64,000 nt of DNA from an uncultured beta proteobacterium (lineage in GTDB: Bacteria > Pseudomonadota > Gammaproteobacteria > Burkholderiales > JAEUMW01), in contig CAVRDD010000030.1 in the NCBI GenBank assembly GCA_963719715.1, positions 92,140 to 156,139 on the forward strand. The letters run 5' to 3'. A program made the translations under genes and the position numbers. Each line of letters opens with the position of its first letter. The stretch's first letter is position 1. Positions 1 to 64,000 of this stretch are shown one piece after another. A model generated the notes under the pieces. That model searched no databases. It was not told where the DNA came from and saw only the letters and a program-made list of their open reading frames with translations.

Positions 1-357
1 GGCAGAAGCTCGAAGCCGTTTCCGGCGACGACGGAGAACTCGGAGAGTGCTTCGGCGAGGTCGAGCGCCGGCGCAAACTCGGGCGGCAGCGGCGGGCGCG
101 GCGGCGGGCCCGTACGCTCGCGCGCGCCGAGCGCCTTGAGCGCCTCAAAGACCTTCGCCTGCATCTCGACACGGCTTCGTGCCAGGAAGACGCGACCGAT
201 GAGCCCGTACAGCAGGAGCCCCGCCCACGGCAGAAAAAAAAATCAGCAGGAGCCACGCGCGTGCCGAGGCGGGCGGGCGTCGTTGCGGAACGTAGAAGAG
301 CATGACGACGCGGATGATCCACTCGCTTGCGACGTAGAGGGTGCCGAGACTGGCCAA
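1..357 (-). pseudogene. cls: Cardiolipin synthase, N-terminal part. The gene runs off the window start. The frame is broken at an A9 (T9 on the coding strand) run.
   Basis: The minus-strand translation LYVASEWIIRVVMLFYVPQRRPPASARAWLLLIFF matches the Cls N-terminal TM region. After the T9 run the next frame reads LPWAGLLLYGLIGRVFLARSRVEMQAK...VVAGNGFELLP. Removing one T restores continuity. The TTG start at 357 is a guess. Confidence 0.55.
234..242. repeat. A9 homopolymer inside cls, at the site of the frame break.
   Basis: I counted nine consecutive A at 234-242. It is the longest homopolymer I noticed in this GC-rich window. Confidence 0.9.
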
Positions 358-403
358 GGATCGTTCCGTCGAAGCGGGATGATGCGAGCTCGCGGCAACG
401 GCC

Positions 404-616
404 TTACTGCGGCTGCTGCTTGAGCAAGCGTTCCCGCTCCGCTGCATAGGCTTCGCAGGAGACCTGATCGCGCGCCATCTTCGCGTCCGCCAGTGGATCG
501 ACAACGCGTACCCGGGTCTGCAGGCCCTCGCAGACGCTGCGCTGCGCGTCGCTGGCGCACGCGCTGAGCGCGCAAGCCACGCACAGGAGAAGACGGCGGA
601 GGAGATGGGGTCGCAT
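404..616 (-). CDS. Small putative lipoprotein (70 aa).
   Basis: This is an internal ATG of ORF 404..727. The product MRPHLLRRLLLCVACALSAC has a signal peptide with a lipobox-like LSAC. I recognise no family. Confidence 0.35.
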   Translation of the reverse strand: MRPHLLRRLLLCVACALSACASDAQRSVCEGLQTRVRVVDPLADAKMARDQVSCEAYAAERERLLKQQPQ

Positions 617-690
617 GCCGCGGCAGTATAGCCCGTGCGCTGGCGCTGGACAGCACGTCCACACCCGCGCCAGAATTCGCCACGTCTCCC

Positions 691-1500
691 TTGTCAGTTC
701 CACTGCCCATGTCGACCGCCGCTGCACCCGCGCCGAACCCGGAGGTCCTGCCCGTACGCAGGGTTACCGCGGACCGGCCCTTCCTCTGGCTGCGACTCGG
801 TTGGCGAGATTGCATGCGCACGCCGTGGGCAAGCCTCCTGCACGGTGTGGTGGTCGCGCTCGGCGGGGTCGTGATCCTGATCGCTGGCATGGAACATTGG
901 TACCTGCTACCAGGTGCTTTTTCAGGTTTCGTCCTGGTCGGGCCGATTCTCGCGACCGGGTTGTACGAACAGAGCCGGTTGCTCTCGCGCGGCAAGCGAC
1001 CGACGTTCGCAGATGCCGTCAACGCGTGGCGACGCGGCACGCGTCCGCTGGTCTGGCTCGGGCTCTGGCTCGGACTTCTCGGAACGCTGTGGGTGCTCGT
1101 GTCCGCCGGACTCTTCACGCTGTTCGTGAAGGCGCCGATCGCGGACGTGCGCAGCTTCCTGCTCTACACGGTGCGGGCGCAGGGCGATTTTCTCTTCGCG
1201 ATGTGGCTGCTGGCCGGTGCGCTCGGCAGCGCGCTGGTGTTCGCGGCGACTGCGGTGTCACCGCCCCTGCTGCTCGGGCGCATCGTCACACTGCGCAGCG
1301 CCGTCCTCACAAGTGTCCGGGCGGTCGGCGAGAACCCGGTCGCGCTTGCGGTGTGGGCGACGATCATCATGCTCGCGACCGCCTTCTCCGTCGTCACGGC
1401 GATGGCGGGTTTCATCATCACCGTTCCGGTGCTCGGCCACGCGACGTGGCATGCCTATCGGGATCTGGTCGACACTTCCTCGGTGCCCCTGCGGCACTGA
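691..1500 (+). CDS. DUF2189-family integral membrane protein.
   Basis: The 269 aa ORF has multiple TM segments. The motif pattern RPFLWLRLGWRDCMRTPWASLLHGVV...GPILATGLYEQSR is typical of DUF2189. Confidence 0.7.
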   Translation: MSVPLPMSTAAAPAPNPEVLPVRRVTADRPFLWLRLGWRDCMRTPWASLLHGVVVALGGVVILIAGMEHWYLLPGAFSGFVLVGPILATGLYEQSRLLSRGKRPTFADAVNAWRRGTRPLVWLGLWLGLLGTLWVLVSAGLFTLFVKAPIADVRSFLLYTVRAQGDFLFAMWLLAGALGSALVFAATAVSPPLLLGRIVTLRSAVLTSVRAVGENPVALAVWATIIMLATAFSVVTAMAGFIITVPVLGHATWHAYRDLVDTSSVPLRH

Positions 1501-1521
1501 GGCTTCGCGCGCGCCGCCCTC

Positions 1522-1728
1522 ATGTTCGGTTTCACCGAGGAACAGATTGCCCACTTCGGCCTGACCTTCGGGCTGAGCGGGTTCATGCTTTACATGCTTT
1601 TCATCATCTGGAACCTGGCGAAGGAATCCAAGGCCGGGCGCCTGGGCACCTTCGTGCTGTTCTTCGTGCTTTCGTTCGGAATGCTCGGCTTCATCGCCAA
1701 GACCATTCTGACGTGGTTTCTCGAGTAG
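1522..1728 (+). CDS. DUF2788-family small membrane protein.
   Basis: The 68 aa ORF reads MFGFTEEQIAHFGLTFGLSGFMLYMLFIIWNLAKESKAGRLG and has two TM helices. Confidence 0.65.
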   Translation: MFGFTEEQIAHFGLTFGLSGFMLYMLFIIWNLAKESKAGRLGTFVLFFVLSFGMLGFIAKTILTWFLE

Positions 1729-1823
1729 CAAAATCGCCGTCATCGCAAATCGCATTGTGCGGTGCGTACATCGGAAGCTAGAATCGGGCGGATTGGGACA
1801 GATTGTCACGGGACAAGCAAACG

Positions 1824-3641
1824 ATGAGCGCAACGAGCGAGAAGTCGAAGCAGGGCGGCGGCACCGCGCCTGCAGATCTGACGGCAGCGTTCGCCGAGAT
1901 GGCCCGGCAGACGAGTGAACAGGTCATGCAGTTCATGCAGCGTTCCAGTGGAGGCCTGATCTCCGACGAACTGGGCGTTGGGCAGGCCTTCATGGACCTC
2001 ACGCGGCACATGATGCAGGATCCGATGAAGCTCGCGCAGGCCCAGATGAAACTGTGGCAGGATTACATGCTGCTGTTTCAGACCTCGATGGTGCGTGCAT
2101 TCGGTCACGCCGCCGAGGCGGTGGCGGCACCAGCTTCGGGCGACAAGCGCTTCCGCCACGAGGACTGGGAGCGCAACTTTGTCTTCGACTACGTGAAGCA
2201 GTCGTATCTTCTTACCACGCGTTACATGCACGGTGTCGTCGGCAGCGTCGAAGGGTTGGACGAGAAGACGAAGAAGAAGGTCGACTTTTTCACGCGGCAG
2301 TACATCGACGCGCTCTCGCCCACCAACTTCGTGCTAACCAATCCCGAGGTGCTGCGCGAAACGATCGACTCGGGCGGCCAGAATCTCGTCAAGGGCCTCA
2401 GCAATCTGCTGCAGGATCTCGAGCGCGGCGACGGCCAGTCGATCCGCATCCGCATGACGGATTCGAGCGCGTTCAAGCTCGGCGAGAACATCGCCAACAC
2501 CCGCGGCAAGGTGGTCTACCAGAACGAACTGATGCAGTTGCTGCAGTACGATCCGACGACGGAGCAGGTCCTGCGCAAGCCGCTGCTGATCGTGCCACCG
2601 TGGATCAACAAGTTCTACATCCTCGACCTCAGGGAAAAGAACTCCTTCATCAAGTGGGCGGTCGACCAAGGTCACACCGTGTTCGTGATCTCGTGGGTGA
2701 ACCCGGATGTCAGGCTCGCGCACAAGAACTTCGAGGACTATCTGCTTGAAGGGCCGGTCGCCGCCGTCGAACAGATCCGCAAGGCGACCGGCGAGGACGA
2801 AGTCAACGCGCTCGGCTACTGTCTTGGCGGAACGCTGCTCGCCAGCACGCTGGGCTATCTCGCGGCGAAAGGCGAGAAGCGTATCGCGAGCGCGACCTTC
2901 TTCACGACCATGATCGACTTCGCCGAGCCCGGTGAAATGGAGATCTTTCTGGACGACCGTTCAATCACTGCGCTGGAGAAGAAGATGAAGCAGCGCGGCT
3001 ATCTCGAAGGGCACGAGATGGCTGGCACCTTCAACATGATGCGCGCGAACGACCTGATCTGGTCATTTGTGATCAGCAACTACCTGCTCGGCAAGGATCC
3101 CTTCCCGTTCGATCTGCTGCACTGGAATTCGGATTCCACGCGTCTGCCCGCCGCCATGCACACTTTCTACCTGCGCAACTGCTACCAGCGCAATCTGCTG
3201 AAAGATCCGGGCGGCGTGACGATGGCTGGTGTGCCGATCGATCTTGGGAAGGTGAAGGCGCCGTTGTACTTTCTGTCCGCGATCGAAGACCACATCGCGC
3301 CGTGGAAATCGACCTACAAGGGTTGTCATCTCGTCGCCGGCCCCGTCAAGTTCGTGCTCGGCGGGTCGGGGCACATCGCTGGCGTGATCAACCCGCCCGT
3401 CGCGAAGAAGTACGGTTACTGGACCAATGCGGAACTTCCCGCCGATCCGGACGCTTGGTTCGCCGGCGCCACCCAGCACGCGGGCTCTTGGTGGACGGAC
3501 TGGGAGAAGTGGGTCTCGCCGCTGGCGGGCGGCAAGGTTCCGGCGCGCGTTCCGGGCTCCGGTGGACTCCCGGTGCTGGAGGACGGACCCGGCTCCTACG
3601 TCAAGGCGCGGCTCGACGCACCCGTCCCCGCAGCAGGCTGA
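1824..3641 (+). CDS. phaC: Class I poly(3-hydroxyalkanoate) synthase.
   Basis: The ORF carries the lipase-box GYCLGG, plus PPWINKFYILDL and a C-terminal HIAGVINPP motif. The ORF track starts at TTG 1803. I prefer the ATG at 1824 (MSATSEK). Confidence 0.9.
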   Translation: MSATSEKSKQGGGTAPADLTAAFAEMARQTSEQVMQFMQRSSGGLISDELGVGQAFMDLTRHMMQDPMKLAQAQMKLWQDYMLLFQTSMVRAFGHAAEAVAAPASGDKRFRHEDWERNFVFDYVKQSYLLTTRYMHGVVGSVEGLDEKTKKKVDFFTRQYIDALSPTNFVLTNPEVLRETIDSGGQNLVKGLSNLLQDLERGDGQSIRIRMTDSSAFKLGENIANTRGKVVYQNELMQLLQYDPTTEQVLRKPLLIVPPWINKFYILDLREKNSFIKWAVDQGHTVFVISWVNPDVRLAHKNFEDYLLEGPVAAVEQIRKATGEDEVNALGYCLGGTLLASTLGYLAAKGEKRIASATFFTTMIDFAEPGEMEIFLDDRSITALEKKMKQRGYLEGHEMAGTFNMMRANDLIWSFVISNYLLGKDPFPFDLLHWNSDSTRLPAAMHTFYLRNCYQRNLLKDPGGVTMAGVPIDLGKVKAPLYFLSAIEDHIAPWKSTYKGCHLVAGPVKFVLGGSGHIAGVINPPVAKKYGYWTNAELPADPDAWFAGATQHAGSWWTDWEKWVSPLAGGKVPARVPGSGGLPVLEDGPGSYVKARLDAPVPAAG

Positions 3642-3705
3642 TCGACAACGGTACGCGGGGCGGCGCCCCGGGTGGACGCCCGCGGGCGGGCGTCGTGCGC
3701 GCAAC

Positions 3706-4506
3706 ATGGACGATTCCCATATGGATTTTGAGAACCTTATCCTCGAAGAGCGGGAGCCCGGCCTTTGGGTGCTGACGGTGCACCGGCCAAGCGCGCTGAA
3801 TGCGCTCAACAGCGCCACGCTTAGCGAGCTTTCCCAGGCCGTGCGGACCATCCGCGAACGCAAGGATGCGCACGTTCTGCTCATCACCGGAAGCGGCGAA
3901 AAGGCCTTCGTTGCTGGTGCCGACATCCGAGAACTGGCAGCGCTTACGCCAATGGAAGCGCAGGCGATGGCGGAACTGGCGAGCGATACCTTCCGCGGGC
4001 TGGAGCGGCTGTCGATCCCGACGGTTGCCTTGGTCAATGGATTCGCTCTGGGCGGCGGCTGCGAGCTCGCAATGAGCTGCGACATCATCCTCGCCTCGGA
4101 CCGGGCGGTCTTCGGACAGCCCGAGATCAACATCGGCATCATGCCGGGGTTCGGCGGCACCCAGCGCCTGCTGCGCCTGGTCGGTCGTTCGCGGGCGCTG
4201 GAGCTCATCATGACGGGGCGTCAGGTCAAGGCCGAGGAAGCTATGGCGATCGGGCTCGTGAATTACGTGTACCCGCCGGCGGAACTGCTGGAGCGCGGCT
4301 TCGAACTCGGACGTGCCCTGGTCGGCAAGCCGCCGCTTTCGATCAAGCTCATCAAGCAGATGGTGCAGCACGGTCTCGACATGAATCTCTCCGGCGCGAC
4401 GCTGTGGGAGACCGATGGCTTCGGCCTTGCTTTCGCGACCGACGACCGACGCGAGGGCATGGCGGCCTTCCTCGAGAAGAGACCGCCGCAGTTCAGCGGC
4501 CGCTGA
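3706..4506 (+). CDS. Enoyl-CoA hydratase/isomerase (crotonase) family protein.
   Basis: I use the internal ATG (MDDSHMDFENL) of ORF 3427..4506. Crotonase motifs are present: ITGSGEKAFVAGADI, GFALGGGCELAMSCD and FGQPEINIGIMPGFGGTQRL. Confidence 0.85.
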   Translation: MDDSHMDFENLILEEREPGLWVLTVHRPSALNALNSATLSELSQAVRTIRERKDAHVLLITGSGEKAFVAGADIRELAALTPMEAQAMAELASDTFRGLERLSIPTVALVNGFALGGGCELAMSCDIILASDRAVFGQPEINIGIMPGFGGTQRLLRLVGRSRALELIMTGRQVKAEEAMAIGLVNYVYPPAELLERGFELGRALVGKPPLSIKLIKQMVQHGLDMNLSGATLWETDGFGLAFATDDRREGMAAFLEKRPPQFSGR

Positions 4507-4612
4507 GGCGGGCGGACGTAACGGGAATCCCGCGCACCGCGTGCGGTCCAACCCGGCGTTATGAGGCGGCCATCAGAGCCTGCCCGACGCGAGCGACACG
4601 AAGGAGACAACG

Positions 4613-7265
4613 ATGGAGATGCACGACCACGATCCGCAGGAGACGCGGGAGTGGCTCGATGCGCTCGGCGCGGTATTGGAGGTCGAAGGCCCGGAGCGGG
4701 CCCATTACCTCCTCGAGCGACTGATCGAGAAGGCGCGCCGATCGGGCGCTTACCTGCCCTATAGCGCCAACACGGCGTACATCAACACGATTCCGCCGCA
4801 CCGCGAGGAGCGATCGCCGGGGGATTACGAACTCGAGCACCGCATTCGCTCGTATGTCCGCTGGAATGCGCTTGCCATGGTGCTGCGCGCCAACCGGCAG
4901 ACCAACGTCGGCGGACACATCGCAAGCTTCGCTTCGGCGGCCACGCTCTATGACGTCGGCTACAACCACTTCTGGCGGGCGCGCACCGACACGCGCGAAA
5001 GCGATCTGTTGTTCGTGCAGGGACATTCGGCCCCGGGCATCTATTCCCGCGCGTTCCTGCTCGGCCGGCTGAGCGAGGACCAGCTCGACAATTTCCGCCA
5101 GGAAGTCGACGGCAAGGGGCTGTCGTCCTACCCGCATCCGTGGCTCATGCCCGATTTCTGGCACTTTCCGACGGTGTCGATGGGCCTCGGGCCGCTCATG
5201 GCCATCTATCAGGCGAAGTTCATGAAGTACCTGCAGGACCGTGGCCTCGCCAAGACCGAGGGACGCAAGGTCTGGGCGTTCATGGGCGACGGCGAGATGG
5301 ATGAGCCGGAGTCGATGGGGGCGATCGGCGTCGCGGCACGCGAGCGACTCGACAACCTGATCTTCGTCGTCAACTGCAACCTGCAGCGCCTGGACGGACC
5401 GGTGCGCGGCAACGCGAAGATCATCCAGGAACTGGAAGCGGATTTTCGCGGTGCCGGCTGGAACGTGATCAAGGTGATCTGGGGTTCGTACTGGGATACG
5501 CTCTTCGCCAAGGACAAGAACGGGCTCCTGCTGAAGCGTATGGAAGAGTGCGTCGACGGTGAATACCAGACGTTCAAGTCGAAGGACGGCGCGTATGTGC
5601 GCAAGCACTTCTTCGGCAAGTACCCGGAACTGCTCGCGCTCGTCGCCAACATGACCGACGACGACATCTGGCGCTTGAATCGCGGTGGCCACGATCCGCA
5701 CAAGGTCTACGCTGCCTACGCTGCGGCGGTGAAGCACACCGGCCAGCCGACCGTGATCCTCGCGAAGACGATCAAGGGCTACGGCATGGGAGGGTCGGGC
5801 GAGGCGCAGAACATCACGCACCAGCAGAAGAAGATGGTGGCCGCCTCGCTCAGGGCTTTCCGCGACCGCTTCCGCCTGCCGATCGCAGATGACCAGGTCG
5901 AGTCATTGCCGTATCTGAGATTTCGCCGAAGGCTCGCCGGAGCTCGAATACATGCGCGAGCGGCGCCAGAGTCTCGGCGGCTTCATGACCCGCCGCCGGC
6001 GTCGCGCGGAGGCGCTCGAAGTGCCACCGCTCAGCGCCTTCGAGTCGCTTCTGAGCAGCTCGGAGGAGCGCGACTTTTCGACCACGATGGCGTTCGTGCG
6101 CATCCTCAGCAAGCTGGTCAAGGACAGGCAGATCGGCAGCCGCGTGGTGCCGATCGTGGCTGACGAATCTCGCACCTTCGGCATGGAAGGCATGTTCCGG
6201 CAGCTCGGCATCTGGTCCTCGGTGGGGCAGCTCTACACGCCGCAGGATGCCGATCAGCTCATGTACTACAAGGAGGACAAGCACGGCCAGATCCTGCAGG
6301 AGGGCATCAACGAAGCCGGCGCCATGGGAGACTGGATCGCTGCCGCGACCTCCTACAGCACGCACGGCGTGCCGATGATTCCCTTCTACATCTTCTATTC
6401 GATGTTCGGCTTCCAGCGCATCGGCGATCTGGCGTGGGCCGCGGGCGATTCGCGCTGCCGGGGCTTCCTCATCGGCGGCACGGCGGGCCGGACGACGCTG
6501 AACGGAGAGGGTCTGCAGCATGAAGACGGGCACAGCCATGTGCTGTCTTCGACCATTCCGAACTGCGTCTCGTACGACCCCGCGTTCGCGTTCGAACTTG
6601 CCGTGATCATTCAGGACGGACTGCGGCGCATGTATGCCGAGCAGGAAGACGTCTTCTACTACATCACGGTGATGAACGAGAACTACACACATCCGGCGAT
6701 GCCCGCGGGCGCTGAAGCGGGCATTCTCAAGGGGATGTATCTGCTGCGCGCCGGCGCCGAAGGCACAGGTCCCCGCGTGCAACTCATCGGCGCGGGGACG
6801 ATCCTGCGCGAGGTGCTCGCCGCCGCCGATCTGCTCGAGCGGGATTGGGGCGTCAACGCCGACGTCTGGAGCGCAACCAGTTTCTCGGAGCTGCGCCGCG
6901 ACGGGCTGGAGGCTACACGCTGGAACCTGCTCCATCCCCAGGCACCGCCTGCACTGTCGTATGTCGAGAGCTGCCTGATGGACCGCAAGGGCCCGGTGGT
7001 CGCCGCGAGCGACTACATGAAGATCTTGGCCGATCAGATCCGCGCGTACGTGCCCCATCGCTTCGCGGTACTCGGGACGGATGGCTACGGGCGCTCCGAT
7101 ACGCGCGACCAACTGCGCGGGTTCTTTGAGGTGAACCGCCATTGGGTCGTGCTCGCGGCGCTGCAGGCGCTCGCTGCGGACGGTGATATCCCGCGCGTGC
7201 AGGTCGCACAGGCGATCGCCAAATACCGTATCGACCCGGCCAAGCCGAGCCCGGTCCGGGTCTGA
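4613..7265 (+). pseudogene. aceE: Pyruvate dehydrogenase E1 component (homodimeric AceE type), with one frame break.
   Basis: ORFs 4613..6163 and 5952..7265 together give a full-length AceE. The junction reads LPYLRF|AEGSPELEYMRERRQSLGG. Removing one T of the TTT at 5921-5923 restores the frame. Confidence 0.85.
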
Positions 7266-7291
7266 AGATTCGCACGACGCAGGGGAAACGC

Positions 7292-8431
7292 ATGGGTGCG
7301 ATCAGGGAGGTATTGGTACCGGACATCGGTGATTTCAGCGATATCCAGGTGATCGAGGTCATCGTCAAGCCGGGCGACCGGGTGAAGCGGGAGGACGCGC
7401 TCATCGTCCTCGAATCGGACAAGGCGACGCTGGACGTGCCGGCGCCGTTCGGCGGTGCGGTCACTAGGCTCAAGGTGCGGGTGGGTGACCGCGTTTCCGA
7501 GGGCACGGCGATTCTGGAGTTGGAGGCGGAAGAGGCCGCGGCAGCGACGCTTCCGGACGCGGCGCCACCTGCCGAGCCAGCCAGGCTGGAAGCTGCACCT
7601 GCGCAGATCGAGCGCGGGGTACCGAGCGTGGCGGCGCAGGCGAGCGTGCCGCATGCAAGCCCTGCCATCCGCCGCTTCGCGCGCGAACTCGGCGTGGATC
7701 TGGAGCGGGTCGCGGGCAGCGGACCTTCGCAGCGGATCCTGCAGGACGACATCCAGATGTTTGTCCGGGCAGCAGTTGCCGGTTCGTCTGCGGCGCGAGC
7801 GGGCGGGGCAGGGGCTTCGTCCTGCCAGGCCACGCATTTCGATGAAGCCGACGTCACAGAGCTCGAAGCGTTCTGCGCGGAGGTTGCGGCCTCGATCGAG
7901 GGGGTGGACGTCGAGGTCACGCTGAGTGCGTTCGTGCTGAAGGCGGCTGCCGCAGCCCTGAAAACATTTCCGCAGCTGAACGCCACCATCGACGGCGAGA
8001 CGGTGATGCCGCAGGCGGCTTGCCACTGCGGGCTCATGCTCGAGGCATCGGGCAGTCGCGTGATGCACGTGGTACGCGACGTGGATCGGAGGGGAATCAT
8101 CGATCTCGCGCGCGAGTGTGGTGAGCTGGCTTCACGGGCCAGGGACGGTCGGCTCGATGACGTGACCGAAGGTGCCGCCTTCAGCCTTGCCAGCCTGACG
8201 CAGTTCGGTGGTACCGGCTACACACCGATGCTGCAGGCACCTGCTGTCGCGGTACTTGGTATCACGCGCCCGCAACTGCGACTGGTCGAGCGCGAGGGGA
8301 AGGTGACGACGCGACGGATGCTGCCGCTGTGTTTGTCGTATGATTCACGGGTGATCGACGCCGGCACTGCAGCGCGGTTTACCGGGCTTGTCGCTGCCCT
8401 GCTAGCTGATCTCCGACGCGTAAGCCTCTAG
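7292..8431 (+). CDS. 2-oxo acid dehydrogenase E2-like protein (lipoyl domain, E3-binding domain, shortened catalytic domain) lacking the catalytic His.
   Basis: The lipoyl motif LESDKATLDV and the PSBD sequence SPAIRRFARELGVDLERVAGSGP are present. The catalytic domain starts only at THFDEADVTELEAF. The C-terminal motif reads SYDSRVIDAG where the family has DHRxxDG. Confidence 0.75.
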   Translation: MGAIREVLVPDIGDFSDIQVIEVIVKPGDRVKREDALIVLESDKATLDVPAPFGGAVTRLKVRVGDRVSEGTAILELEAEEAAAATLPDAAPPAEPARLEAAPAQIERGVPSVAAQASVPHASPAIRRFARELGVDLERVAGSGPSQRILQDDIQMFVRAAVAGSSAARAGGAGASSCQATHFDEADVTELEAFCAEVAASIEGVDVEVTLSAFVLKAAAAALKTFPQLNATIDGETVMPQAACHCGLMLEASGSRVMHVVRDVDRRGIIDLARECGELASRARDGRLDDVTEGAAFSLASLTQFGGTGYTPMLQAPAVAVLGITRPQLRLVEREGKVTTRRMLPLCLSYDSRVIDAGTAARFTGLVAALLADLRRVSL

Positions 8432-8463
8432 ACGAGAACCCTGAATTGCCGACGAAGGAAAGC

Positions 8464-9198
8464 GTGACCGGTTCTGCCCGCCGATGGCGGGTCGCCGAGC
8501 CGGCCAGCACCGGCCCTGTCGGCGTTCTCGGCGGCACCTTCGATCCGATCCACATCGGGCACCTGCGGCTCGCCGAGGAGATCGTCGATGCCTGCAAGCT
8601 GGCGGTGGTGCGCTTCATCCCCTCCGCGATACCGCCGCACCGGGCGACGCCGCGGGTCACGGCGGATGACCGCCTGGAGATGGCGCGTGTTGCCATCGCC
8701 GACAACCCGCGCTTCGGTCTGGACGACCGCGAAATCAAGCGTGCAGGACCGAGCTATACGTTCGACACGCTGACCGAGTTGCGCCAGGAATTCGGGGCGA
8801 CGCGACCCATCTGCCTTCTGCTGGGGGCAGATGCGTTCCTCGATCTCGCAACCTGGCATCGCTGGCGCGAGATATTTTCCCTGGCACACGTGGTCGTTGC
8901 ACACCGGCCAGGTTTTCCCGTGGATTCATGGGGGCAGCGTATGCCGCAGCCGCTCGCGCGCGAGTACGAGACGCGGCGTCTTATGCAACCGCTTGCCACG
9001 CACTGGACACACGCGGGCGGAATCGCGACGGTCGCCACCACGGCACTCGACATCGCGGCTACACGGATCCGTGGAGGCCTTGAAGCTGGCCGTTCCCAGC
9101 GCTATTTGATCCCTGACTCCGTTCTCGACTATATTGAGGCGCGGGGCCTGTACAAGGAGCCGGATGAAACCGGACGAAACGAAGCAATTGACGATTGA
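8464..9198 (+). CDS. nadD: Nicotinate-nucleotide adenylyltransferase.
   Basis: The GGTFDPIHIGHL motif is present. I chose the GTG at 8464, which follows AAGGAA, over the TTG at 8446. Confidence 0.85.
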   Translation: MTGSARRWRVAEPASTGPVGVLGGTFDPIHIGHLRLAEEIVDACKLAVVRFIPSAIPPHRATPRVTADDRLEMARVAIADNPRFGLDDREIKRAGPSYTFDTLTELRQEFGATRPICLLLGADAFLDLATWHRWREIFSLAHVVVAHRPGFPVDSWGQRMPQPLAREYETRRLMQPLATHWTHAGGIATVATTALDIAATRIRGGLEAGRSQRYLIPDSVLDYIEARGLYKEPDETGRNEAIDD

Positions 9199-9523
9199 AG
9201 CGCTCGAGGACGTAAAGGGGCGCGATATCGTGGTTTTGGATACGAATCGTTTGTCATCGCTCTTCGATTGCATGATCATCGCCAGCGCCGATTCGACGAG
9301 GCAGGCCAGAGCCATGGCACAGCGGGTGCAGGAGCGAGTCAAGGCGCGCGGTGCCGAGGTCCTTGGTGTGGAGGGGGCGCAGGACGGCGACTGGGTTCTC
9401 GTCGATCTGGGCAGCGTAATCGTGCACATCATGCATCCAGCGACTCGCGCCTACTACAACCTCGAAGAGCTATGGGGGCCGCAGTTCCTGCCCGCGGTGC
9501 GGCGCCAGGCCGCATCAGGCTGA
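9164..9523 (+). CDS. rsfS: Ribosome silencing factor.
   Basis: The sequence is Iojap-like: DIVVLDTNRLSSLFDCMIIASADSTRQARAMA...WVLVDLGSVIVHIM. The ATG at 9164 follows AAGGAG. Confidence 0.85.
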   Translation: MKPDETKQLTIEALEDVKGRDIVVLDTNRLSSLFDCMIIASADSTRQARAMAQRVQERVKARGAEVLGVEGAQDGDWVLVDLGSVIVHIMHPATRAYYNLEELWGPQFLPAVRRQAASG

Positions 9524-9551
9524 TCCGACACGATCGTGGACTGCAACGGCC

Positions 9552-10022
9552 ATGCGGATGATCGTGATAGCCGTTGGACATCGCATGCCCTCGTGGGTGC
9601 AGGCCGGCTTCGACGAGTACGCCAGGCGTCTGCCGCGCGAGGCTCGGATCGAGTTGATCGAGGTGCGACCGGTGCGGCGGTCGGCAACCGTGAGCGTGGA
9701 ACGGGCGATGGCCCACGAGGAATCACGCATCGATGCTGCCGTTCCCACAGGTTGCCAGCGCGTGGTCCTGGACGAACGCGGGGCTGAGGTGACGAGTGTT
9801 GGCCTCTCGCGTAAGGTCGAATCCTGGTTTGGCGCCGGGCTTGACGTGGCGCTTGTCATCGGCGGTGCCGACGGGCTTTCTGACCGCTTTCGCCGCTCGG
9901 CTGACCTGATGCTCGCCCTTTCGCGTCTCACCCTGCCGCACGGTCTCGTGCGGGTGCTGCTCGCCGAGCAGTTGTACCGCGCGATTTCGATCATGCACAA
10001 TCATCCCTATCACCGGGAGTAA
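9552..10022 (+). CDS. rlmH: 23S rRNA (pseudouridine1915-N3)-methyltransferase.
   Basis: The 156 aa SPOUT protein ends in LSRLTLPHGLVRVLLAEQLYRAISIMHNHPYHRE. Confidence 0.9.
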   Translation: MRMIVIAVGHRMPSWVQAGFDEYARRLPREARIELIEVRPVRRSATVSVERAMAHEESRIDAAVPTGCQRVVLDERGAEVTSVGLSRKVESWFGAGLDVALVIGGADGLSDRFRRSADLMLALSRLTLPHGLVRVLLAEQLYRAISIMHNHPYHRE

Positions 10023-10060
10023 CAGCGGCCGCATCCGGGTCGCGCCAACGGAGCACCACG

Positions 10061-10681
10061 TTGTCATTCCGAGAACAGCGCATTTATCTGGCGTCCCGCA
10101 GCCCGCGCCGCCGCGAACTCCTGAAGCAGATCGGCGTTCCTTTCGATGTGCTGCTGCTGCGCGAGGATCCCGCACGCGGGGAGGACATCGACGAGCGCAT
10201 GCTGGAAGGGGAGAGTCCGCAGGAGTACGTCACACGCATTGCCCGGGCGAAAGCGGAACTCGGCTGGGTTCGAGTGCTGCAGCGGCGCCTGCGACCGAAT
10301 CCCGTTCTCGGCGCCGACACCTCGGTCGTGGTCGACGGCGAGGCGCTCGGCAAACCGGAGGGACGGCAGGACGCTGAGCGCATGCTCGCCAAGCTGTCCG
10401 GGCGTCAGCATCAGGTACTGTCAGCGGTTGCGCTCTGCTATCGCGACCTGGTGGAACTGCGGCTTTCCTCGACGACGGTGGAGTTTCGGGCGTTGAACGA
10501 GCAGGAAATCCGCCGTTACGTCGCCACTGGGGAGCCGCTCGACAAAGCCGGCGGCTACGCCATCCAAGGCCGTGGTGCCGCATTCGTCCGCAGCATTTCC
10601 GGGAGCTACTCCGGCGTCATGGGGCTGCCGCTGTTCGAGACGGTTGAACTGATGCAACACTTCGGCTTCGACGTTCTGTGA
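10061..10681 (+). CDS. maf: Maf-like nucleoside triphosphate pyrophosphatase.
   Basis: Maf motifs are present: IYLASRSPRRRELLKQIG, GADTSVVVDGEALGKP and DKAGGYAIQG. Confidence 0.85.
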   Translation: MSFREQRIYLASRSPRRRELLKQIGVPFDVLLLREDPARGEDIDERMLEGESPQEYVTRIARAKAELGWVRVLQRRLRPNPVLGADTSVVVDGEALGKPEGRQDAERMLAKLSGRQHQVLSAVALCYRDLVELRLSSTTVEFRALNEQEIRRYVATGEPLDKAGGYAIQGRGAAFVRSISGSYSGVMGLPLFETVELMQHFGFDVL

Positions 10682-12132
10682 CTGAAGAGATCCTGGTCAA
10701 CGTCACGCCGCAGGAAACGCGCGTTACGGTGATGCAGCAGGGGGTGGTGCAGGAACTGCACATCGAGCGCGCGAGCAGCCGCGGGCTTGTCGGCAACGTC
10801 TACCTTGGCCGGGTTGCGCGCGTCCTGCCCGGAATGCAGTCCGCGTTCATCGACATCGGACTCGATCGCGCCGCCTTCCTGCACGTCGCCGACATCTGGG
10901 GCAATCGCCACGGCGGCGAGGAGTCGAAGCCGATCGAGAAACTGCTCGCCGAAGGCCAGAACATCCTGGTGCAGGTGATCAAGGATCCGATCGGCACCAA
11001 GGGTGCGCGTCTGTCGACGCAGGTGAGCATTGCCGGGCGTTTTCTGGTCTACCTGCCGCAGGAGTCGCACATCGGCATCTCGCAGCGGATCGAGGACGAA
11101 GTCGAACGCACACACCTGCGGGAGAGGCTGCAACAGGCACTTCCCGGAGACGAGACCGGCGGCTTCATCATCCGCACGATGGCCGAGGCCGCGACGATTC
11201 CGGAACTCGCGTCCGACATCGACTATCTGCGACGCCTGTGGCGCGGCATTCGCGAGGAGTCGGTGCAGGCGAGCGCGCCCGCTGCGCTGTACCAGGACCT
11301 CAACCTGAGCCTGCGCGTGCTGCGTGACTTCGTCAGCGACGAGACCACACGCGTGCTGGTGGATTCGCGCGAGACACACCAGAAGATGCTGGCGTTCGCG
11401 CAAGCGTACACCCGGAACTTCAGCGATCGTGTGGATCATTACAGCGGCGAGCGCCCGCTCTTCGATCTCTACGCGGTAGAGGACGAAATCGAGCGTGCGC
11501 TCGCGCGCAGGGTCGACCTCAAGTCCGGCGGCTACCTCATCATCGATCAGACCGAAGCGCTTACCACAGTTGATGTGAACACCGGCGGCTATGTGGGGGG
11601 GCGCAATTTCGACGACACAATTTTCAAGACCAATCTAGAAGCGGCGCAGGCGATTGCGCGGCAACTGCGGCTGCGCAACCTAGGCGGCATCATCATCATC
11701 GACTTCATCGACATGGACAACGAAGATCACCGCAATGCCGTGCTCTCGGAGTTCCGCAAGGCGCTCGCGCGTGACCGCACGCGCATGTCGGTGAACGGCT
11801 TTACCGCTCTTGGTCTGGTGGAGATGACGCGCAAACGCACCCGCGAGAGCTTAGCGCACGTGCTGTGCGAGGCCTGTCCGACCTGCCAGGGGCGGAGTGA
11901 GGTGAAGACTGCGCAGACGGTGTGCTACGAGATCCTGCGCGAAATCCTGCGCGAGGACAGGCAGTTCAACGCCCGCGAATATCGCATTCTCGGCGCGCAG
12001 GCGGTGATTGATCTCTTCCTCGACGAGGAATCGCAGAGTCTCGCGATGCTGGGCGACTTCATCGGCAAGCCGATCGCGTTGCAGGTGGAGAATCAGTACT
12101 TTCCAGAGCAGTACGACGTCATCCTGATCTGA
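10678..12132 (+). CDS. rng: Ribonuclease G.
   Basis: The 484 aa ORF has an S1 domain (GNVYLGRVARVLPGMQSAFIDIG) and an RNase E/G catalytic core (TEALTTVDVNTGGYVG, GGIIIIDFIDM). Its GTG overlaps the maf stop (GTGA). Confidence 0.9.
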   Translation: MTEEILVNVTPQETRVTVMQQGVVQELHIERASSRGLVGNVYLGRVARVLPGMQSAFIDIGLDRAAFLHVADIWGNRHGGEESKPIEKLLAEGQNILVQVIKDPIGTKGARLSTQVSIAGRFLVYLPQESHIGISQRIEDEVERTHLRERLQQALPGDETGGFIIRTMAEAATIPELASDIDYLRRLWRGIREESVQASAPAALYQDLNLSLRVLRDFVSDETTRVLVDSRETHQKMLAFAQAYTRNFSDRVDHYSGERPLFDLYAVEDEIERALARRVDLKSGGYLIIDQTEALTTVDVNTGGYVGGRNFDDTIFKTNLEAAQAIARQLRLRNLGGIIIIDFIDMDNEDHRNAVLSEFRKALARDRTRMSVNGFTALGLVEMTRKRTRESLAHVLCEACPTCQGRSEVKTAQTVCYEILREILREDRQFNAREYRILGAQAVIDLFLDEESQSLAMLGDFIGKPIALQVENQYFPEQYDVILI

Positions 12133-12163
12133 GGACTGCCGCTTCGCCGTGGTGGCAGTGGCG

Positions 12164-14110
12164 TCACGCGGCGTGGATTTCCGCTGCCGTGTTCTCGTGG
12201 TTCGAGATCACCTTCCTGACGCCGACGAGATCGGCGTGTCGCTCGCGCAGGACGTTCTTCTGCGCGTCCAGCTCGCGAATCCGTCCATGGAGGTCGTTCA
12301 GGTTGTCCGCCATCCGCCGAAAGCCCTCGACCTTGCGGGTGAGCAGCGCTTCGTGCTCCTTGATCTGCAGCGAGAGGGGGCCGAGGGCAGACCTGAGCCA
12401 GACGTCCACTTCGTTGCGCGCGCCGTCGAACACCTCGCGCGCCTGTACGACGAGCCCGTTGTAGAAGCGGCGAACCAGGAAGTGCTTTTCGGTCATGACG
12501 TTGACCGGGTCGCGACAGAAATCCTCGACCTGCTTCTGCAGGGCGAACATGGCGACCGTGTGGCGCTCGAGATTGAGCGGCGGCGGCACCAGACGTGCAA
12601 AGCCGTGGCTTTCGTGAAAGCGCTCATAGACGCCTTCGACCAGTTTCTGCACGTCGGCCGAGAACTTGAGGATCTTGTGGCTCTGCGCCGAGTAGTGCTC
12701 GAAAAGCGATTGCATGGCACGCATGAGGCCGCGCGTGGTCCAGCTCCCCTCGATCTCTTCGCGGCCCTGCTCCAGGATATGCTCGATGAACCCTGAATCG
12801 AGATTCGTGAGGAGCATGCCTCCCTGCTTGATGACCGCCGGCGGAAGCGAGTTTGAAACCCTGTACCTGCGCGGCGTACGCGGCGCGATCCGCTTCCAGT
12901 TTCGTCAGCATCGCCTTCGCAACCGCCCGGTTCTTGCCGGACAGCTGTACGAGTTCCTTCAGTTCGGTGCGGATGGCATCGAGCTGATTCTCCACAGTCT
13001 GCAGCGAGGATTGGACCATGGCGCCGATCTCACGCTCGACTGCTGCACGCAGGATCTCCTGTTTCGCTGGGACGATCTCCTCGGCGAGCACGCGTTCGAG
13101 TGCTCTGATGCCGCTGCGCGCGAGCAGCTGCCTCGTCGTCGCGGACCTTGGCGACCAGCGCCTTCTGCGCGGAGACGGCGAAGACGTGCCGGCGCGGCAG
13201 ACTGCAGGATCTGCGCAGTGCTGTCGATCTGACGCTCGATGCTGGCGGAGATGCCGGCTGCACCTTTGAGATCGTCCCACAGCAGATCGATCTTGTTCAG
13301 CACGGCGAGGCGCCGCGGCACGAAGGTCTGGACGTATTTCTGCCAGACTTCGAGATCGGACTTCGTAACGCCCGTGTCCATTGCCAGCACGAAGACCACC
13401 GCATGGGCGTTCGGAATCATCGAGAGCGTAAGCTCAGGCTCGGTTCCCAGCGCATTCAGGCCGGGTGTGTCGAGAATGACGAGGCCGTTCTTGAGCAAAG
13501 GATGCGGGTAGTTGATGAGCGCGTGACGCCAAGCGGGAATCTCGACGCGGTCCGCCTCCCGCAGCATGACGGTTGAAGTCGCGGGACCTGACTCGTCTAG
13601 CAGCCCAAGGTCGCGCGCCTCCTGGACGGTCACCGTCTTCGAGCGCGCCAGCTCCTGCATGGCCTGCGCCATCTCGTCGTGGGAATCGAGATTGAGCCTG
13701 AGCTTCACCCAGTCGACGGGCGAGCGCTTCAGGGTCGCGATGCTTTCGTTTCGCTTGCGCGTTTCGATCGGCAGGAGCTTGATCTGTGGCGGCTCGTTCG
13801 GATCGTAGAAGATCTCCGTCGGGCACATGGTGGTGCGCCCGACATCGGACGGCAGCAGCCGTCGCTTGTAGTTGGCGAAGAAAAGAGCGTTGATGAGTTC
13901 GGTTTTGCCGCGTGAAAACTCGGCGACGAACGCCAGCGTGACGCGATCCTGGCGCAGGCTTTCGATGAGATCGTAGATGCGCAGCGCGTTCTGGATGTCG
14001 GCGTGACCGTTCGCGTCGAGCCAGGCCTGGTACGCCTCGATGCCTTGAATGAGGCGCTGACGCCATTCGGAATAGCGGGCGACCTGCTGCTCCAACGCGC
14101 TGTTGTTCAT
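12164..14110 (-). pseudogene. Bacterial dynamin-like GTPase (about 650 aa) with three frame breaks.
   Basis: The GTPase motifs are G1 AEFSRGKTELINAL, G3 ILDTPG and G4 LNKID. The coding sequence passes through ORFs 12959..14446, 13030..13263, 12624..13280 and 12164..12817. Breaks lie near 13201, 13116 and 12860. Confidence 0.75.
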
Positions 14111-14446
14111 TGTTGTTCCCAAGCGGTCAAACGGCTCTTCGGCGTCGGCACCCGGTGCGTCCAGTTCCACCACCTTACGGCGGGCGTGACGCCCCGCGCG
14201 GATCCGGATGCGACTTGGCGGCAGGTCGAAGGCACGGCTCAGGAAATCGATCAGCGCGGTGTTGGCCCGGTCGTCTGCGGCAGGGGCGGCGATTCGGATC
14301 TTCAGCAACTCGCCATGGAGACCGGCCACCTCGGTGCGTCGGGCGCCCGGCTGGACGGCAAGCGATAGCGTGAGCTTCTCGCCACTTCGTCGATACCAAC
14401 TCGGCGGGGCAGGGTCCGAATCGGTGCCCTTACCCGTCGGGTGCAT
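14111..14446 (-). CDS. yggU: DUF167 (YggU) family protein. The annotated frame has no stop before the dynamin ATG.
   Basis: The sequence LTLSLAVQPGARRTEVAGLHGELLKIRIAAPAADDRANTALIDFLSRAF is typical of YggU. Its ATG lies directly after the yggT stop. The 3' end is uncertain (see noticed_but_rejected). Confidence 0.6.
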
Positions 14447-14449
14447 CGC

Positions 14450-15037
14450 CTACGCAATCAACATGCCAAGCACCAGACGCTCCAGCGCCGCGACGGGAAG
14501 CATCAGCAGCAACTGGCACACCACGAAGACCACCAAGGGGGACAGATCGACGCCTCCGAGCAGCGGCAGACGCCCCTGGAGCGGCCGCAGGAACGGCCGC
14601 GTCAGACTTTCGAGCAGAAACATCGCGGGGCTACCCGGGCTCACCCAGCTCATAACAGCCAGTATGAGCACCAGCCCCATGATCAGATAGATTGCCATGC
14701 GCAGCACATGCAAAGCCGCCAGCAGGACGATCACGATGCCGGTCAAGGGCGGTGAACTGGCGCTCGGGAGTGGGCGCACACCGAGAAAATCGAGTCCTGC
14801 CAAGAGGAGGACTGCAGCCAGCAATGCCGCGGCCACGCTGGCAAGGTCGTATCCCCACAGCCCCGGCACGATCCGTCGCAGTGGCCGGACAGCGAAATCA
14901 GTCACCGCCATGACGAAGCGCGAGAACGGATGTGCATAGGCAGTGCGGCTCCATTGCATGAAGAACCGAATCAGCGCTGCGAATATGAACAGGCTGAATG
15001 CGGTGTCGAGCAGGAATCCGATAGCCTGTCCGAACAT
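14450..15037 (-). CDS. yggT: YggT family membrane protein.
   Basis: The 195 aa ORF contains two YGGT repeats (AALIRFFMQW..., SPLVVFVVCQLLL). Confidence 0.85.
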   Translation of the reverse strand: MFGQAIGFLLDTAFSLFIFAALIRFFMQWSRTAYAHPFSRFVMAVTDFAVRPLRRIVPGLWGYDLASVAAALLAAVLLLAGLDFLGVRPLPSASSPPLTGIVIVLLAALHVLRMAIYLIMGLVLILAVMSWVSPGSPAMFLLESLTRPFLRPLQGRLPLLGGVDLSPLVVFVVCQLLLMLPVAALERLVLGMLIA

Positions 15038-15055
15038 CGTGCGGCAGTAGCGCTG

Positions 15056-15877
15056 TTAGTCGCGTTGCCCGAGCTCTGCGCCAAGTTCACGCGAACGTTC
15101 TGCGGCGGCGACAACGGCGCGCGCAACGGTAGCCTTCAGGTCAGCAGCCTCAAGCGATTGAATGGCGCGCTCGGTCGTGCCGCCGGGCGAGGTCACGCGC
15201 GCGCGCAGAGTGCTGGCATCCTCTGGGCATTCGGCTGCCACGCGTGCAGCACCGAGAACGGTCTGCAGTGTAAGTAGGCGCGCCGACGACGCGTCGAGAC
15301 CGAGGTGTCGGGCCGCTTCCTCCAGAGCCTCGATGAAGTAGTAGACATAGGCCGGTCCGCTTCCTGACACGGCCGTCACTGCATCCATGGCGTCTTCGTC
15401 AGTGAGCCACAGCGTCTCGCCGACGGCACTCAATATGCCTTCTGCAAGATTGCGCTCGCTTGCGTTCGCCGCCGCGGCCGCAAAGAGCGCAGACATGCCG
15501 CAGCCCAGAACAGCGGGAGTGTTGGGCATGGCGCGCACGATCCGGCGATAACCTCCCAGCCATCGACTCAGGTCGCTGGTGCGGATTCCCGCGGCGATGG
15601 AGATCAGCAACTGATGGTGCATGTAGTTCGCCAGACTGCCCGCGACCTCGCGCAGCTGCTGGGGCTTGATCGCGAGCACGATGCACTCGCACGAAGTGAA
15701 GCCGGCGTCGATCGACTCACGAGCGTCGATGCCGAAGCGATCGCGCAGGCGTTTGCGCGCATCTGCGCTTACTTCCACGACTTGCAACTGACTGCTGGAG
15801 AATCCCTTTCCGAGCAGGCCGCCGATCAAGGCGGATGCCATGTGGCCACCGCCGACAAAACCGATGCTGACTGACAA
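15056..15877 (-). CDS. proC: Pyrroline-5-carboxylate reductase.
   Basis: The N-terminus has IGFVGGGHMASALIGGL and the C-terminus has the motif VTSPGGTTERAI. Confidence 0.9.
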   Translation of the reverse strand: MSVSIGFVGGGHMASALIGGLLGKGFSSSQLQVVEVSADARKRLRDRFGIDARESIDAGFTSCECIVLAIKPQQLREVAGSLANYMHHQLLISIAAGIRTSDLSRWLGGYRRIVRAMPNTPAVLGCGMSALFAAAAANASERNLAEGILSAVGETLWLTDEDAMDAVTAVSGSGPAYVYYFIEALEEAARHLGLDASSARLLTLQTVLGAARVAAECPEDASTLRARVTSPGGTTERAIQSLEAADLKATVARAVVAAAERSRELGAELGQRD

Positions 15878-16082
15878 TTGAGAACTCCGAAACTGGCGGA
15901 CTTAAGCGAGTCCGAATGAAGACTTGGCTACCCTGGTTCAAAAAAACGGGATGAGCGGGCGCACTCCCAATACTTCGACCGTCAATCTACGGCTATTGGC
16001 AGTATAGGCGGGCAGAGCAGGTGGCGGCAACCGAGCATGCCGGAGGGGTTGGGCAATGCGTGCGAAAGTCTGGACCCAGACT

Positions 16083-16766
16083 TCAGGGTCGAGGACCGAA
16101 AATCGCAGTGCCAATGCGTACGATCGTGGCTCCCTCAAGAACTGCCGCCTCGAGATCGTCCGACATGCCCATCGAGAGGGTATCGAGCGCGATCCCGTCC
16201 GCGACGATGCGGTCTTTGAGATCGCGAGCGATACGAAACCAGTGGCGCTGTGGAGCCTGATCGCGCTCGCGTGGCGGCAACACCATCAGTCCGCGCAGAC
16301 GCAGGCGAGGCAGCATGGCTACGGTCCTTGCCAGAGCGATCGCATGCTCCGGCGCCACGCCTGACTTGCTCGCTTCGCCACTTACGTTGACCTGCAGGCA
16401 GACGTCGAGCGGGGGGAGATGCGGTGGACGAGCCGCGGACAGTCTCTCTGCAGACTTCTCGCGATCGATGCCGTGGACCCAGGCAAAGTTCTCGGCCAGG
16501 ACGCGTGTCTTATTGCTCTGAATGGGGCCGACGAAGTGCCATTCGATATGTAAATCCGACAGCTGGCCTATCTTTTGCACCCCCTCCTGCGCGTAATTTT
16601 CGCCGAAGGCGTGCTGGCCCGCCTGCCATGCTTCCCTGAGGCGGATTGCCGGCCATGCCTTGCTGACAGCTAGCAACCTGATCTCTGATGCATTGCGGCC
16701 AGCCGCGCTTGCGGCGCGATCGATCCGCTTCCGCACAGATTGCAGGGCTGAAGCCAGTGTGGACAT
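16083..16766 (-). CDS. yggS: YggS-family pyridoxal phosphate homeostasis protein.
   Basis: I use the internal ATG (MSTLASALQSVRKRI). Family motifs are LLAVSKAWP, WHFVGPIQSNK and LSMGMSDDLEAAV. Confidence 0.85.
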   Translation of the reverse strand: MSTLASALQSVRKRIDRAASAAGRNASEIRLLAVSKAWPAIRLREAWQAGQHAFGENYAQEGVQKIGQLSDLHIEWHFVGPIQSNKTRVLAENFAWVHGIDREKSAERLSAARPPHLPPLDVCLQVNVSGEASKSGVAPEHAIALARTVAMLPRLRLRGLMVLPPRERDQAPQRHWFRIARDLKDRIVADGIALDTLSMGMSDDLEAAVLEGATIVRIGTAIFGPRP

Positions 16767-16864
16767 AATGCTTGGACCCTTCTCGAGGGTAGGTCTAATA
16801 CGTTGATCGCTATTGAATTTCTGGTCGCATCCAGACGCGGATGCGTGCCTCGGAGTCGATTGTA

Positions 16865-17909
16865 ATGGACATTGCCGAACTGCTCGCATTCGCCGTCAAG
16901 AACAAGGCCTCGGACCTGCACTTGTCGTCTGGATTGCCGCCGATGATCCGTGTGCACGGCGACGTACGCCGCATCAATCTTCCGGCCATGGAACACAAGG
17001 ATGTCCATGGCATGGTGTACGACATCATGAACGACGGCCAGCGGAAATCCTACGAGGAGAATCTGGAGTGTGACTTCTCGTTCTCGATTCCCGAACTTGG
17101 CCCGATTTCGCGTCAATGCCTTCGTTCAGCATCGCGGTGCCGGTGCGGTGTTCCGCACCATTCCCTCGAAGGTGCTGACGCTCGAGGATCTGAAGGCGCC
17201 GGAAATTTTCAAGGACATCTCGAATCAGCCGCGCGGCATCGTGCTTGTGACCGGGCCAACGGGCTCCGGCAAGTCCACCACCCTCGCCGCAATGGTCAAC
17301 TTCATCAACGAGAACGAGCACGGCCACATACTCACCGTCGAGGATCCGATCGAGTTCGTCCACGAGTCGAAGAAATGCCTCATCAACCAGCGCGAGGTCG
17401 GGCCGCATACGCTCTCTTTTTCGAACGCGTTGCGCTCGGCGCTGCGCGAGGATCCAGACGTGATCCTGGTGGGTGAGATGCGCGACCTCGAAACCATTCG
17501 CCTCGCTCTCACCGCGGCGGAGACCGGTCACCTCGTGTTCGGTACCCTGCATACGAGTTCGGCGGCGAAGACCATCGACCGGATCATCGATGTCTTTCCC
17601 GCGGCGGAGAAGGAAATGGTGCGCGCGATGCTGTCCGAATCGCTGCGGTCGGTGATATCGCAGACGCTGCTGAAGACCAAGGACGGCAGCAGCCGGGTCG
17701 CCGCGCACGAGATCATGATCGGCACGCCGGCAATCCGCAACCTCATTCGCGAGAACAAGATCGCGCAGATGTACTCGGCGATCCAGACCGGCCAACAGCT
17801 TGGCATGCAGACGCTTGATCAGAACCTGCTGGACCTCGTCCGGCGCAACGTCGTGTCGGCTGCGGAAGCGCGCAACCGTGCAATGAACAAGGACATGTTC
17901 GTCGGCTGA
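16865..17909 (+). pseudogene. pilT: Type IV pilus twitching motility ATPase PilT, with one frame break.
   Basis: The N-terminus is MDIAELLAFAVKNKASDLHLSSGLPPMIRVHGD. The junction reads FSIPELG|RFRVNAF, and an extra C in the CCC at 17101-17103 causes the break. A Walker A motif GPTGSGKSTT is present. Confidence 0.85.
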
Positions 17910-17937
17910 TCAGGCCGAGCGTAGCGGGGAGCACAGT

Positions 17938-19074
17938 ATGGAAAGAGACCAGGCAGTCAAGTTCATGAACGACCTGCTGCGGGTCATGGTGAGCAAGAAG
18001 GCGTCAGACCTCTTCATCACCGCAGGATTTCCCCCGGCCTTCAAGGTCGACGGCAAGGTGACGCCGATCTCGAATCAGACGCTGTCCCCGACCCATACGC
18101 AGGAACTCGCGCGTTCGATCATGAACGACAAGCAGGCGGAGGAGTTCGAGGCGACCAAGGAATGCAACTTCGCCATCAGCCCACCAGGTGTCGGCCGCTT
18201 CCGCGTCAATGCGTTCGTTCAGCAGGCGCGAGTGGGTCTTGTCCTGCGTACGATCAACTCGGCGATCCCGAAAATCGAGGAGCTCGGTCTGCCACCGCAA
18301 CTCAAGGAGATCGCGCTGACCAAGCGCGGACTCGTGGTGTTCGTCGGCGGCACGGGTTCCGGCAAATCGACCTCACTCGCCGCGATGATCGGCTATCGTA
18401 ACGAGACCACGTACGGGCACATCGTCACCATCGAGGACCCGATCGAGTACGTGCACGATCACCGGAACTGCATCGTCACTCAACGCGAAGTTGGGGTCGA
18501 CACGGATTCGTGGCACGCGGCGCTCAAGAATACGCTGCGCCAAGCCCCGGACGTGATTCTGATCGGCGAGATCCGCGACCGCGACACCATGGACTACGCT
18601 ATCGCGTTTGCCGAAACGGGGCACCTTGCGATGGCCACTCTGCACGCCAACAGCGCCAACCAGGCCCTCGATCGCATTATCAACTTCTTCCCAGAGGAGC
18701 GGCGTTCACAGCTGCTCATGGATCTGTCGCTCAACCTGAGGGCGTTCGTGTCGCAGCGACTGATTCCGATGAAGGACAGCAAGGGTCGCGCTGCCGCGGT
18801 GGAGATTCTCATCAACTCGCCGTTGATCTCCGATCTGATCTTCAAGGGCGACGTGCACGAGATCAAGGGAATCATGGCGAAGTCGCGCGAGCTCGGCATG
18901 CAGACCTTCGACCAGCATCTCTTCGATCTCTACGAAGAGGGGAAAATCACCTACGAAGACGCGCTGCGCAACGCCGATTCGGTCAACGATCTGCGTCTAC
19001 GAATCAAGCTTTACAGTCGGACGTCGAAAGACCGCGACCTCACCAGCGGCCTCGATAATCTGACGATCGTTTAG
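17938..19074 (+). CDS. pilU: Type IV pilus ATPase PilU.
   Basis: The 378 aa ORF has GGTGSGKSTSLAAM and the PilT/PilU family core. It sits directly after pilT. Confidence 0.85.
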   Translation: MERDQAVKFMNDLLRVMVSKKASDLFITAGFPPAFKVDGKVTPISNQTLSPTHTQELARSIMNDKQAEEFEATKECNFAISPPGVGRFRVNAFVQQARVGLVLRTINSAIPKIEELGLPPQLKEIALTKRGLVVFVGGTGSGKSTSLAAMIGYRNETTYGHIVTIEDPIEYVHDHRNCIVTQREVGVDTDSWHAALKNTLRQAPDVILIGEIRDRDTMDYAIAFAETGHLAMATLHANSANQALDRIINFFPEERRSQLLMDLSLNLRAFVSQRLIPMKDSKGRAAAVEILINSPLISDLIFKGDVHEIKGIMAKSRELGMQTFDQHLFDLYEEGKITYEDALRNADSVNDLRLRIKLYSRTSKDRDLTSGLDNLTIV

Positions 19075-19092
19075 GCACGGCACCGGCCGCCT

Positions 19093-20253
19093 TCATCCTG
19101 CCGCGACCCCGGGTGTCCCGCGCAGCGATCCCGTCGTCATTTTGTACTCGTACAGCCGGCACTCGATCGGTCCGTTGAAGAGCGGGGTGCGCTTCGACGC
19201 CCTGAGGTGGATCAGCTTCGGCAACTCGCCGTCGGCGGTCAGGATACATGCCCGCCAGCCGGCGAAGCGCTGCTTCAGCAGGTCGCCGAGCCTGGGGTAG
19301 AGAGCACGTGTTTGCGTCTCGTTGCCGAGTCGAACCCCGTAGGGCGGGTTCATGAGCATCACGCCTTCGGCGGCCGGCGCCGTCGCGTCGAGCACGTCGC
19401 GGCGCTGCAATTGGATCGCTTCCGCGACGCGGGCTTCCGCAAGATTCTCGCGGGCCAATTCCAGGATGTTTGCATCCCGGTCGCTGCCGAAGATCGGTAG
19501 AGGTTTCGCGTCGAGCGCATGCGACTGCAATTCCGACTTCGCGCGCTGAAACGCCTTCAGGTCGAAAGGCCTCAGTTTCTGGAATCCGAACGGGCGCCGT
19601 AAGCCCGGCGCACGGCGCAGGGACATCAGAGCAGCCTCGACGAGGAACGTGCCGCTCCCGCACATCGGGTCGTAAAGCGGTGTTCCGACGGTCCAGCCAG
19701 ACAACATCAGAATGCCGGCGGCGAGGTTTTCCCTCAGGGGTGCCTCACCACCGCCTGTGCGCCAACCGCGCTTGAAGAGCGCTTCGCCGGACGTATCGAG
19801 GTACATCGTCCAGCGCCCGGCGTCGAGAAAGGCATGGATCCGAACGTCGGGGCGTGCCGTATCCACGTTGGGCCGTTGACCGGTGCTCGCGCGCATCTCA
19901 TCGCATATCGCATCCTTGACGCGAAGAGTGACGAACTCGAGGCTTCTGAGCGGCGAGCGAATGGCGGCGACATCCACACGGATGGTCCGCTCGGGACCGA
20001 ACCAATCGCACCAGGGAAGGGCACGCGCCCCGGCGTAGATGTCTTCCGCCGTGGCGTAGTCGCCGGCGCCGATGCGCCACAGCACGCGACTGGCGATTCG
20101 GCTCAGCAGATTCACGCGCATGGCGAGCACGAGGTCGCCTGTGAAGCCAACGCCGCCGGGCTTGCACCCCGCCTCCTGCGCGCCGACTTCTTGCAGTTCG
20201 GCGGAGAGGACCGATTCGAGCCCGCGCGGGCAGGGGGCAAAGAAGGACTCCAT
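19093..20253 (-). CDS. THUMP-domain class I SAM-dependent RNA methyltransferase (RlmL/COG0116-like).
   Basis: SAM-binding DPMCGSGTFLVEA and the catalytic motif NPPYGVRLG are present, with an N-terminal THUMP-like region. Confidence 0.75.
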   Translation of the reverse strand: MESFFAPCPRGLESVLSAELQEVGAQEAGCKPGGVGFTGDLVLAMRVNLLSRIASRVLWRIGAGDYATAEDIYAGARALPWCDWFGPERTIRVDVAAIRSPLRSLEFVTLRVKDAICDEMRASTGQRPNVDTARPDVRIHAFLDAGRWTMYLDTSGEALFKRGWRTGGGEAPLRENLAAGILMLSGWTVGTPLYDPMCGSGTFLVEAALMSLRRAPGLRRPFGFQKLRPFDLKAFQRAKSELQSHALDAKPLPIFGSDRDANILELARENLAEARVAEAIQLQRRDVLDATAPAAEGVMLMNPPYGVRLGNETQTRALYPRLGDLLKQRFAGWRACILTADGELPKLIHLRASKRTPLFNGPIECRLYEYKMTTGSLRGTPGVAAG

Positions 20254-20325
20254 CGGGTTTTCGGCAGCGGTACGAAACGCGGAATTCTACGCTATAGTCC
20301 CGCCGTTCCTTTTCCCTTGCCTGTC

Positions 20326-21990
20326 ATGAACAACCTCGCCGAAGCGTTGAAGCAGCACGAGGCCACGCCTGCGAAGGTGCTCTATCACCAGTGGACTGGC
20401 GAGGAGTGGAAGAGCTATACCGCGGCAGAGATCATCGATCTCGCAGCGCGCTGGCAGCAGACCTTTCTCGATCATGGTTTCGAGCGTGGCGACCGCGTTG
20501 CCTTGTGCATGAAGAACAGCGTGCACTGGGTGGCGATCGACCAGGCCTGTCTTGGCCTTGGGCTTGTCGTCGTTCCGCTCTACGTCATCGACAATCCGGA
20601 GAACATCGCCTGGTGCATCGGCCACTGCGAGGCGCGGCTCCTGGTGCTGGAGACACCGCGCGTGCTGGAGACGCTGCGTCAGGCTGCGCAGAACCTGCCC
20701 CCGATCGTTTGCATGCAGGCCGAGCCGGGGGATGCCGTGGAGACACCGCGCACGTTCCTGCCGGCCAGCGCAAAGGCGTTCACGGTGCAGCCGATGCCGG
20801 AAGACGGCCTCGCCAGCATCGTCTACACCTCAGGCACGACGGGGCGGCCGAAGGGCGTCAAGCTGTCGCACCGGAACATTTTGTCGAACGCGCTCGCCGC
20901 GCTCAGGATCGTCGATCTGCACGACTCCGATCTGCTGTTGTCCGTGCTGCCGCTTTCGCACATGTTCGAACGCACCTGCGGTTACTACGCACCGCTGCTT
21001 CATGGCGCACCCGTCGCGTTCTCGCGCGGGGTGCAGCACATTGGCGAAGACCTGACGGGCCTGCGGCCGACGATCATCATGGCTGTGCCGCGGGTCTTCG
21101 AGCGTTTTCTGGTACGCATCGAGCAGGCGTTGAAGGACAAGCGCGTGAAGCGCGAACTCTTCCAGCGCACCGTCGTGATCGGCTGGCGCATATTCAGGGG
21201 CGAAGCGAGCGCCTTCGATCGCGCCGCTTATCGCGTCCTGCAGCGGATCGTGGCGCAGCCCGTCCTGGAGCGGCTGGGCGGACGGCTCCGTCTTACGGTG
21301 GTTGGAGGCGCAGCGCTCGAGCAGCGAGTCGCCAGACACTTCCTCGGGCTTGGCCTCACCATGCTGCAGGGATACGGCTTGTCCGAGGTCTCGCCGGTCG
21401 TCGCTGCCAATCACATGGACGACAACGACCCGGCGTCGGTGGGGTACCCGCTGGAAGGCCTCGAAGTGAAAGTCAGCGAGCAGCACGAATTGCTGGTGCA
21501 CGGACCTTCGGTGATGCTCGGCTACTGGCGCGACCCGGACGCGACGGCGGCGGTGCTGTCTGCGGATGGCTGGCTCAACACTGGTGATCAGGTCGACATC
21601 CGCGAAGGACGCATCTACATCAAGGGCCGCACCAAGGACATTCTGGTGCTTTCCAACGGTGAGAAAGTGCCCACCGACGAGATCGAGCGCGCGCTGCTTG
21701 AAGAGCCCGCGTTCGAACAGGTACTGGTGGTGGGCGAGGGGCGTGCGTATCTCATACTGCTCGCGGTGAGCCAGGACAGTGACGAGAAGAAGCTCGCGAA
21801 GCTCGCCAGCGATCGGCTCAAGTCGTTCCCCCGCTACATCCGCATCCGCCGCGTGATTGCTACGAAAGAGCCGTGGACGCTCGAAGACGGTCTGCTTACG
21901 CCGACGCTGAAGGTCAAGCGTGCAAAGGTGCTGGCGCGATTCGACGAGGCCATCCGACGCGCCTACGAGGAGTCGGGTCTAACCGACTGA
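20326..21990 (+). CDS. AMP-dependent long-chain acyl-CoA synthetase/ligase.
   Basis: I use the ATG at 20326 (MNNLAEALKQ) within ORF 19834..21990. The AMP-binding motif IVYTSGTTGRPKGV is present, along with GYGLSE and the C-terminal TPTLKVKR. Confidence 0.8.
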   Translation: MNNLAEALKQHEATPAKVLYHQWTGEEWKSYTAAEIIDLAARWQQTFLDHGFERGDRVALCMKNSVHWVAIDQACLGLGLVVVPLYVIDNPENIAWCIGHCEARLLVLETPRVLETLRQAAQNLPPIVCMQAEPGDAVETPRTFLPASAKAFTVQPMPEDGLASIVYTSGTTGRPKGVKLSHRNILSNALAALRIVDLHDSDLLLSVLPLSHMFERTCGYYAPLLHGAPVAFSRGVQHIGEDLTGLRPTIIMAVPRVFERFLVRIEQALKDKRVKRELFQRTVVIGWRIFRGEASAFDRAAYRVLQRIVAQPVLERLGGRLRLTVVGGAALEQRVARHFLGLGLTMLQGYGLSEVSPVVAANHMDDNDPASVGYPLEGLEVKVSEQHELLVHGPSVMLGYWRDPDATAAVLSADGWLNTGDQVDIREGRIYIKGRTKDILVLSNGEKVPTDEIERALLEEPAFEQVLVVGEGRAYLILLAVSQDSDEKKLAKLASDRLKSFPRYIRIRRVIATKEPWTLEDGLLTPTLKVKRAKVLARFDEAIRRAYEESGLTD

Positions 21991-22006
21991 CGCCGGAGCG
22001 CAGGTT

Positions 22007-22387
22007 TCACGGCAGTGCGAACACGTCGAAGCGAATCCGCTTCCAGGGATTTCTGTTTTCGGTGAGCTGGCTGATGCGCGCTTCGACTTTCGCACCCCGA
22101 TCCATATGCCGGGCGAGATCGGCGTTTTCAGCGCGCGGCACGTAACCCAGCTTCTCGCCATGCCACTCCACGCGAACCGCTTGCGGGTCGTATGGATTGT
22201 CGCGTTCTCGCACCAACGCGAGCGCGTCGCCCACTTTCATTTCGCTCCACAGCGTCTTGCCGTGATGGAACTGGAAGCCGGCGAGCGGGGAACTCTGAAT
22301 CAGAATGCGCGCTTCGACGCGCGGCTCGCCCGCGATGGCGATGCTCGAGGCGAGGATCGCGACAATCGTCGCGATCCGTAGCACCAC
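22007..22387 (-). CDS. HIRAN domain protein with an N-terminal signal-like hydrophobic segment.
   Basis: The C-terminal part of ORF 22007..22849 reads GFQFHHGKTLWSEMKVGDALALVRERDNPYDPQAVRVEWHGEKLGYVPR, which is HIRAN-like. The start (GTG at 22387) is inferred and gives VVLRIATIVAILASSIAIAG. Confidence 0.55.
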   Translation of the reverse strand: MVLRIATIVAILASSIAIAGEPRVEARILIQSSPLAGFQFHHGKTLWSEMKVGDALALVRERDNPYDPQAVRVEWHGEKLGYVPRAENADLARHMDRGAKVEARISQLTENRNPWKRIRFDVFALP

Positions 22388-22401
22388 TGCCGCAGTCGGT
22401 G

Positions 22402-22815
22402 TCAGAACGGCTTCACCACCGCCAGAATCACCACCGCAATCAGGATGAGCACCGGTGCCTCGTTCATCCAGCGGTAGAACACGTGACTGTGCCGGTTCCG
22501 ATCGTGCCTGAAATCCATCATCGCCTTCCAGCTCCACGCGTGATAGGCGAGCAGGGCCACCACAACGGCGACCTTCGCATGCAGCCAGCCGCCCGAGTAA
22601 CCGTAGCCGAGCCACAGCCACAGTCCGAGCCCGATTGCGAGCACCGCGGACGGCGTCATGATCCCCCAGAACAGTTTGCGCTCCATCACCTTGAAGCGAT
22701 CGAGCGAGAGCGCATCGCTCGACATCGCGTGATAGACGAAGAGACGCGGGAGATAGAAGAGCCCGGCGAACCACGTGACAACGAAAACGATGTGAAAGGC
22801 CTTCAGATAGAGCAT
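22402..22815 (-). CDS. hemJ: Protoporphyrinogen oxidase HemJ (UPF0093/CopD-like membrane protein).
   Basis: The 137 aa ORF begins MLYLKAFHIVFVVTWFAGLFYLPRLFVYH and contains ...GGWLHAKV.... Confidence 0.75.
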   Translation of the reverse strand: MLYLKAFHIVFVVTWFAGLFYLPRLFVYHAMSSDALSLDRFKVMERKLFWGIMTPSAVLAIGLGLWLWLGYGYSGGWLHAKVAVVVALLAYHAWSWKAMMDFRHDRNRHSHVFYRWMNEAPVLILIAVVILAVVKPF

Positions 22816-22883
22816 GGATCGGGCGGGGACGAGTTGCGGGCGCGGTCATGGTATCCGATTCGTGTGAGGGATCGGATCCCCAC

Positions 22884-23284
22884 CTATGCGTCGTGCGGCG
22901 CTGGCCCGCCTGGCTTCGGGGATGAGCGCGAGTAGACTTGCTTCACCCATTCCACGAGTACGAGATAGGCTACGACCATCACGGCCAGAATGGCGAAGAA
23001 GAGCGGCGGCGGCCTCACGAAGCCGAGATAGTGTGCCCACGGGCTGAAGGGTAGCCAGATGGCAAGCGCGACCACGGCAAGGGAACTGGCCACGAGCAGA
23101 GGGTGCGGCCGGCTGCGCAAGGGATTGCGCTGCGTCCGGATCACGAAGATCACCAGCACCTGGGTAGCGAGGGATTCGACGAACCAGCCAGTGCGAAACA
23201 GGGTCTCGTCGGCACCGAGGACGCTCAGCAGAACGTAGAACGTCAGAAAATCGAAGAGCGAGCTCACGGGGCCCACCGGGTGGC
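22884..23284 (-). pseudogene. mgtA: Mg2+-importing P-type ATPase, C-terminal fragment separated from the rest by the IS3 remnant.
   Basis: The sequence VGPVSSLFDFLTFYVLLSVLGADETLFRTGWFVESLATQVLVIFVIRT... matches the last TM helices of MgtA. Confidence 0.7.
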
Positions 23285-23700
23285 GATGTAGGTGATGTCT
23301 GTTACCCAGGCTTTGTTCGGCGCAGCAACGGCAAACTGCCGATCCAGAAGGTTCGGTGCGACCGGCAGGGCATGATTCGAGTCCGTCGTCGCCTTGAACT
23401 TGCGTTTCTGCTTGCAGCGTAGCCCGAGTTTTTTGCGAATCCGCCTGATGCGATGAATGCCCACCTGAATGCCGTTGTCGGCCAGGTCGGCTTGCAGCCG
23501 CTCCGGACCGTAGGTCTGCCGCGTTCTCTCGTGCGCCGCCTTGATCTGCGTTTCCAGCTGGGCATTCTTCTGCGCGCGTGGCGACCGCGGCCGCTTGCGC
23601 CAGGCGTAATAGCCGCTTTCCGATACGTCGAGCACGCGGACACATCGCGGCTACGGGATGCTGGCGCCGCAATTCATTTATCCGGCCGTATTTCACCGCG
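23285..23700 (-). pseudogene. IS3-family transposase OrfB, N-terminal remnant only, with an extra frame break.
   Basis: VKYGRINELRRQHPVAAMC lies in one frame and RVLDVSESGYYAWRKRP...NKAWVTDITYI in another. An extra C sits near 23640-23641. No DDE core follows. Confidence 0.65.
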
Positions 23701-23935
23701 ACTCCTTCGCGAAATACGCCGCACACTTTTTTAGCAGGTCACGCTCCAACTTCACTTCCGCCAATTCTTTCCGCGTGCGCGCCAATTCAAGCTCCAATTC
23801 GCTCGGCACCCGCTGACCTTTCCCGACCTCGGCAAGCTTGCCGGCCCGCGCTGCCCTGACCCAGTTGCTCAGGCTGCTCTTCGGCACTGACAAGCGCTTT
23901 GCTGCCTGATCAATTGATAACCCTTCCGACTCCAC
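23693..23935 (-). CDS. IS3-family transposase OrfA (HTH).
   Basis: MESEGLSIDQAAKRLSVPKSSLSNWVRAARAGKL...LLKKCAAYFAKESR is a typical IS3/IS407-group orfA. Confidence 0.75.
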   Translation of the reverse strand: MESEGLSIDQAAKRLSVPKSSLSNWVRAARAGKLAEVGKGQRVPSELELELARTRKELAEVKLERDLLKKCAAYFAKESR

Positions 23936-24059
23936 CAGCTTACCGCTTCCGCCCGAAATTCCAGCGTGTATACCCCCTTCGGCATCCGTTCCATCTGCGT
24001 CCTCCGTTCGTCCAATTCTACGAATCGTCGAACTCTTTTTTTTCAGCCTACCTCAAAGC

Positions 24060-26298
24060 TCCGGATGGCCGCCATGTCCCACTTGCGCGGGGTGGCGATC
24101 TCCTCGGCATCGACCTCGTCCAGCGGGATCGCCACTTCGGAGACGTCGTAGAGCATGTTGTTGAGCAGAATCTGTGTCGGCAGCATCGGCAGGAAGGGGA
24201 GAAACAGTGCGGCGCCGGCCATGCTGAACATGTTGCCGAAGTTCGAGCTGGTGCCCATCCGGATGTACTTCATGATGTTCGCGAACGTCCGCCGGCCCTC
24301 GACCACACCGGCGTGAAGCACCCGCAGGTCGGACGCCAGCAGGATCATGTCCGCCGCTTCCTTGGCGACATCGACTGCGGTGTCCACGGAAAGGCCGACG
24401 TCGGCTGAGTGCAGGGACGGCGCGTCATTGATGCCATCGCCCAGATAGCCGACGACGTGCCCGCGCGCCTTGAGCGCCCGGATGATACGGTTCTTCTGGG
24501 TGGGGTTCACGCGGCAGAAGAGGTTTGCTTCCTCGACCCGTGCTGCCAGCGCTTGGTCGTCGAGGGCGTCGATGTCGGGTCCGGTGAGCACGCCAACGAC
24601 GGGGATGTTCAGGGTTGCACACACGTGTCGGGTGACCTCCTCGCTGTCCCCCGTCACGATTTTGACCGCCACTCCGCTCGCCTTCGGTGGATCGAGGAAG
24701 CCTGCCAGCCCGGCGAAGACGAGATCGGACTCGTCGCCTACCACCGCGTGGGGGTGATCGGCGCCGACCTCGCGCCAGGCGATGCCGAGCGTGCGAAAGC
24801 CCTGCTCGCCGAGTGCCTCGTAGAGCTCGCGAACGCGGTTGCGGGCCGGCGCTTCGAGGGGCTGCAGGGGGGGTTGCTTGTCCGACTCGAACGACGCGGA
24901 GAGGCGCAGGATCTCTTCCGGCGCGCCCTTGACCACCAGCAGCCGCTGGCCGTCTTTCTCGAGCAGCACGGACACCCGCCGCCGCTCGAAGTCGATGGGA
25001 ACCTCGTCGAGCTTCGTCCAACCCGAGATGTCGATGTCCGCGTGTGCGAGGATCGCCTCGTCCAAGGGGCTGCGCAGGCCCGTCTCGAACCAGCTGTTCA
25101 AATAGGCCAGCTGAAGCACACGCTCACTGGAGTTTCCCGCGACGTCGACGTGGCGCTCCAAGCGGATGCACGCTTCGGTCAGTGTCCCGGTCTTGTCGGT
25201 ACAGAAGACATCCATGCTGCCGAGGTTCTGGATCGCGGCGAGTCGCTTCACGATCACGCGCTGCTTCGCCATGCGCACCGCACCCCGTGCGAGTGTGACC
25301 GAGACCACCATTGGCAAGAGCTCCGGCGTGAGGCCGACGGCAAGCGCGACGGCGAACAGAAACGATTCCAGCAGCGGCCGCTGGAAGAGTGCATTCACCA
25401 GGAGGACGAAGAGCACCATCAGCACGGTGAGCCGCATGATGAGCAGCCCGAAGCGCCGTGTGCCGAGTTCGAACGCCGTTGGCGGTGGTGCCTGTTCCAG
25501 ACTGGAGGCGATGCTACCCATCTGGGTCTCGCTGCCCGTGCGGCAAACGAGCACGGTCGCGCCGCCGCTGATGACGGATGTTCCCAGGAAGACCGCATTG
25601 TCGGCCGCCGACACCTGGGTTGCCGTGGCGGGCAGATCGACCGCCCGTTTTTCCACCGGATAGGGTTCGCCCGTCAGCATGGGCTGCTTCACGAAGAAGT
25701 CCCGCGCTTCCAGCACGCGTCCGTCGGCCGGCACCAGATCACCGGCGGCGAGCAGCACGAGATCTCCCGGGACGATTGAGGTCAGCGGCACCTCCTGCTT
25801 TCGACCGTCCCGCAGCACGGTTGCCCTGACGGCGACCGAACGCCGCAGCCGCTCGGAGGCCAGGTTCGCGCGATGCTCCTGCACGAAATCGAGGATGATC
25901 GAGCACAAAACGATGGCCGCGATGATGAGGAAATCCGTCACATCGCCGGTGATCGCGGACAGTCCGCTCGCCACCAGCAAAATGATGACGAGGGGATTGC
26001 GGAAGCGGGAAAGAAACTGCGCCAGCAGCGAGCGCTCGCGGTGTTCGCGGAAGCGGTTGGGGCCGAAGTGCTCCAGGCGCTGCGTGGCCTCGATGGCGCT
26101 CAGGCCACCGTCGGTCGTCGCCAGCGCGGCCCGCAGTTCGTTGCCGGAGGTAACCCACCACGGCGCTGCGCCGACGCTCGCGCGCTCGTCCACGTTCAGG
26201 TCAGCAGCCGTCGGCGCGTGAGCACAAGCGCGGCGTAGTACCCGACGCCGGCGTAAGCAACCAGCACTGCAACGTGCCAGGCCAGTTTGTTCGGCCAC
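24060..26298 (-). pseudogene. mgtA: Mg2+-importing P-type ATPase, N-terminal about 85 percent, truncated by the IS3 remnant.
   Basis: The phosphorylation site FCTDKTGTLT is present, along with VTGDSEEV, GDGINDAPSL and ...YDVSEVAIPLDEVDAEEIATPRKWDMAAIRSF before the IS junction. The true start is uncertain, because ORF start 26298 overlaps the upstream gene. Confidence 0.8.
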
Positions 26299-26936
26299 TC
26301 ACCATTCACCAGAGGTCGCGCGATCTCGACGGCGTGAGTGAGCGGCAGCCAGGCGGAGACGGCCTGCAGAAAGGAGGGCAACTGGCTCACGGGAAAGAAC
26401 ACCCCACACAGCAACACCATGGGTGTGATCACCAGCGTGAAGTAATAGAGAAAGAAATCGTAACTCGGCGAGATCGCGGTCATCGTTAGACCGAGACCGG
26501 CAAAGGTGAGGCCGATCAGCAGTGTGAGCGGGATCAGAAGCAGTGTGAGCGGCGCATGCGAAAGACCAAGGACCCAGATCACGGCGAGGATGGCAAGGCC
26601 CGACAGCACGCTCTTCGAGGCAGCCCACAAGGCCTCTGCCAGCACGATGTCGTCCAGGTCGAGCGGTGCGTTGAGCAGCGCGCCCCAGGTCTTCTGCACA
26701 TGCATGCGGGAAAAAGCCGAGTACAACGCCTCGAACGTCGCGCTGTTCATCGTGCTGTAGCAGACGGTACCCGCCGCGAGGAACGTGATGTACGGGACAC
26801 CGTCGACTTCGGGGAGCAGTCTGCCGAGGCCATAGCCCAGGCCCAGCATGTACAGCATCGGGTCGGCGAGGTTGCCGAGCATCGACGGAATCGCGAGCTT
26901 GCGCCAAACCAGGAAGTTGCGCCGCCACACCTGCAT
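26196..26936 (-). CDS. ABC-2 type transporter permease (NodJ/YadH-like), with no adjacent ATPase.
   Basis: The C-terminal part of ORF 26196..28019 reads MQVWRRNFLVWRKLAIPSMLGNLADPMLYMLGLGYGLG...LPLTHAVEIARP. The start could be somewhat upstream of 26936. Confidence 0.75.
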   Translation of the reverse strand: MQVWRRNFLVWRKLAIPSMLGNLADPMLYMLGLGYGLGRLLPEVDGVPYITFLAAGTVCYSTMNSATFEALYSAFSRMHVQKTWGALLNAPLDLDDIVLAEALWAASKSVLSGLAILAVIWVLGLSHAPLTLLLIPLTLLIGLTFAGLGLTMTAISPSYDFFLYYFTLVITPMVLLCGVFFPVSQLPSFLQAVSAWLPLTHAVEIARPLVNGEWPNKLAWHVAVLVAYAGVGYYAALVLTRRRLLT

Positions 26937-27174
26937 GAAGCGGGGGCTCAGGGCCGGACGGGCAAAGTGTTTGGGATTCACGCGGTGAACATTCCGTGCC
27001 GTTACAGAACCTGCACGGCGCGCGGCGAGGCAGGAACGGCTTCGGTCACTGCAGGAAGGGCGCGGGTATCGCGCCGGACACGCCGGCATTATCCGCTGCC
27101 AGCGGTCTTCGCACCAAGACCAGGCAGCACGCGTGTGGTTCGCCGCTGCGGCGTCGACCGCGGGAAAGCCGTCG

Positions 27175-28805
27175 CTAGCCGAGCAGCGCGGCGCCCAGCG
27201 CGATCGCGAGACCGAGCAGCGACACGCCTGCCGCCGGCCACTGCCGCAGCCAGCGGTCGGCCCGCTCGAACCATACGCTCGAGGTGACGGCGGAGCGTGC
27301 GGCAGCGTCGATGGCGACAGCGATGTCGCCCTCGGGGATGCGCGGCAAGCGATCGGCCGACCGGGTGAGCACGATCGCCAACACAGCGCCGAGCGCGACC
27401 GGCCAGAGCGCTTCCCACAGGTACTGCGGCGCGAGCGGATCGGGCAGCGCCCCGAGCAACGCGGCGTAGTACAGCGCCCACGGTATCGCGATCGACGCGA
27501 TCGCCATCGCGAGCCACGGTAGGGTGAGCCCCGTCGCTGCGGTCGCCTGCGGCTCGGCGGCCGTGTTTGCGCGCAGCCGCACGATGAAGTGCAGCATGAG
27601 CACCGTCGTGCCGATCGCGGAGACCACGCCCGAGCATGCCCATCAGTCCGTCGCCGAGCGGTTCCTTCACGGCAAACTTTGCCAGCGCGCCCGCCGGTGA
27701 GCGGCAGGCCTCCGAGACCCGCCGCGAGCACGGTGGCGAGCACGAGCGTCGGCGTGACGCGTGCGGCACCGGTCGCGGCAACGACGCCGACGACGAGGAA
27801 GAGCGCGCCTTTCACCAGCACGTGGTGCGACGCGTAGAAGGCCGCGAGCACCGGTGCGGCGCGTATCGCCCGCCGCCATCCCCATGCCGAGCACCGCGAC
27901 CACGACCCCCATCTGCGAGACGCTCGAATACGCAAGCACCGCTTTCGGATGCGTCTGCGTGATGCCCATCGCCACGGCGTACAGCGCGGTGAACATGCCG
28001 AGCGCGGCGAGCGGCTCACCCCACGCGGCGAGCGGTGCGTCGAAAGGCAGAAAGCGGATCAAGCCCGATGATGCCGACCTTCACCACCGCACCGGAGAGC
28101 ACCGACGAAGCCGGAACCGGCGCGGCCGAATGCGCGAGCGGCATCCACACGTGCAGCGGCACGAGGCCGGCCTTGATGCCGAAGCCGACGACGAGCAGCG
28201 CCAGCGTGAGGTCGCGGTGAGAGGAAGTGGCGAGCGCGGCCGCGGCATCGCGGATGAGCAGGCTGTCGCCCGGCGTCAGCTGCTGCGAGCATGACGAATC
28301 CCATCAGCGCGAGCGACTCACCGGTGAGCGCGAGGCCGACATAGACGGCGGCGGCGCGGCGTGCGCGCGGCGTGTCGTCGTGCATCACGAGGCCGGTCGC
28401 AGCCGAGCGTGAGCAGTCCCAGCAGCGCATACAGGCTCACCATGTCGGCCGCGACGAAGACGCCGAGGCATCCCGCGAGCGCCATCAGCCAGCACACCGC
28501 GAAGCGCCCGGCCTTGGGCGAATCGCCGAAGTAACTCGCGGCGTAGGCACCCGCGGCGCTCCACAGCAGCGCCGCGACGCCGAGGAGAAGCGCACCCGGC
28601 AGGTCGAGCGCGAAGGTGAGCCGCACCGGTCCCGCTGCCGATCACGAGCGGCGCCGCATCGACGGCGAAGAGCGCCGCAGCGATGCCGGGCAGCGGCGCG
28701 ATCGCGAGCCACGCGAGCATGCGTTCGCGCACGCCCGCGCAGGGCGCAGGCCGCGAGCATCGCGAGCGGGAGCGCGAGCGTGGCGCCGAGCAGGAACGTC
28801 TTCAT
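27175..28805 (-). pseudogene. mnhD: Mrp/Mnh-type antiporter subunit D-like protein 2 (NuoL/M/N family proton-conducting subunit), with multiple frame breaks.
   Basis: The following pieces are spread over all three frames:
- MKTFLLGATLALPLAMLAACAL
- LTFALDLPGALLLGVAALLWSAAGAYAASYF
- FLPFDAPLAAWGEPLAALGMFTALYAVAMGITQTHPKAVLAYSSVSQMG
- FYASHHVLVKGALFLVVG
- the C-terminal 150 aa of ORF 27175..27627. Confidence 0.55.
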
Positions 28806-28807
28806 CG

Positions 28808-30317
28808 TCACTGCCAGCACGACCGAATCGGGACGGCCGATCGCGATGAGGTCGACCGGCAGGAACGCGACGAAGCCGAGCAGCACCGAGCACACCGCGA
28901 GCGCGAGCGCGACCGCCTCGCTCGGCCGCGGTACCTCGCGCCTTCGGTGCGAGCGGCGCCGCGGGTGCGGTCATCGCGCGCATCACCACCAGCACCACGT
29001 AGCACGCGGTGAGCAGGCCGCCCGACGATCATCACCGCCGCCCACCACCACTGGCCGGTCGAGACCGACACCGAGAGCAGCAGCCATTTCGCGAGGAAGC
29101 CGCCGGAGGGCGGCAGGCCGACGAGCGAGATGCCGCCCAGCGCGAACGCGATGATGCTCATCGGCATCAGGCGGCCGACCCCCGCCAGCTCGGCGATGCG
29201 GTCGTGGCCGAGCGCGGCGTAGATCGAGCCCGGCGGACATGAACATCGCCGCCTTCGCGGTCGCGTGCGAGATCACCTGCATGAGGCCGCCGGAGAGCGC
29301 CGTCGCGCCGTCGGCGGCGGTCGACGCCGCGCCGAACGCGAGCGGGAACATGAGGAACAGATAGCCGATCTGCGCGACGGTCGAGTACGCGATCAGCAGT
29401 TTGAGGCGCGCCTGCCGCAGCGCGAGCACGTTGCCGAAGAAGATCGCGCCGGCGCCGAGGAAGGCGAGCAGTTGTGCGCCGCGGCGCTGGCCAGGCCCGA
29501 CGTCGAACCAGAGCCGCACCAGCACGAAGAACGAACCCTTGACCACCAGCGCCGAGAGCACCGTGCTCGCCGGGGCGGGCGCGCCCGCGTGCGCCGGCGG
29601 CAGCCACAGGTGCAGCGGGAAGAGCGCGGTCTTCGCGAGCAGGCCCGCCGTCATCAGCGCGGTGGCGGCGACCGTCGCCGGGTCGACGTGCACGCGCGCC
29701 GCGAGCAGCGAGATGTCGAGGGTGCCGTAGCGTGCCGTAGAGGAGCGGAACGCCGACGAGATAGAGCGCCGAGCCGGCGAGCGCGAAGAGCAGATAGCGC
29801 AGCGCCGCCTGCAGCGTTTCGGCGCGCCCGTCCAGGCAGACGAGCGGCACGCGCGGCGAACGTGAGCAGCTCGAGCGCGACGAAGAGGGTGAAGAGGTCG
29901 TGCGCGAGCAGCACCGTGTTGAGCGCGCCCCAGATCGCGAGCAGGAGCTGCCAGAACGCGAACGCGGCGCGGCGCTTCGGGCGCTCCCGGCCGGCACCGA
30001 ACTCGGGCCCGGCGAAGAGCGCCGTCGCGCCGATGATGACCGCGGTGACGAGCATCATGGCGGCGGCAAGCCCGTCGGCGCGCAGGCGCACGCCGAGGGG
30101 CGGCGCCCAGGCGCCGAGCAGGTATTCCAGCGCCTCGCCCGAGCGCGCGAGGTGGATGACGATCGCGACCGCGAGCGCGAGCCCGACCGGGACGGCGGCA
30201 AAGCGCGACGCGGTGCGCATGCCGGCCGCCGACCGCGAATGCGATCGAGCATGCCGGCGAGCGGCGCCATCAAGCGCGAGCGGCAGCAGGAAACTCCGCA
30301 GGTGTCGCGGCCTCCAT
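28808..30317 (-). pseudogene. mnhD: Mrp/Mnh-type antiporter subunit D-like protein 1 (NuoL/M/N family), with multiple frame breaks.
   Basis: The following pieces lie in different frames:
- LGAWAPPLGVRLRADGLAAAMMLVTAVIIGATALFA
- LFTLFVALELLTFA
- LLAKTALFPLHLWLPPAHAGAPAPASTVLSALVVKGSFFVLVRLW
- LKLLIAYSTVAQIGYLFL
- LVGLPPSGGFLAKWLLL. Confidence 0.55.
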
Positions 30318-30329
30318 CGTGACGCCGGA

Positions 30330-30669
30330 TCAGGTGTCGCTCGCGTCGGCGTCGGCGGTGCGATCCCGACGCGAGCGTTGCGGCTGCCGGTCGCCTCGAA
30401 GAGCCGCAGGAGCAGCGCGACCGCGAGCGCGGTCGCAGCGAAGGCGACGACGAGCCCGGTGATGGTGAGCGCCTGCAGCACCGGATCGCCGCCGAGCCCG
30501 GCCGCGGCGCCGCGCCGCGCGACCACGCCGAAGATCAGGAACACGCCGCTGCCGAACAGGTTGAACGCGAGGATCTTGCGCAGCGGATCGGGATTCGTGA
30601 CCAGGCCGTAGAGGCCGAGCCCGACGAGCGCGGCGCTGCACGAGGCCGAGCAGAGTCGATGGAGTTCAT
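30330..30669 (-). pseudogene. mnhC: Mrp/Mnh-type antiporter subunit C (NuoK-like), with frame breaks.
   Basis: The sequence AALVGLGLYGLVTNPDPLRKILAFNLFGSGVFLIFGVVARRG...VLQALTITGLVVAFAATALAVALLLRL is present. Its ATG overlaps the upstream stop (ATGA). Confidence 0.55.
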
Positions 30670-31617
30670 GCGTTCGCCGGCCGCGCTGCGGCGTGCCGGC
30701 GAGCAGCATGCCGAGCATCGCCGCGATCGAGAGCATCATCGGAATCTCGATCGCGACGATCAGCGGTTTCGCGTAAGTCGACCGGGTAGGCAAGGAACGC
30801 GTCCGCGATCACCATGCCGGCGAACCCGACCGCGACGAACGCCACCGGTCCGGCGAGCACCAGCAGGCGCAGCGCCACGCTGCGACAGGGCGGCGCGTCG
30901 GCGAGCCCCGCCATCATCACGAGCACCCACATCGCCGCGAGCACGGTGCCGCCGGCGAAGGCGCCGCCGGGATCGATCGGCGGCCGTCCACATGAGGTAG
31001 ATGCCGATGACCACGCCGAAGGGCGGCAGCACGCGCGCGAAGAAGGTCAGCACGCCGTCGGCATCGGGGCGATAGAGCGTGCCGGGCCGGCCGCCCCACG
31101 CCCGGTCCGGCGCGAGCGACCAGACGCCGACGACCGCGAGCACCAGCACGACCTTCTCCAGCAGCGTGTCGGTCGCGCGGTAGGCCATCAGCACTGCCGT
31201 GACGGGATTGCCGAGGCCGGTCGCGTCGATCTCGGCGATGGCGGCCGGCGCGAGCGTCGGCGCGGGGTCGGGCGAAGGACGACACCGCGGCGCCGAGCGC
31301 TGCCGCGACCGTCGCGGAGAGCATGGCCGCGACGATGCGCAACCAGGCCGCGGGCCGCTCGGTCGCGCGGCGCGCTCGGTCCGGCGCAGCCGCGCCGCCG
31401 CACCGAGCATGAGAACGCCGGTCAGTCCGCTGCCGATTGCGGCTTCGGTGAGCGCCACGTCGACCGCCTGCAGCCGCACCCAGACCACCGCGACGAGCAG
31501 GCCGTAGGCGGCGAAGGCGATGATCGCCGCGAACGTGTTGCGCACCGCGATCGTGAAGACAGCGATCGCGAGCAGCAGCACCACCATCGCGATATCGACC
31601 GCGAACGACCAACTCAC
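30666..31617 (-). pseudogene. mnhB: DUF4040/MbhD-like, MbhE-like and MnhB regions of the Mrp cluster. I did not resolve how many genes this spans. Frame breaks are present.
   Basis: The recognisable pieces are:
- VSWSFAVDIAMVVLLLAIAVFTIAVRNTFAAIIAFAAYGLLVAVVWVRLQAVDVALTEAAIGSGLTGVL
- GNPVTAVLMAYRATDTLLEKVVLVLAVVG
- VLPPFGVVIGIYLMW
- GGTVLAAMWVLVMMAGL
- AKPLIVAIEIPMMLSIAAMLGMLLAG
The GTG start overlaps the mnhG stop (GTGA). Confidence 0.5.
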
Positions 31618-31910
31618 GCGGGGGGATCCTGGTTGCGCGCGACGCGCGCGATGAGCTGCGCGACGGTCGCACCCGACAGCAGCACGAGCAGCCACACGCA
31701 CACGAGCTTCACGCGCCACGAGCGTGCCGTCGACGCGCGGCAGCAGCCCGAGCACGATGAGACCGAGGCCCAGGTTGTCGGCCTTGGAGAGCGCGTGCAG
31801 GCGCGTGAGCGTGTCGGGAAAGCGGAGCAGGCCCACCGTTCCGGCGAGGTAGAAGAAGCGCGCCCGCGAGCACGGCGACGATGCGTGAAGAGGTCGAGTA
31901 CGAGCGTCAT
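31614..31910 (-). pseudogene. mnhG: Mrp/Mnh-type antiporter subunit G, with frame breaks.
   Basis: MTLVLDLF, FFYLAGTVGLLRFPDTLTRLHALSKADNLGLGLIVLGLLP and KLVCVWLLVLLSGATVAQLIARVARNQ lie in different frames. The ATG overlaps the mnhF stop (ATGA). Confidence 0.55.
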
Positions 31911-32198
31911 TCGCGGTCGGCGGCTCGGGGCGTGGCGTCGCGGTCGCGGCGCCGTGCGGTCTTGGCGAGCGCCACCGACACGAATGCTGCGAGCAAGGCG
32001 CAGTGTGAGGGAGACGTCGATCGCGGCGTAGCGCTCGACGCCTTCGGCGAAGAGGAGCAGCGCGCCGATGCCGCCCGTTCCCAGCAGTTGCACCGCCATG
32101 ATGCGGTCGGCAGCACCGCGCGCGCGCAGCAGCGGCTTCAGGCCGACCGCGGTGAGCAGCAGCACGAAGGCCGCGGCGGCAAGGAGGAATGTCGTCAT
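31907..32198 (-). pseudogene. mnhF: Mrp/Mnh-type antiporter subunit F, with at least one frame break.
   Basis: MTTFLLAAAAFVLLLTAVGLKPLLRARGAADRIMAVQLLGTGGIGALLL...IDVSLTL is followed by ALLAAFVSVALAKTARRR in the next frame. Confidence 0.6.
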
Positions 32199-32679
32199 CG
32201 CGGCGCCTCGGGAGCAAGACGCCGGCCACCAGCGCCTCTTCCATCCCCAGCGATTCGACCACCGGCTGATTCACGTCGAGACAGTGGTAGCGGAGCACGC
32301 TGCCGTCGTCGGCGATGGGCACCGTGCCCGGCATCAGGCTCGTGAGCGATGCGAAGGCGTTGCGTCACGATACCGCGTTCGAAGCGGCACGAATACTCGA
32401 CGAAGCCGGGCGCGAGCGGCAGGCGCGGGTCGAGCGCGCGCTTGCGCGACGTCCCAACCGGCGACCACCGATTGCCAGGCGAAGCGGCCGACGAGGCGGG
32501 CCAGGGCGGTCAAGCGGATGCGGCGGCGGCGAGCCGGGGACGAGGCGCAGACTCACCCACGCGGCGGCGGCGGCGGTGACGATGCCGGCGGCGACATCGA
32601 CCGGGTCGGTGCCGATCAGCACGATCCAGAACGCGAGATAGGCCGCACCCCGGATCAGCGCAGCCCGCGCGTTCGTCAT
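32195..32679 (-). pseudogene. mnhE: Mrp/Mnh-type antiporter subunit E, with at least three frame breaks.
   Basis: MTNARAALIRGAAYLAFWIVLIGTDPVD, RIRLTALARLVGRFAWQSVVAGWDVAQ, RALDPRLPLAPGFVEYS and SLMPGTVPIADDGSVLRYHCLDVNQPVVESLG occur in successive frames. The TGA overlaps the mnhF ATG. Confidence 0.55.
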
Positions 32680-32695
32680 CGTGCTTGCGGCAGCG

Positions 32696-33274
32696 TCAGT
32701 CGCCGCAGAGCAGCCGTACCCGGCGCTCGGCCAGGTCGAACTCCGCGTCGGTCTGTGCCGCGAGCAACTGGTTCTTGGCGGCGACGCAGGCGTCCGCCTG
32801 CTGCGCAGCAGCCGGTGTCGCCGCCGCGGCACCCGGCGCGCAGCGGGCGTCGTCGACCAGGCGCAGGTTGTTGAACTGACCGCGCTCCACGGCGACGCAG
32901 TCGCCGACGCGCAGCCCGGCTTCGTCCGTCACCATGGTGATGGTGCCGCCGCCGACCAGGATCGTGTACTGGAAGGCCTGACCCCGTGTGGCCATCCTGC
33001 CGAGTTGCTGCCCCGCCACGGCGCCGCCGACGCCGCCCAGGATGCGGTTGCTGCCCGAGCGCCCAGAACCGACCGCAGCGCCGAGTGTGCCGCCCAGCAA
33101 TGCGCCGCCAACCTGTGCGCCGCTGTTGTCGGTGGTGACGAGGCTGACGTTCGTGATGCGACCGTACTGTACGCTGGACTGGGCCCATGCCGCACCCGAT
33201 GGTGCCGCCAGTGCAAGCAGGACCAGCAGCGTGCGCCAGCCGTTGGCGCGCGGGATCTCTCGTCTCAGGCGCAT
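32696..33274 (-). CDS. Secreted glycine-zipper domain protein (SlyB/17-kDa-antigen-like).
   Basis: I use the internal ATG (MRLRREIPRANGWRTLLVLLALAAPSGAAWA) of ORF 32696..34456. The Gly-zipper reads GGALLGGTLGAAVGSGRSGSNRILGGVGGAVAG. Confidence 0.6.
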   Translation of the reverse strand: MRLRREIPRANGWRTLLVLLALAAPSGAAWAQSSVQYGRITNVSLVTTDNSGAQVGGALLGGTLGAAVGSGRSGSNRILGGVGGAVAGQQLGRMATRGQAFQYTILVGGGTITMVTDEAGLRVGDCVAVERGQFNNLRLVDDARCAPGAAAATPAAAQQADACVAAKNQLLAAQTDAEFDLAERRVRLLCGD

Positions 33275-36200
33275 CTCATCTCCCTTGCAAGGCCTGGTTT
33301 GAAACTCAAGTCGCCGCTGCGGTGGTGGCCGGCCTTGGCGGCTCCGCCGCGCCCGGCTTTGCCCTTGAAGACGGTCACATACACGGTGGGCAGGAACACC
33401 AGCGTGAGCAGAGTCGCCACCAGGAGGCCGCCCATGATCGCGAAGGCCATCGGCCCCCAGAACACCGTCGGCGCGATCGGGATCAGGCCGAGCACGGTCG
33501 AGATCGCGGTGAGCGACATCGGCCGCAGGCGCGAAGTGGCGGCGGCGACGACCGCGTCCCACACGTTCTTGCCCTCGGCGCGGTCGGTCTCGATCTGCAC
33601 GATCAGGATCACCGCGTTCTTCGCGATCATGCCGAGCAGCGAGAGGATGCCGAGGATTGCGACGAAGCCCAGCGGACGGTTGAACAGGAGCAGCGCCGCG
33701 ACCACGCCGATGAGGCCGAGCGGCAGGATCGCGAGCACGATCCGCCAGCCGGCGGAAGCTCTGCAGCTGGAACATGAGCACGGTCAGCATCAGCGCCAGC
33801 ATGAGCGGCACGACGGCGAACACCGATGCGCTCGATGCCGCGCTTTCCTCGGCGATGCCGCCGGTGTCGATCCGGTACGATTTCGGCAGGCGCGCGTTCA
33901 GCTCGGCCATCTTCGGCTCGAGCGCGCTCACCACGTCGTCCGCCAGCACGCCCGGCACGAGGTCGGCGATCACGGTCAGCGTCGGCACGCGGTTGCGCCG
34001 CCAGATGAGCGGATACTCCTGGTCGTATTCGAATGTGGCGAACTGACTGAGCGGCACCGTGCGCCCGCCCGGCAGCGGTACCTGCATCGCGCGCAGCGTG
34101 TCGAGTGCAGCGCGCTGGTCGTCGGTGGCGCGGGCGACCACGTCGACGAGATAGATGCTGTCGCGGACCTGGGTCACCGTCGCACCGGCCACGGTGGCGT
34201 TGAGGGTGGCCGCGATCGAGCGCGAGCTCACGCCGAGCCGGCGAGCCTGGTCCTGATCGATCTTGACGCGCAACTGGCGCGAGGGCTCCATCCAGTCGTA
34301 GTTGGTTTGTCGCGTGCCCGGTACTGCGGCGACGACCTGCGCCAGGTCCTTGGCGATCATCCGCACCTGCTCGACGTCCGGTCCGCTGACGCGGTACTGG
34401 ATCGGCCATCCCGACCGGCGGACCGAGTTCGAGCGGTGCGACGCGCGCGACGACATCCGGGAACTGCTCCTCGAGCAGCTTCTCCAGCCGCGGTTGCAGG
34501 CGCTGCCGGGCCTCGACGTCCTTCGCGACCACCACCATCTGTCCGAAGAACGCGTTTTGCAGCTGCACGTCGAGCGTCAGGTAGAAGCGGATCGCGCCGC
34601 GGCCGACGTAGGTGCTCCAGTGGTCGATGTCCTTGTCCTGCGCCAGGATCTCTTCCAGCTTCTCGACCGTTTCCTGGGTGGCGAAGATCGACGCGTTCTG
34701 GCGCAGCGTCAGGTCCACCGTGAGCTCCGGTCGATCCGAAGACGGGAAGAACTGCCGCGGGACGAAGCGCACGAGGTAGATGGCTGCGACGAACGCCAGC
34801 AGCGTGACGCCGATGGTGAGCCATTTCGCGCGCATGGCGGCCGCGAGGAAGCGGCTGTAGCCTTCCAGCAGCTTGCTCGGCTTGGCATCCTTGCCCTCTG
34901 CCGGCGGCTTCAGGAGCGCCATGCCGATGACCGGGGCGAAGATGACGGCGACGAACCACGACACGATGAGCGCGATGCCGACGACGGCGAAGATCGAGAA
35001 CGTGTACTCGCCCGCCGAGCTCTTGGCGAAACCGATCGGAACGAAGCCCGCGATCGTGATCAGTGTGCCGGCAAGCATGGGCGCGGCGAGATTCTTGTAG
35101 GCGAAGGTGGCAGCGTCTTCCTTGCTGTCGCCGGCGGCGAGGCGTCGAATCGCCGCATCGACCGTTGTCATCGCGTCGTCGACGAGCAGGGTGAGCGCGA
35201 TGATCAGCGCACCCAGTGAGATACGCTGCAAATCGATGCCAGTGGCGTCCATCACGGCGAAGACGACGGCCAGCGTGAGCGGGATGGCGAGCGCGACCAC
35301 GGTGCCGGGGCGCACGCCGAGGCTCAGGAAGCTGCAGACGAGAATGATGAGGATCGCCTGCCACAGCGATTCCATGAATTCGCCGATGGCGGTATCGACC
35401 GTCACCGCCTGATCCGAGACGACCGTGGACTCGATGCCTACCGGCAGCGTGCTCTGGATCGCGGCCATTTCCTTCTTGAGATTGGCGCCGAGCGCGAGGA
35501 TGTCGCCGCCATCGCGCATCGCGATCGCGAGTCCGATCGCCGACTTGCCGTTCACGCGAAACATCGGATCGGGTGGATCGACGAACCCGCGCCGCACGTT
35601 GGCGACGTCGCCGAGGCGAATATTGCGATCACCGACGCGGAAATTGAACGAACGGATGTCTTCTTCGTTATCGAAGGCACCCGACACGCGCAGCATGACC
35701 CGCTCCTGACGCGTGTCGAGAACGCCGGCCGGACGCACGATGTTCTGCTGCTGAAGCGCTGCCACCAGGCTCGGGAAGTCAAGGCCGAGGCCGGCCAGGC
35801 GCTCGGTCGAAAACTCGATGAAGATCTGCTCGTTCTGTGCGCCGAGGATCTCGACCTTCGACACGTCCGGCACTGTCAGCAGGCGCGAGCGAACCCCCTC
35901 GACATAGTCGCGCAGTTCGCGCTGGCTGAAGCCGTCGGCGGAAAAGCCATAGATGATGCCGAAGGTATCGCCGAAGTCGTCGTTGAAGCCCGGGCCGATG
36001 ACCCCCGCCGGCAGCGTGAGGCGGATGTCGTTGATGTTGTTGCGTACCTGCTGCCACACGCCTGGCACCTCATCGGGCGGAGTCGAGCCCTTGAGGTTGA
36101 CGAACATCGTGGTGAAGCCGGGTCGCGTGAAGCTGCGGATGAAGTCGAGATGGCGCGTCTCCTGCAGCCTGCGTTCGATGCGTTCGGTGACCTGGTCGAG

Positions 36201-36386
36201 CGTCTCCTCCATCGTGGCGCCGGGCCACGCCGCAAAGACGATCATGGTGCGGAAGGTGAATGCCGGATCCTCGGCGCGCCCGAGCCGCAGGAACGAGATC
36301 GCGCCGGCGACCACGGAGACCAGCATCAGGAAGATCACGAGCGATCGTCGACGGATCGCCCACTCCGACAGATTCGGACCGATCAC
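33265..36386 (-). pseudogene. RND efflux transporter permease (AcrB/AcrD/AcrF superfamily), operon 1, with two frame breaks.
   Basis: The N-terminus reads MIGPNLSEWAIRRRSLVIFLMLV...GRAEDPAFTF. The coding sequence passes through ORFs 33627..36386, 32696..34456 and 33265..33738, with breaks near 34409 and 33742. Confidence 0.85.
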
Positions 36387-37492
36387 TTCGTGGCCTCGAG
36401 CAGACTTACCTTCTGGCCTGGGCGCAGCGCTTGGACGCCGGCGGTGACGACGATCTCGCCGGGACTAAGCCCGCCACCAACGATGACCTGATCCGGATTG
36501 AAGGTCGCGACCTCGATCGTCCGCAGGGAGACCGTGTTCTCCTTCGGATCCACCACCCACACCGACGGCTGCCCATCGGCCCGCGTCAGCGCGGAAGCTG
36601 GAATCGCGATGCCGGAGGCACCGCCGACGTGCATGCGTCCGGTCACTGTGCTGCCCAGACGCATCGCCGGGGGGGTATTGATGAGGGCGACGCGGACCTG
36701 GAAAGTACCGGTGATCGCGTCGGCGCGCGGCGAGACCTCGCGCACGCGCCCCTTTGCCGTCACTTTCGGATTCATCGTGAGCATCACGGTGATCTCGGGC
36801 TGGCTCGGCGCGATGTCCTTCACTTGCGGCGGAACGTCAAATACCGCGTCGATGCCGCCTTTCTGCGCCAGTTGCACGACCATGCGGCCGGCCTGCACGA
36901 CTTCGCCGGGCTCGGCACCCACCGCCGTTACGATGCCCCCGGCGTTCGCGACGAGCCGCGTGTAGCCCAGGCGATTCTGCGCGATGTTGACATTGGCGCG
37001 CGCCGCATCGACCTGCGCCTCGGCAGCCTTGCGCGTTGCCACCACCTGGTCGAAGGCAGCCTTCGAAATGAAGTTCTGCTCCAGCAGCCGCTGCTGGCGC
37101 TGGGAATTGTTCTGCGCTTCCACCATCTGCGCATTCGTTGCCGCGAGGTTCGCGCGCGCCGCCTGCAAGGCGCTCTCCTCATTCTCGGGATTGAGCGTCG
37201 CGATCAACTGGCCGACGCGAACGGTGTCGCCGACGCTCACCGCGCGGTCGATCACGCGGCCATCGATGCGGAAGCTCAGGTTGATTTCGGTTGCGGCCTG
37301 CACAGTGCCGGTGAGGGTGACCGTGTCACCGCCGGTGTGCTGCTCGCCGATAACGACGCGTACCGGCCGTACCTCCGGCGCCTCGGGTTCGTCGGCGGAT
37401 CTGCAGGAAACCAGGACCAGCAGCGGTGCAGCGAAGAGCAGGCTCAGGACAAGGCGCAGTGAGCAGAGTCTAAATGTTGGACGAGGGGTCAC
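36383..37492 (-). CDS. Efflux RND periplasmic adaptor (membrane fusion protein), operon 1.
   Basis: The HlyD/MFP pattern is present: GTVQAATEINLSFRIDGRVI...VGDTVRVGQLIATL...coiled coil...GEIVVTAGVQALRPGQKV. Its stop overlaps the RND start. The GTG start at 37492 is inferred (lipoprotein-like LVSCRS). Confidence 0.8.
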   Translation of the reverse strand: MTPRPTFRLCSLRLVLSLLFAAPLLVLVSCRSADEPEAPEVRPVRVVIGEQHTGGDTVTLTGTVQAATEINLSFRIDGRVIDRAVSVGDTVRVGQLIATLNPENEESALQAARANLAATNAQMVEAQNNSQRQQRLLEQNFISKAAFDQVVATRKAAEAQVDAARANVNIAQNRLGYTRLVANAGGIVTAVGAEPGEVVQAGRMVVQLAQKGGIDAVFDVPPQVKDIAPSQPEITVMLTMNPKVTAKGRVREVSPRADAITGTFQVRVALINTPPAMRLGSTVTGRMHVGGASGIAIPASALTRADGQPSVWVVDPKENTVSLRTIEVATFNPDQVIVGGGLSPGEIVVTAGVQALRPGQKVSLLEATK

Positions 37493-37836
37493 GATGACAC
37501 TCTTCCTGTTTCTGTTCTGGATGTTGCGGGCGCACAGAATATCATGCGCCCACGCCCAAAACGCCATCCGGCCGCGGCTGCTGCAGGACGCGAGCGCGAA
37601 GAAGTCTCCTGGATTCGCACGCTCGGGTGGTGAAACCGGTGTTTCGGAACACCGAAGGCAGAGGTGGTTGCATCTTTCGTCATTCGCGCGCGCGGCGCTG
37701 CGGTCGTCGCCCCGGTCGGGCAGGCGGGGCGTGGCTTGACTCACCGAATGCGAACGGATAGCTTGAAGGCAGCAGGGAAGTCGGCACCGATCGACAAGCC
37801 CAGTCGCTCATCAAACCTGAACCAAAAGGTCTTGCC

Positions 37837-38412
37837 ATGGACAAGCGCACGTTTCTCACCGTCGGCGCCTCGCTCGCCGCGCTCTCGGTAATCTCGACCG
37901 GATGCACAACTACCGGCGGCGCGTCGGGGGATCCCGAAGCCAGGAGCCGGACGATCAATGCCGATGTCGACAATGCACTCTCCCGCCTCTACCGCGAGGT
38001 GGGCAGCTCGCGGGAGCTCATTGCACGGTCGGCCGGGGTGCTCGTGTTCCCGTCCGTTGTTTCGGGCGGCTTCATCGTCGCCGGCTCGCACGGTCAGGGC
38101 GCGCTGCGCAAGGCCGGCAAGACGGCCGGCTATTACACGATCAGCGCGGCATCGGTGGGATTGACCGCAGGCGGACAGTCACGCGCGCTTTTCATCCTGT
38201 TCATGACGCCGGACTCTTTGAGGCGGTTCGAGCAGAGCAGCGGCTGGACTGCAGGTGTGGATGCTTCGGTCACGATGCTGAACGTCGGCGCCAATGCAAG
38301 CATCGACACGCAGGTCGCGCAGCAGCCGGTCGTTGGCTTTACCCTCAGCAATGCTGGTCTCATGGCCGACCTGAGCATCAACGGCACCCGCATCAACCGT
38401 CTCGATCTCTGA
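37837..38412 (+). CDS. SYLF (DUF500/Ysc84-like) lipid-binding domain lipoprotein.
   Basis: The signal and lipobox read MDKRTFLTVGASLAALSVISTGC. The SYLF-like core is GVLVFPSVVSGGFIVAGSHGQGALRK...YYTISAASVGLTAGGQS...GVDASV. Confidence 0.7.
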   Translation: MDKRTFLTVGASLAALSVISTGCTTTGGASGDPEARSRTINADVDNALSRLYREVGSSRELIARSAGVLVFPSVVSGGFIVAGSHGQGALRKAGKTAGYYTISAASVGLTAGGQSRALFILFMTPDSLRRFEQSSGWTAGVDASVTMLNVGANASIDTQVAQQPVVGFTLSNAGLMADLSINGTRINRLDL

Positions 38413-38548
38413 TCCTCAGGGACTATCCTGCCGGGCGCGGCATTCGCGCCCGGCGCATCGTTGGCGCCCTCGGCTTGACGCGAGTACCGGCGAACCTTGA
38501 AGGTTCGGCAATGGGGTCTCGCCCGGGCGGTCGAGCATTCTCACAGCA

Positions 38549-41500
38549 ATGACACGTCGGCGCCGGGCGCTGCTGGCCCTTGCCGGCGCACTCCTCGTAC
38601 TCCTCGTATTCGTTGCGACGATCGTTGCAGCCGTCGTCTGGGGCGTCACGATCGACGTCTCGCGCTGGCGCGATACCGCCGCGACGCGTCTTGCTGCTGC
38701 GCTCGAACGGCCTGTGCTCCTGCAGGACCCGTTCACGCTGACCCTTGGCCGCGAAGCGACACTGCACGTGGGCGGCACCGAAATCCCTGGCCCCGATGGC
38801 TTCTCTTCAAGGGAATTCGCCGCTCTTGGCGGCCTCGACGTGCGCTTCGATCTGCTCGATGCGCTGCGCGGCTCGCTCCAGGTGAGCAGCATCGAGGCAC
38901 GCAGCGGACGCCTGCGGCTGGAGCGAAACGCGGAGGGGGCCACCAACTGGGCGCTGGCACGAGATCCCGCGCAAGCGCCCGCCGGCGAGCTGCGCGTTGC
39001 GGAGGTCGCGCTGCACAACCTCGACATCGAGTATGTCGACGCTCGTGCCGCGAAGCATATTCGCCTTGCCGTGGATGAGTTCACTGCGAGCGGCTGCTGC
39101 GAGGAGCCGCTGCATGTTTCGGTTCGCGGTCGCACGGAGCGCCGTTCGCCCTATGCCGCGACCCTTGCAGCGGGTCCGCTGCAGCCGCTGCTCGCGGCCG
39201 CCGCACCGTGGCCGTTCGACGCCGTGTTCGAATACGACAACGCGCGCCTTGCGGCAAAGGGCACGGTAGCCGCGGGAGCAGACGTCATCGAACTGTCCGC
39301 GCTGCAGGGCAGCCTTGCGAACGCGGAGGTGACCGGCAAGCTGACCCTGGACCTGCGCGGCGCGCGGCCGCAGCTTCGCGGGGCGCTCGCGTTCTCCCGG
39401 CTGGACCTGCTGATCTCTTCTCTCGACCGGGGAGCGCAGCAGTCCGATGAGGGCTTCGAGCAGCTGTCCGTGCGCGATCTGGTTCCGCTCGATGTTGAAG
39501 TCGATCTCAGCGCGCCCGAATTGCCGGGTGTACCGGGGGAACTTCGCGACGTGACCGTGGAACTGCGTGCCGAGGACGGGCGCGTGCACGCACCGATGCA
39601 CGCGACGTGGGCGGGTATCCCGGTCTCCGGCAGCCTTGAGCTCGACACTGCAGCGACCGTCCCCACTCTTGCGCTGCAGCTTGAAGCGCGCGACACAGCG
39701 CTGCGCGACCTGCCGGGGAACCTTGTCGATGCGACCGCCATGAGCGGTGTGATCGGACACATGGGGCTGCGCGCAGACGGCCGCGGGGAAACTGTCGGTG
39801 CGCTGATCGGCGACATGCAACTCGCCCTGTCGGCAGCGGGTCGGCTGCGCTCGGTGCGCGGCAACGCCTCGCCGCCGCTCGATCTTGTGCTCGATGTGGT
39901 CGACCTGTCGGTGCGACGCGGCGAGCGCCTGCGAGGCCGTGCACGCGGTGCGCTGCAGGGCGAGCGCGTGACACTCGCATTCCAGGCCGGCACGCTGCCC
40001 GACATGCTGAAGAGTCACGCGACACCGCTCGATCTGGATCTCGCGGCGACCCGCACGAAGCTGCATGCTGCCGGTACGCTCGCATTTCCCGGCGCGGCGG
40101 AAGCGACCGATCTGGCGTTCGGCTTGAGCGCGGCGCGTGCCGGTGACCTTGCGCGCTGGCTGCCGATCGCACCAGCCACCAAGCTCGCGCTCGACGCGCG
40201 CGGCCGTGTTCGCATCGACAGTGACGGTTGGCGCCTCGATGACGGATCGCTCAAGGCGGGTCGCAGCAGGCTGGCGATCGATGCACAGCGCAGCGACCGC
40301 CAGGCGGGACCCATCACCCGCGTGACCGTGCGCGGGCCGCTTCTAGACCTGGCACAGCTTGCGACTCTTCTGCCGACGCCGCGTGCAAACGCGCATGATC
40401 GTGCACTGCCGCTGCCCGAGGCAGTCCGTAGCGCCCAGGCGGATGTCGAAGTTGCCATCGAACGCGTCACCTGGGACCGAATCGACGTTCAGGACCTCAC
40501 CCTCGTCAGCCGGCTGCGCGACGGGCGCCTGGATTCTTCACCGTTCTCCGCGGGGTTTGCCGGGGGACGGGTGCACGGCGTGGTCGCGGGAGACGTGAGC
40601 GGCGCAGCACCGCAGCTCGACCTGCAACTGACCGCGGAGTCGGTTGACACCGGCGCGCTGGCGCGCGCGCTGGGGTTTGCGCAGCGTATCGAGGGGCGTG
40701 TGGATGCGATCGAGGTCAATGCGCAGGCGCGCGGCAGCACGCTGCGCGAACTCGCCCAGCGCTCCTGGCTCGATGCACGGGTGCGCGCCAACAGGCTCAC
40801 GATTGCATCGACGGGCGCCCGCCCCGCGGTGGAGATCGCTGTCTCCGAAGCGACGGTCGTGGCAGGCGCCGGGAGCCCCGTGCAGATCCGCGTGTCTGGC
40901 GCTTACGATGAAGAGCCGCTCGCATTTCAATTGACCACCGCTGACCTAGAAGATCTCGTCGCAGGTACTGGCCGCGTCCCGATTGCCGCGACCGGCAAAG
41001 TGGCTGACACGCGACTCGACTTCAAAGGTGACCTTCTGCTGCCGCTCGGTCGCGGCGGTGAGTTCACGGTCGAACTGGGCGGGGAACGTCTGGACAGCCT
41101 GAACGGGCTCGCCGGGATCGAGCTTCCCGCCTGGGGCCCCTGGTCGATTCGCGGCCCGGTGCGCATGACCGCCGGCAGCTACGCCATGCCCGACGTGTCG
41201 CTTGGCGTCGGCACGAGCAAGCTGGCCGGCTCGGGGCAGTTGGACCTCACGGGTCCGCGCCGGCGGCTCGTACTGGACGTGACCGCGCCGCTCATCCAGC
41301 TGGATGATTTCCCGCTGCCGGAGCGTCTCACCGATGATCCAGCGTCCCCTTTGACGACTGCCGGCGTCCGCGCGACGGCGCGGGGTGTCGCGCGGCGCAC
41401 CGAGCGCCTGCTGAACTCGCGGTTTCTCCAGCGGTTCGATGCCCACATCGATGTTCGGGTGAAGGAAGTGCTGTCCGGCACCGACCGTCTCGCCGACGGG

Positions 41501-42241
41501 CATCTACGTCTCCAGGTGGACGACGGCCATTTGTATCTGGGGCCGGCGCAGGTCAACCTGCCTGGCGGCACCCTCACGCTGGCGCTCGCCTACGATCCGA
41601 AACCGGCGGAGGTCGATCTCAGGGTCGGTGCCTACATCGAGCGTTTCGACTACGGCATCATCGTCCGTCGCCTGAAGCACGGTGAGAACGCGCGCGGGTT
41701 GGTCAGCGCACGGATCGATGTCGCCGGCCGGGGGCCGTCGCTGGAGACGATCATGCGTGATGCCGATGGCGAGCTGGATTTCGCCATCTGGCCGGAGGAG
41801 CTTGGGGGCCGCATCTTCAATCTGTGGTCGGTGAATCTTCTGCTCGCCGTTCTGCCGGTGATCGATCCCGGCGGCGACGCACACGTCAACTGCATCGTCG
41901 GCAGGTTCGACCTGCGCGACGGTGTGGTGCGCGACGACAAGATGCTGATCGACACCACCCGCGTGCGCGTGCGCGGCACCGGCCATGCGAATCTCAGAAC
42001 CGAGGGGATCGACTTCGTCTTCCGGCCGCGCGCCAAGGGCTTGGCGCTTTTCCGCCTGCAATACCCGTTGCGGGTCACCGGCACGCTTAGCGACTACAAC
42101 ATCGGCATCGACCGTCGCGAAATCGTCCCGGCGACCTTGCGGATGTTGGCGTCTCCCATTCTCGTGCCGTGGGAGCGGCTCACCGAGGGTCCGCTGCCGC
42201 GCGACGGTGCGGACGTGTGCACCGATCCGCTGCGGCCGTGA
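38549..42241 (+). CDS. AsmA-family large envelope protein (1230 aa).
   Basis: There is an N-terminal TM anchor (MTRRRRALLALAGALLVLLVFVATIVAAVVW) followed by a long repetitive beta-rich body and an AsmA_2-like C-terminus. The ORF is uninterrupted. Confidence 0.8.
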   Translation: MTRRRRALLALAGALLVLLVFVATIVAAVVWGVTIDVSRWRDTAATRLAAALERPVLLQDPFTLTLGREATLHVGGTEIPGPDGFSSREFAALGGLDVRFDLLDALRGSLQVSSIEARSGRLRLERNAEGATNWALARDPAQAPAGELRVAEVALHNLDIEYVDARAAKHIRLAVDEFTASGCCEEPLHVSVRGRTERRSPYAATLAAGPLQPLLAAAAPWPFDAVFEYDNARLAAKGTVAAGADVIELSALQGSLANAEVTGKLTLDLRGARPQLRGALAFSRLDLLISSLDRGAQQSDEGFEQLSVRDLVPLDVEVDLSAPELPGVPGELRDVTVELRAEDGRVHAPMHATWAGIPVSGSLELDTAATVPTLALQLEARDTALRDLPGNLVDATAMSGVIGHMGLRADGRGETVGALIGDMQLALSAAGRLRSVRGNASPPLDLVLDVVDLSVRRGERLRGRARGALQGERVTLAFQAGTLPDMLKSHATPLDLDLAATRTKLHAAGTLAFPGAAEATDLAFGLSAARAGDLARWLPIAPATKLALDARGRVRIDSDGWRLDDGSLKAGRSRLAIDAQRSDRQAGPITRVTVRGPLLDLAQLATLLPTPRANAHDRALPLPEAVRSAQADVEVAIERVTWDRIDVQDLTLVSRLRDGRLDSSPFSAGFAGGRVHGVVAGDVSGAAPQLDLQLTAESVDTGALARALGFAQRIEGRVDAIEVNAQARGSTLRELAQRSWLDARVRANRLTIASTGARPAVEIAVSEATVVAGAGSPVQIRVSGAYDEEPLAFQLTTADLEDLVAGTGRVPIAATGKVADTRLDFKGDLLLPLGRGGEFTVELGGERLDSLNGLAGIELPAWGPWSIRGPVRMTAGSYAMPDVSLGVGTSKLAGSGQLDLTGPRRRLVLDVTAPLIQLDDFPLPERLTDDPASPLTTAGVRATARGVARRTERLLNSRFLQRFDAHIDVRVKEVLSGTDRLADGHLRLQVDDGHLYLGPAQVNLPGGTLTLALAYDPKPAEVDLRVGAYIERFDYGIIVRRLKHGENARGLVSARIDVAGRGPSLETIMRDADGELDFAIWPEELGGRIFNLWSVNLLLAVLPVIDPGGDAHVNCIVGRFDLRDGVVRDDKMLIDTTRVRVRGTGHANLRTEGIDFVFRPRAKGLALFRLQYPLRVTGTLSDYNIGIDRREIVPATLRMLASPILVPWERLTEGPLPRDGADVCTDPLRP

Positions 42242-42244
42242 CTA

Positions 42245-43825
42245 TCACGGCCCGGCGAACGGCTGCGTATTGGCGTCGTCCGGCAGGAAGGTCGAGAGCA
42301 GGGCTTCGAGGCGTACCGGGCGCACCTGCGACGATGTCACCGCGAGGTTGCGTCCGCTGGGTCCGGAAGGATGTTCGATGCCTTCTGCAACACGCTCCAG
42401 CACGTACGGGAAGAACGGATTGGACGGCAGTCGCGTCAGGAAGTCCTGGTCGACGACCAGGGCGCCGCGCTCGCCACGTGCCTCCATTGCGCCGAGGCTG
42501 AAGCCGAATTCGTCGCGCGACTTTGGGTCCGGGCGCATGCCGTAAAGTGGATCGTCCATGGGGATCGGAATCGCCAGGTGCGACAGCGAGAAAATGTCGT
42601 GCGGATATGGCAGTGCGAGCGCTCGCTCGGCCGTCTGCAACTGACCGGGCGCGATGCTGCGCTCGACCGTCGATTCGCTGTCGTCGGTCGCGTTCGCAAT
42701 CGCGGTGAAGCGGAAGGTCTGCGGCGTCGTCGGCGTCAACTGCTCGAGCGCGACGTAGGACGAAGGCCGCAGCAGGGGACCGAATTTGACGGTCCGATTG
42801 ACATCGAAGAGCACGATCTCGCTGCCGTTGTCGGGCAGGTTCCCATACAGCGCCGTCAGGATCGCAGGCGTGCTGACGGTGAAGTCGATGACTGACTGGA
42901 ACGTCAGCACCGGCGGCAACTGGCTCAACAGGCCGGCGCGCGCCATGCGCTGGATCTGCGCCTGCAGTGCATCGGTCAGCCGGAACGACTGGCGTGCGCC
43001 GTTCACGGGAAACGAGTTGTACTTGAACGGGTTGAACTCCGGCAGCACGCTCAGCCACGCCGCATTCGCGAACGGCGGCAATATGGCGGGCAGGCCGGCG
43101 AATCCGGCGAAGCGCGCAAAGCGCGTGATGCCGATCATCGGTGTGAAGAGCACTATGCGGTCGGCGCGCGGCAGCTTCGGGTCCTCGATCGCGTCCAGCG
43201 CGTACTTCATCGCGAGCGCGCCGCCGTTCGAGAAACCGACCAGGTGCAGCGGCGCCGGCGCCGGGACGCGCTGCCGCGCCTCGCGCACGGCGAGACGCGT
43301 GGCCGCCATCCAGTCTTCCCAGCGCACGTCGGTCAAGCCCGCCGGCACGGTGCCATGGCCGGGCAGGCGCAGGCCGATGGCGAGATAACCGTGGTCGCGA
43401 TAGAGCTTGGCGACGTGGCGCAGGCTGTAGGGTGAATCCGTCAGCCCGTGCAGCAGGACGACCACACCGAGCGGTTTGCCTGCGGGCTCCAGCACATACG
43501 AGCGGTTCCAGTCGTGCGCGAAGTGCGCCGGATAGACCGGGCTTTGCTCGAAGTAGCGATTGATCGGCGCGCGCTCCTCCGGCGCGAGCTTCTGGCTCAC
43601 CTCGTGGCGCACGCTCTCGAAGATCGTTCCTTCCTGCGCAACATAGCGCGACCAGTCGGTCTGATCGAGTTCGGCGGCGCGCAGTTCTGTCGGCACGAAG
43701 GTGTGCCACGGCTGCAGCGGCGGGCCGCTCAACGCGCGGTACGAACGCATCGCAAGAAAACCCGCGAGAGCGAGGAAGACCGCGATCAAGATCCACTTGA
43801 GGGTGCGCTTCAATGCAATTTTCAT
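42245..43825 (-). CDS. Membrane-anchored alpha/beta hydrolase (lysophospholipase/serine aminopeptidase S33-like) with a C-terminal region of about 200 aa of unknown function.
   Basis: I use the ATG at 43825 (MKIALKRTLKWILIAVFLALAGFLA). Supporting motifs are VVLLHGLTDSPYS and the nucleophile elbow GFSNGG. Confidence 0.7.
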   Translation of the reverse strand: MKIALKRTLKWILIAVFLALAGFLAMRSYRALSGPPLQPWHTFVPTELRAAELDQTDWSRYVAQEGTIFESVRHEVSQKLAPEERAPINRYFEQSPVYPAHFAHDWNRSYVLEPAGKPLGVVVLLHGLTDSPYSLRHVAKLYRDHGYLAIGLRLPGHGTVPAGLTDVRWEDWMAATRLAVREARQRVPAPAPLHLVGFSNGGALAMKYALDAIEDPKLPRADRIVLFTPMIGITRFARFAGFAGLPAILPPFANAAWLSVLPEFNPFKYNSFPVNGARQSFRLTDALQAQIQRMARAGLLSQLPPVLTFQSVIDFTVSTPAILTALYGNLPDNGSEIVLFDVNRTVKFGPLLRPSSYVALEQLTPTTPQTFRFTAIANATDDSESTVERSIAPGQLQTAERALALPYPHDIFSLSHLAIPIPMDDPLYGMRPDPKSRDEFGFSLGAMEARGERGALVVDQDFLTRLPSNPFFPYVLERVAEGIEHPSGPSGRNLAVTSSQVRPVRLEALLSTFLPDDANTQPFAGP

Positions 43826-43880
43826 TTTTCTCGCCCGGAAGGGCGCGGGGGCGGCGGCCGCGACGCTTAGGCCGCGACGC

Positions 43881-45425
43881 TTATTTTGTCGGTTCGGGGG
43901 TGGCCGCGCGTCCCGCCAGCCAGGCATCGGCAGCCGGCGACCAAGGCAGGTTCACGCCAGCGCGCGCCGTACGCGTCGCGATGCGAGATACCGCGGCACT
44001 TTTGACAGCGTGTTTGCCCTCGAACAGCAGAGCCAGCACGCGCTCCACCTGCAACGCGGGCACGTCCTCGCGCGTGACGAGAAGCGCGGTGGCGGCAAGC
44101 GTCGGAACCGGCGTCGTCTGCCGGGCGTATGTCTCCGGCGGCATCGTGATTGGCACCAGACCCGAGGCGACGAGCTCGGCCGACGGGCCGATTGGCACCC
44201 AGGCGAGCGGCATCGCGGCGGCGAGGCGCTGCAGCGCCGGTGCCGGGGCATGCGCGGTGGTGAAGAAGGCGTCGATTCGACCGTCTGCGAGCGCTTGCGT
44301 CGTCTCGGTGAGCGTGTCTGCAAGAACGGCCGCGAGCATTGCTTCGGTGACGCCGTTCGCGGCCATAATCGCTAAGGCGTTGGCGCGGGTGCCGGAGCCG
44401 TTCGGCCCGAGGCCGACACGCTTGCCTTTGAGATCGGCGACGTTCGAGATGCCGGACTTTGCCTTCGTCACGAGCTGGATCGTCTCGGGGAACAGGCTCG
44501 CCACGGCGCGCAACTCGCGCTGTGGCGAGCCGACAAAGCGGCCGCTGCCGGCGTACGCGCTGGCAGCGATGTCGTTCTGCGCCAGCGCGAACTGCGCGCG
44601 ATCCTCGGTGAGCAGTCTGATGTTGTCGAAGCTGCCTTCGCTGGACAGCGTGGTGAGCGAGATGCCTGCTGCGCCCGCTCGTGCATCGAGGGCCGCCAGC
44701 GTTTCCTCGTAGGCGCCGCCACGTGGGCCGCCGGCGACCGTGATCTCGTCCGCCTTCTTCTGCAGACGCAGGCGTGCGGCTTGCTCGGTGCGCTGAAACT
44801 CTTCGACCAGGATCGCCTCGCGATCGCTGTCCGCGACGCCCGGGGTGCGTGGCAGCGTCAGCAGCTTGCCGAGCTTCGAATACTCGGCATGCGCGGGCGA
44901 GGGTGGCGCCTCTTCGTGCGGCCGTGGCTGCACGGCGGCGGTGATCGCAGCGGCGGGGACTTCAGGGGCACTGGTCGCGGTTTGCTGTGCCAACGGAACG
45001 AGTACCCACTTTTCGCCTTGCTTCTCGAAGGCCGCGCTGCCGTAGACGCCGAGCGTGTCGCCAGCGCGGTTGCCGCCCTCCTTCAGCCCGAGCACGCCTT
45101 TTGGTCCGGCCCCCAGCAGCGCTGCCAGTGACGAGACATTGTGCGCGTTCCAGTTCGTGAAATCGTAGTCGCGCGCGAACTCGAGCTCGGCGTTGAAATA
45201 CTTGAGGCGGCCGTCACGGCCGCTCAACGATGCGCTGCCCGCCGGCACCAGCGACTTCACCGTCAGCACGCGTCCGCCGAGGGCGGCGTCGAGGTGCTCC
45301 TGCACTGCAGCGCGCACGTTCGTGGCATCGGGCCCATGGCTGCAGCCGGCGGCCACCAGCAGCACGGCCGCAAAGGCCATCAGCAGCGCGCGCGCACGCA
45401 CGACCCAGGTCACCAGCCGAACCAT
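43881..45425 (-). CDS. TAXI-family TRAP-type solute-binding protein with a lipoprotein signal and an N-terminal extension of about 200 aa.
   Basis: The C-terminal approximately 285 aa are TAXI-like: GGPRGGAYEETL...FALAQNDIAASAY...RAVASLFPETIQLVT...GKRVGLGPNGSGTRANAL. The N-terminus reads MAFAAVLLVAAGCS. Its start overlaps the gltS stop. Confidence 0.75.
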   Translation of the reverse strand: MVRLVTWVVRARALLMAFAAVLLVAAGCSHGPDATNVRAAVQEHLDAALGGRVLTVKSLVPAGSASLSGRDGRLKYFNAELEFARDYDFTNWNAHNVSSLAALLGAGPKGVLGLKEGGNRAGDTLGVYGSAAFEKQGEKWVLVPLAQQTATSAPEVPAAAITAAVQPRPHEEAPPSPAHAEYSKLGKLLTLPRTPGVADSDREAILVEEFQRTEQAARLRLQKKADEITVAGGPRGGAYEETLAALDARAGAAGISLTTLSSEGSFDNIRLLTEDRAQFALAQNDIAASAYAGSGRFVGSPQRELRAVASLFPETIQLVTKAKSGISNVADLKGKRVGLGPNGSGTRANALAIMAANGVTEAMLAAVLADTLTETTQALADGRIDAFFTTAHAPAPALQRLAAAMPLAWVPIGPSAELVASGLVPITMPPETYARQTTPVPTLAATALLVTREDVPALQVERVLALLFEGKHAVKSAAVSRIATRTARAGVNLPWSPAADAWLAGRAATPEPTK

Positions 45426-46621
45426 GGCAGCGACAGGAAACCCTGGATCGTGAGCGCGTTCGCAATGTCGATCAGGAATGCGCCGATGATCGGGATCAGC
45501 AGGAATGCCAGCGGAGAATGGCCATGGCGGCTGGCCACGGTCTGCACGTTCACCAGCGCCGTGGCGGTCGAACCCATCCCGAAGCCCAGATGGCCGGTGG
45601 CGAGCAGCACCGCATCATAGTTGCGTCCCATGAAGCGGAATGTGATGAAGGTCGCGTAGGCGAGAAGGGCGGCCGTCTGTGTGAGCAGGATCACCAGCAT
45701 CGGGCCCGCAAGATCGACGAGTTCCCAGAGCTTCAAGGTCATGATGACCATGGCAAGAAAGAGCGAGAGCGCGAGCGTGCCGATCAGTTCCAGGGCCTGA
45801 TCGTTGACGCGATAGAGTCCCGACATGGAAAGCGCGTTGCGCAGGACGACGCCGACCAGCAGCGCCCAGATGAATGTGGGCAGCGTGAAGATGCCCTGGC
45901 CGAGCCACCGGTAGAGGGCGAAGCCCACGGCCAGCGACACGAAGACCAGGAGCAGCGTTTCGATCAACTCGAAGGCTGTAGGCGCGGCGGCCTGAGGTTC
46001 GTCTGCGCCCGGCGCAGCAGCGGTCGCAGGTGCGCTGTCGCCCGGGCCGCGCACGCCGTATCGGCGCATGAGCCAGGAGGCGAATGGACCGCCGAGCAGA
46101 CCTCCTGCGACCAGACCGTAGGTGGCCGCGGCGATGCCGAGCTCGATCACACCCTGCAGGTTGCGCTCCTCGATGAATTTCTGGCCCCACGCGGCAGCAG
46201 TGCCGTGTCCGCCAGAGAGCGTGATCGACCCGACCATGAGGCCGTTCGCGGGATGCAGGTCGAACGCTTTCGCCAAGCCGACGCCAATCGCGTTCTGCAT
46301 GAGGAGCCCGCCGACCACGATGACGAAGAACACGAGCAGCAACCTGCCACCCTTCGCGAGCGCGCGCGCGTCCGCAGACAGCCCCACGGTCGCGAAGAAC
46401 ATCAGGTTGAGCGGACTGAGCAGTGCCGGGTCAAATTCCACTTTCACGCCGCCGAGCCCCCGCGCGAGCGTGATGACAACTGCGAACAGCATCCCGCCAA
46501 CCACGGCGTCGGGAATGCTGTATTTGGCGAGGAATGCGACGCGCTTGGTAAGCACACGGCCGAGCACCAGCGCCGCCGAAGCTAGGACGAGCGTGGTGAA
46601 GATGTCGAAGCTGAATCGCAT
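45410..46621 (-). CDS. gltS: Sodium/glutamate symporter.
   Basis: The 403 aa ORF MRFSFDIFTTLVLASAALVLGRVLTKRVAFLAKYSIPDAVVGG...MFFATVGLSA matches the GltS (ESS) family pattern. Confidence 0.85.
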   Translation of the reverse strand: MRFSFDIFTTLVLASAALVLGRVLTKRVAFLAKYSIPDAVVGGMLFAVVITLARGLGGVKVEFDPALLSPLNLMFFATVGLSADARALAKGGRLLLVFFVIVVGGLLMQNAIGVGLAKAFDLHPANGLMVGSITLSGGHGTAAAWGQKFIEERNLQGVIELGIAAATYGLVAGGLLGGPFASWLMRRYGVRGPGDSAPATAAAPGADEPQAAAPTAFELIETLLLVFVSLAVGFALYRWLGQGIFTLPTFIWALLVGVVLRNALSMSGLYRVNDQALELIGTLALSLFLAMVIMTLKLWELVDLAGPMLVILLTQTAALLAYATFITFRFMGRNYDAVLLATGHLGFGMGSTATALVNVQTVASRHGHSPLAFLLIPIIGAFLIDIANALTIQGFLSLPWFGW

Positions 46622-46826
46622 GCTCTACACGATCCGCGAAGCGCGCCGCGGCGAGCTGTATTCGCTTCGCACTTGTCCCGGCATTGCCAGATCCATGTCG
46701 TTTTCAACCCACTGAGACGGCGCACGGATTATAAGCACGACAGGCCCGCGCAGTCGAGCAGCGGGTGCAACGGAAATTGGTTATCATGTGTTCCTTCTTC
46801 CAACGTGAAAGCCGGACGCGCCAATC

Positions 46827-47051
46827 ATGCGGTTTGTCTACATCGCGCTCGTCATCGTAGCTACCGCAATCGTCGTCCTCTTCAAGTTTCAGAACCTCGA
46901 AGCCGTCACTATCTCGCTCTTCGCGGCGAGCTTCACGCTTCCCGTCTCGCTGCTGGTTTTTCTCGTCTATGCGTTGGGAATGCTTACTGGGGGCGCGCTG
47001 CTGGCGCTGCTGCGCAGCCTGGCCCGGCGCGCCAGCCATCGCTACAGGTGA
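46827..47051 (+). CDS. LapA-domain (DUF1049) small membrane protein.
   Basis: The 74 aa ORF has two TM helices and contains LFKFQNLEAVTISLF. Confidence 0.5.
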   Translation: MRFVYIALVIVATAIVVLFKFQNLEAVTISLFAASFTLPVSLLVFLVYALGMLTGGALLALLRSLARRASHRYR

Positions 47052-47154
47052 TTGCACGACGCAGCGGACACGGCAGTACGTGCCACTGCCGCTCAAGCGT
47101 CGCCGCGTTGACGGATCGTTATTAGCGCTGGTCAGCCGCCGCTGGAGGCGTCGC

Positions 47155-48610
47155 ATGATTGGACTCATCGGTATTCTGGTCGCCCTTGGCGTACTCATCT
47201 GGCTGTCGTTCCGCGGCTGGAGCGTGCTGATTCTCGCGCCGGGCAGCGGCGCTGATTGCGGCGCTCGCCGCCGGCGAACCGCTGCTCGCGCACTGGACAC
47301 TGACGTTCATGCGAGGGGCGGCCGGCTTCATCGCACAGTTCTTTCCGCTGTTCCTGCTCGGTGCGCTGTTCGGCAAGCTGATGGACGACAGCGGCTCGGT
47401 GAAGACGATTGCGCAGTTCATGACCGACAAGCTCGGCGCGAAGCGCGCGATCCTCGCAGTCGTGCTTGCCGGTGCGCTGGTGACCTACGGTGGCGTGAGC
47501 CTCTTCGTCGCCGTCTTCGTGCTGGCGCCGATGGCGCAGGCGCTCTTTCGCACGGCGGACATTCCGAACCGTCTGGTGTCGGTCGCCATCCTGCTCGGCA
47601 CCGCGACCTTCACGATGACCGCGTTGCCGGGCACACCGGCGATCCAGAACGCGATTCCGATGCCCTTCTTCGGGACGACCCCGTTCGCTGCTCCCGGGCT
47701 CGGCATCATCGCGGCGGCCGTCATGTTGAGCTTCGGGCTGTGGTGGCTCGGGCGCCGCGAAGCCGCTGCTCGCCGGGCCGGCGAAGGTTTCGGCGGTCCG
47801 CGCTGCGATGCGGGTGCGGCCGCCGACGATGTGCTCGTGCGCGAACGCGCGACCACGGCGGGCAACTTCGACCCCCCCGAGGTGCATCATGGCCATCACA
47901 GCGAAGCATTGCCGAGCGTCTTCGTCGCGATTCTCCCGCTGCTGGTGGTGGTGCTTGTGAACCTTCTGATGTCGATGGTCGTTCTGCCACGCCTCGACAC
48001 GAGCTTTCTTGCCGAGGTGCGCTGGGGTGACACGCCGTTGTCGGCGGTGAGCGGTGTGTGGTCGGTGATCGTGGCGCTCACATCGGCCATCGTCGTCCTC
48101 GTTGCGTGCAACCACAAGCGGCTCCCGGTGCTGCGCGACACGTTCGACGCCGGAGTGAACGCCTCGGGCTTGCCCGTCCTGAGCGTGGCGAGCCTCGTGG
48201 GCTTCGGCGCCGTGGTCGCCGCCATGCCGGCATTTGCAGTGGTGCGGGACTGGGTGCTCTCGATCGAAGGTGGCCCGCTCGTTTCGATGTCGGTCGCCAC
48301 AACCATCCTTGCTTCGATGACCGGCTCGGCATCGGGAGGCATGAGCATCGCGCTCGATGCCCTGGGCGCCACCTACCTGCAGCTTGCCACGGAGCTGAAT
48401 ATCGATCCGGCCATACTGCACCGCGTGGCGGCGATGAGTGCCGGTACCATCGACACGCTGCCCCACAACGGCGCCGTGGTCACGATGCTTGCCGTCACCG
48501 GATCGACCCACAAGGAGAGCTACGGCGATATGGTGATCACGTGCATCGTCGGGCCCATGATCGCGCTCGTCGTCGTCATCGTGCTCGGGACGCTCTTCGG
48601 TTCGTTCTGA
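47155..48610 (+). pseudogene. GntP-family permease, with one frame break.
   Basis: MIGLIGILVALGVLIWLSFRGWSVLILAP is followed by AAALIAALAAGEPLLAHWTLTFMRGAAGFIAQFFPLFLLGALFGKLMDDSG. An extra G in the GGG at 47241-47243 causes the break. Confidence 0.8.
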
Positions 48611-48699
48611 GGCACCTGCGTCGCGGTTCACCCGGACGCGCGGCGCGCGGAACACGTCCCGCGCTCGCTCTTCGTTCCAGGCTGCATTGGGCATGACGC

Positions 48700-49137
48700 T
48701 TGCTGATCCATGGCGTGGAAAGGCAAGTGGAGGCAGCCATGAAAACGGCACGGCGCAAGCAGGTCCCAAACACCCTACGTTACGCTCTCGACGACGCGCA
48801 GCCGCGTGGCCTGAACTGCGCAGACCTCTGCACCGAATCGCGCAGGCACCGCGGCAGCGGCGGCCGCAGCGAGGAGAATGCCGATCTTGGCTTTCGCCCC
48901 GCTTTCCGCGACGATGCCACCGGCGAGGTCTACGCATCGTGCTTCGTCGATGGTCGACCGGCGCCGTTGCATCTCTATGACGGGCTGCCAGACGACGTGG
49001 TCATAGCACGCAGCGCGTGCGGACACGTCAGCGCGGTCAAAGGATCGCTGGTCTCCGGCTTCCTTCGCGGCGGCTCTTTCTATACGCGCGAGGAAGCCGC
49101 GGCAGTCGTTCGCGAAGCCTTGCCGGCCGCTGCCTGA
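48700..49137 (+). CDS. Hypothetical protein. A start at 48739 (MKTARRKQ) is possible.
   Basis: The ORF fills a gap with no better alternative on either strand. I recognise no family. Confidence 0.3.
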   Translation: MLIHGVERQVEAAMKTARRKQVPNTLRYALDDAQPRGLNCADLCTESRRHRGSGGRSEENADLGFRPAFRDDATGEVYASCFVDGRPAPLHLYDGLPDDVVIARSACGHVSAVKGSLVSGFLRGGSFYTREEAAAVVREALPAAA

Positions 49138-49295
49138 GAGCTTTTCCACGTCGCGCCTGCACTCCTGCGGGCGCCGCCGTCGGCCGTGATAGTTTCTTGA
49201 TAAATCCGTGAGCGGGCCGTGACCCGCGTGGACGAGACTTTCGTCCAACAGGGTTCGCCATCGCGGCCCGCCATCGAGGGACGACGGAAGTGGAC

Positions 49296-49454
49296 ATGCC
49301 CCCGCAACGCGCGGCCGAAGCCGCCCTCTTTGCCGTGACGCGGTCACGTCGCCTGGCCGCCGATGGGGCGTTCTGGCTGGTGCTGCTGTTGCTGCCAGGA
49401 TCCTTCCTGCTGTTGCCCGTCTGGCTCTGGTGGAAGCACCGCGGTTCCAACTAA
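49296..49454 (+). CDS. Possible 52 aa small membrane protein. It is below the ORF-track length cutoff.
   Basis: I translated it by hand as MPPQRAAEAALFAVTRSRRLAADGAFWLVLLLLPGSFLLLPVWLWWKHRGSN. It has one TM helix and lies 90 nt upstream of the response regulator. Confidence 0.2.
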   Translation: MPPQRAAEAALFAVTRSRRLAADGAFWLVLLLLPGSFLLLPVWLWWKHRGSN

Positions 49455-49546
49455 GTTGATCGAAGTTCCCTGAGCGCGCGCACGCGTGGCCGAGTGCGCG
49501 ATGAGCCGCTATTCTGGATGCCTGCGCGATTGCGCGGGGAGGCAGC

Positions 49547-50251
49547 ATGCAACGCAACGTGCTTGTGATCGAGGACCAGCAGGACATCGCCGAGCTGATC
49601 AAGCTTCATCTCGGCGATCTCAACTGCGAAGTGCGTCTCGCGTTCGACGGCATCGCGGGGCTGGCCGAGGCCGAGGCCGGTGCGTACGACCTCATCATCC
49701 TCGATCTCATGCTGCCCGGCTTGGATGGCCTCGAGGTCTGCAAGCGCATACGGGCCGGGTCGCGCTACACGCCGATACTCATGTTGACTTCGAAGTCGTC
49801 CGAGCTCGACAGGGTACTGGGGCTGGAGCTCGGTGCGGACGACTATCTCACCAAGCCCTTCAGCGTGCTGGAGTTCCTCGCGCGGGTGAAGGCCATCTTC
49901 AGGCGCGGCGATGCGCTGACCCCGGCCGCCGCGGCCGAGGCGCCGAAAACCATCCGCGCCGCCGACCTCGAGATCAACCCGGAAAAGCGCGTGGTCACGC
50001 TCGGCGGCCGGCCGGTGGAACTGACCGCGAAGGAATTCGACCTGCTCGCGCATTTCGCGCGCAACCCCGGGCGCGTGTACAGCCGCGGGCAGCTGCTTGA
50101 CGTGGTCTGGGGCTACAGCCACAGCGGCTACGAGCACACAGTCAATTCCCACATTAACCGCCTGCGCACCAAGATCGAAGCCGACCCCGCGAAGCCGCGC
50201 TATATCCTCACGGTGTGGAGCGTCGGCTACAAGTTCAACGAAAATCCCTAG
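49547..50251 (+). CDS. OmpR/PhoB-family response regulator.
   Basis: The receiver domain reads VLVIEDQQDIAELI...LIILDLMLPGLDG...TSKSSE...ADDYLTKPF. It is followed by a winged-helix output domain ending in YILTVWSVGYKF. Confidence 0.9.
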   Translation: MQRNVLVIEDQQDIAELIKLHLGDLNCEVRLAFDGIAGLAEAEAGAYDLIILDLMLPGLDGLEVCKRIRAGSRYTPILMLTSKSSELDRVLGLELGADDYLTKPFSVLEFLARVKAIFRRGDALTPAAAAEAPKTIRAADLEINPEKRVVTLGGRPVELTAKEFDLLAHFARNPGRVYSRGQLLDVVWGYSHSGYEHTVNSHINRLRTKIEADPAKPRYILTVWSVGYKFNENP

Positions 50252-50260
50252 GGCCGCGCG

Positions 50261-51736
50261 ATGCGGTTCAACTCGCTCTACGCGAAGCTCGCACTTTCCC
50301 TCGCTGCGCTTTTCGCCGTGCTCGGTGTGCTCTTCTTCGTCATCATGCGCTACTCGCTGGCCGAGTACCGCGATGCCGTCAGCCAGGAACTCAATCGCGA
50401 CGTTGCCACCGAGGTTGCGTCCGAGATCCGCGATGCCGTGAATGACCCGGTGGCGCTCAAGCGGCGCATCGAGTCACTCATGCACTTGAACCCCGGCATC
50501 GAAGTCTACGTCGTCGATATGTCAGGTGCGATCCTGGCGTTCTCCGCCGCACCCGGAAAGGTCGTTCGCAGCACCGTCGATCTCGCGCCCATCCGCGCGT
50601 TCATCGGCGGCAGTCGCTTTCCCATCCGCGGTGACGACCCGCGTGATGCCGCGCGTCGCAAGATCTTCGCTGCGGCGCCAGTGGCCGCCGAGGGCGATGG
50701 TGCGGGATACATCTACGCGATCCTCGGCGGCGAGCTGTACGACGCCGTCGCCGGCCATCGCGAGACGCGTTACATCCTCAATCAGAGTCTTTCGATCATG
50801 CTCGCCGGCCTCGTGCTGGCGCTCGTGGCGGGCTTCACCGTGTTCGCCTTCGTCGCGCGCAAGCTGGAGCGCCTGGCGGCGGCGATGGAGGCTTTCAAGA
50901 ACGGTGCGTTCCGCGAGAAGATCCTGTTCTCGCCGCTGCCGCCCCCGGGACGGGCCGACGAGATCGACAGGGTCGCCGCGACCTACAACGAAATGGTGGA
51001 GCGGATGACGGTGATGATTCGTGAACTGCAACGGCAGGAGTCCGTGCGCCGTGATCTGGTGGCGAACGTTTCGCACGACCTGCGCACGCCAATCGCATCG
51101 CTGCGGGGCTATATCGAGACCCTCATCATCAAGGGCGACAGTCTGTCGGCGGAGGAGCAGCGAACCTATCTCTCGATCGCGACCCAGCAGACCGAGCGAC
51201 TCGCGCAACTGGTGGCCGAGCTCTTCGATCTCGCCAAGTTCGAAGCCAAGGAAGTGACTGTACATGCCGAGGCGTTCCCAATAGCCGAACTGATTCAGGA
51301 CGTGGTGCAGAAGTTTGCGCTGGAGGCCGACCGGCGCCGGGTCGACATCCGTGCCGAAGTGGGCGCAGAGCTCCCGTTCGTCATGGCGGACATCGCGCTT
51401 GTCGAGCGTGTGCTGCAGAACCTGATCGACAACGCGCTGCGCCACACGCCGGCGGGCGGCAGCGTCACCGTCACCACGCTGGCGCGCGAGCGCGACGTGC
51501 TGATCTCCGTGGCCGATACCGGCGTCGGCATTCCGAAAGAACACCTGCCGCACGTCTTCGAGCGGCTTTACCGTGTAGACAAGAGTCGCGACAGTCGCTC
51601 CGGCGGTGCCGGCCTGGGGCTCGCGATCGCCCGTCAGATCGTCGAGCTGCACGGCGGCCGCATTACCGTGGAGAGCGAACAGGGTCGCGGCGCGGTGTTC
51701 GCCTTTTCGCTGCCGCTTGCCGGCGACGTCGGATAA
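50261..51736 (+). CDS. Sensor histidine kinase (2 TM, periplasmic domain, HAMP, HisKA, HATPase_c).
   Basis: The H-box is VSHDLRTPIASLRGY, the N-box is QNLIDNALRHTP and the G-boxes are DTGVGIP and GGAGLGLAI. Confidence 0.9.
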   Translation: MRFNSLYAKLALSLAALFAVLGVLFFVIMRYSLAEYRDAVSQELNRDVATEVASEIRDAVNDPVALKRRIESLMHLNPGIEVYVVDMSGAILAFSAAPGKVVRSTVDLAPIRAFIGGSRFPIRGDDPRDAARRKIFAAAPVAAEGDGAGYIYAILGGELYDAVAGHRETRYILNQSLSIMLAGLVLALVAGFTVFAFVARKLERLAAAMEAFKNGAFREKILFSPLPPPGRADEIDRVAATYNEMVERMTVMIRELQRQESVRRDLVANVSHDLRTPIASLRGYIETLIIKGDSLSAEEQRTYLSIATQQTERLAQLVAELFDLAKFEAKEVTVHAEAFPIAELIQDVVQKFALEADRRRVDIRAEVGAELPFVMADIALVERVLQNLIDNALRHTPAGGSVTVTTLARERDVLISVADTGVGIPKEHLPHVFERLYRVDKSRDSRSGGAGLGLAIARQIVELHGGRITVESEQGRGAVFAFSLPLAGDVG

Positions 51737-51769
51737 CACGGTTGCGGGTCGCGGGGAGGAGGACATCAC

Positions 51770-53344
51770 GTGGCGCTCTACTGGAAAGTCCTGGCGCCGC
51801 TTGCGCTGGTGTGGCTCGTCATCGCGGGCAGTGTGCGATGGTTCTGGGCGCCGCACGCCATCGCGCAGGAGGAGTCGCAGTACCACGAACGTGTCGGGCG
51901 CGCGCTGGAACCGCTGACGCTCGAACTGGCGCCGCTTCTGAAGGACGGGCGCATTGCTGCTTCGGCGCCGTTGCTTGACGAAGCGCTGAGGTCAAACCCG
52001 TCCTGGACCGCGCTCGAACTCAAGGACCGCGCGGGACAGTTCGTCCGCCGCGCGGCTGCCGCGCAGGGTCGCGCTACTTCGGCAGCGGACGAGCGCGCGT
52101 GGGAGCAGCCCGTCATCGACGGTGCGGCGGTGCTCGGCTGGCTCACCGCGCGCGTCGACCTGGGACCGGGTTTGGGGGCCATCCGCGCTGGCGAGCGTGA
52201 GCTGATCCTGCTGCTGCTTGCCGGGTTGGCCGCTGCCCTGGCCGCAACGGCTTTCGCCCTGCGGTTCTTCGTGTCTCGTCCGCTCGCGCGCATCACCGAA
52301 TCGGCCAAACTGCTGGCCGCCGGCGGCCAGGCGAATCTCGACGGCGCCGACCGGGGCGACGATGTGGGGAGACTTGCGGCGACCGTCGGCCGTCTCGGCG
52401 ACGCGCTCGCCGAGCGCCAGCGGACCGTGGAAGACGAGGCGGCGCGCCGCGGTGCGGCCGAGGACCGCATGCACGAGAGCGAGGAGCGCTACACGCTGGC
52501 GGTGCGCGGGGCCGACGACGGGCTCTGGGAATGGGATGTCGGCAGCGACCACGTGTATTACTCACCGCGCTGGAAGTCGCTGCTCGGCTACACCGAGGAT
52601 GAGATTGGCGACAGCCTGGAGGAGTGGCGCGGACGCGTTCACGCGGACGATCTGGAAGCGACGCTCGCCGCGTTGCAGGCCCATCTCGACGGCATCACCC
52701 CGCGCTTCGAGAGCGATCATCGGCTGCGTCACAAGAACGGGCGTTACCGCTGGGTGCTGGCGCGCGGCGCCACCTTGCGCACGTCCGCCGGCAAGCCGTA
52801 CCGGCTGGTGGGACTGAACACCGACATCACCGCACGCAAGCGGTCGGAGGAGGTGCTGGTCTCACTTGCGGAAGGTCTCGCGGCGGCGCGCGGCGACGAG
52901 TTCTTCCGCAGCCTCGTGCGCAACTTTGCGGGTGTGCTGGGCGTTCGCTACGCCTTCATCGCCGAGTGCGCGAACTTTCCGACCACGCGTGTGCGCAAGC
53001 TCGCCTCTTGGAAGAACGATACCTGGGCGGAGGCGAACGAGTTCGATCTGGCGGGTACTCCGTGCCAGGAGACCGTGAACCTCGGGCGGGTATGCGTGTA
53101 CCAGCGCGACGTGGGCGTCATCTATCCGCGTGAGGCCGGCTTCGAGAGTTATCTCGGCATTCCCATTTTCGACAGCGCTGGCCGTGTGATCGGACACCTC
53201 GCCTGCTACAACACCGAGCCGATGCAGGAAGATCTGCCGGTGCAGTCGATATTCGCGCTCTTCGCGGTGCGCGCCGGCGTCGAGATGGAGCGGCGCGCGC
53301 TCGAACAGAAGCTGCAGACTCTGCAGCCGCGCGCGGTCGGCTAA
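51770..53344 (+). CDS. Membrane protein with HAMP, PAS and GAF domains and no recognisable output domain.
   Basis: There is an N-terminal TM segment, a periplasmic region of about 130 aa and a second TM segment. A HAMP region follows (RPLARITESAKLLAAG...). The PAS region reads ERYTLAVRGADDGLWEWDVGSDHVYYSPRWKSLLGY...HRLRHKNGRYRWVLARG. The GAF-like C-terminus reads YLGIPIFDSAGRVIGHLAC. Confidence 0.75.
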   Translation: MALYWKVLAPLALVWLVIAGSVRWFWAPHAIAQEESQYHERVGRALEPLTLELAPLLKDGRIAASAPLLDEALRSNPSWTALELKDRAGQFVRRAAAAQGRATSAADERAWEQPVIDGAAVLGWLTARVDLGPGLGAIRAGERELILLLLAGLAAALAATAFALRFFVSRPLARITESAKLLAAGGQANLDGADRGDDVGRLAATVGRLGDALAERQRTVEDEAARRGAAEDRMHESEERYTLAVRGADDGLWEWDVGSDHVYYSPRWKSLLGYTEDEIGDSLEEWRGRVHADDLEATLAALQAHLDGITPRFESDHRLRHKNGRYRWVLARGATLRTSAGKPYRLVGLNTDITARKRSEEVLVSLAEGLAAARGDEFFRSLVRNFAGVLGVRYAFIAECANFPTTRVRKLASWKNDTWAEANEFDLAGTPCQETVNLGRVCVYQRDVGVIYPREAGFESYLGIPIFDSAGRVIGHLACYNTEPMQEDLPVQSIFALFAVRAGVEMERRALEQKLQTLQPRAVG

Positions 53345-53547
53345 GAACCCTCCGATTTGCCCCTCCGTGCAGGCAATCAGAGGTCCCTAAGGCGCGTGCC
53401 GGTTGATGCCGTGATCGAAATGTGAGACTTGCGTGACCGCGGCGTGACCCTCTACCGACACACTGTTACACTGCGGCTCGGCATTATGCCCGTCGAAAAT
53501 TTCTCGGGTATGGGCCATTTACTGTTAACCACGTTGGAGGATTAACA

Positions 53548-54036
53548 ATGTTTACATCTGATGCCGCGCGCCGAATGCGCGTCGCTGCCACCGCCACCGC
53601 TTTCCTGCTTTGCGCACCGTTTGCCACTGCCGATGACATGGTGTCGTTTGCCACCGGCGGCTATGCGAGCGGTCTCAGGACCGGCGACATGATGAAGAAG
53701 ATCGACACCAACAAGGACGGTATGGTGTCGAAGGACGAGTGGGTCGCATATCAGGAAAAGGTGTTTGTCATGCTGGACAAGGATAAGACCATGGTGATCG
53801 ACGAGAAAGAGTTCATGGCCCCGTCGAGTGAACTGGCGTCCTTTGCCACCGGCGGCTATGCGAGCGGGCTGCAGAGCAAGGAGATGATGCACAAGATCGA
53901 CGCGGATGGCGACGGCAAAGTTTCGCATGACGAATACATCGCCTACCAAGTCACGGTATTCGAGATGATGGATGCCGGCCACAGCGGCATGGTCGGACCC
54001 AAGGAGTTTCTCGGCAAGGGCCTTCCATCGAAGTGA
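53548..54036 (+). CDS. Secreted EF-hand calcium-binding protein, an internal two-fold repeat, Met-rich.
   Basis: A signal peptide ends in ...CAPFATA. The canonical EF loops are DTNKDGMVSKDE and DADGDGKVSHDE. Two weaker loops are DKDKTMVIDEKE and DAGHSGMVGPKE. The repeat SFATGGYASGL occurs twice. A GGAGGA RBS is present. Confidence 0.75.
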   Translation: MFTSDAARRMRVAATATAFLLCAPFATADDMVSFATGGYASGLRTGDMMKKIDTNKDGMVSKDEWVAYQEKVFVMLDKDKTMVIDEKEFMAPSSELASFATGGYASGLQSKEMMHKIDADGDGKVSHDEYIAYQVTVFEMMDAGHSGMVGPKEFLGKGLPSK

Positions 54037-54141
54037 CGCCGCCGTCGCCGCGGTGAAGCGGGCTGGCGCATGAACGTGCGCGGAACCCGCGCCGCGGCGA
54101 ACGGGTCCCAGCCAACAGATCGCCAAACGCAGAGATTCACC

Positions 54142-54642
54142 ATGAAACGCCGCGGTTTTTTGACCGGCGTGGCCGGGTTGTTCGCCGCCGCCGCATTGCC
54201 TGCGGTCGGCAAGGAGAAACCGTCCGTGACGCCCCTGAACAAATCGAAATCCGAGTGGAAGGCCATACTGCCCGCGAATCGCTACGCTGTGCTCTTCGAG
54301 GAAGACACGGAGCGCGCCGGTACGAGCCCGCTCAATGCAGAGAAGCGCGCCGGTACGTTCGTTTGCGCCGCCTGCTTCCTGCCGCTCTTCGACTCCTCGC
54401 AGAAGTACGAGAGCGGCACCGGCTGGCCGAGCTTCTTCGATGCGCGGCCGGAGGCGGTGGGCACGAAGAAGGACTATCGGCTCGTGTGGCCGCGCACGGA
54501 ATACCACTGCGCGCGCTGCGGCGGGCATCAGGGACACGTCTTCGACGATGGCCCGAAGCCGACCGGGCTGCGCTACTGCAACAACGGTCTCGCGCTGGAA
54601 TTCGTGCCGGCGGGGGAGGCCTTGCCGGCGCTGCGGACATGA
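54142..54642 (+). CDS. msrB: Peptide-methionine (R)-S-oxide reductase with a twin-arginine signal peptide.
   Basis: The Tat-type signal is [23 protein letters not shown]. Two zinc-binding CxxC pairs (CAAC, CARC) and the catalytic RYCNNG are present. Confidence 0.9.
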
Positions 54643-55235
54643 AGCGTTCGCTCGCGTGCCTGGCCGCGGTCGCCGCGCTCCTGTGCTTGCGGACCGCGGC
54701 TGCGGAGGAGAAGGAGGCCACCGCCATCTTTGCCGGCGGATGCTTCTGGTGTGTCGAGGCGGACTTCGAGAAGTTGCCGGGCGTGATCAAGGCGGAGTCC
54801 GGCTATACCGGCGGCAAGGTCCAGAATCCGACCTACGAGCAGGTGAGCGCCGGCGGCACCGGCCACGCGGAAGCCGTGCGCGTGTGGTACGACCCGCAGA
54901 AGGTCACGTACGAGCAGTTGCTGGATTATTTCTGGCACCACGTCGACCCGACGGTGAAGGATCGCCAGTTCTGTGACGTGGGGGCGCAGTACCGTACAGC
55001 GATCTTCTACGAGAACGACGCTCAACGGGCAGCTGCCGAGGCGAGCAAGGCGGCGCTGGAGAAGGGCGGTCGCCTGCCGCGGATCTATACCGAGATCGCA
55101 CCGGCCGGCACGTTCTACCTGGCCGAGGACTATCACCAGGACTACTACAAGAAGAATCCCATCCGCTATCGCTACTACCGGACGGGCTGCGGTCGCGACG
55201 CGCGCGTCGCAGAAGTGTGGGGGACCAAGCCGTAG
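54639..55235 (+). CDS. msrA: Peptide-methionine (S)-S-oxide reductase with a Sec-type signal peptide.
   Basis: The signal is [22 protein letters not shown]. The active site is [11 protein letters not shown], with GHAEAV and YHQDYY also present. The ATG overlaps the msrB stop (ATGA). Confidence 0.9.
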
Positions 55236-55915
55236 CGCGCACGGCGGCGCCCGACCCACACGGCGAGCGGCACCCGGCGACCGTCGTTTTCGTCCACGGC
55301 CTGTGGATGCGCGGCCCGACGTTGAGTCTTCAGGCGCGGCGGATCGGGCGCTGCGGACTGCACACCGACTGCGGATTCTCTTACACTTCGGTAAGCGGAA
55401 CGCTCGACCTTCACGCGCGGCGGCTGGCACGCTACGTGGCCGGTGTGGATGCGCCACGCGTGCATCTCGTCGGTCACAGCATGGGTACGCTCGTGATTCT
55501 GAAGATGCTCTCCGAATTCCACGATTCGCGCCTGGGGCGGGCCGTTCTGCTCGGCCCGCCGTTTCATGGCAGCCGCGCGGGTCGCGCAGTGGGCGGGCTC
55601 CGTCCAGGACGCTGGATGCTCGGCCGCAGCTACGCGCTCTGGTCGCAGGAGGAAGCGGTTCCGCCGCCGTGCGACGTCGACGTAGGCGTCATCGCGGGGA
55701 CGATGCCGCTCGGGGTGGGGGCGCTTCTGCGCGTCCTCGAGAGTCCGCATGACGGCATTGTGACGTGCCGGGAAACACTCGTTCCGGGAGCACGTGACCA
55801 CATCCGCTTGCGGGTGAGCCATGCCGGGATGCTGGTTGCGCCCTCGGTGGCGAGACAGATACTCGCGTTCCTCGAGGGCGGACGCTTCCAGCGCCCGGAG
55901 GCGGAGGTGGTTTGA
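55217..55915 (+). CDS. Alpha/beta hydrolase (lipase/PGAP1-like).
   Basis: Motifs are VVFVHGLW, the nucleophile elbow GHSMG, PHDGIV and SHAGML. The start is uncertain. It overlaps the msrA 3' end. Confidence 0.7.
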
Positions 55916-56976
55916 AGAGTCTGATTGCTGCTGCCGTGTTTGCGGCACTTGCGCTCTCCGGCTGCACCGCCGCGCCTTACTACTGGCAGGCGGCCAGTGG
56001 TCAACTCGAGCTCTGGCAGAAATCCCGCCCGATCGACGACTGGCTTGCCGATCCCGACACGAAGCCCGAGCTCAAGGCGCGGCTTACGCAGGCGCAGGAG
56101 ATCCGGGGCTTCGCGAGCAGCAATCTCGGTCTTCCCGACAACGGTAGCTACCGCAAGTTTGCCGAACTCGCCCGGCCCTACGTCGTCTGGAACGTGTTCG
56201 CTGCCCCGGAGCTTTCGCTGCAGCCGGTGCAATGGTGTTTCCCCGTCGCGGGCTGCGTGAGCTATCGCGGCTATTTCGCGGAGCAGGGCGCCCGCGGATT
56301 CGCCGACGGGTTGCAGGCCGAAGGCTACGACACCTATGTCGGGGGCGTGCCCGCGTACTCCACGCTAGGGTGGTTCGACGATCCGCTGCCGAGCACTGTC
56401 ATCGGCTATCCCGACACCGAGCTCGCGCGGCTGATCTTCCACGAGCTTGCGCACCAAGTCGTCTACGTGAAGGACGACACGACCTTCAACGAGTCATTCG
56501 CCTCGGCCGTCGAGCAGGAAGGCGTCAGTCGCTGGGTCGAGGCGCGCGGCTCGCCCGAGAAGCTCGCGCAGTTTCAGCGTGGGCAGGCACGCAAGCGCGA
56601 GTTTGTCGCGCTCGTCATCGAGTATCGGGGCAAGCTGGCGGCGATCTATGCCTCGGATGCCGGCGACGACGAGAAGCGGGCACTGAAGGCGCAGACATTC
56701 ACGGCGATGCGCGACGATTACGCCGCGCTCAAGCGGAGCTGGGGCATGCCGAGCGGGTACGACGCGTGGATCGCCGGGCCGCTCAACAACGCGCAGATCG
56801 CCTCGGTCGCGAGCTACACCCAGCAGGTGCCGGCTTTCGAGGCGCTGCTTGCGCAGGAGCAGGGTGACCTCAAGCGATTCTATGCGGCGGTGAAGGACCT
56901 CGCGAAGCTGTCAAAGGCCGAGCGGGACGCAAAGTTGGCGGCGCTGGGGGCGGGGACCACATCCGACGCACGGTGA
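55912..56976 (+). CDS. Putative zinc aminopeptidase lipoprotein (COG4324/Aminopep family).
   Basis: The lipobox is AALALSGC. The sequence WCFPVAGCVSYRGYF and the metal motif FHELAHQ are present. The TTG start overlaps the upstream stop. Confidence 0.7.
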   Translation: MKSLIAAAVFAALALSGCTAAPYYWQAASGQLELWQKSRPIDDWLADPDTKPELKARLTQAQEIRGFASSNLGLPDNGSYRKFAELARPYVVWNVFAAPELSLQPVQWCFPVAGCVSYRGYFAEQGARGFADGLQAEGYDTYVGGVPAYSTLGWFDDPLPSTVIGYPDTELARLIFHELAHQVVYVKDDTTFNESFASAVEQEGVSRWVEARGSPEKLAQFQRGQARKREFVALVIEYRGKLAAIYASDAGDDEKRALKAQTFTAMRDDYAALKRSWGMPSGYDAWIAGPLNNAQIASVASYTQQVPAFEALLAQEQGDLKRFYAAVKDLAKLSKAERDAKLAALGAGTTSDAR

Positions 56977-57097
56977 AGCGAAAAGCGAGTCATAGACAGC
57001 ACGGAAGAAACAGGAGAACACGGAGGGAGACGCCTTCAAGCGCTCGATAGTGCATTCACGCACTGAGCGGACTACCTTCCGAAGGTCCGGAAACGGC

Positions 57098-57112
57098 CTA
57101 TTGTGTTGAAAA
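57098..57112. repeat. IS terminal inverted repeat core, left copy.
   Basis: CTATTGTGTTGAAAA is the perfect reverse complement of 58644-58658. Confidence 0.85.
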
Positions 57113-57202
57113 ACCACGTGTTGCTGCGGCGTTGTGGTCGTGGAAGCGGGAGTCTGGTGAACTCGGCGGAACGGAAACGGAAATCGAAGCACTCACCCGC
57201 TG

Positions 57203-58589
57203 TTATGCGGGGACCAGTTCTGGTTTTGGTGCTTTTAGCATCAACCACATTGCCATTCTTCTTAAATTCTGCGCAGTTGCTGCAAGCAAGAACTCATCTT
57301 CGGCACCACTGAAGCCACGCAATCGCAACTTGTCGAGTTTCAGGATGCGCTTGAGATGAGCGAACAGCATTTCGACCTTTTTTCGATCCTTGCGTGACTG
57401 TGCGTAGGCATCGGTTGTGGCGATGGCGCGAGCCACGTCGCGGGCGTCCTCATGGAGGCTGCGGGCGATCTTGCGAATCGGCGTGTTCGGACAGCACTGG
57501 TTCTTCATCGGGCATTTGGCGCAGTCGAACTGGCTTGAGCGATAGACGGTGGTGTCGGCTTTCGTAATATGTGTGCGGGGATTCTTGAAGGGACGCCAAT
57601 TGGAGCGAAGTGCCTTGCCTGCGGGGCAACAGTATTCGTTGGTCTGCGCATTCCACTCAAACTTGCTGGACGAGAATGTTCCATCCTCACGCTCGGTCTT
57701 GTCCCAAACCGGCACATGCGGTTCGATCTGCTTCTCATCGACCAGCCAGCCAAGCATGGCAGCTGAACCGTAGTTGGTGTCGCCGACCAAGCGTTCTGGC
57801 TTCAAGTCAAATTTGTCCTCGACCCGATCAATCATCGTTCGGGTTGCTTCAACCTCGGCTGCTGAATTGACGGCCGACGCTTCGACATCGACGATGATGC
57901 CGGCCTTAAGATCGATCAGATAGTTCGTCGAATAGGCGAAGAAGGCCGGACCGCCGGGAGCACAAGTCCAGGAGGCCGCGGGATCTGTCCGCGAGATGGA
58001 TTTACGCGGCGTACCCGGATCGTTCGTCACCTCCAATGCCGCCAGGTACTCGCGCACCGGTCGAGTTGCTTCGTCCGGGTTGCCCCAGTCAATCGGCTCA
58101 TTCCCCGGCACACCGCTCTGCCGCTGGGCATCGGCCTTGACGATGCTGGCGTCGGTCGCAAAGCCTTCGCCGCGTACCAGTCCTTCGGCCATGCAGCGTT
58201 GGAGGACGCCTCTCGAACAAATGGCGAAAGGCTTCGCTGTCCCGAAAGCGACCGTGCCGGTTCTTGGAGAACGTCGAGTGATTCGGCACCGGATCTTCAA
58301 GGCCCAGCCGGCAGAACCAGCGGTAGGCCAGATTGAGATGGACTTCCTCGCACAGGCGCCGCTCTGACCGAATGCCGAAGCAGTAGCCGACGATTAGCAT
58401 GCGGATCATCAGTTCTGGATCAATCGAGGGTCGCCCCGTGTGGCTGTAGTAGCTCGCCAGATGCTGGCGCAGTTCGCTCAGGTCGAGGAAGTGGTCGATG
58501 CCGCGCAGCAGATGATTCCGAGGGACGTGACTGTCAAGGTTGAAGGAGTAGAACAAGTGCTCCTGAGCCCCTCCTTGCTGCCCCATCAT
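57203..58589 (-). pseudogene. IS1182/IS5-family DDE transposase, with one frame break.
   Basis: The N-terminus reads MMGQQGGAQEHLFYSFNLDSHVPRNHLLRGID...RFRDSEAFRHLFE, followed by VLQRCMAEGLVRGEGFATDASIVKADA... in the next frame. An extra base sits near 58210-58211. The C-terminus ends in AQNLRRMAMWL. Confidence 0.75.
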
Positions 58590-58643
58590 CGTTGCACCCC
58601 GACATCGCGATGCTATATGCATACTGTACCAGGGACCAGCCAG

Positions 58644-58658
58644 CAGCGGGGGCTTTTC
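58644..58658. repeat. IS terminal inverted repeat core, right copy.
   Basis: TTTTCAACACAATAG is the perfect reverse complement of 57098-57112. Confidence 0.85.
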
Positions 58659-58861
58659 AACACAATAGACCCTAAAGGGTCGTTCGGCCCGGCTCAAAGC
58701 GGACGTCGAAGCTCTGCGAGGCAAACCGTTGGTTGATATGCCAGACCATAGCCTCAGCTAGCGTAGGGTGCCGAGTACCCTGCAGCGTAGTAATAGTGGC
58801 GGCACGCCGGCAATACGCTGCGGGGCCGGCGCGCCGATTTCTTCTGCTAGCCTGCGTCCGG

Positions 58862-58930
58862 GCTACGTTCGAATCGCTGAAACGGTTTGCCGGCCTTTCT
58901 CCACCGGCTTGATCTTGAACCAGATGGCAT
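58862..58930 (-). pseudogene. About 70 nt remnant of the 3' end of an RND permease gene.
   Basis: It is similar to the 3' end of RND gene 2 (59586-59654), including a 27-nt identical stretch that encodes ..YAIWFKIKPV. Confidence 0.45.
58904..58930. repeat. 27-nt exact direct repeat, copy 1.
   Basis: CCGGCTTGATCTTGAACCAGATGGCAT is identical to 59628-59654. Confidence 0.9.
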
Positions 58931-59052
58931 TTCACAGCAGACAGTTCGGCCCCGCCCCGTGGCGAGATCAACACTCTCCGCTGGCGCGTGTCGCAAACGC
59001 AGACCTGCGCTACGAGCACGCTAAAAAGCGTGGGCCTCTGACTGCGCCTCTG

Positions 59053-59511
59053 CTAGCTTACAACTTGTTCGGCGACAGCTTCGTCGAGGCCAGCTGCCGC
59101 TTGGGCGGCAAGAGCACGGGCCGCTGCTTGTGAATCTTGAAATTCCTCGAGGGCATAGACTCTGCCCCACCGCAGGGTGAACACGTGGAGACCACGGTTG
59201 ACGTACGAAGCGTCGCCGTTGAGCAGCGTTGCGGTGCCATCCCACTGCGCAAACACGGTGGTATGCCACGGCCAGCCCTTCACCCAGATGTTGTTGACCG
59301 TGATATGGAGAGTGGGCAGGACGCGTCCGAGGCGCTCAAACCAGCGGCGCAGGGCTTCTTTGTCGTGGCGCTCACCACCAAGCGCGTGGGCGCCGGAAAC
59401 GCGGTGATGGACATTCGGCGCGACTGCTTTCACCGCCTCGTCCCAGCGATGGTTGTTGACGTGGTCGAAGGTCTTTCGGATTTCTTTCTTGACAATGTAA
59501 CTGTATAGCAT
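59053..59511 (-). CDS. SnoaL-like/NTF2-fold family protein.
   Basis: The 152 aa ORF contains KEIRKTFDHVNNHRWDEAVKAVAPNVHHRVSG...RWFERL...RGLHVFTLRWGRVYALEEFQD, which fits the NTF2-like pattern. Confidence 0.6.
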   Translation of the reverse strand: MLYSYIVKKEIRKTFDHVNNHRWDEAVKAVAPNVHHRVSGAHALGGERHDKEALRRWFERLGRVLPTLHITVNNIWVKGWPWHTTVFAQWDGTATLLNGDASYVNRGLHVFTLRWGRVYALEEFQDSQAAARALAAQAAAGLDEAVAEQVVS

Positions 59512-59571
59512 TTGATCTCTCCTCCAAACCTATGCAGGGTTGTGTTCACTCAAGGTAATCTCTTCCTTCTG

Positions 59572-62500
59572 CTAGGCAGGAACAGGCTCCGTTCGAACCT
59601 CGGGAGCGGCGTGCTCGCTCTTCGCGACCGGCTTGATCTTGAACCAGATGGCATACAAGGCCGGCAGGAACACGAGGGTGAGCACCGTTCCGCCGAAGGT
59701 TCCACCGATCAAGGTGTACGCCAGCGTTCCCCAAAAGACGGAATGGGTGAGAGGAATGAACGCCAGCATGGCGGCGAGCGCCGTCAGAATCACCGGACGG
59801 GAGCGCTGCACGGTGGCCTCGACCACGGCATCGAACGGCGCTAGTCCATCCTTCTCGTTTGTGCGTATCTGCCCGATCAGGATGAGCGTGTTGCGCATCA
59901 GGATGCCGGAAAGCGCGATCAGCCCGACCAGCGCGTTGATGCCGAACGGCTGCTGGAACAGCAGCAAGGTTGGAATGACCCCGATGAGGCCCAGCGGCGC
60001 CGTGGCGAACACCATCATCATCAGCGGAGATCGAGCGGACCTGGAAGATGATGATGATCAGCGTAAGGGCGACCATGATGGGAAACAGTGGCGCCAGTGC
60101 GCGATTCGCCTTGCCGGATTCCTCGATGGAACCGCCCTCCTCGATTCGGTAGCCCGGCGGCAGTTGGGCGATGATCGGCTGGAGTTCCTTCCACACGGCG
60201 GTGGACACGTCAGGCGGCTGCAAGCCCTCGGCAATGTCTCCACGCACGGTGATCGTCGGCGTGCGATCGCGGCGGCGCAGGATCGGGTCTTCCATGCGGA
60301 TTTCCACCGTTCCGATCTGCGACAGCGGAATGCGTTGGCCAGCCGTTCCAACCAAGGTGAAATCGGTGATCTTGCTCGGGTCAAGCCGTGCGTTTCCGGC
60401 AGAACGGGCAGCGATCTGCACCGAGCGGATGTCTTCGCGCACGTCCGTGATCGGGATGCCGCTCAACAGGAACTGAAGCTGTTGGGCCACATCGCTGGAC
60501 GTCAAGCCGATGCTCTGGAGCCTGTCTTGATCGAGCGAAAAACGAAGCGTGGGCACGCGCTCGCCCCAATCGGCATTGACCGTTCTCATCTCGGGACTGG
60601 CCTGCATTACGGCACGCACCTGCTCTGCGATGTCGCGGAGCTTGCTGGGGTCGGGCCCCATCACACGGAAAGCCACGGGAAAGGGCGAATACGGACCGAA
60701 CACCAGTTGGGTAACGCGCACCCGAGCCTCCGGCGCCAGACCGTCGGCCAATGCCTGTCGCAGTCTGAATTTGAGCGCTTCGCGCGCCTCTTCGCTTTGC
60801 GTCAACGTGACGATCTTCGCGAACGAGGGATCGGGTAGCTCGGGCGCCATGGCGAGGTAGAAGCGCGGTGACCCTTGTCCGACGTAGGCGGTAACGGTTT
60901 TGGCTTCCGGCTGCCCGGCCAGCCAAGCTTCGACCTTGGCAGTGGCGGCACTCGTCTGCTCGATGGATGTGCCATACGGCATTTGCACTTCGACCAGCAC
61001 CTCCGGGCGATCGGAAGTCGGAAAGAACTGCTTCTTCACCACGCTCATGCCCAATACCGCGACAAGGAACGCGCCGACTACGCTGCCCGCGACCAGCCAT
61101 TTGCGGCGAATCACGAAACCCAGAAGCTGGCGAAAGCGGTTGTACCGCGGCGTGTCATAGATCGCCTCGTGCCCGCCCTCATGCTTCTTGATGTCCGGGA
61201 GCAGCTTCACTCCCAGGTAGGGCGTGAACACGACGGCAACGACCCACGATGCGATCAGCGCGATGCCGACGATCCAGAACATGTTGCTGGTGTACTCGCC
61301 GGCGGTCGACTGGGCGAAACCGTTCGGCATGAAGCCGATCGCGGTCACCAGGGTACCGGCGAGCATGGGCGCGGCAGTATGGCTCCATGCATAGGCCGCT
61401 GCGCGGATGCGGTCGTAGCCTTCCTCCATCTTCACGACCATCGTCTCGATGGCGATGATCGCGTCGTCGACCAGCAGCCCCAGCGCCAGTATCAAGGACC
61501 CGAGCGTGATCCGGTCGAAGTTCTTGCCGGTGGCCGCCATGACGATGAACACAGCCGCCAAGGTCAGAGGAACCGCCGCCGCGACAACGATGCCGACGCG
61601 CCATCCCATGCTGAGAAAGCTCACGAGCATGACTACGCCGAGGGCGACGAAGAACTTGACCATGAACTCGTCGACCGACTCCCGGATATTGACCGACTGA
61701 TCCGTGACTTTGGACAGGCTCATCCCCAGCGGCATTTCCGCGTTGATCGCCGCCGCTTCTCGCCTCCAGCGCCTTGCCGAGGTCGAGGCCATTCCACCCC
61801 TCACGCATGACCACGCCAAGCAGCAAGGTCGGCTCGCCGTTGTGGCGGATCAAGAAAGTGGCCGGGTCTTCGTAGCCGCGCTTCACTTCGGCGATGTCGG
61901 ACAGCTTCAGCGTGCGCCCTTGCGCGGCGATGGGCGTATTGCGGATGCCGTCCAGATCATCGAAAGCGCCGTCCAGCCGGAGGAAGATTTGCGGCCCCTT
62001 GGCTTCGATCGATCCGCCGGGCGTCATGACGTTCCGGCTGTTGAGCGCGGCGAAGATGTCCCGCGGGGAGACGCCCAAGGTGGCGAGGCGGTCATAGGAG
62101 AACTCGACGAAGATCCTCTCCGCCTGCTCGCCGATGATGTTCACCTTCTTCACGCCAGGCACGTGAAGCAGTCGTTGTCGCAACGCCTCGGCTTCGCGGA
62201 CGAGGTGCCGTTGAGGCTCACCCTTCGCCTTCAGCGCGTACAGCGCAAAGGTCACGTCGGAATATTCGTCGTTCACCATTGGACCGATCACGCCACGCGG
62301 CAACTGAGCGGCCTCGTCGCCGAGTTTCTTCCGCGCCTGATAGAACTCATCGGGGACCTCGGCGGGCGGGGTACTGTCGCGCAGGACCACCGTGGTGAAC
62401 GCCAGGCCCGGGCGCGTAAAGGTCTCGGTTCGGTCATACCAGCGGAGTTCCTGCATCCGCTTCTCCAACTTTTCGGCGACCAGCTCCTCCATCTCCTTTG

Positions 62501-62675
62501 CCGTAGCGCCCGGCCAAGCCGTGACGATGGTCATCTGCTTGATCGTGAACGCCGGGTCTTCCGCGCGACCCAGCATCAGGAAGGCCGCGACGCCGGCGAT
62601 GGAAATCGCGACGAGCAGGAACAAGGTGACCGAGCGCTCGCGTACGGCAAGGGCGGAGAGATTGAAGCCGCTCAT
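59572..62675 (-). pseudogene. RND efflux transporter permease, operon 2 (a paralog of 33265-36386), with two frame breaks.
   Basis: The N-terminus reads MSGFNLSALAVRERSVTLFLLVAISIAGVAAFLMLGRAEDPAFTI. The coding sequence passes through ORFs 61179..62675, 59546..61819 and 59572..60021, with breaks near 61760 and 60023. Confidence 0.85.
59628..59654. repeat. 27-nt exact direct repeat, copy 2 (inside the RND gene 2 3' end).
   Basis: CCGGCTTGATCTTGAACCAGATGGCAT is identical to 58904-58930. Confidence 0.9.
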
Positions 62676-63790
62676 GACGCTGCCCCGCCTTTGGCGTCCA
62701 CAGCGGGCGTCGCCGTGCCGCGCAGTCGCACGTGGTCGCCTTCGTGCAGTAGATGCGCACCGAGCGCAACGACGGGATCGCCCACCTTGAGGTTGCCGAC
62801 GACCGAAGCCGCTTCGTCGCTAAGGCGGGCAATTTGCACGGCACGCCACGTGACTCGAGGCGTTTCCCCTTCAACCAGCCATACGCCGGGACCCTTGCCC
62901 GAATCGAAGATCGCACCGATCGGCACCTGCAGCGCCGGGTCGCGCTGCCCGTCCGAGAGCTGGACGGAGATGGTGGAACCCAGCGGCGCGTCGGCCAGAC
63001 TACCCTCCAGCACGTAGCGCGCCTCGAACGTTCGAGTCTGACGGTTTGCCGCGTCCGACAACTGGCGAAGTTTTGCGGAGCCAGTCAGCCCGCTTCCATA
63101 CAATGCGGCCAGGCCGGTGGATCCGATCGCCGGGCGCAGGGTTTCTGGAAGCTCGATGACCGCCTCGCGGCGTCCGGCATGCGCCACACGCACGACGACT
63201 TGACCCGCAGCGACAACCTGCCCCGGCTCCGCCAGCGTCTCGACCACCACACCGTCCGCATCCGCGACCAGGACAGCGTAGCCCGTCTCGTTGCGGGCAA
63301 CGTCGGCCTGGGCTTGGGCCGCGTTGAGCTCCGCTCGTGCCGACTCGGCGGCAGCCTTGACCTTGTCGTAGGCCGATGCCGAAACCGCACCTGCGGACAC
63401 GAGGTCGCGGTGTCGCGCCTCGTCCGCCGACGTCTGGCGCACGCGCGCCCTGGCAGCGGCAACCGCCTCCTCTTGCGCGCGCGTGGCAAGCCTCAAGTCC
63501 GTGGGATCGATGCGCATGAGCGGTTGGCCGCGCTTGACCGTTTGCCCGGTATCAACCAGGCGTTCCAGAACCTTCCCGGGCACGCGGAACCCCAGGTCAC
63601 TCTGCACACGGGCCGCGACGATACCGGTGAAGGAACGCTCCGCGCGGGTAGAGATCTTGACGGAGCCTACTCGCACCAGCGGGGCCTGCGTCCGCGGATC
63701 AGCTGAAGAAGTTGCGTCGCTGCACGCTGCCACGACAAAGGGCAGCAAACCGAGGATGGCAACGAATGCGACATTACGACGCTGAAACAT
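62672..63790 (-). CDS. Efflux RND periplasmic adaptor (membrane fusion protein), operon 2.
   Basis: I use the ATG at 63790 (MFQRRNVAFVAILGLLPFVVAACS, with a lipobox). MFP motifs include GIVAARVQSDLGFRVPGKV and GQPLMRIDPTDL. Its stop overlaps the RND start (ATGA). Confidence 0.8.
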   Translation of the reverse strand: MFQRRNVAFVAILGLLPFVVAACSDATSSADPRTQAPLVRVGSVKISTRAERSFTGIVAARVQSDLGFRVPGKVLERLVDTGQTVKRGQPLMRIDPTDLRLATRAQEEAVAAARARVRQTSADEARHRDLVSAGAVSASAYDKVKAAAESARAELNAAQAQADVARNETGYAVLVADADGVVVETLAEPGQVVAAGQVVVRVAHAGRREAVIELPETLRPAIGSTGLAALYGSGLTGSAKLRQLSDAANRQTRTFEARYVLEGSLADAPLGSTISVQLSDGQRDPALQVPIGAIFDSGKGPGVWLVEGETPRVTWRAVQIARLSDEAASVVGNLKVGDPVVALGAHLLHEGDHVRLRGTATPAVDAKGGAAS

Positions 63791-63821
63791 GGAAACCTCC
63801 GGGAGATGCGTGAAGGCTTCC

Positions 63822-63850
63822 AACGTACAACTAGTGACGTATATTGTCAA
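63822..63850 (-). promoter_or_regulatory. Candidate sigma70-type promoter for MFP-RND operon 2.
   Basis: On the minus strand, TTGACA (63850-63845) is followed by a 17-nt spacer and TACGTT (63827-63822). This lies about 30-60 nt upstream of the ATG at 63790. Confidence 0.25.
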
Positions 63851-63858
63851 TAGTCACT
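63833..63858. promoter_or_regulatory. Inverted repeat AGTGAC-N14-GTCACT overlapping the candidate promoter. It is a possible repressor operator.
   Basis: I read it directly from the sequence. It lies between the partial upstream gene and the MFP start. Confidence 0.25.
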
Positions 63859-63866
63859 TTACAAAA

Positions 63867-64000
63867 TTAGGGGGCCAGGCTGCGCAGCACCAGGTTTGAT
63901 AGTTGCGCCGGAGCCTCCTCGATGAGGTCGAGGTTGTGCTGTAGCAGGAGTGGATTCGCATACGGGTGCACGACTAGAAAGATCGCATGCACCGTCTCGT
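63867..64000 (-). CDS. C-terminal 43 codons of an upstream gene. Position suggests a TetR-type efflux regulator, but this is not demonstrable.
   Basis: The minus-strand frame reads ETVHAIFLVVHPYANPLLLQHNLDLIEEAPAQLSNLVLRSLAP followed by a stop at 63867-63869. The gene runs off the window. Confidence 0.25.
   Translation of the reverse strand, partial: ETVHAIFLVVHPYANPLLLQHNLDLIEEAPAQLSNLVLRSLAP

Follow-up and report, generated by a model that had tools for sequence, protein, structure and literature searches.

Five co-directional genes, identified as open reading frames and assigned from Pfam and NCBIfam models, occupy positions 53548-56976 of the window, by which we mean the whole 64,000-nucleotide stretch of DNA that was analysed. 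The host of this DNA is a soil betaproteobacterium. The genes encode an EF-hand protein, MsrB, MsrA, an alpha/beta hydrolase and a PF10023 peptidase, and they lie downstream of a two-component operon and of two copies of a repeated operator. From the upstream to the downstream end, the features are the following:

49185..49224, + strand: operator copy 1, CGTGA-N6-CTTGA-N6-CGTGA-N6-CGTGA, four direct repeats with an 11-bp period, score 19/20
49296..49454, + strand: small membrane-protein ORF of 52 aa, read from the sequence, preceding the response regulator gene
49547..50251, + strand: OmpR/PhoB-type response regulator (receiver domain and Trans_reg_C)
50261..51736, + strand: sensor histidine kinase (two TM, periplasmic domain of ~140 aa, HAMP, HisKA, HATPase)
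51770..53344, + strand: HAMP-PAS-GAF membrane-anchored protein, no output domain
53410..53449, + strand: operator copy 2, CGTGATCGAAATGTGAGACTTGCGTGACCGCGGCGTGACC, four YGTGA repeats with an 11-bp period
53548..54036, + strand: EF-hand protein, Met-rich, with a Sec signal and four EF hands
54142..54642, + strand: MsrB, N-terminus MKRRGFLTG (Tat-type motif), two CxxC zinc pairs and a catalytic Cys
54639..55235, + strand: MsrA, Sec-type signal peptide and GCFWC active site
55217..55915, + strand: alpha/beta hydrolase, without signal peptide
55912..56976, + strand: PF10023 'Aminopep', putative zinc peptidase, HELAH motif and lipoprotein signal LSGC

The initial annotation had described a gap of about 100 nt after the EF-hand gene, followed by genes with overlapping stop and start codons, and this layout was recovered. 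Indeed, 105 nt separate the EF-hand stop from the msrB start, msrB and msrA are joined by an ATGA overlap, msrA and the hydrolase gene overlap by 19 nt and the hydrolase and peptidase genes by TTGA; the hydrolase start was set at the GTG at 55217 because this is the sole in-frame start that retains the conserved VVFVHG motif. A two-component system does lie upstream, as had been stated, but not immediately so, the gene of the HAMP-PAS-GAF membrane protein being placed between it and the EF-hand gene.

The signal peptide of the EF-hand protein shows n, h and c regions and an AxA site, which are kept in relatives, and 12 of its 14 Met fall within the mature part of 134 residues, so that the count given previously was reproduced. 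This content (9.0%) is to be compared with 1.65% for 12 further proteins encoded in the window (binomial p = 2.7e-6). The loops are located at residues 53-64, 77-88, 118-129 and 142-153, with an inter-loop spacing of 12 residues as in lanmodulin, and start with DTNKDG, DKDKTM, DADGDG and DAGHSG, respectively. The description as four EF loops holds for EF1 and EF3, which are canonical, but less well for EF2, which has Met in place of the usual Gly at loop position 6, and for EF4, which is degenerate. An SFATGGYASGL motif precedes each EF pair. Six Met, at helix positions beside the loops, are invariant or nearly so in the EF-hand family, the conserved positions, counted from the loops, being -1, -2, -4 and -5; a comparison with calmodulin suggests that these may be core or hydrophobic-patch positions. 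Met content is about 4-9% in family members without msr versus 9-10.4% in the msr-linked clade, the highest of the family, and members without msr reach the values of the least Met-rich proteins of that clade. Met-richness is thus largely a trait of the family.

The predicted structure (mean pLDDT 79, with 69 residues at 90 or above) has lanmodulin 8fns as its best Foldseek match (TM 0.72, rmsd 2.6 A), which is also the only match with E <= 1e-3, and the closest solved structure by sequence is again lanmodulin (6mi5, E = 3e-11). The model therefore predicts a folded lanmodulin-like domain. Lanmodulin of Methylorubrum extorquens is periplasmic, as is predicted for our protein, and consists of a compact four-EF-hand domain of ~12 kDa with the same spacing. 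However, our protein reaches 46.8 bits with the NCBIfam LanM equivalog NF053806, below the cutoff of 135, and the Pro typical of lanmodulin at loop position 2 is absent from all four loops (T, K, A and A); it has Asp at position 9 in one loop only, it carries FATGGYA motifs and is Met-rich, and its gene context is devoid of lanthanide-utilisation genes.

The second gene encodes a member of the MsrB family (TIGR00357, 133.3 bits for a cutoff of 113.05; PF01641, E = 6e-41), whose only Cys are those of the two zinc CxxC pairs already noticed in the initial annotation (CAAC at 75-78 and CARC at 123-126) and the catalytic Cys146 in RYCNNG; the resolving Cys is absent (GTGWPSF). The third product belongs to the MsrA family (TIGR00401, 200.6 bits for a cutoff of 108.1), its residues 34-38 being GCFWC, and a Sec-type signal, as attributed to it before, is indicated by n, h and c regions and an AxA site that relatives conserve. 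As for the twin-arginine signal of MsrB, the motif itself is conserved, the two Arg being present in 120/120 homologues (consensus MNRRQFLxxL) and followed at +2 and +3 by F or L and then by a hydrophobic residue, but the Tat model TIGR01409 gives 13.6 bits, under its cutoff of 16.7 (PF10518, 11.8 bits, cutoff 22.7). The remaining signal diverges, identity among homologues being 51% in the signal region versus 77% in the mature part. From their N-terminal sequences, the EF-hand protein, MsrB and MsrA all look exported.

Exported msrB-msrA pairs without an EF-hand gene are common in Betaproteobacteria (for instance Methylotenera, Gallionella, Sideroxydans and Noviherbaspirillum). The exported MsrAB fusion enzymes PilB of Neisseria, MsrAB of Haemophilus influenzae and MsrAB2 of S. 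pneumoniae have a thioredoxin, fused to them or encoded next to them, and a CcdA/DsbD partner, and a 2026 review places single-domain MsrA and MsrB in the cytoplasm, one membrane-bound MsrA excepted (PMC13488963, PMC9404787). The present pair would share with these fusions the thiol-type MsrA/MsrB chemistry outside the cytoplasm and the role in oxidative and hypochlorite defence, but would differ by its separate genes, by its two export routes (Tat-type for MsrB and Sec for MsrA) and by the lack of Trx, CcdA or DsbD nearby. In agreement with the previous remark that no periplasmic reductant is encoded here, none of the ~50 window ORFs that were scanned has a Trx, DsbD or CcdA domain, and domains of the YedY, YedZ or ECF sigma type are equally absent from them; the genes next to msrBA in four related loci (L071, L075, L147 and L151) likewise include no Trx, CcdA or DsbD.

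The neighbourhood search for EF-hand, MsrB and MsrA triplets that had been suggested at the outset showed that the three genes are kept together within the close clade, in two contexts. This EF-msrB-msrA unit is present in every close relative (EF-hand protein at least 82% identical) with enough DNA. The type I context (window, L001, L002, L078 and L147-L150) corresponds to the order TCS-PASGAF-EF-msrBA-hydrolase-peptidase. The type II context (L003, L071 and L072) corresponds to FATGGYA-repeat gene-EF-msrBA-small EF-hand genes-bufferin operon, in which extra Met-rich EF-hand genes cluster around msrBA and no two-component system adjoins EF-msrBA; both flanks of the triplet thus differ entirely between the two types. 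The hydrolase gene accompanies msrBA and the peptidase gene in L001, L002 and L147-L152 and is absent from the type II loci and from Methylotenera. Outside the clade, the neighbours of EF-hand family members are variable, mostly with no sensor kinase nearby, and co-conservation with msrBA across the family was not borne out, none of the ~135 other loci having msrA or msrB near the EF-hand gene. The EF-hand/msr linkage is therefore restricted to one narrow set of MAGs from uncultured bacteria of the Burkholderiales type. One relative (L151 and L152) has lost the two-component system and most of the EF-hand gene by deletion and kept msrBA-hydrolase-peptidase, the PF10023 gene of L153 directly follows the PAS-GAF gene, with neither EF, msrBA nor hydrolase between them, and RR-HK-PASGAF operons occur in L153 and L154 without any EF-hand gene.

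The two-component operon begins with the small ORF, 111 nt downstream of operator copy 1; homologues of this ORF occur in L149, L151 and L153. The response regulator remains under all named NCBIfam equivalog cutoffs (HprR, 143 vs 353; CopR/CusR family, 171 vs 279), and the sole full-length NCBIfam alignment of the kinase is with heavy-metal sensor kinases (TIGR01386, 196 bits, cutoff 292). Since both proteins stay under the curated family scores, a two-component system of the HprSR or CusSR type was ruled out. The HAMP-PAS-GAF gene always comes after the kinase gene (L001, L108, L147-L149, L153 and L154).

Operator copy 2, located 138 nt upstream of the EF-hand ATG, is the best conserved intergenic stretch in both context types; within the triplet, the EF-hand gene alone is preceded by such a site, a further one in front of msrB being absent. 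By chance, 0.05 matches to the pattern are expected in the window. The site also precedes the orthologous RR operons of L001, L147-L149 and L153, tracking this operon down to 78% RR identity, and its distance to the start codon is 111-148 nt for all the genes before which it is conserved, namely the EF-hand gene, the first gene of the RR operon, bufA1, a small EF-hand gene and the FATGGYA-repeat gene. Sites with a score of at least 19/20 number 21 in the 141 kb of clade loci versus 1 in 1.31 Mb of other loci, this single one being upstream of another FATGGYA/EF-hand gene that adjoins a bufferin operon. The operator recurs in sister lineages, where it stands in front of bufferin operons and of additional small Met-rich EF-hand genes. 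One operator is found before bufferin, EF-hand and msrBA genes in the sister loci L003, L071, L072 and L068, and in L068 an EF-hand gene lies directly 3' of the bufferin operon.

The locus looks like a lineage-specific envelope stress defence. As a leading but tentative explanation, we propose a two-component-controlled envelope stress operon in which the EF-hand protein serves as a recyclable oxidant buffer and as a client of MsrA and MsrB. Briefly, the OmpR-type regulator of the adjoining two-component system would most likely bind the 4 x YGTGA operator before its own operon and before the EF-hand gene, and one transcript would deliver the Sec-exported EF-hand protein, the Tat-exported zinc MsrB and the Sec-exported MsrA, with, in the lineage of the window, the cytoplasmic hydrolase and the lipoprotein peptidase. 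In the periplasm, the thioethers of the EF-hand protein would be oxidised by hypochlorite-type or copper-driven oxidants, the S-sulfoxide would be reduced by MsrA and the R-sulfoxide by MsrB, and this reduction would make the EF-hand protein a privileged client of the two enzymes, which may also repair other envelope proteins. Because the same operator is found before bufferin operons in sister lineages, the operon is likely to be triggered by envelope stress of copper or oxidative origin. The linkage in two contexts, the operator, the Met content, the export motifs and the precedents of the literature argue for this explanation. The lack of msr linkage outside the clade, the 4-9% Met of the family, the place of the conserved Met at what may be core or hydrophobic-patch positions, the distance between a folded domain with 9% Met and MrpX, the exported msrBA without EF-hand gene elsewhere, the EF loss in L151/L152 and the lack of a reductant nearby count against it.

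The precedents can be compared as follows. MrpX of Azospira suillum is a small peptide with 20% Met and 44% charged residues, which forms a hypochlorite scavenging system with MsrP (YedY1Z1) under SigF/NrsF (PMC4436054). Both systems would place a signal-bearing Met-rich periplasmic protein, proposed as a recycled Met sink, and a periplasmic Msr under a dedicated envelope-signal regulator; however, a folded EF-hand domain of 134 residues, 9% of them Met, is not such a peptide, the thiol-type MsrA and MsrB replace the molybdoenzyme MsrP and its YedZ quinol electrons, and an OmpR-type two-component system replaces the ECF pair SigF/NrsF. The MrpX/MsrP-like sacrificial-Met system put forward in the initial annotation is thus favoured by the EF-msrBA linkage, the shared operator and the export motifs, but not by the family-wide Met, the fold and the msrBA pairs without EF; judged on sequence, an analogous role of the EF-hand protein as sacrificial antioxidant is plausible. 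In E. coli, MsrPQ induced by CusSR repairs the Met-rich CusF (PMC9302797). A periplasmic Msr induced by a two-component system that keeps a Met-dependent metal-binding protein reduced in copper or oxidative stress, as in CusSR/HprSR-MsrPQ, is here only proposed, and with a regulator and kinase other than CusRS or HprRS, another operator, an EF-hand client instead of a Cu(I) chaperone and MsrA/MsrB instead of MsrP. The copper and oxidative-stress regulon of SigF/NrsF in Caulobacter includes bufferin operons and yedY (PMC11626156, PMC4436054) and thus unites, as L003, L071, L072 and L068 do, bufferin biosynthesis and periplasmic methionine sulfoxide reduction; here, however, control apparently lies with a two-component regulator acting at direct repeats instead of an ECF sigma promoter, and EF-hand proteins are added. 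Finally, by description, the EF-hand Ca2+ sensor EfhP (PA4107) of Pseudomonas aeruginosa (cited in PMC12452194) is another bacterial extracytoplasmic EF-hand protein linked to stress responses, but it is membrane-anchored with two EF hands, and no Msr linkage is reported for it.

A possible, though less probable, alternative is that the EF-hand protein is a periplasmic metal buffer or chaperone (for Ca2+, lanthanide, or Cu(I) via Met/His clusters such as MMHK and EMMDAGHSGM) within a metal-stress regulon, MsrA and MsrB ensuring general envelope repair and scavenging not being the purpose. Lanmodulin as the closest protein by sequence (6mi5) and by fold (8fns), the 12-residue spacing, the heavy-metal match of the kinase and a Met-richness independent of msr linkage would all suit such a role, as would the operator before bufferin operons and the EF-hand gene following one of them in L068, bufferins being copper-stress metallophores (PMC11626156); MsrA and MsrB might then maintain the EF-hand protein as MsrP does CusF. 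On the other hand, the loop Pro is missing and the LanM score is low (46.8 vs 135 bits), the operon is flanked by neither a metal transporter gene nor one of the xoxF/lut type, Cu(I) binding by the EF-hand protein is purely conjectural, and the coupling of msrBA to the EF-hand gene in two separate contexts would be left unexplained.

It is improbable that the adjacency only reflects a gene order inherited in a narrow clade, the EF-hand protein and msrBA having independent exported functions and sharing a promoter region by chance. The restriction of the linkage to relatives with EF identity of at least 82%, the variable neighbours of the family elsewhere and the survival of msrBA after EF gene loss would be expected from it, but the triplet persists between entirely different flanks, the operator is upstream of EF and not of msrB, and extra Met-rich EF-hand genes surround msrBA in the type II loci. 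Calmodulin offers an established example of switching by reversible Met oxidation, and the type I EF-hand gene directly follows the sensor genes under the same operator, which also controls a protein made solely of FATGGYAR repeats in type II loci; but a CpxP-like periplasmic co-sensor, tuning the kinase by its Ca2+ load or by Met oxidation reset by MsrA/B, possibly via the FATGGYA motifs, is the least probable of the alternatives, as type II EF-msrBA has no adjoining two-component system, a sensor kinase is missing from the neighbourhood of most family members and RR-HK-PASGAF lacks an EF-hand gene in L153 and L154.

We consider it rather unlikely that the locus unites a recycled periplasmic "methionine battery" or oxidant/Cu(I) sponge of lanmodulin fold, an undescribed 4 x YGTGA two-component regulon that also commands bufferin operons as a counterpart of SigF/NrsF, and a Tat-type MsrB/Sec MsrA pair drawing on an undescribed periplasmic electron donor. 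If the recyclable-buffer explanation is true, a defence that joins sacrificial Met to a periplasmic reductase would have been built at least twice from unrelated parts, once by joining a disordered peptide to a molybdoenzyme under an ECF sigma factor and once by joining a folded EF-hand domain to thiol-type MsrA/MsrB under a two-component system, and Met defence would be transcriptionally tied to the bufferin copper-stress peptides. The Tat-type MsrB and Sec MsrA pair, common in Betaproteobacteria without an obvious accompanying periplasmic electron source, would in turn raise the question of where its electrons come from.

All genes from 49296 to 56976 of the window form one co-directional string, which is composed, on the plus strand, of the following features:

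49296-49454, plus strand, membrane ORF of 52 aa, co-directional with the rest of the string
49547-50251, plus strand, OmpR-type response regulator
50261-51736, plus strand, HAMP-HisKA-HATPase sensor kinase
51770-53344, plus strand, HAMP-PAS-GAF membrane protein
intergenic region of 203 nt between the HAMP-PAS-GAF gene and the EF-hand gene
53548-54036, plus strand, EF-hand gene
54142-54642, plus strand, msrB (above the curated NCBIfam cutoff)
54639-55235, plus strand, msrA (above the curated NCBIfam cutoff)
55217-55915, plus strand, alpha/beta hydrolase without signal
55912-56976, plus strand, PF10023 lipoprotein peptidase with a lipobox

The junctions are those described in the initial annotation, with a gap of 105 nt between the EF-hand gene and msrB and overlapping stop and start codons at msrB/msrA (ATGA) and hydrolase/peptidase (TTGA); msrA and the hydrolase gene overlap by 19 nt when the sole start codon retaining the conserved VVFVHG motif is used. 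No conserved hairpin or attenuator was found in the EF-msrB spacer, whose fold does not surpass that of shuffled sequence (z = -1.4) and whose alignment contains no covariation, and scanning the operon for terminators and sigma-70 promoters gave nothing over shuffled expectation. The two-component system was not assigned to HprSR, CusSR or CopRS, every score being under the model cutoff. Just 3' of the peptidase gene, an IS transposase on the minus strand (57203-58724) comprises two overlapping ORFs (DUF772 and DDE_Tnp_1_6), and beyond it (59546-61819) are found a SnoaL-like gene and a seemingly truncated or frameshifted RND pump gene.

Elsewhere in the window, the genes for pyruvate dehydrogenase E1 and a P-type ATPase (4613-7265, 22884-26298) and an RND pump (33627-36386) are also seemingly split into two ORFs, and MsrA is likewise frameshifted in four of the relatives' loci (L001, L003, L071 and L072). 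The split window genes suggest frameshift errors of a long-read MAG assembly, or pseudogenes. In the region 28000-33000, GC is 70-73%, AT skew is strongly positive (+0.27 to +0.35) and long ORFs overlap on both strands; no tandem repeats were found in it, and its only Pfam domains are Mrp/Mnh antiporter-like, on the minus strand.

The Met richness first noticed from the sequence alone is confirmed, the mature EF-hand protein containing 12 Met in 134 residues (9.0%) against a background of 1.65% (mean of 12 other window proteins, p = 2.7e-6). MsrB begins with MKRRGFLTG, and in 120 homologues the two arginines are invariant, F/L and a hydrophobic residue coming next, with an identity of 51% in the signal region versus 77% in the mature part (n=120). 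Curated Tat models score MsrB just under threshold; conservation gives strong support to a predicted Tat-type signal. Both zinc CxxC pairs are indeed present and account for four of the five Cys, the fifth being catalytic, and there is no resolving Cys (GTGWPSF). MsrA has the active site GCFWC and, in agreement with the Sec signal proposed earlier, a putative signal with Sec-like n, h and c regions and an AxA site, as do all its orthologues and the EF-hand family.

Exported msrB-msrA pairs without an EF-hand gene are common in Betaproteobacteria, for example in Methylotenera (msrB-msrA-DUF3047). Widespread in this group (Methylotenera, Gallionella, Sideroxydans, Noviherbaspirillum) is the combination of a signal-bearing MsrA with a 166-aa MsrB whose twin-arginine N-terminus is invariant, as seen in the MsrB homologue list and in two comparison loci (L075 7001-8814 and L076 1436-3249), where no thioredoxin, CcdA or DsbD adjoins the pair. 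The initial annotation had seen no periplasmic reductant at this locus, and Trx, DsbD and CcdA domains are absent from about 50 scanned window ORFs; none was found beside msrBA in the relatives either. The known exported Msr enzymes are fused MsrAB proteins, partnered by Trx and by CcdA or DsbD (PMC13488963).

The family of the EF-hand protein comprises over 900 proteins with lengths of about 157-165 aa; most come from MAGs of Steroidobacteraceae and other soil gammaproteobacteria, and a small branch is betaproteobacterial. An invariant SFATGGYA[SR]GL motif precedes each EF pair, and six Met that are invariant or almost invariant lie at positions -1, -2, -4 and -5 from the loops. Lanmodulin is the nearest solved structure by sequence (6mi5, E = 3e-11) and also by predicted fold (AF2 model with pLDDT 79 and pTM 0.74; Foldseek 8fns, TM 0.72, the sole match with E <= 1e-3). 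The protein shares the 12-residue inter-loop spacing of lanmodulin but, unlike lanmodulin, has Pro at position 2 in none of its loops; given also a model score of 46.8 for a cutoff of 135, we did not place it in LanM. No conserved neighbour revealing the function of the family was found in Steroidobacteraceae (best candidate in 16/~60 loci), and plasmid and annotated-genome searches returned only distant EF-hand proteins (34-39% identity). On plasmids of Pseudomonas, Acinetobacter and Klebsiella, two such proteins, with about 36% identity, lie on either side of a cluster that includes a "periplasmic heavy metal sensor" and an ECF sigma factor (L146, NZ_MH547561.1, 1587-4576); here too, EF-hand proteins are paired with envelope-stress regulators.

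The EF-hand gene is followed by msrB-msrA in the window and in L001, L002, L003, L071, L072 and L147-L150, and L078 stops just inside msrB; in all these loci, L078 included, the EF-hand protein is at least 82% identical to that of the window. Outside this clade, msrA or msrB was found within the fetched flanks in 0 of about 135 loci, members at 70-72% identity included, and no neighbour is common to these loci; family-wide co-conservation was thus rejected. Met content amounts to about 4-9% in the unlinked members versus 9-10.4% in the linked ones. Two observations that the initial annotation had named as refuting its proposal, a missing link with msrBA in related genomes and a Met content typical of the family whatever the context, were therefore made in part, as the family is neither msr-linked nor unusually Met-poor elsewhere. 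We also rejected the argument that surface Met specific to the clade prove scavenging: the sole one private to the msr-linked clade is the Met that replaces Gly at position 6 of the EF2 loop, and the remaining "extra" Met (position 7 of the EF1 and EF4 loops, FAMLD) occur in msr-less members too. The linkage still looks meaningful because the EF-msrB-msrA triplet is kept in two neighbourhoods that otherwise have nothing in common, that of the window (type I) and a second one (type II). A literature search on EF-hand proteins associated with periplasmic Msr gave nothing relevant.

Type II loci (L003, L071 and L072) contain, in order, a 96-aa gene, a FATGGYAR-repeat gene with three repeats, the EF-hand gene, msrB, msrA, two or three small exported EF-hand-pair proteins (3-6 Met each) and finally a bufferin operon. 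The product of the repeat gene (L003 7421-7819; L071 7439-7831; L072 6223-6615) is exported and about 130 aa long and has no Pfam match; its three motifs, the same as before each EF pair in the EF-hand family, are separated by Ala/Ser/Thr/Val-rich linkers. Bufferin operons (BufA1/DUF2282, MbnB/DUF692, HvfC/DUF2063, DoxX) adjoin EF-hand and msr genes in sister Burkholderiales MAGs (L003 11343-14037; L071 12931-15616; L072 11417-14100; L068 5147-7717).

When the regions upstream of the EF-hand gene are aligned, a single block stands out as strongly conserved in either context type: CGTGATCGAAATGTGAGACTTGCGTGACCGCGGCGTGACC, made up of four YGTGA repeats with an exact 11-bp period. The window contains this pattern only at 53410-53449 and, upstream of the two-component operon, at 49185-49224 (chance expectation 0.05 matches). 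Type II loci have further copies ahead of the 96-aa gene, the FATGGYAR-repeat gene, bufA1 and one small EF-hand gene, and the distance from box to start codon is always 111-148 nt. Clade loci (141 kb) contain 21 sites of at least 19/20 and other loci (1.31 Mb) a single one, the latter lying 112 nt upstream of a gene for a half-size FATGGYA/EF-hand protein (9 Met/73 residues) directly after another bufferin operon (Burkholderiales MAG). The box stays with the response regulator operon out to 78% regulator identity (L153). Regulators of the OmpR/PhoB family classically bind direct repeats with an 11-bp period, so the adjacent OmpR-type regulator likely binds this candidate operator. Its presence before the bufferin operons of L003, L071 and L072 implies that bufferins in this lineage may be under two-component rather than SigF/NrsF control. 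A 145-aa ORF without Pfam match (48700-49137; motif GFRPAFRD..LYDGLP..SGF.R.G.FYTREEAA) is kept directly upstream of the operator and regulator operon in L147, L151 and L153.

In two relatives (L151 and L152), a deletion took the regulator, the kinase, the PAS-GAF gene and most of the EF-hand gene, whose last ~35 codons (..ISHDEYITYQVAVFEMMDPGHSGSVGPNEFLGKAR*) remain directly upstream of intact msrB-msrA-hydrolase-peptidase; at L151 4177-4760 and the equivalent L152 region, this remnant is fused to the small membrane ORF and a degraded operator. In the more distant L153, the peptidase gene lies directly 3' of the PAS-GAF gene, and EF-msrBA-hydrolase thus behaves as an insertable block. There and in L154, a fusion of a DoxX domain with an NDH-2-type flavoprotein (712-716 aa; L153 5803-7953, L154 6857-8995) is encoded ahead of the orthologous regulator-kinase-PAS-GAF operon, and L154 also has an AhpC/Redoxin gene nearby, which hints that the two-component system may be part of a redox-stress neighbourhood.

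The model with the best support is an envelope stress operon under two-component control, in which exported MsrA and MsrB would keep the co-expressed Met-rich lanmodulin-fold EF-hand protein, and other envelope proteins, reduced, probably under copper or hypochlorite-type stress. This logic is backed by three precedents: MrpX/MsrP under SigF/NrsF (PMC4436054), bufferins within the Caulobacter SigF copper regulon (PMC11626156) and repair of CusF by CusSR-induced MsrPQ (PMC9302797). Within this operon, we tentatively regard the EF-hand protein as an Msr client and oxidant sink, which is quite possible; that it is mainly a metal-binding protein needing repair appears somewhat less likely. The window system is not a member of MrpX/MsrP, the LanM family or HprSR/CusSR, and its operon varies the known theme of a periplasmic Met-rich protein plus a periplasmic Msr in a new way.
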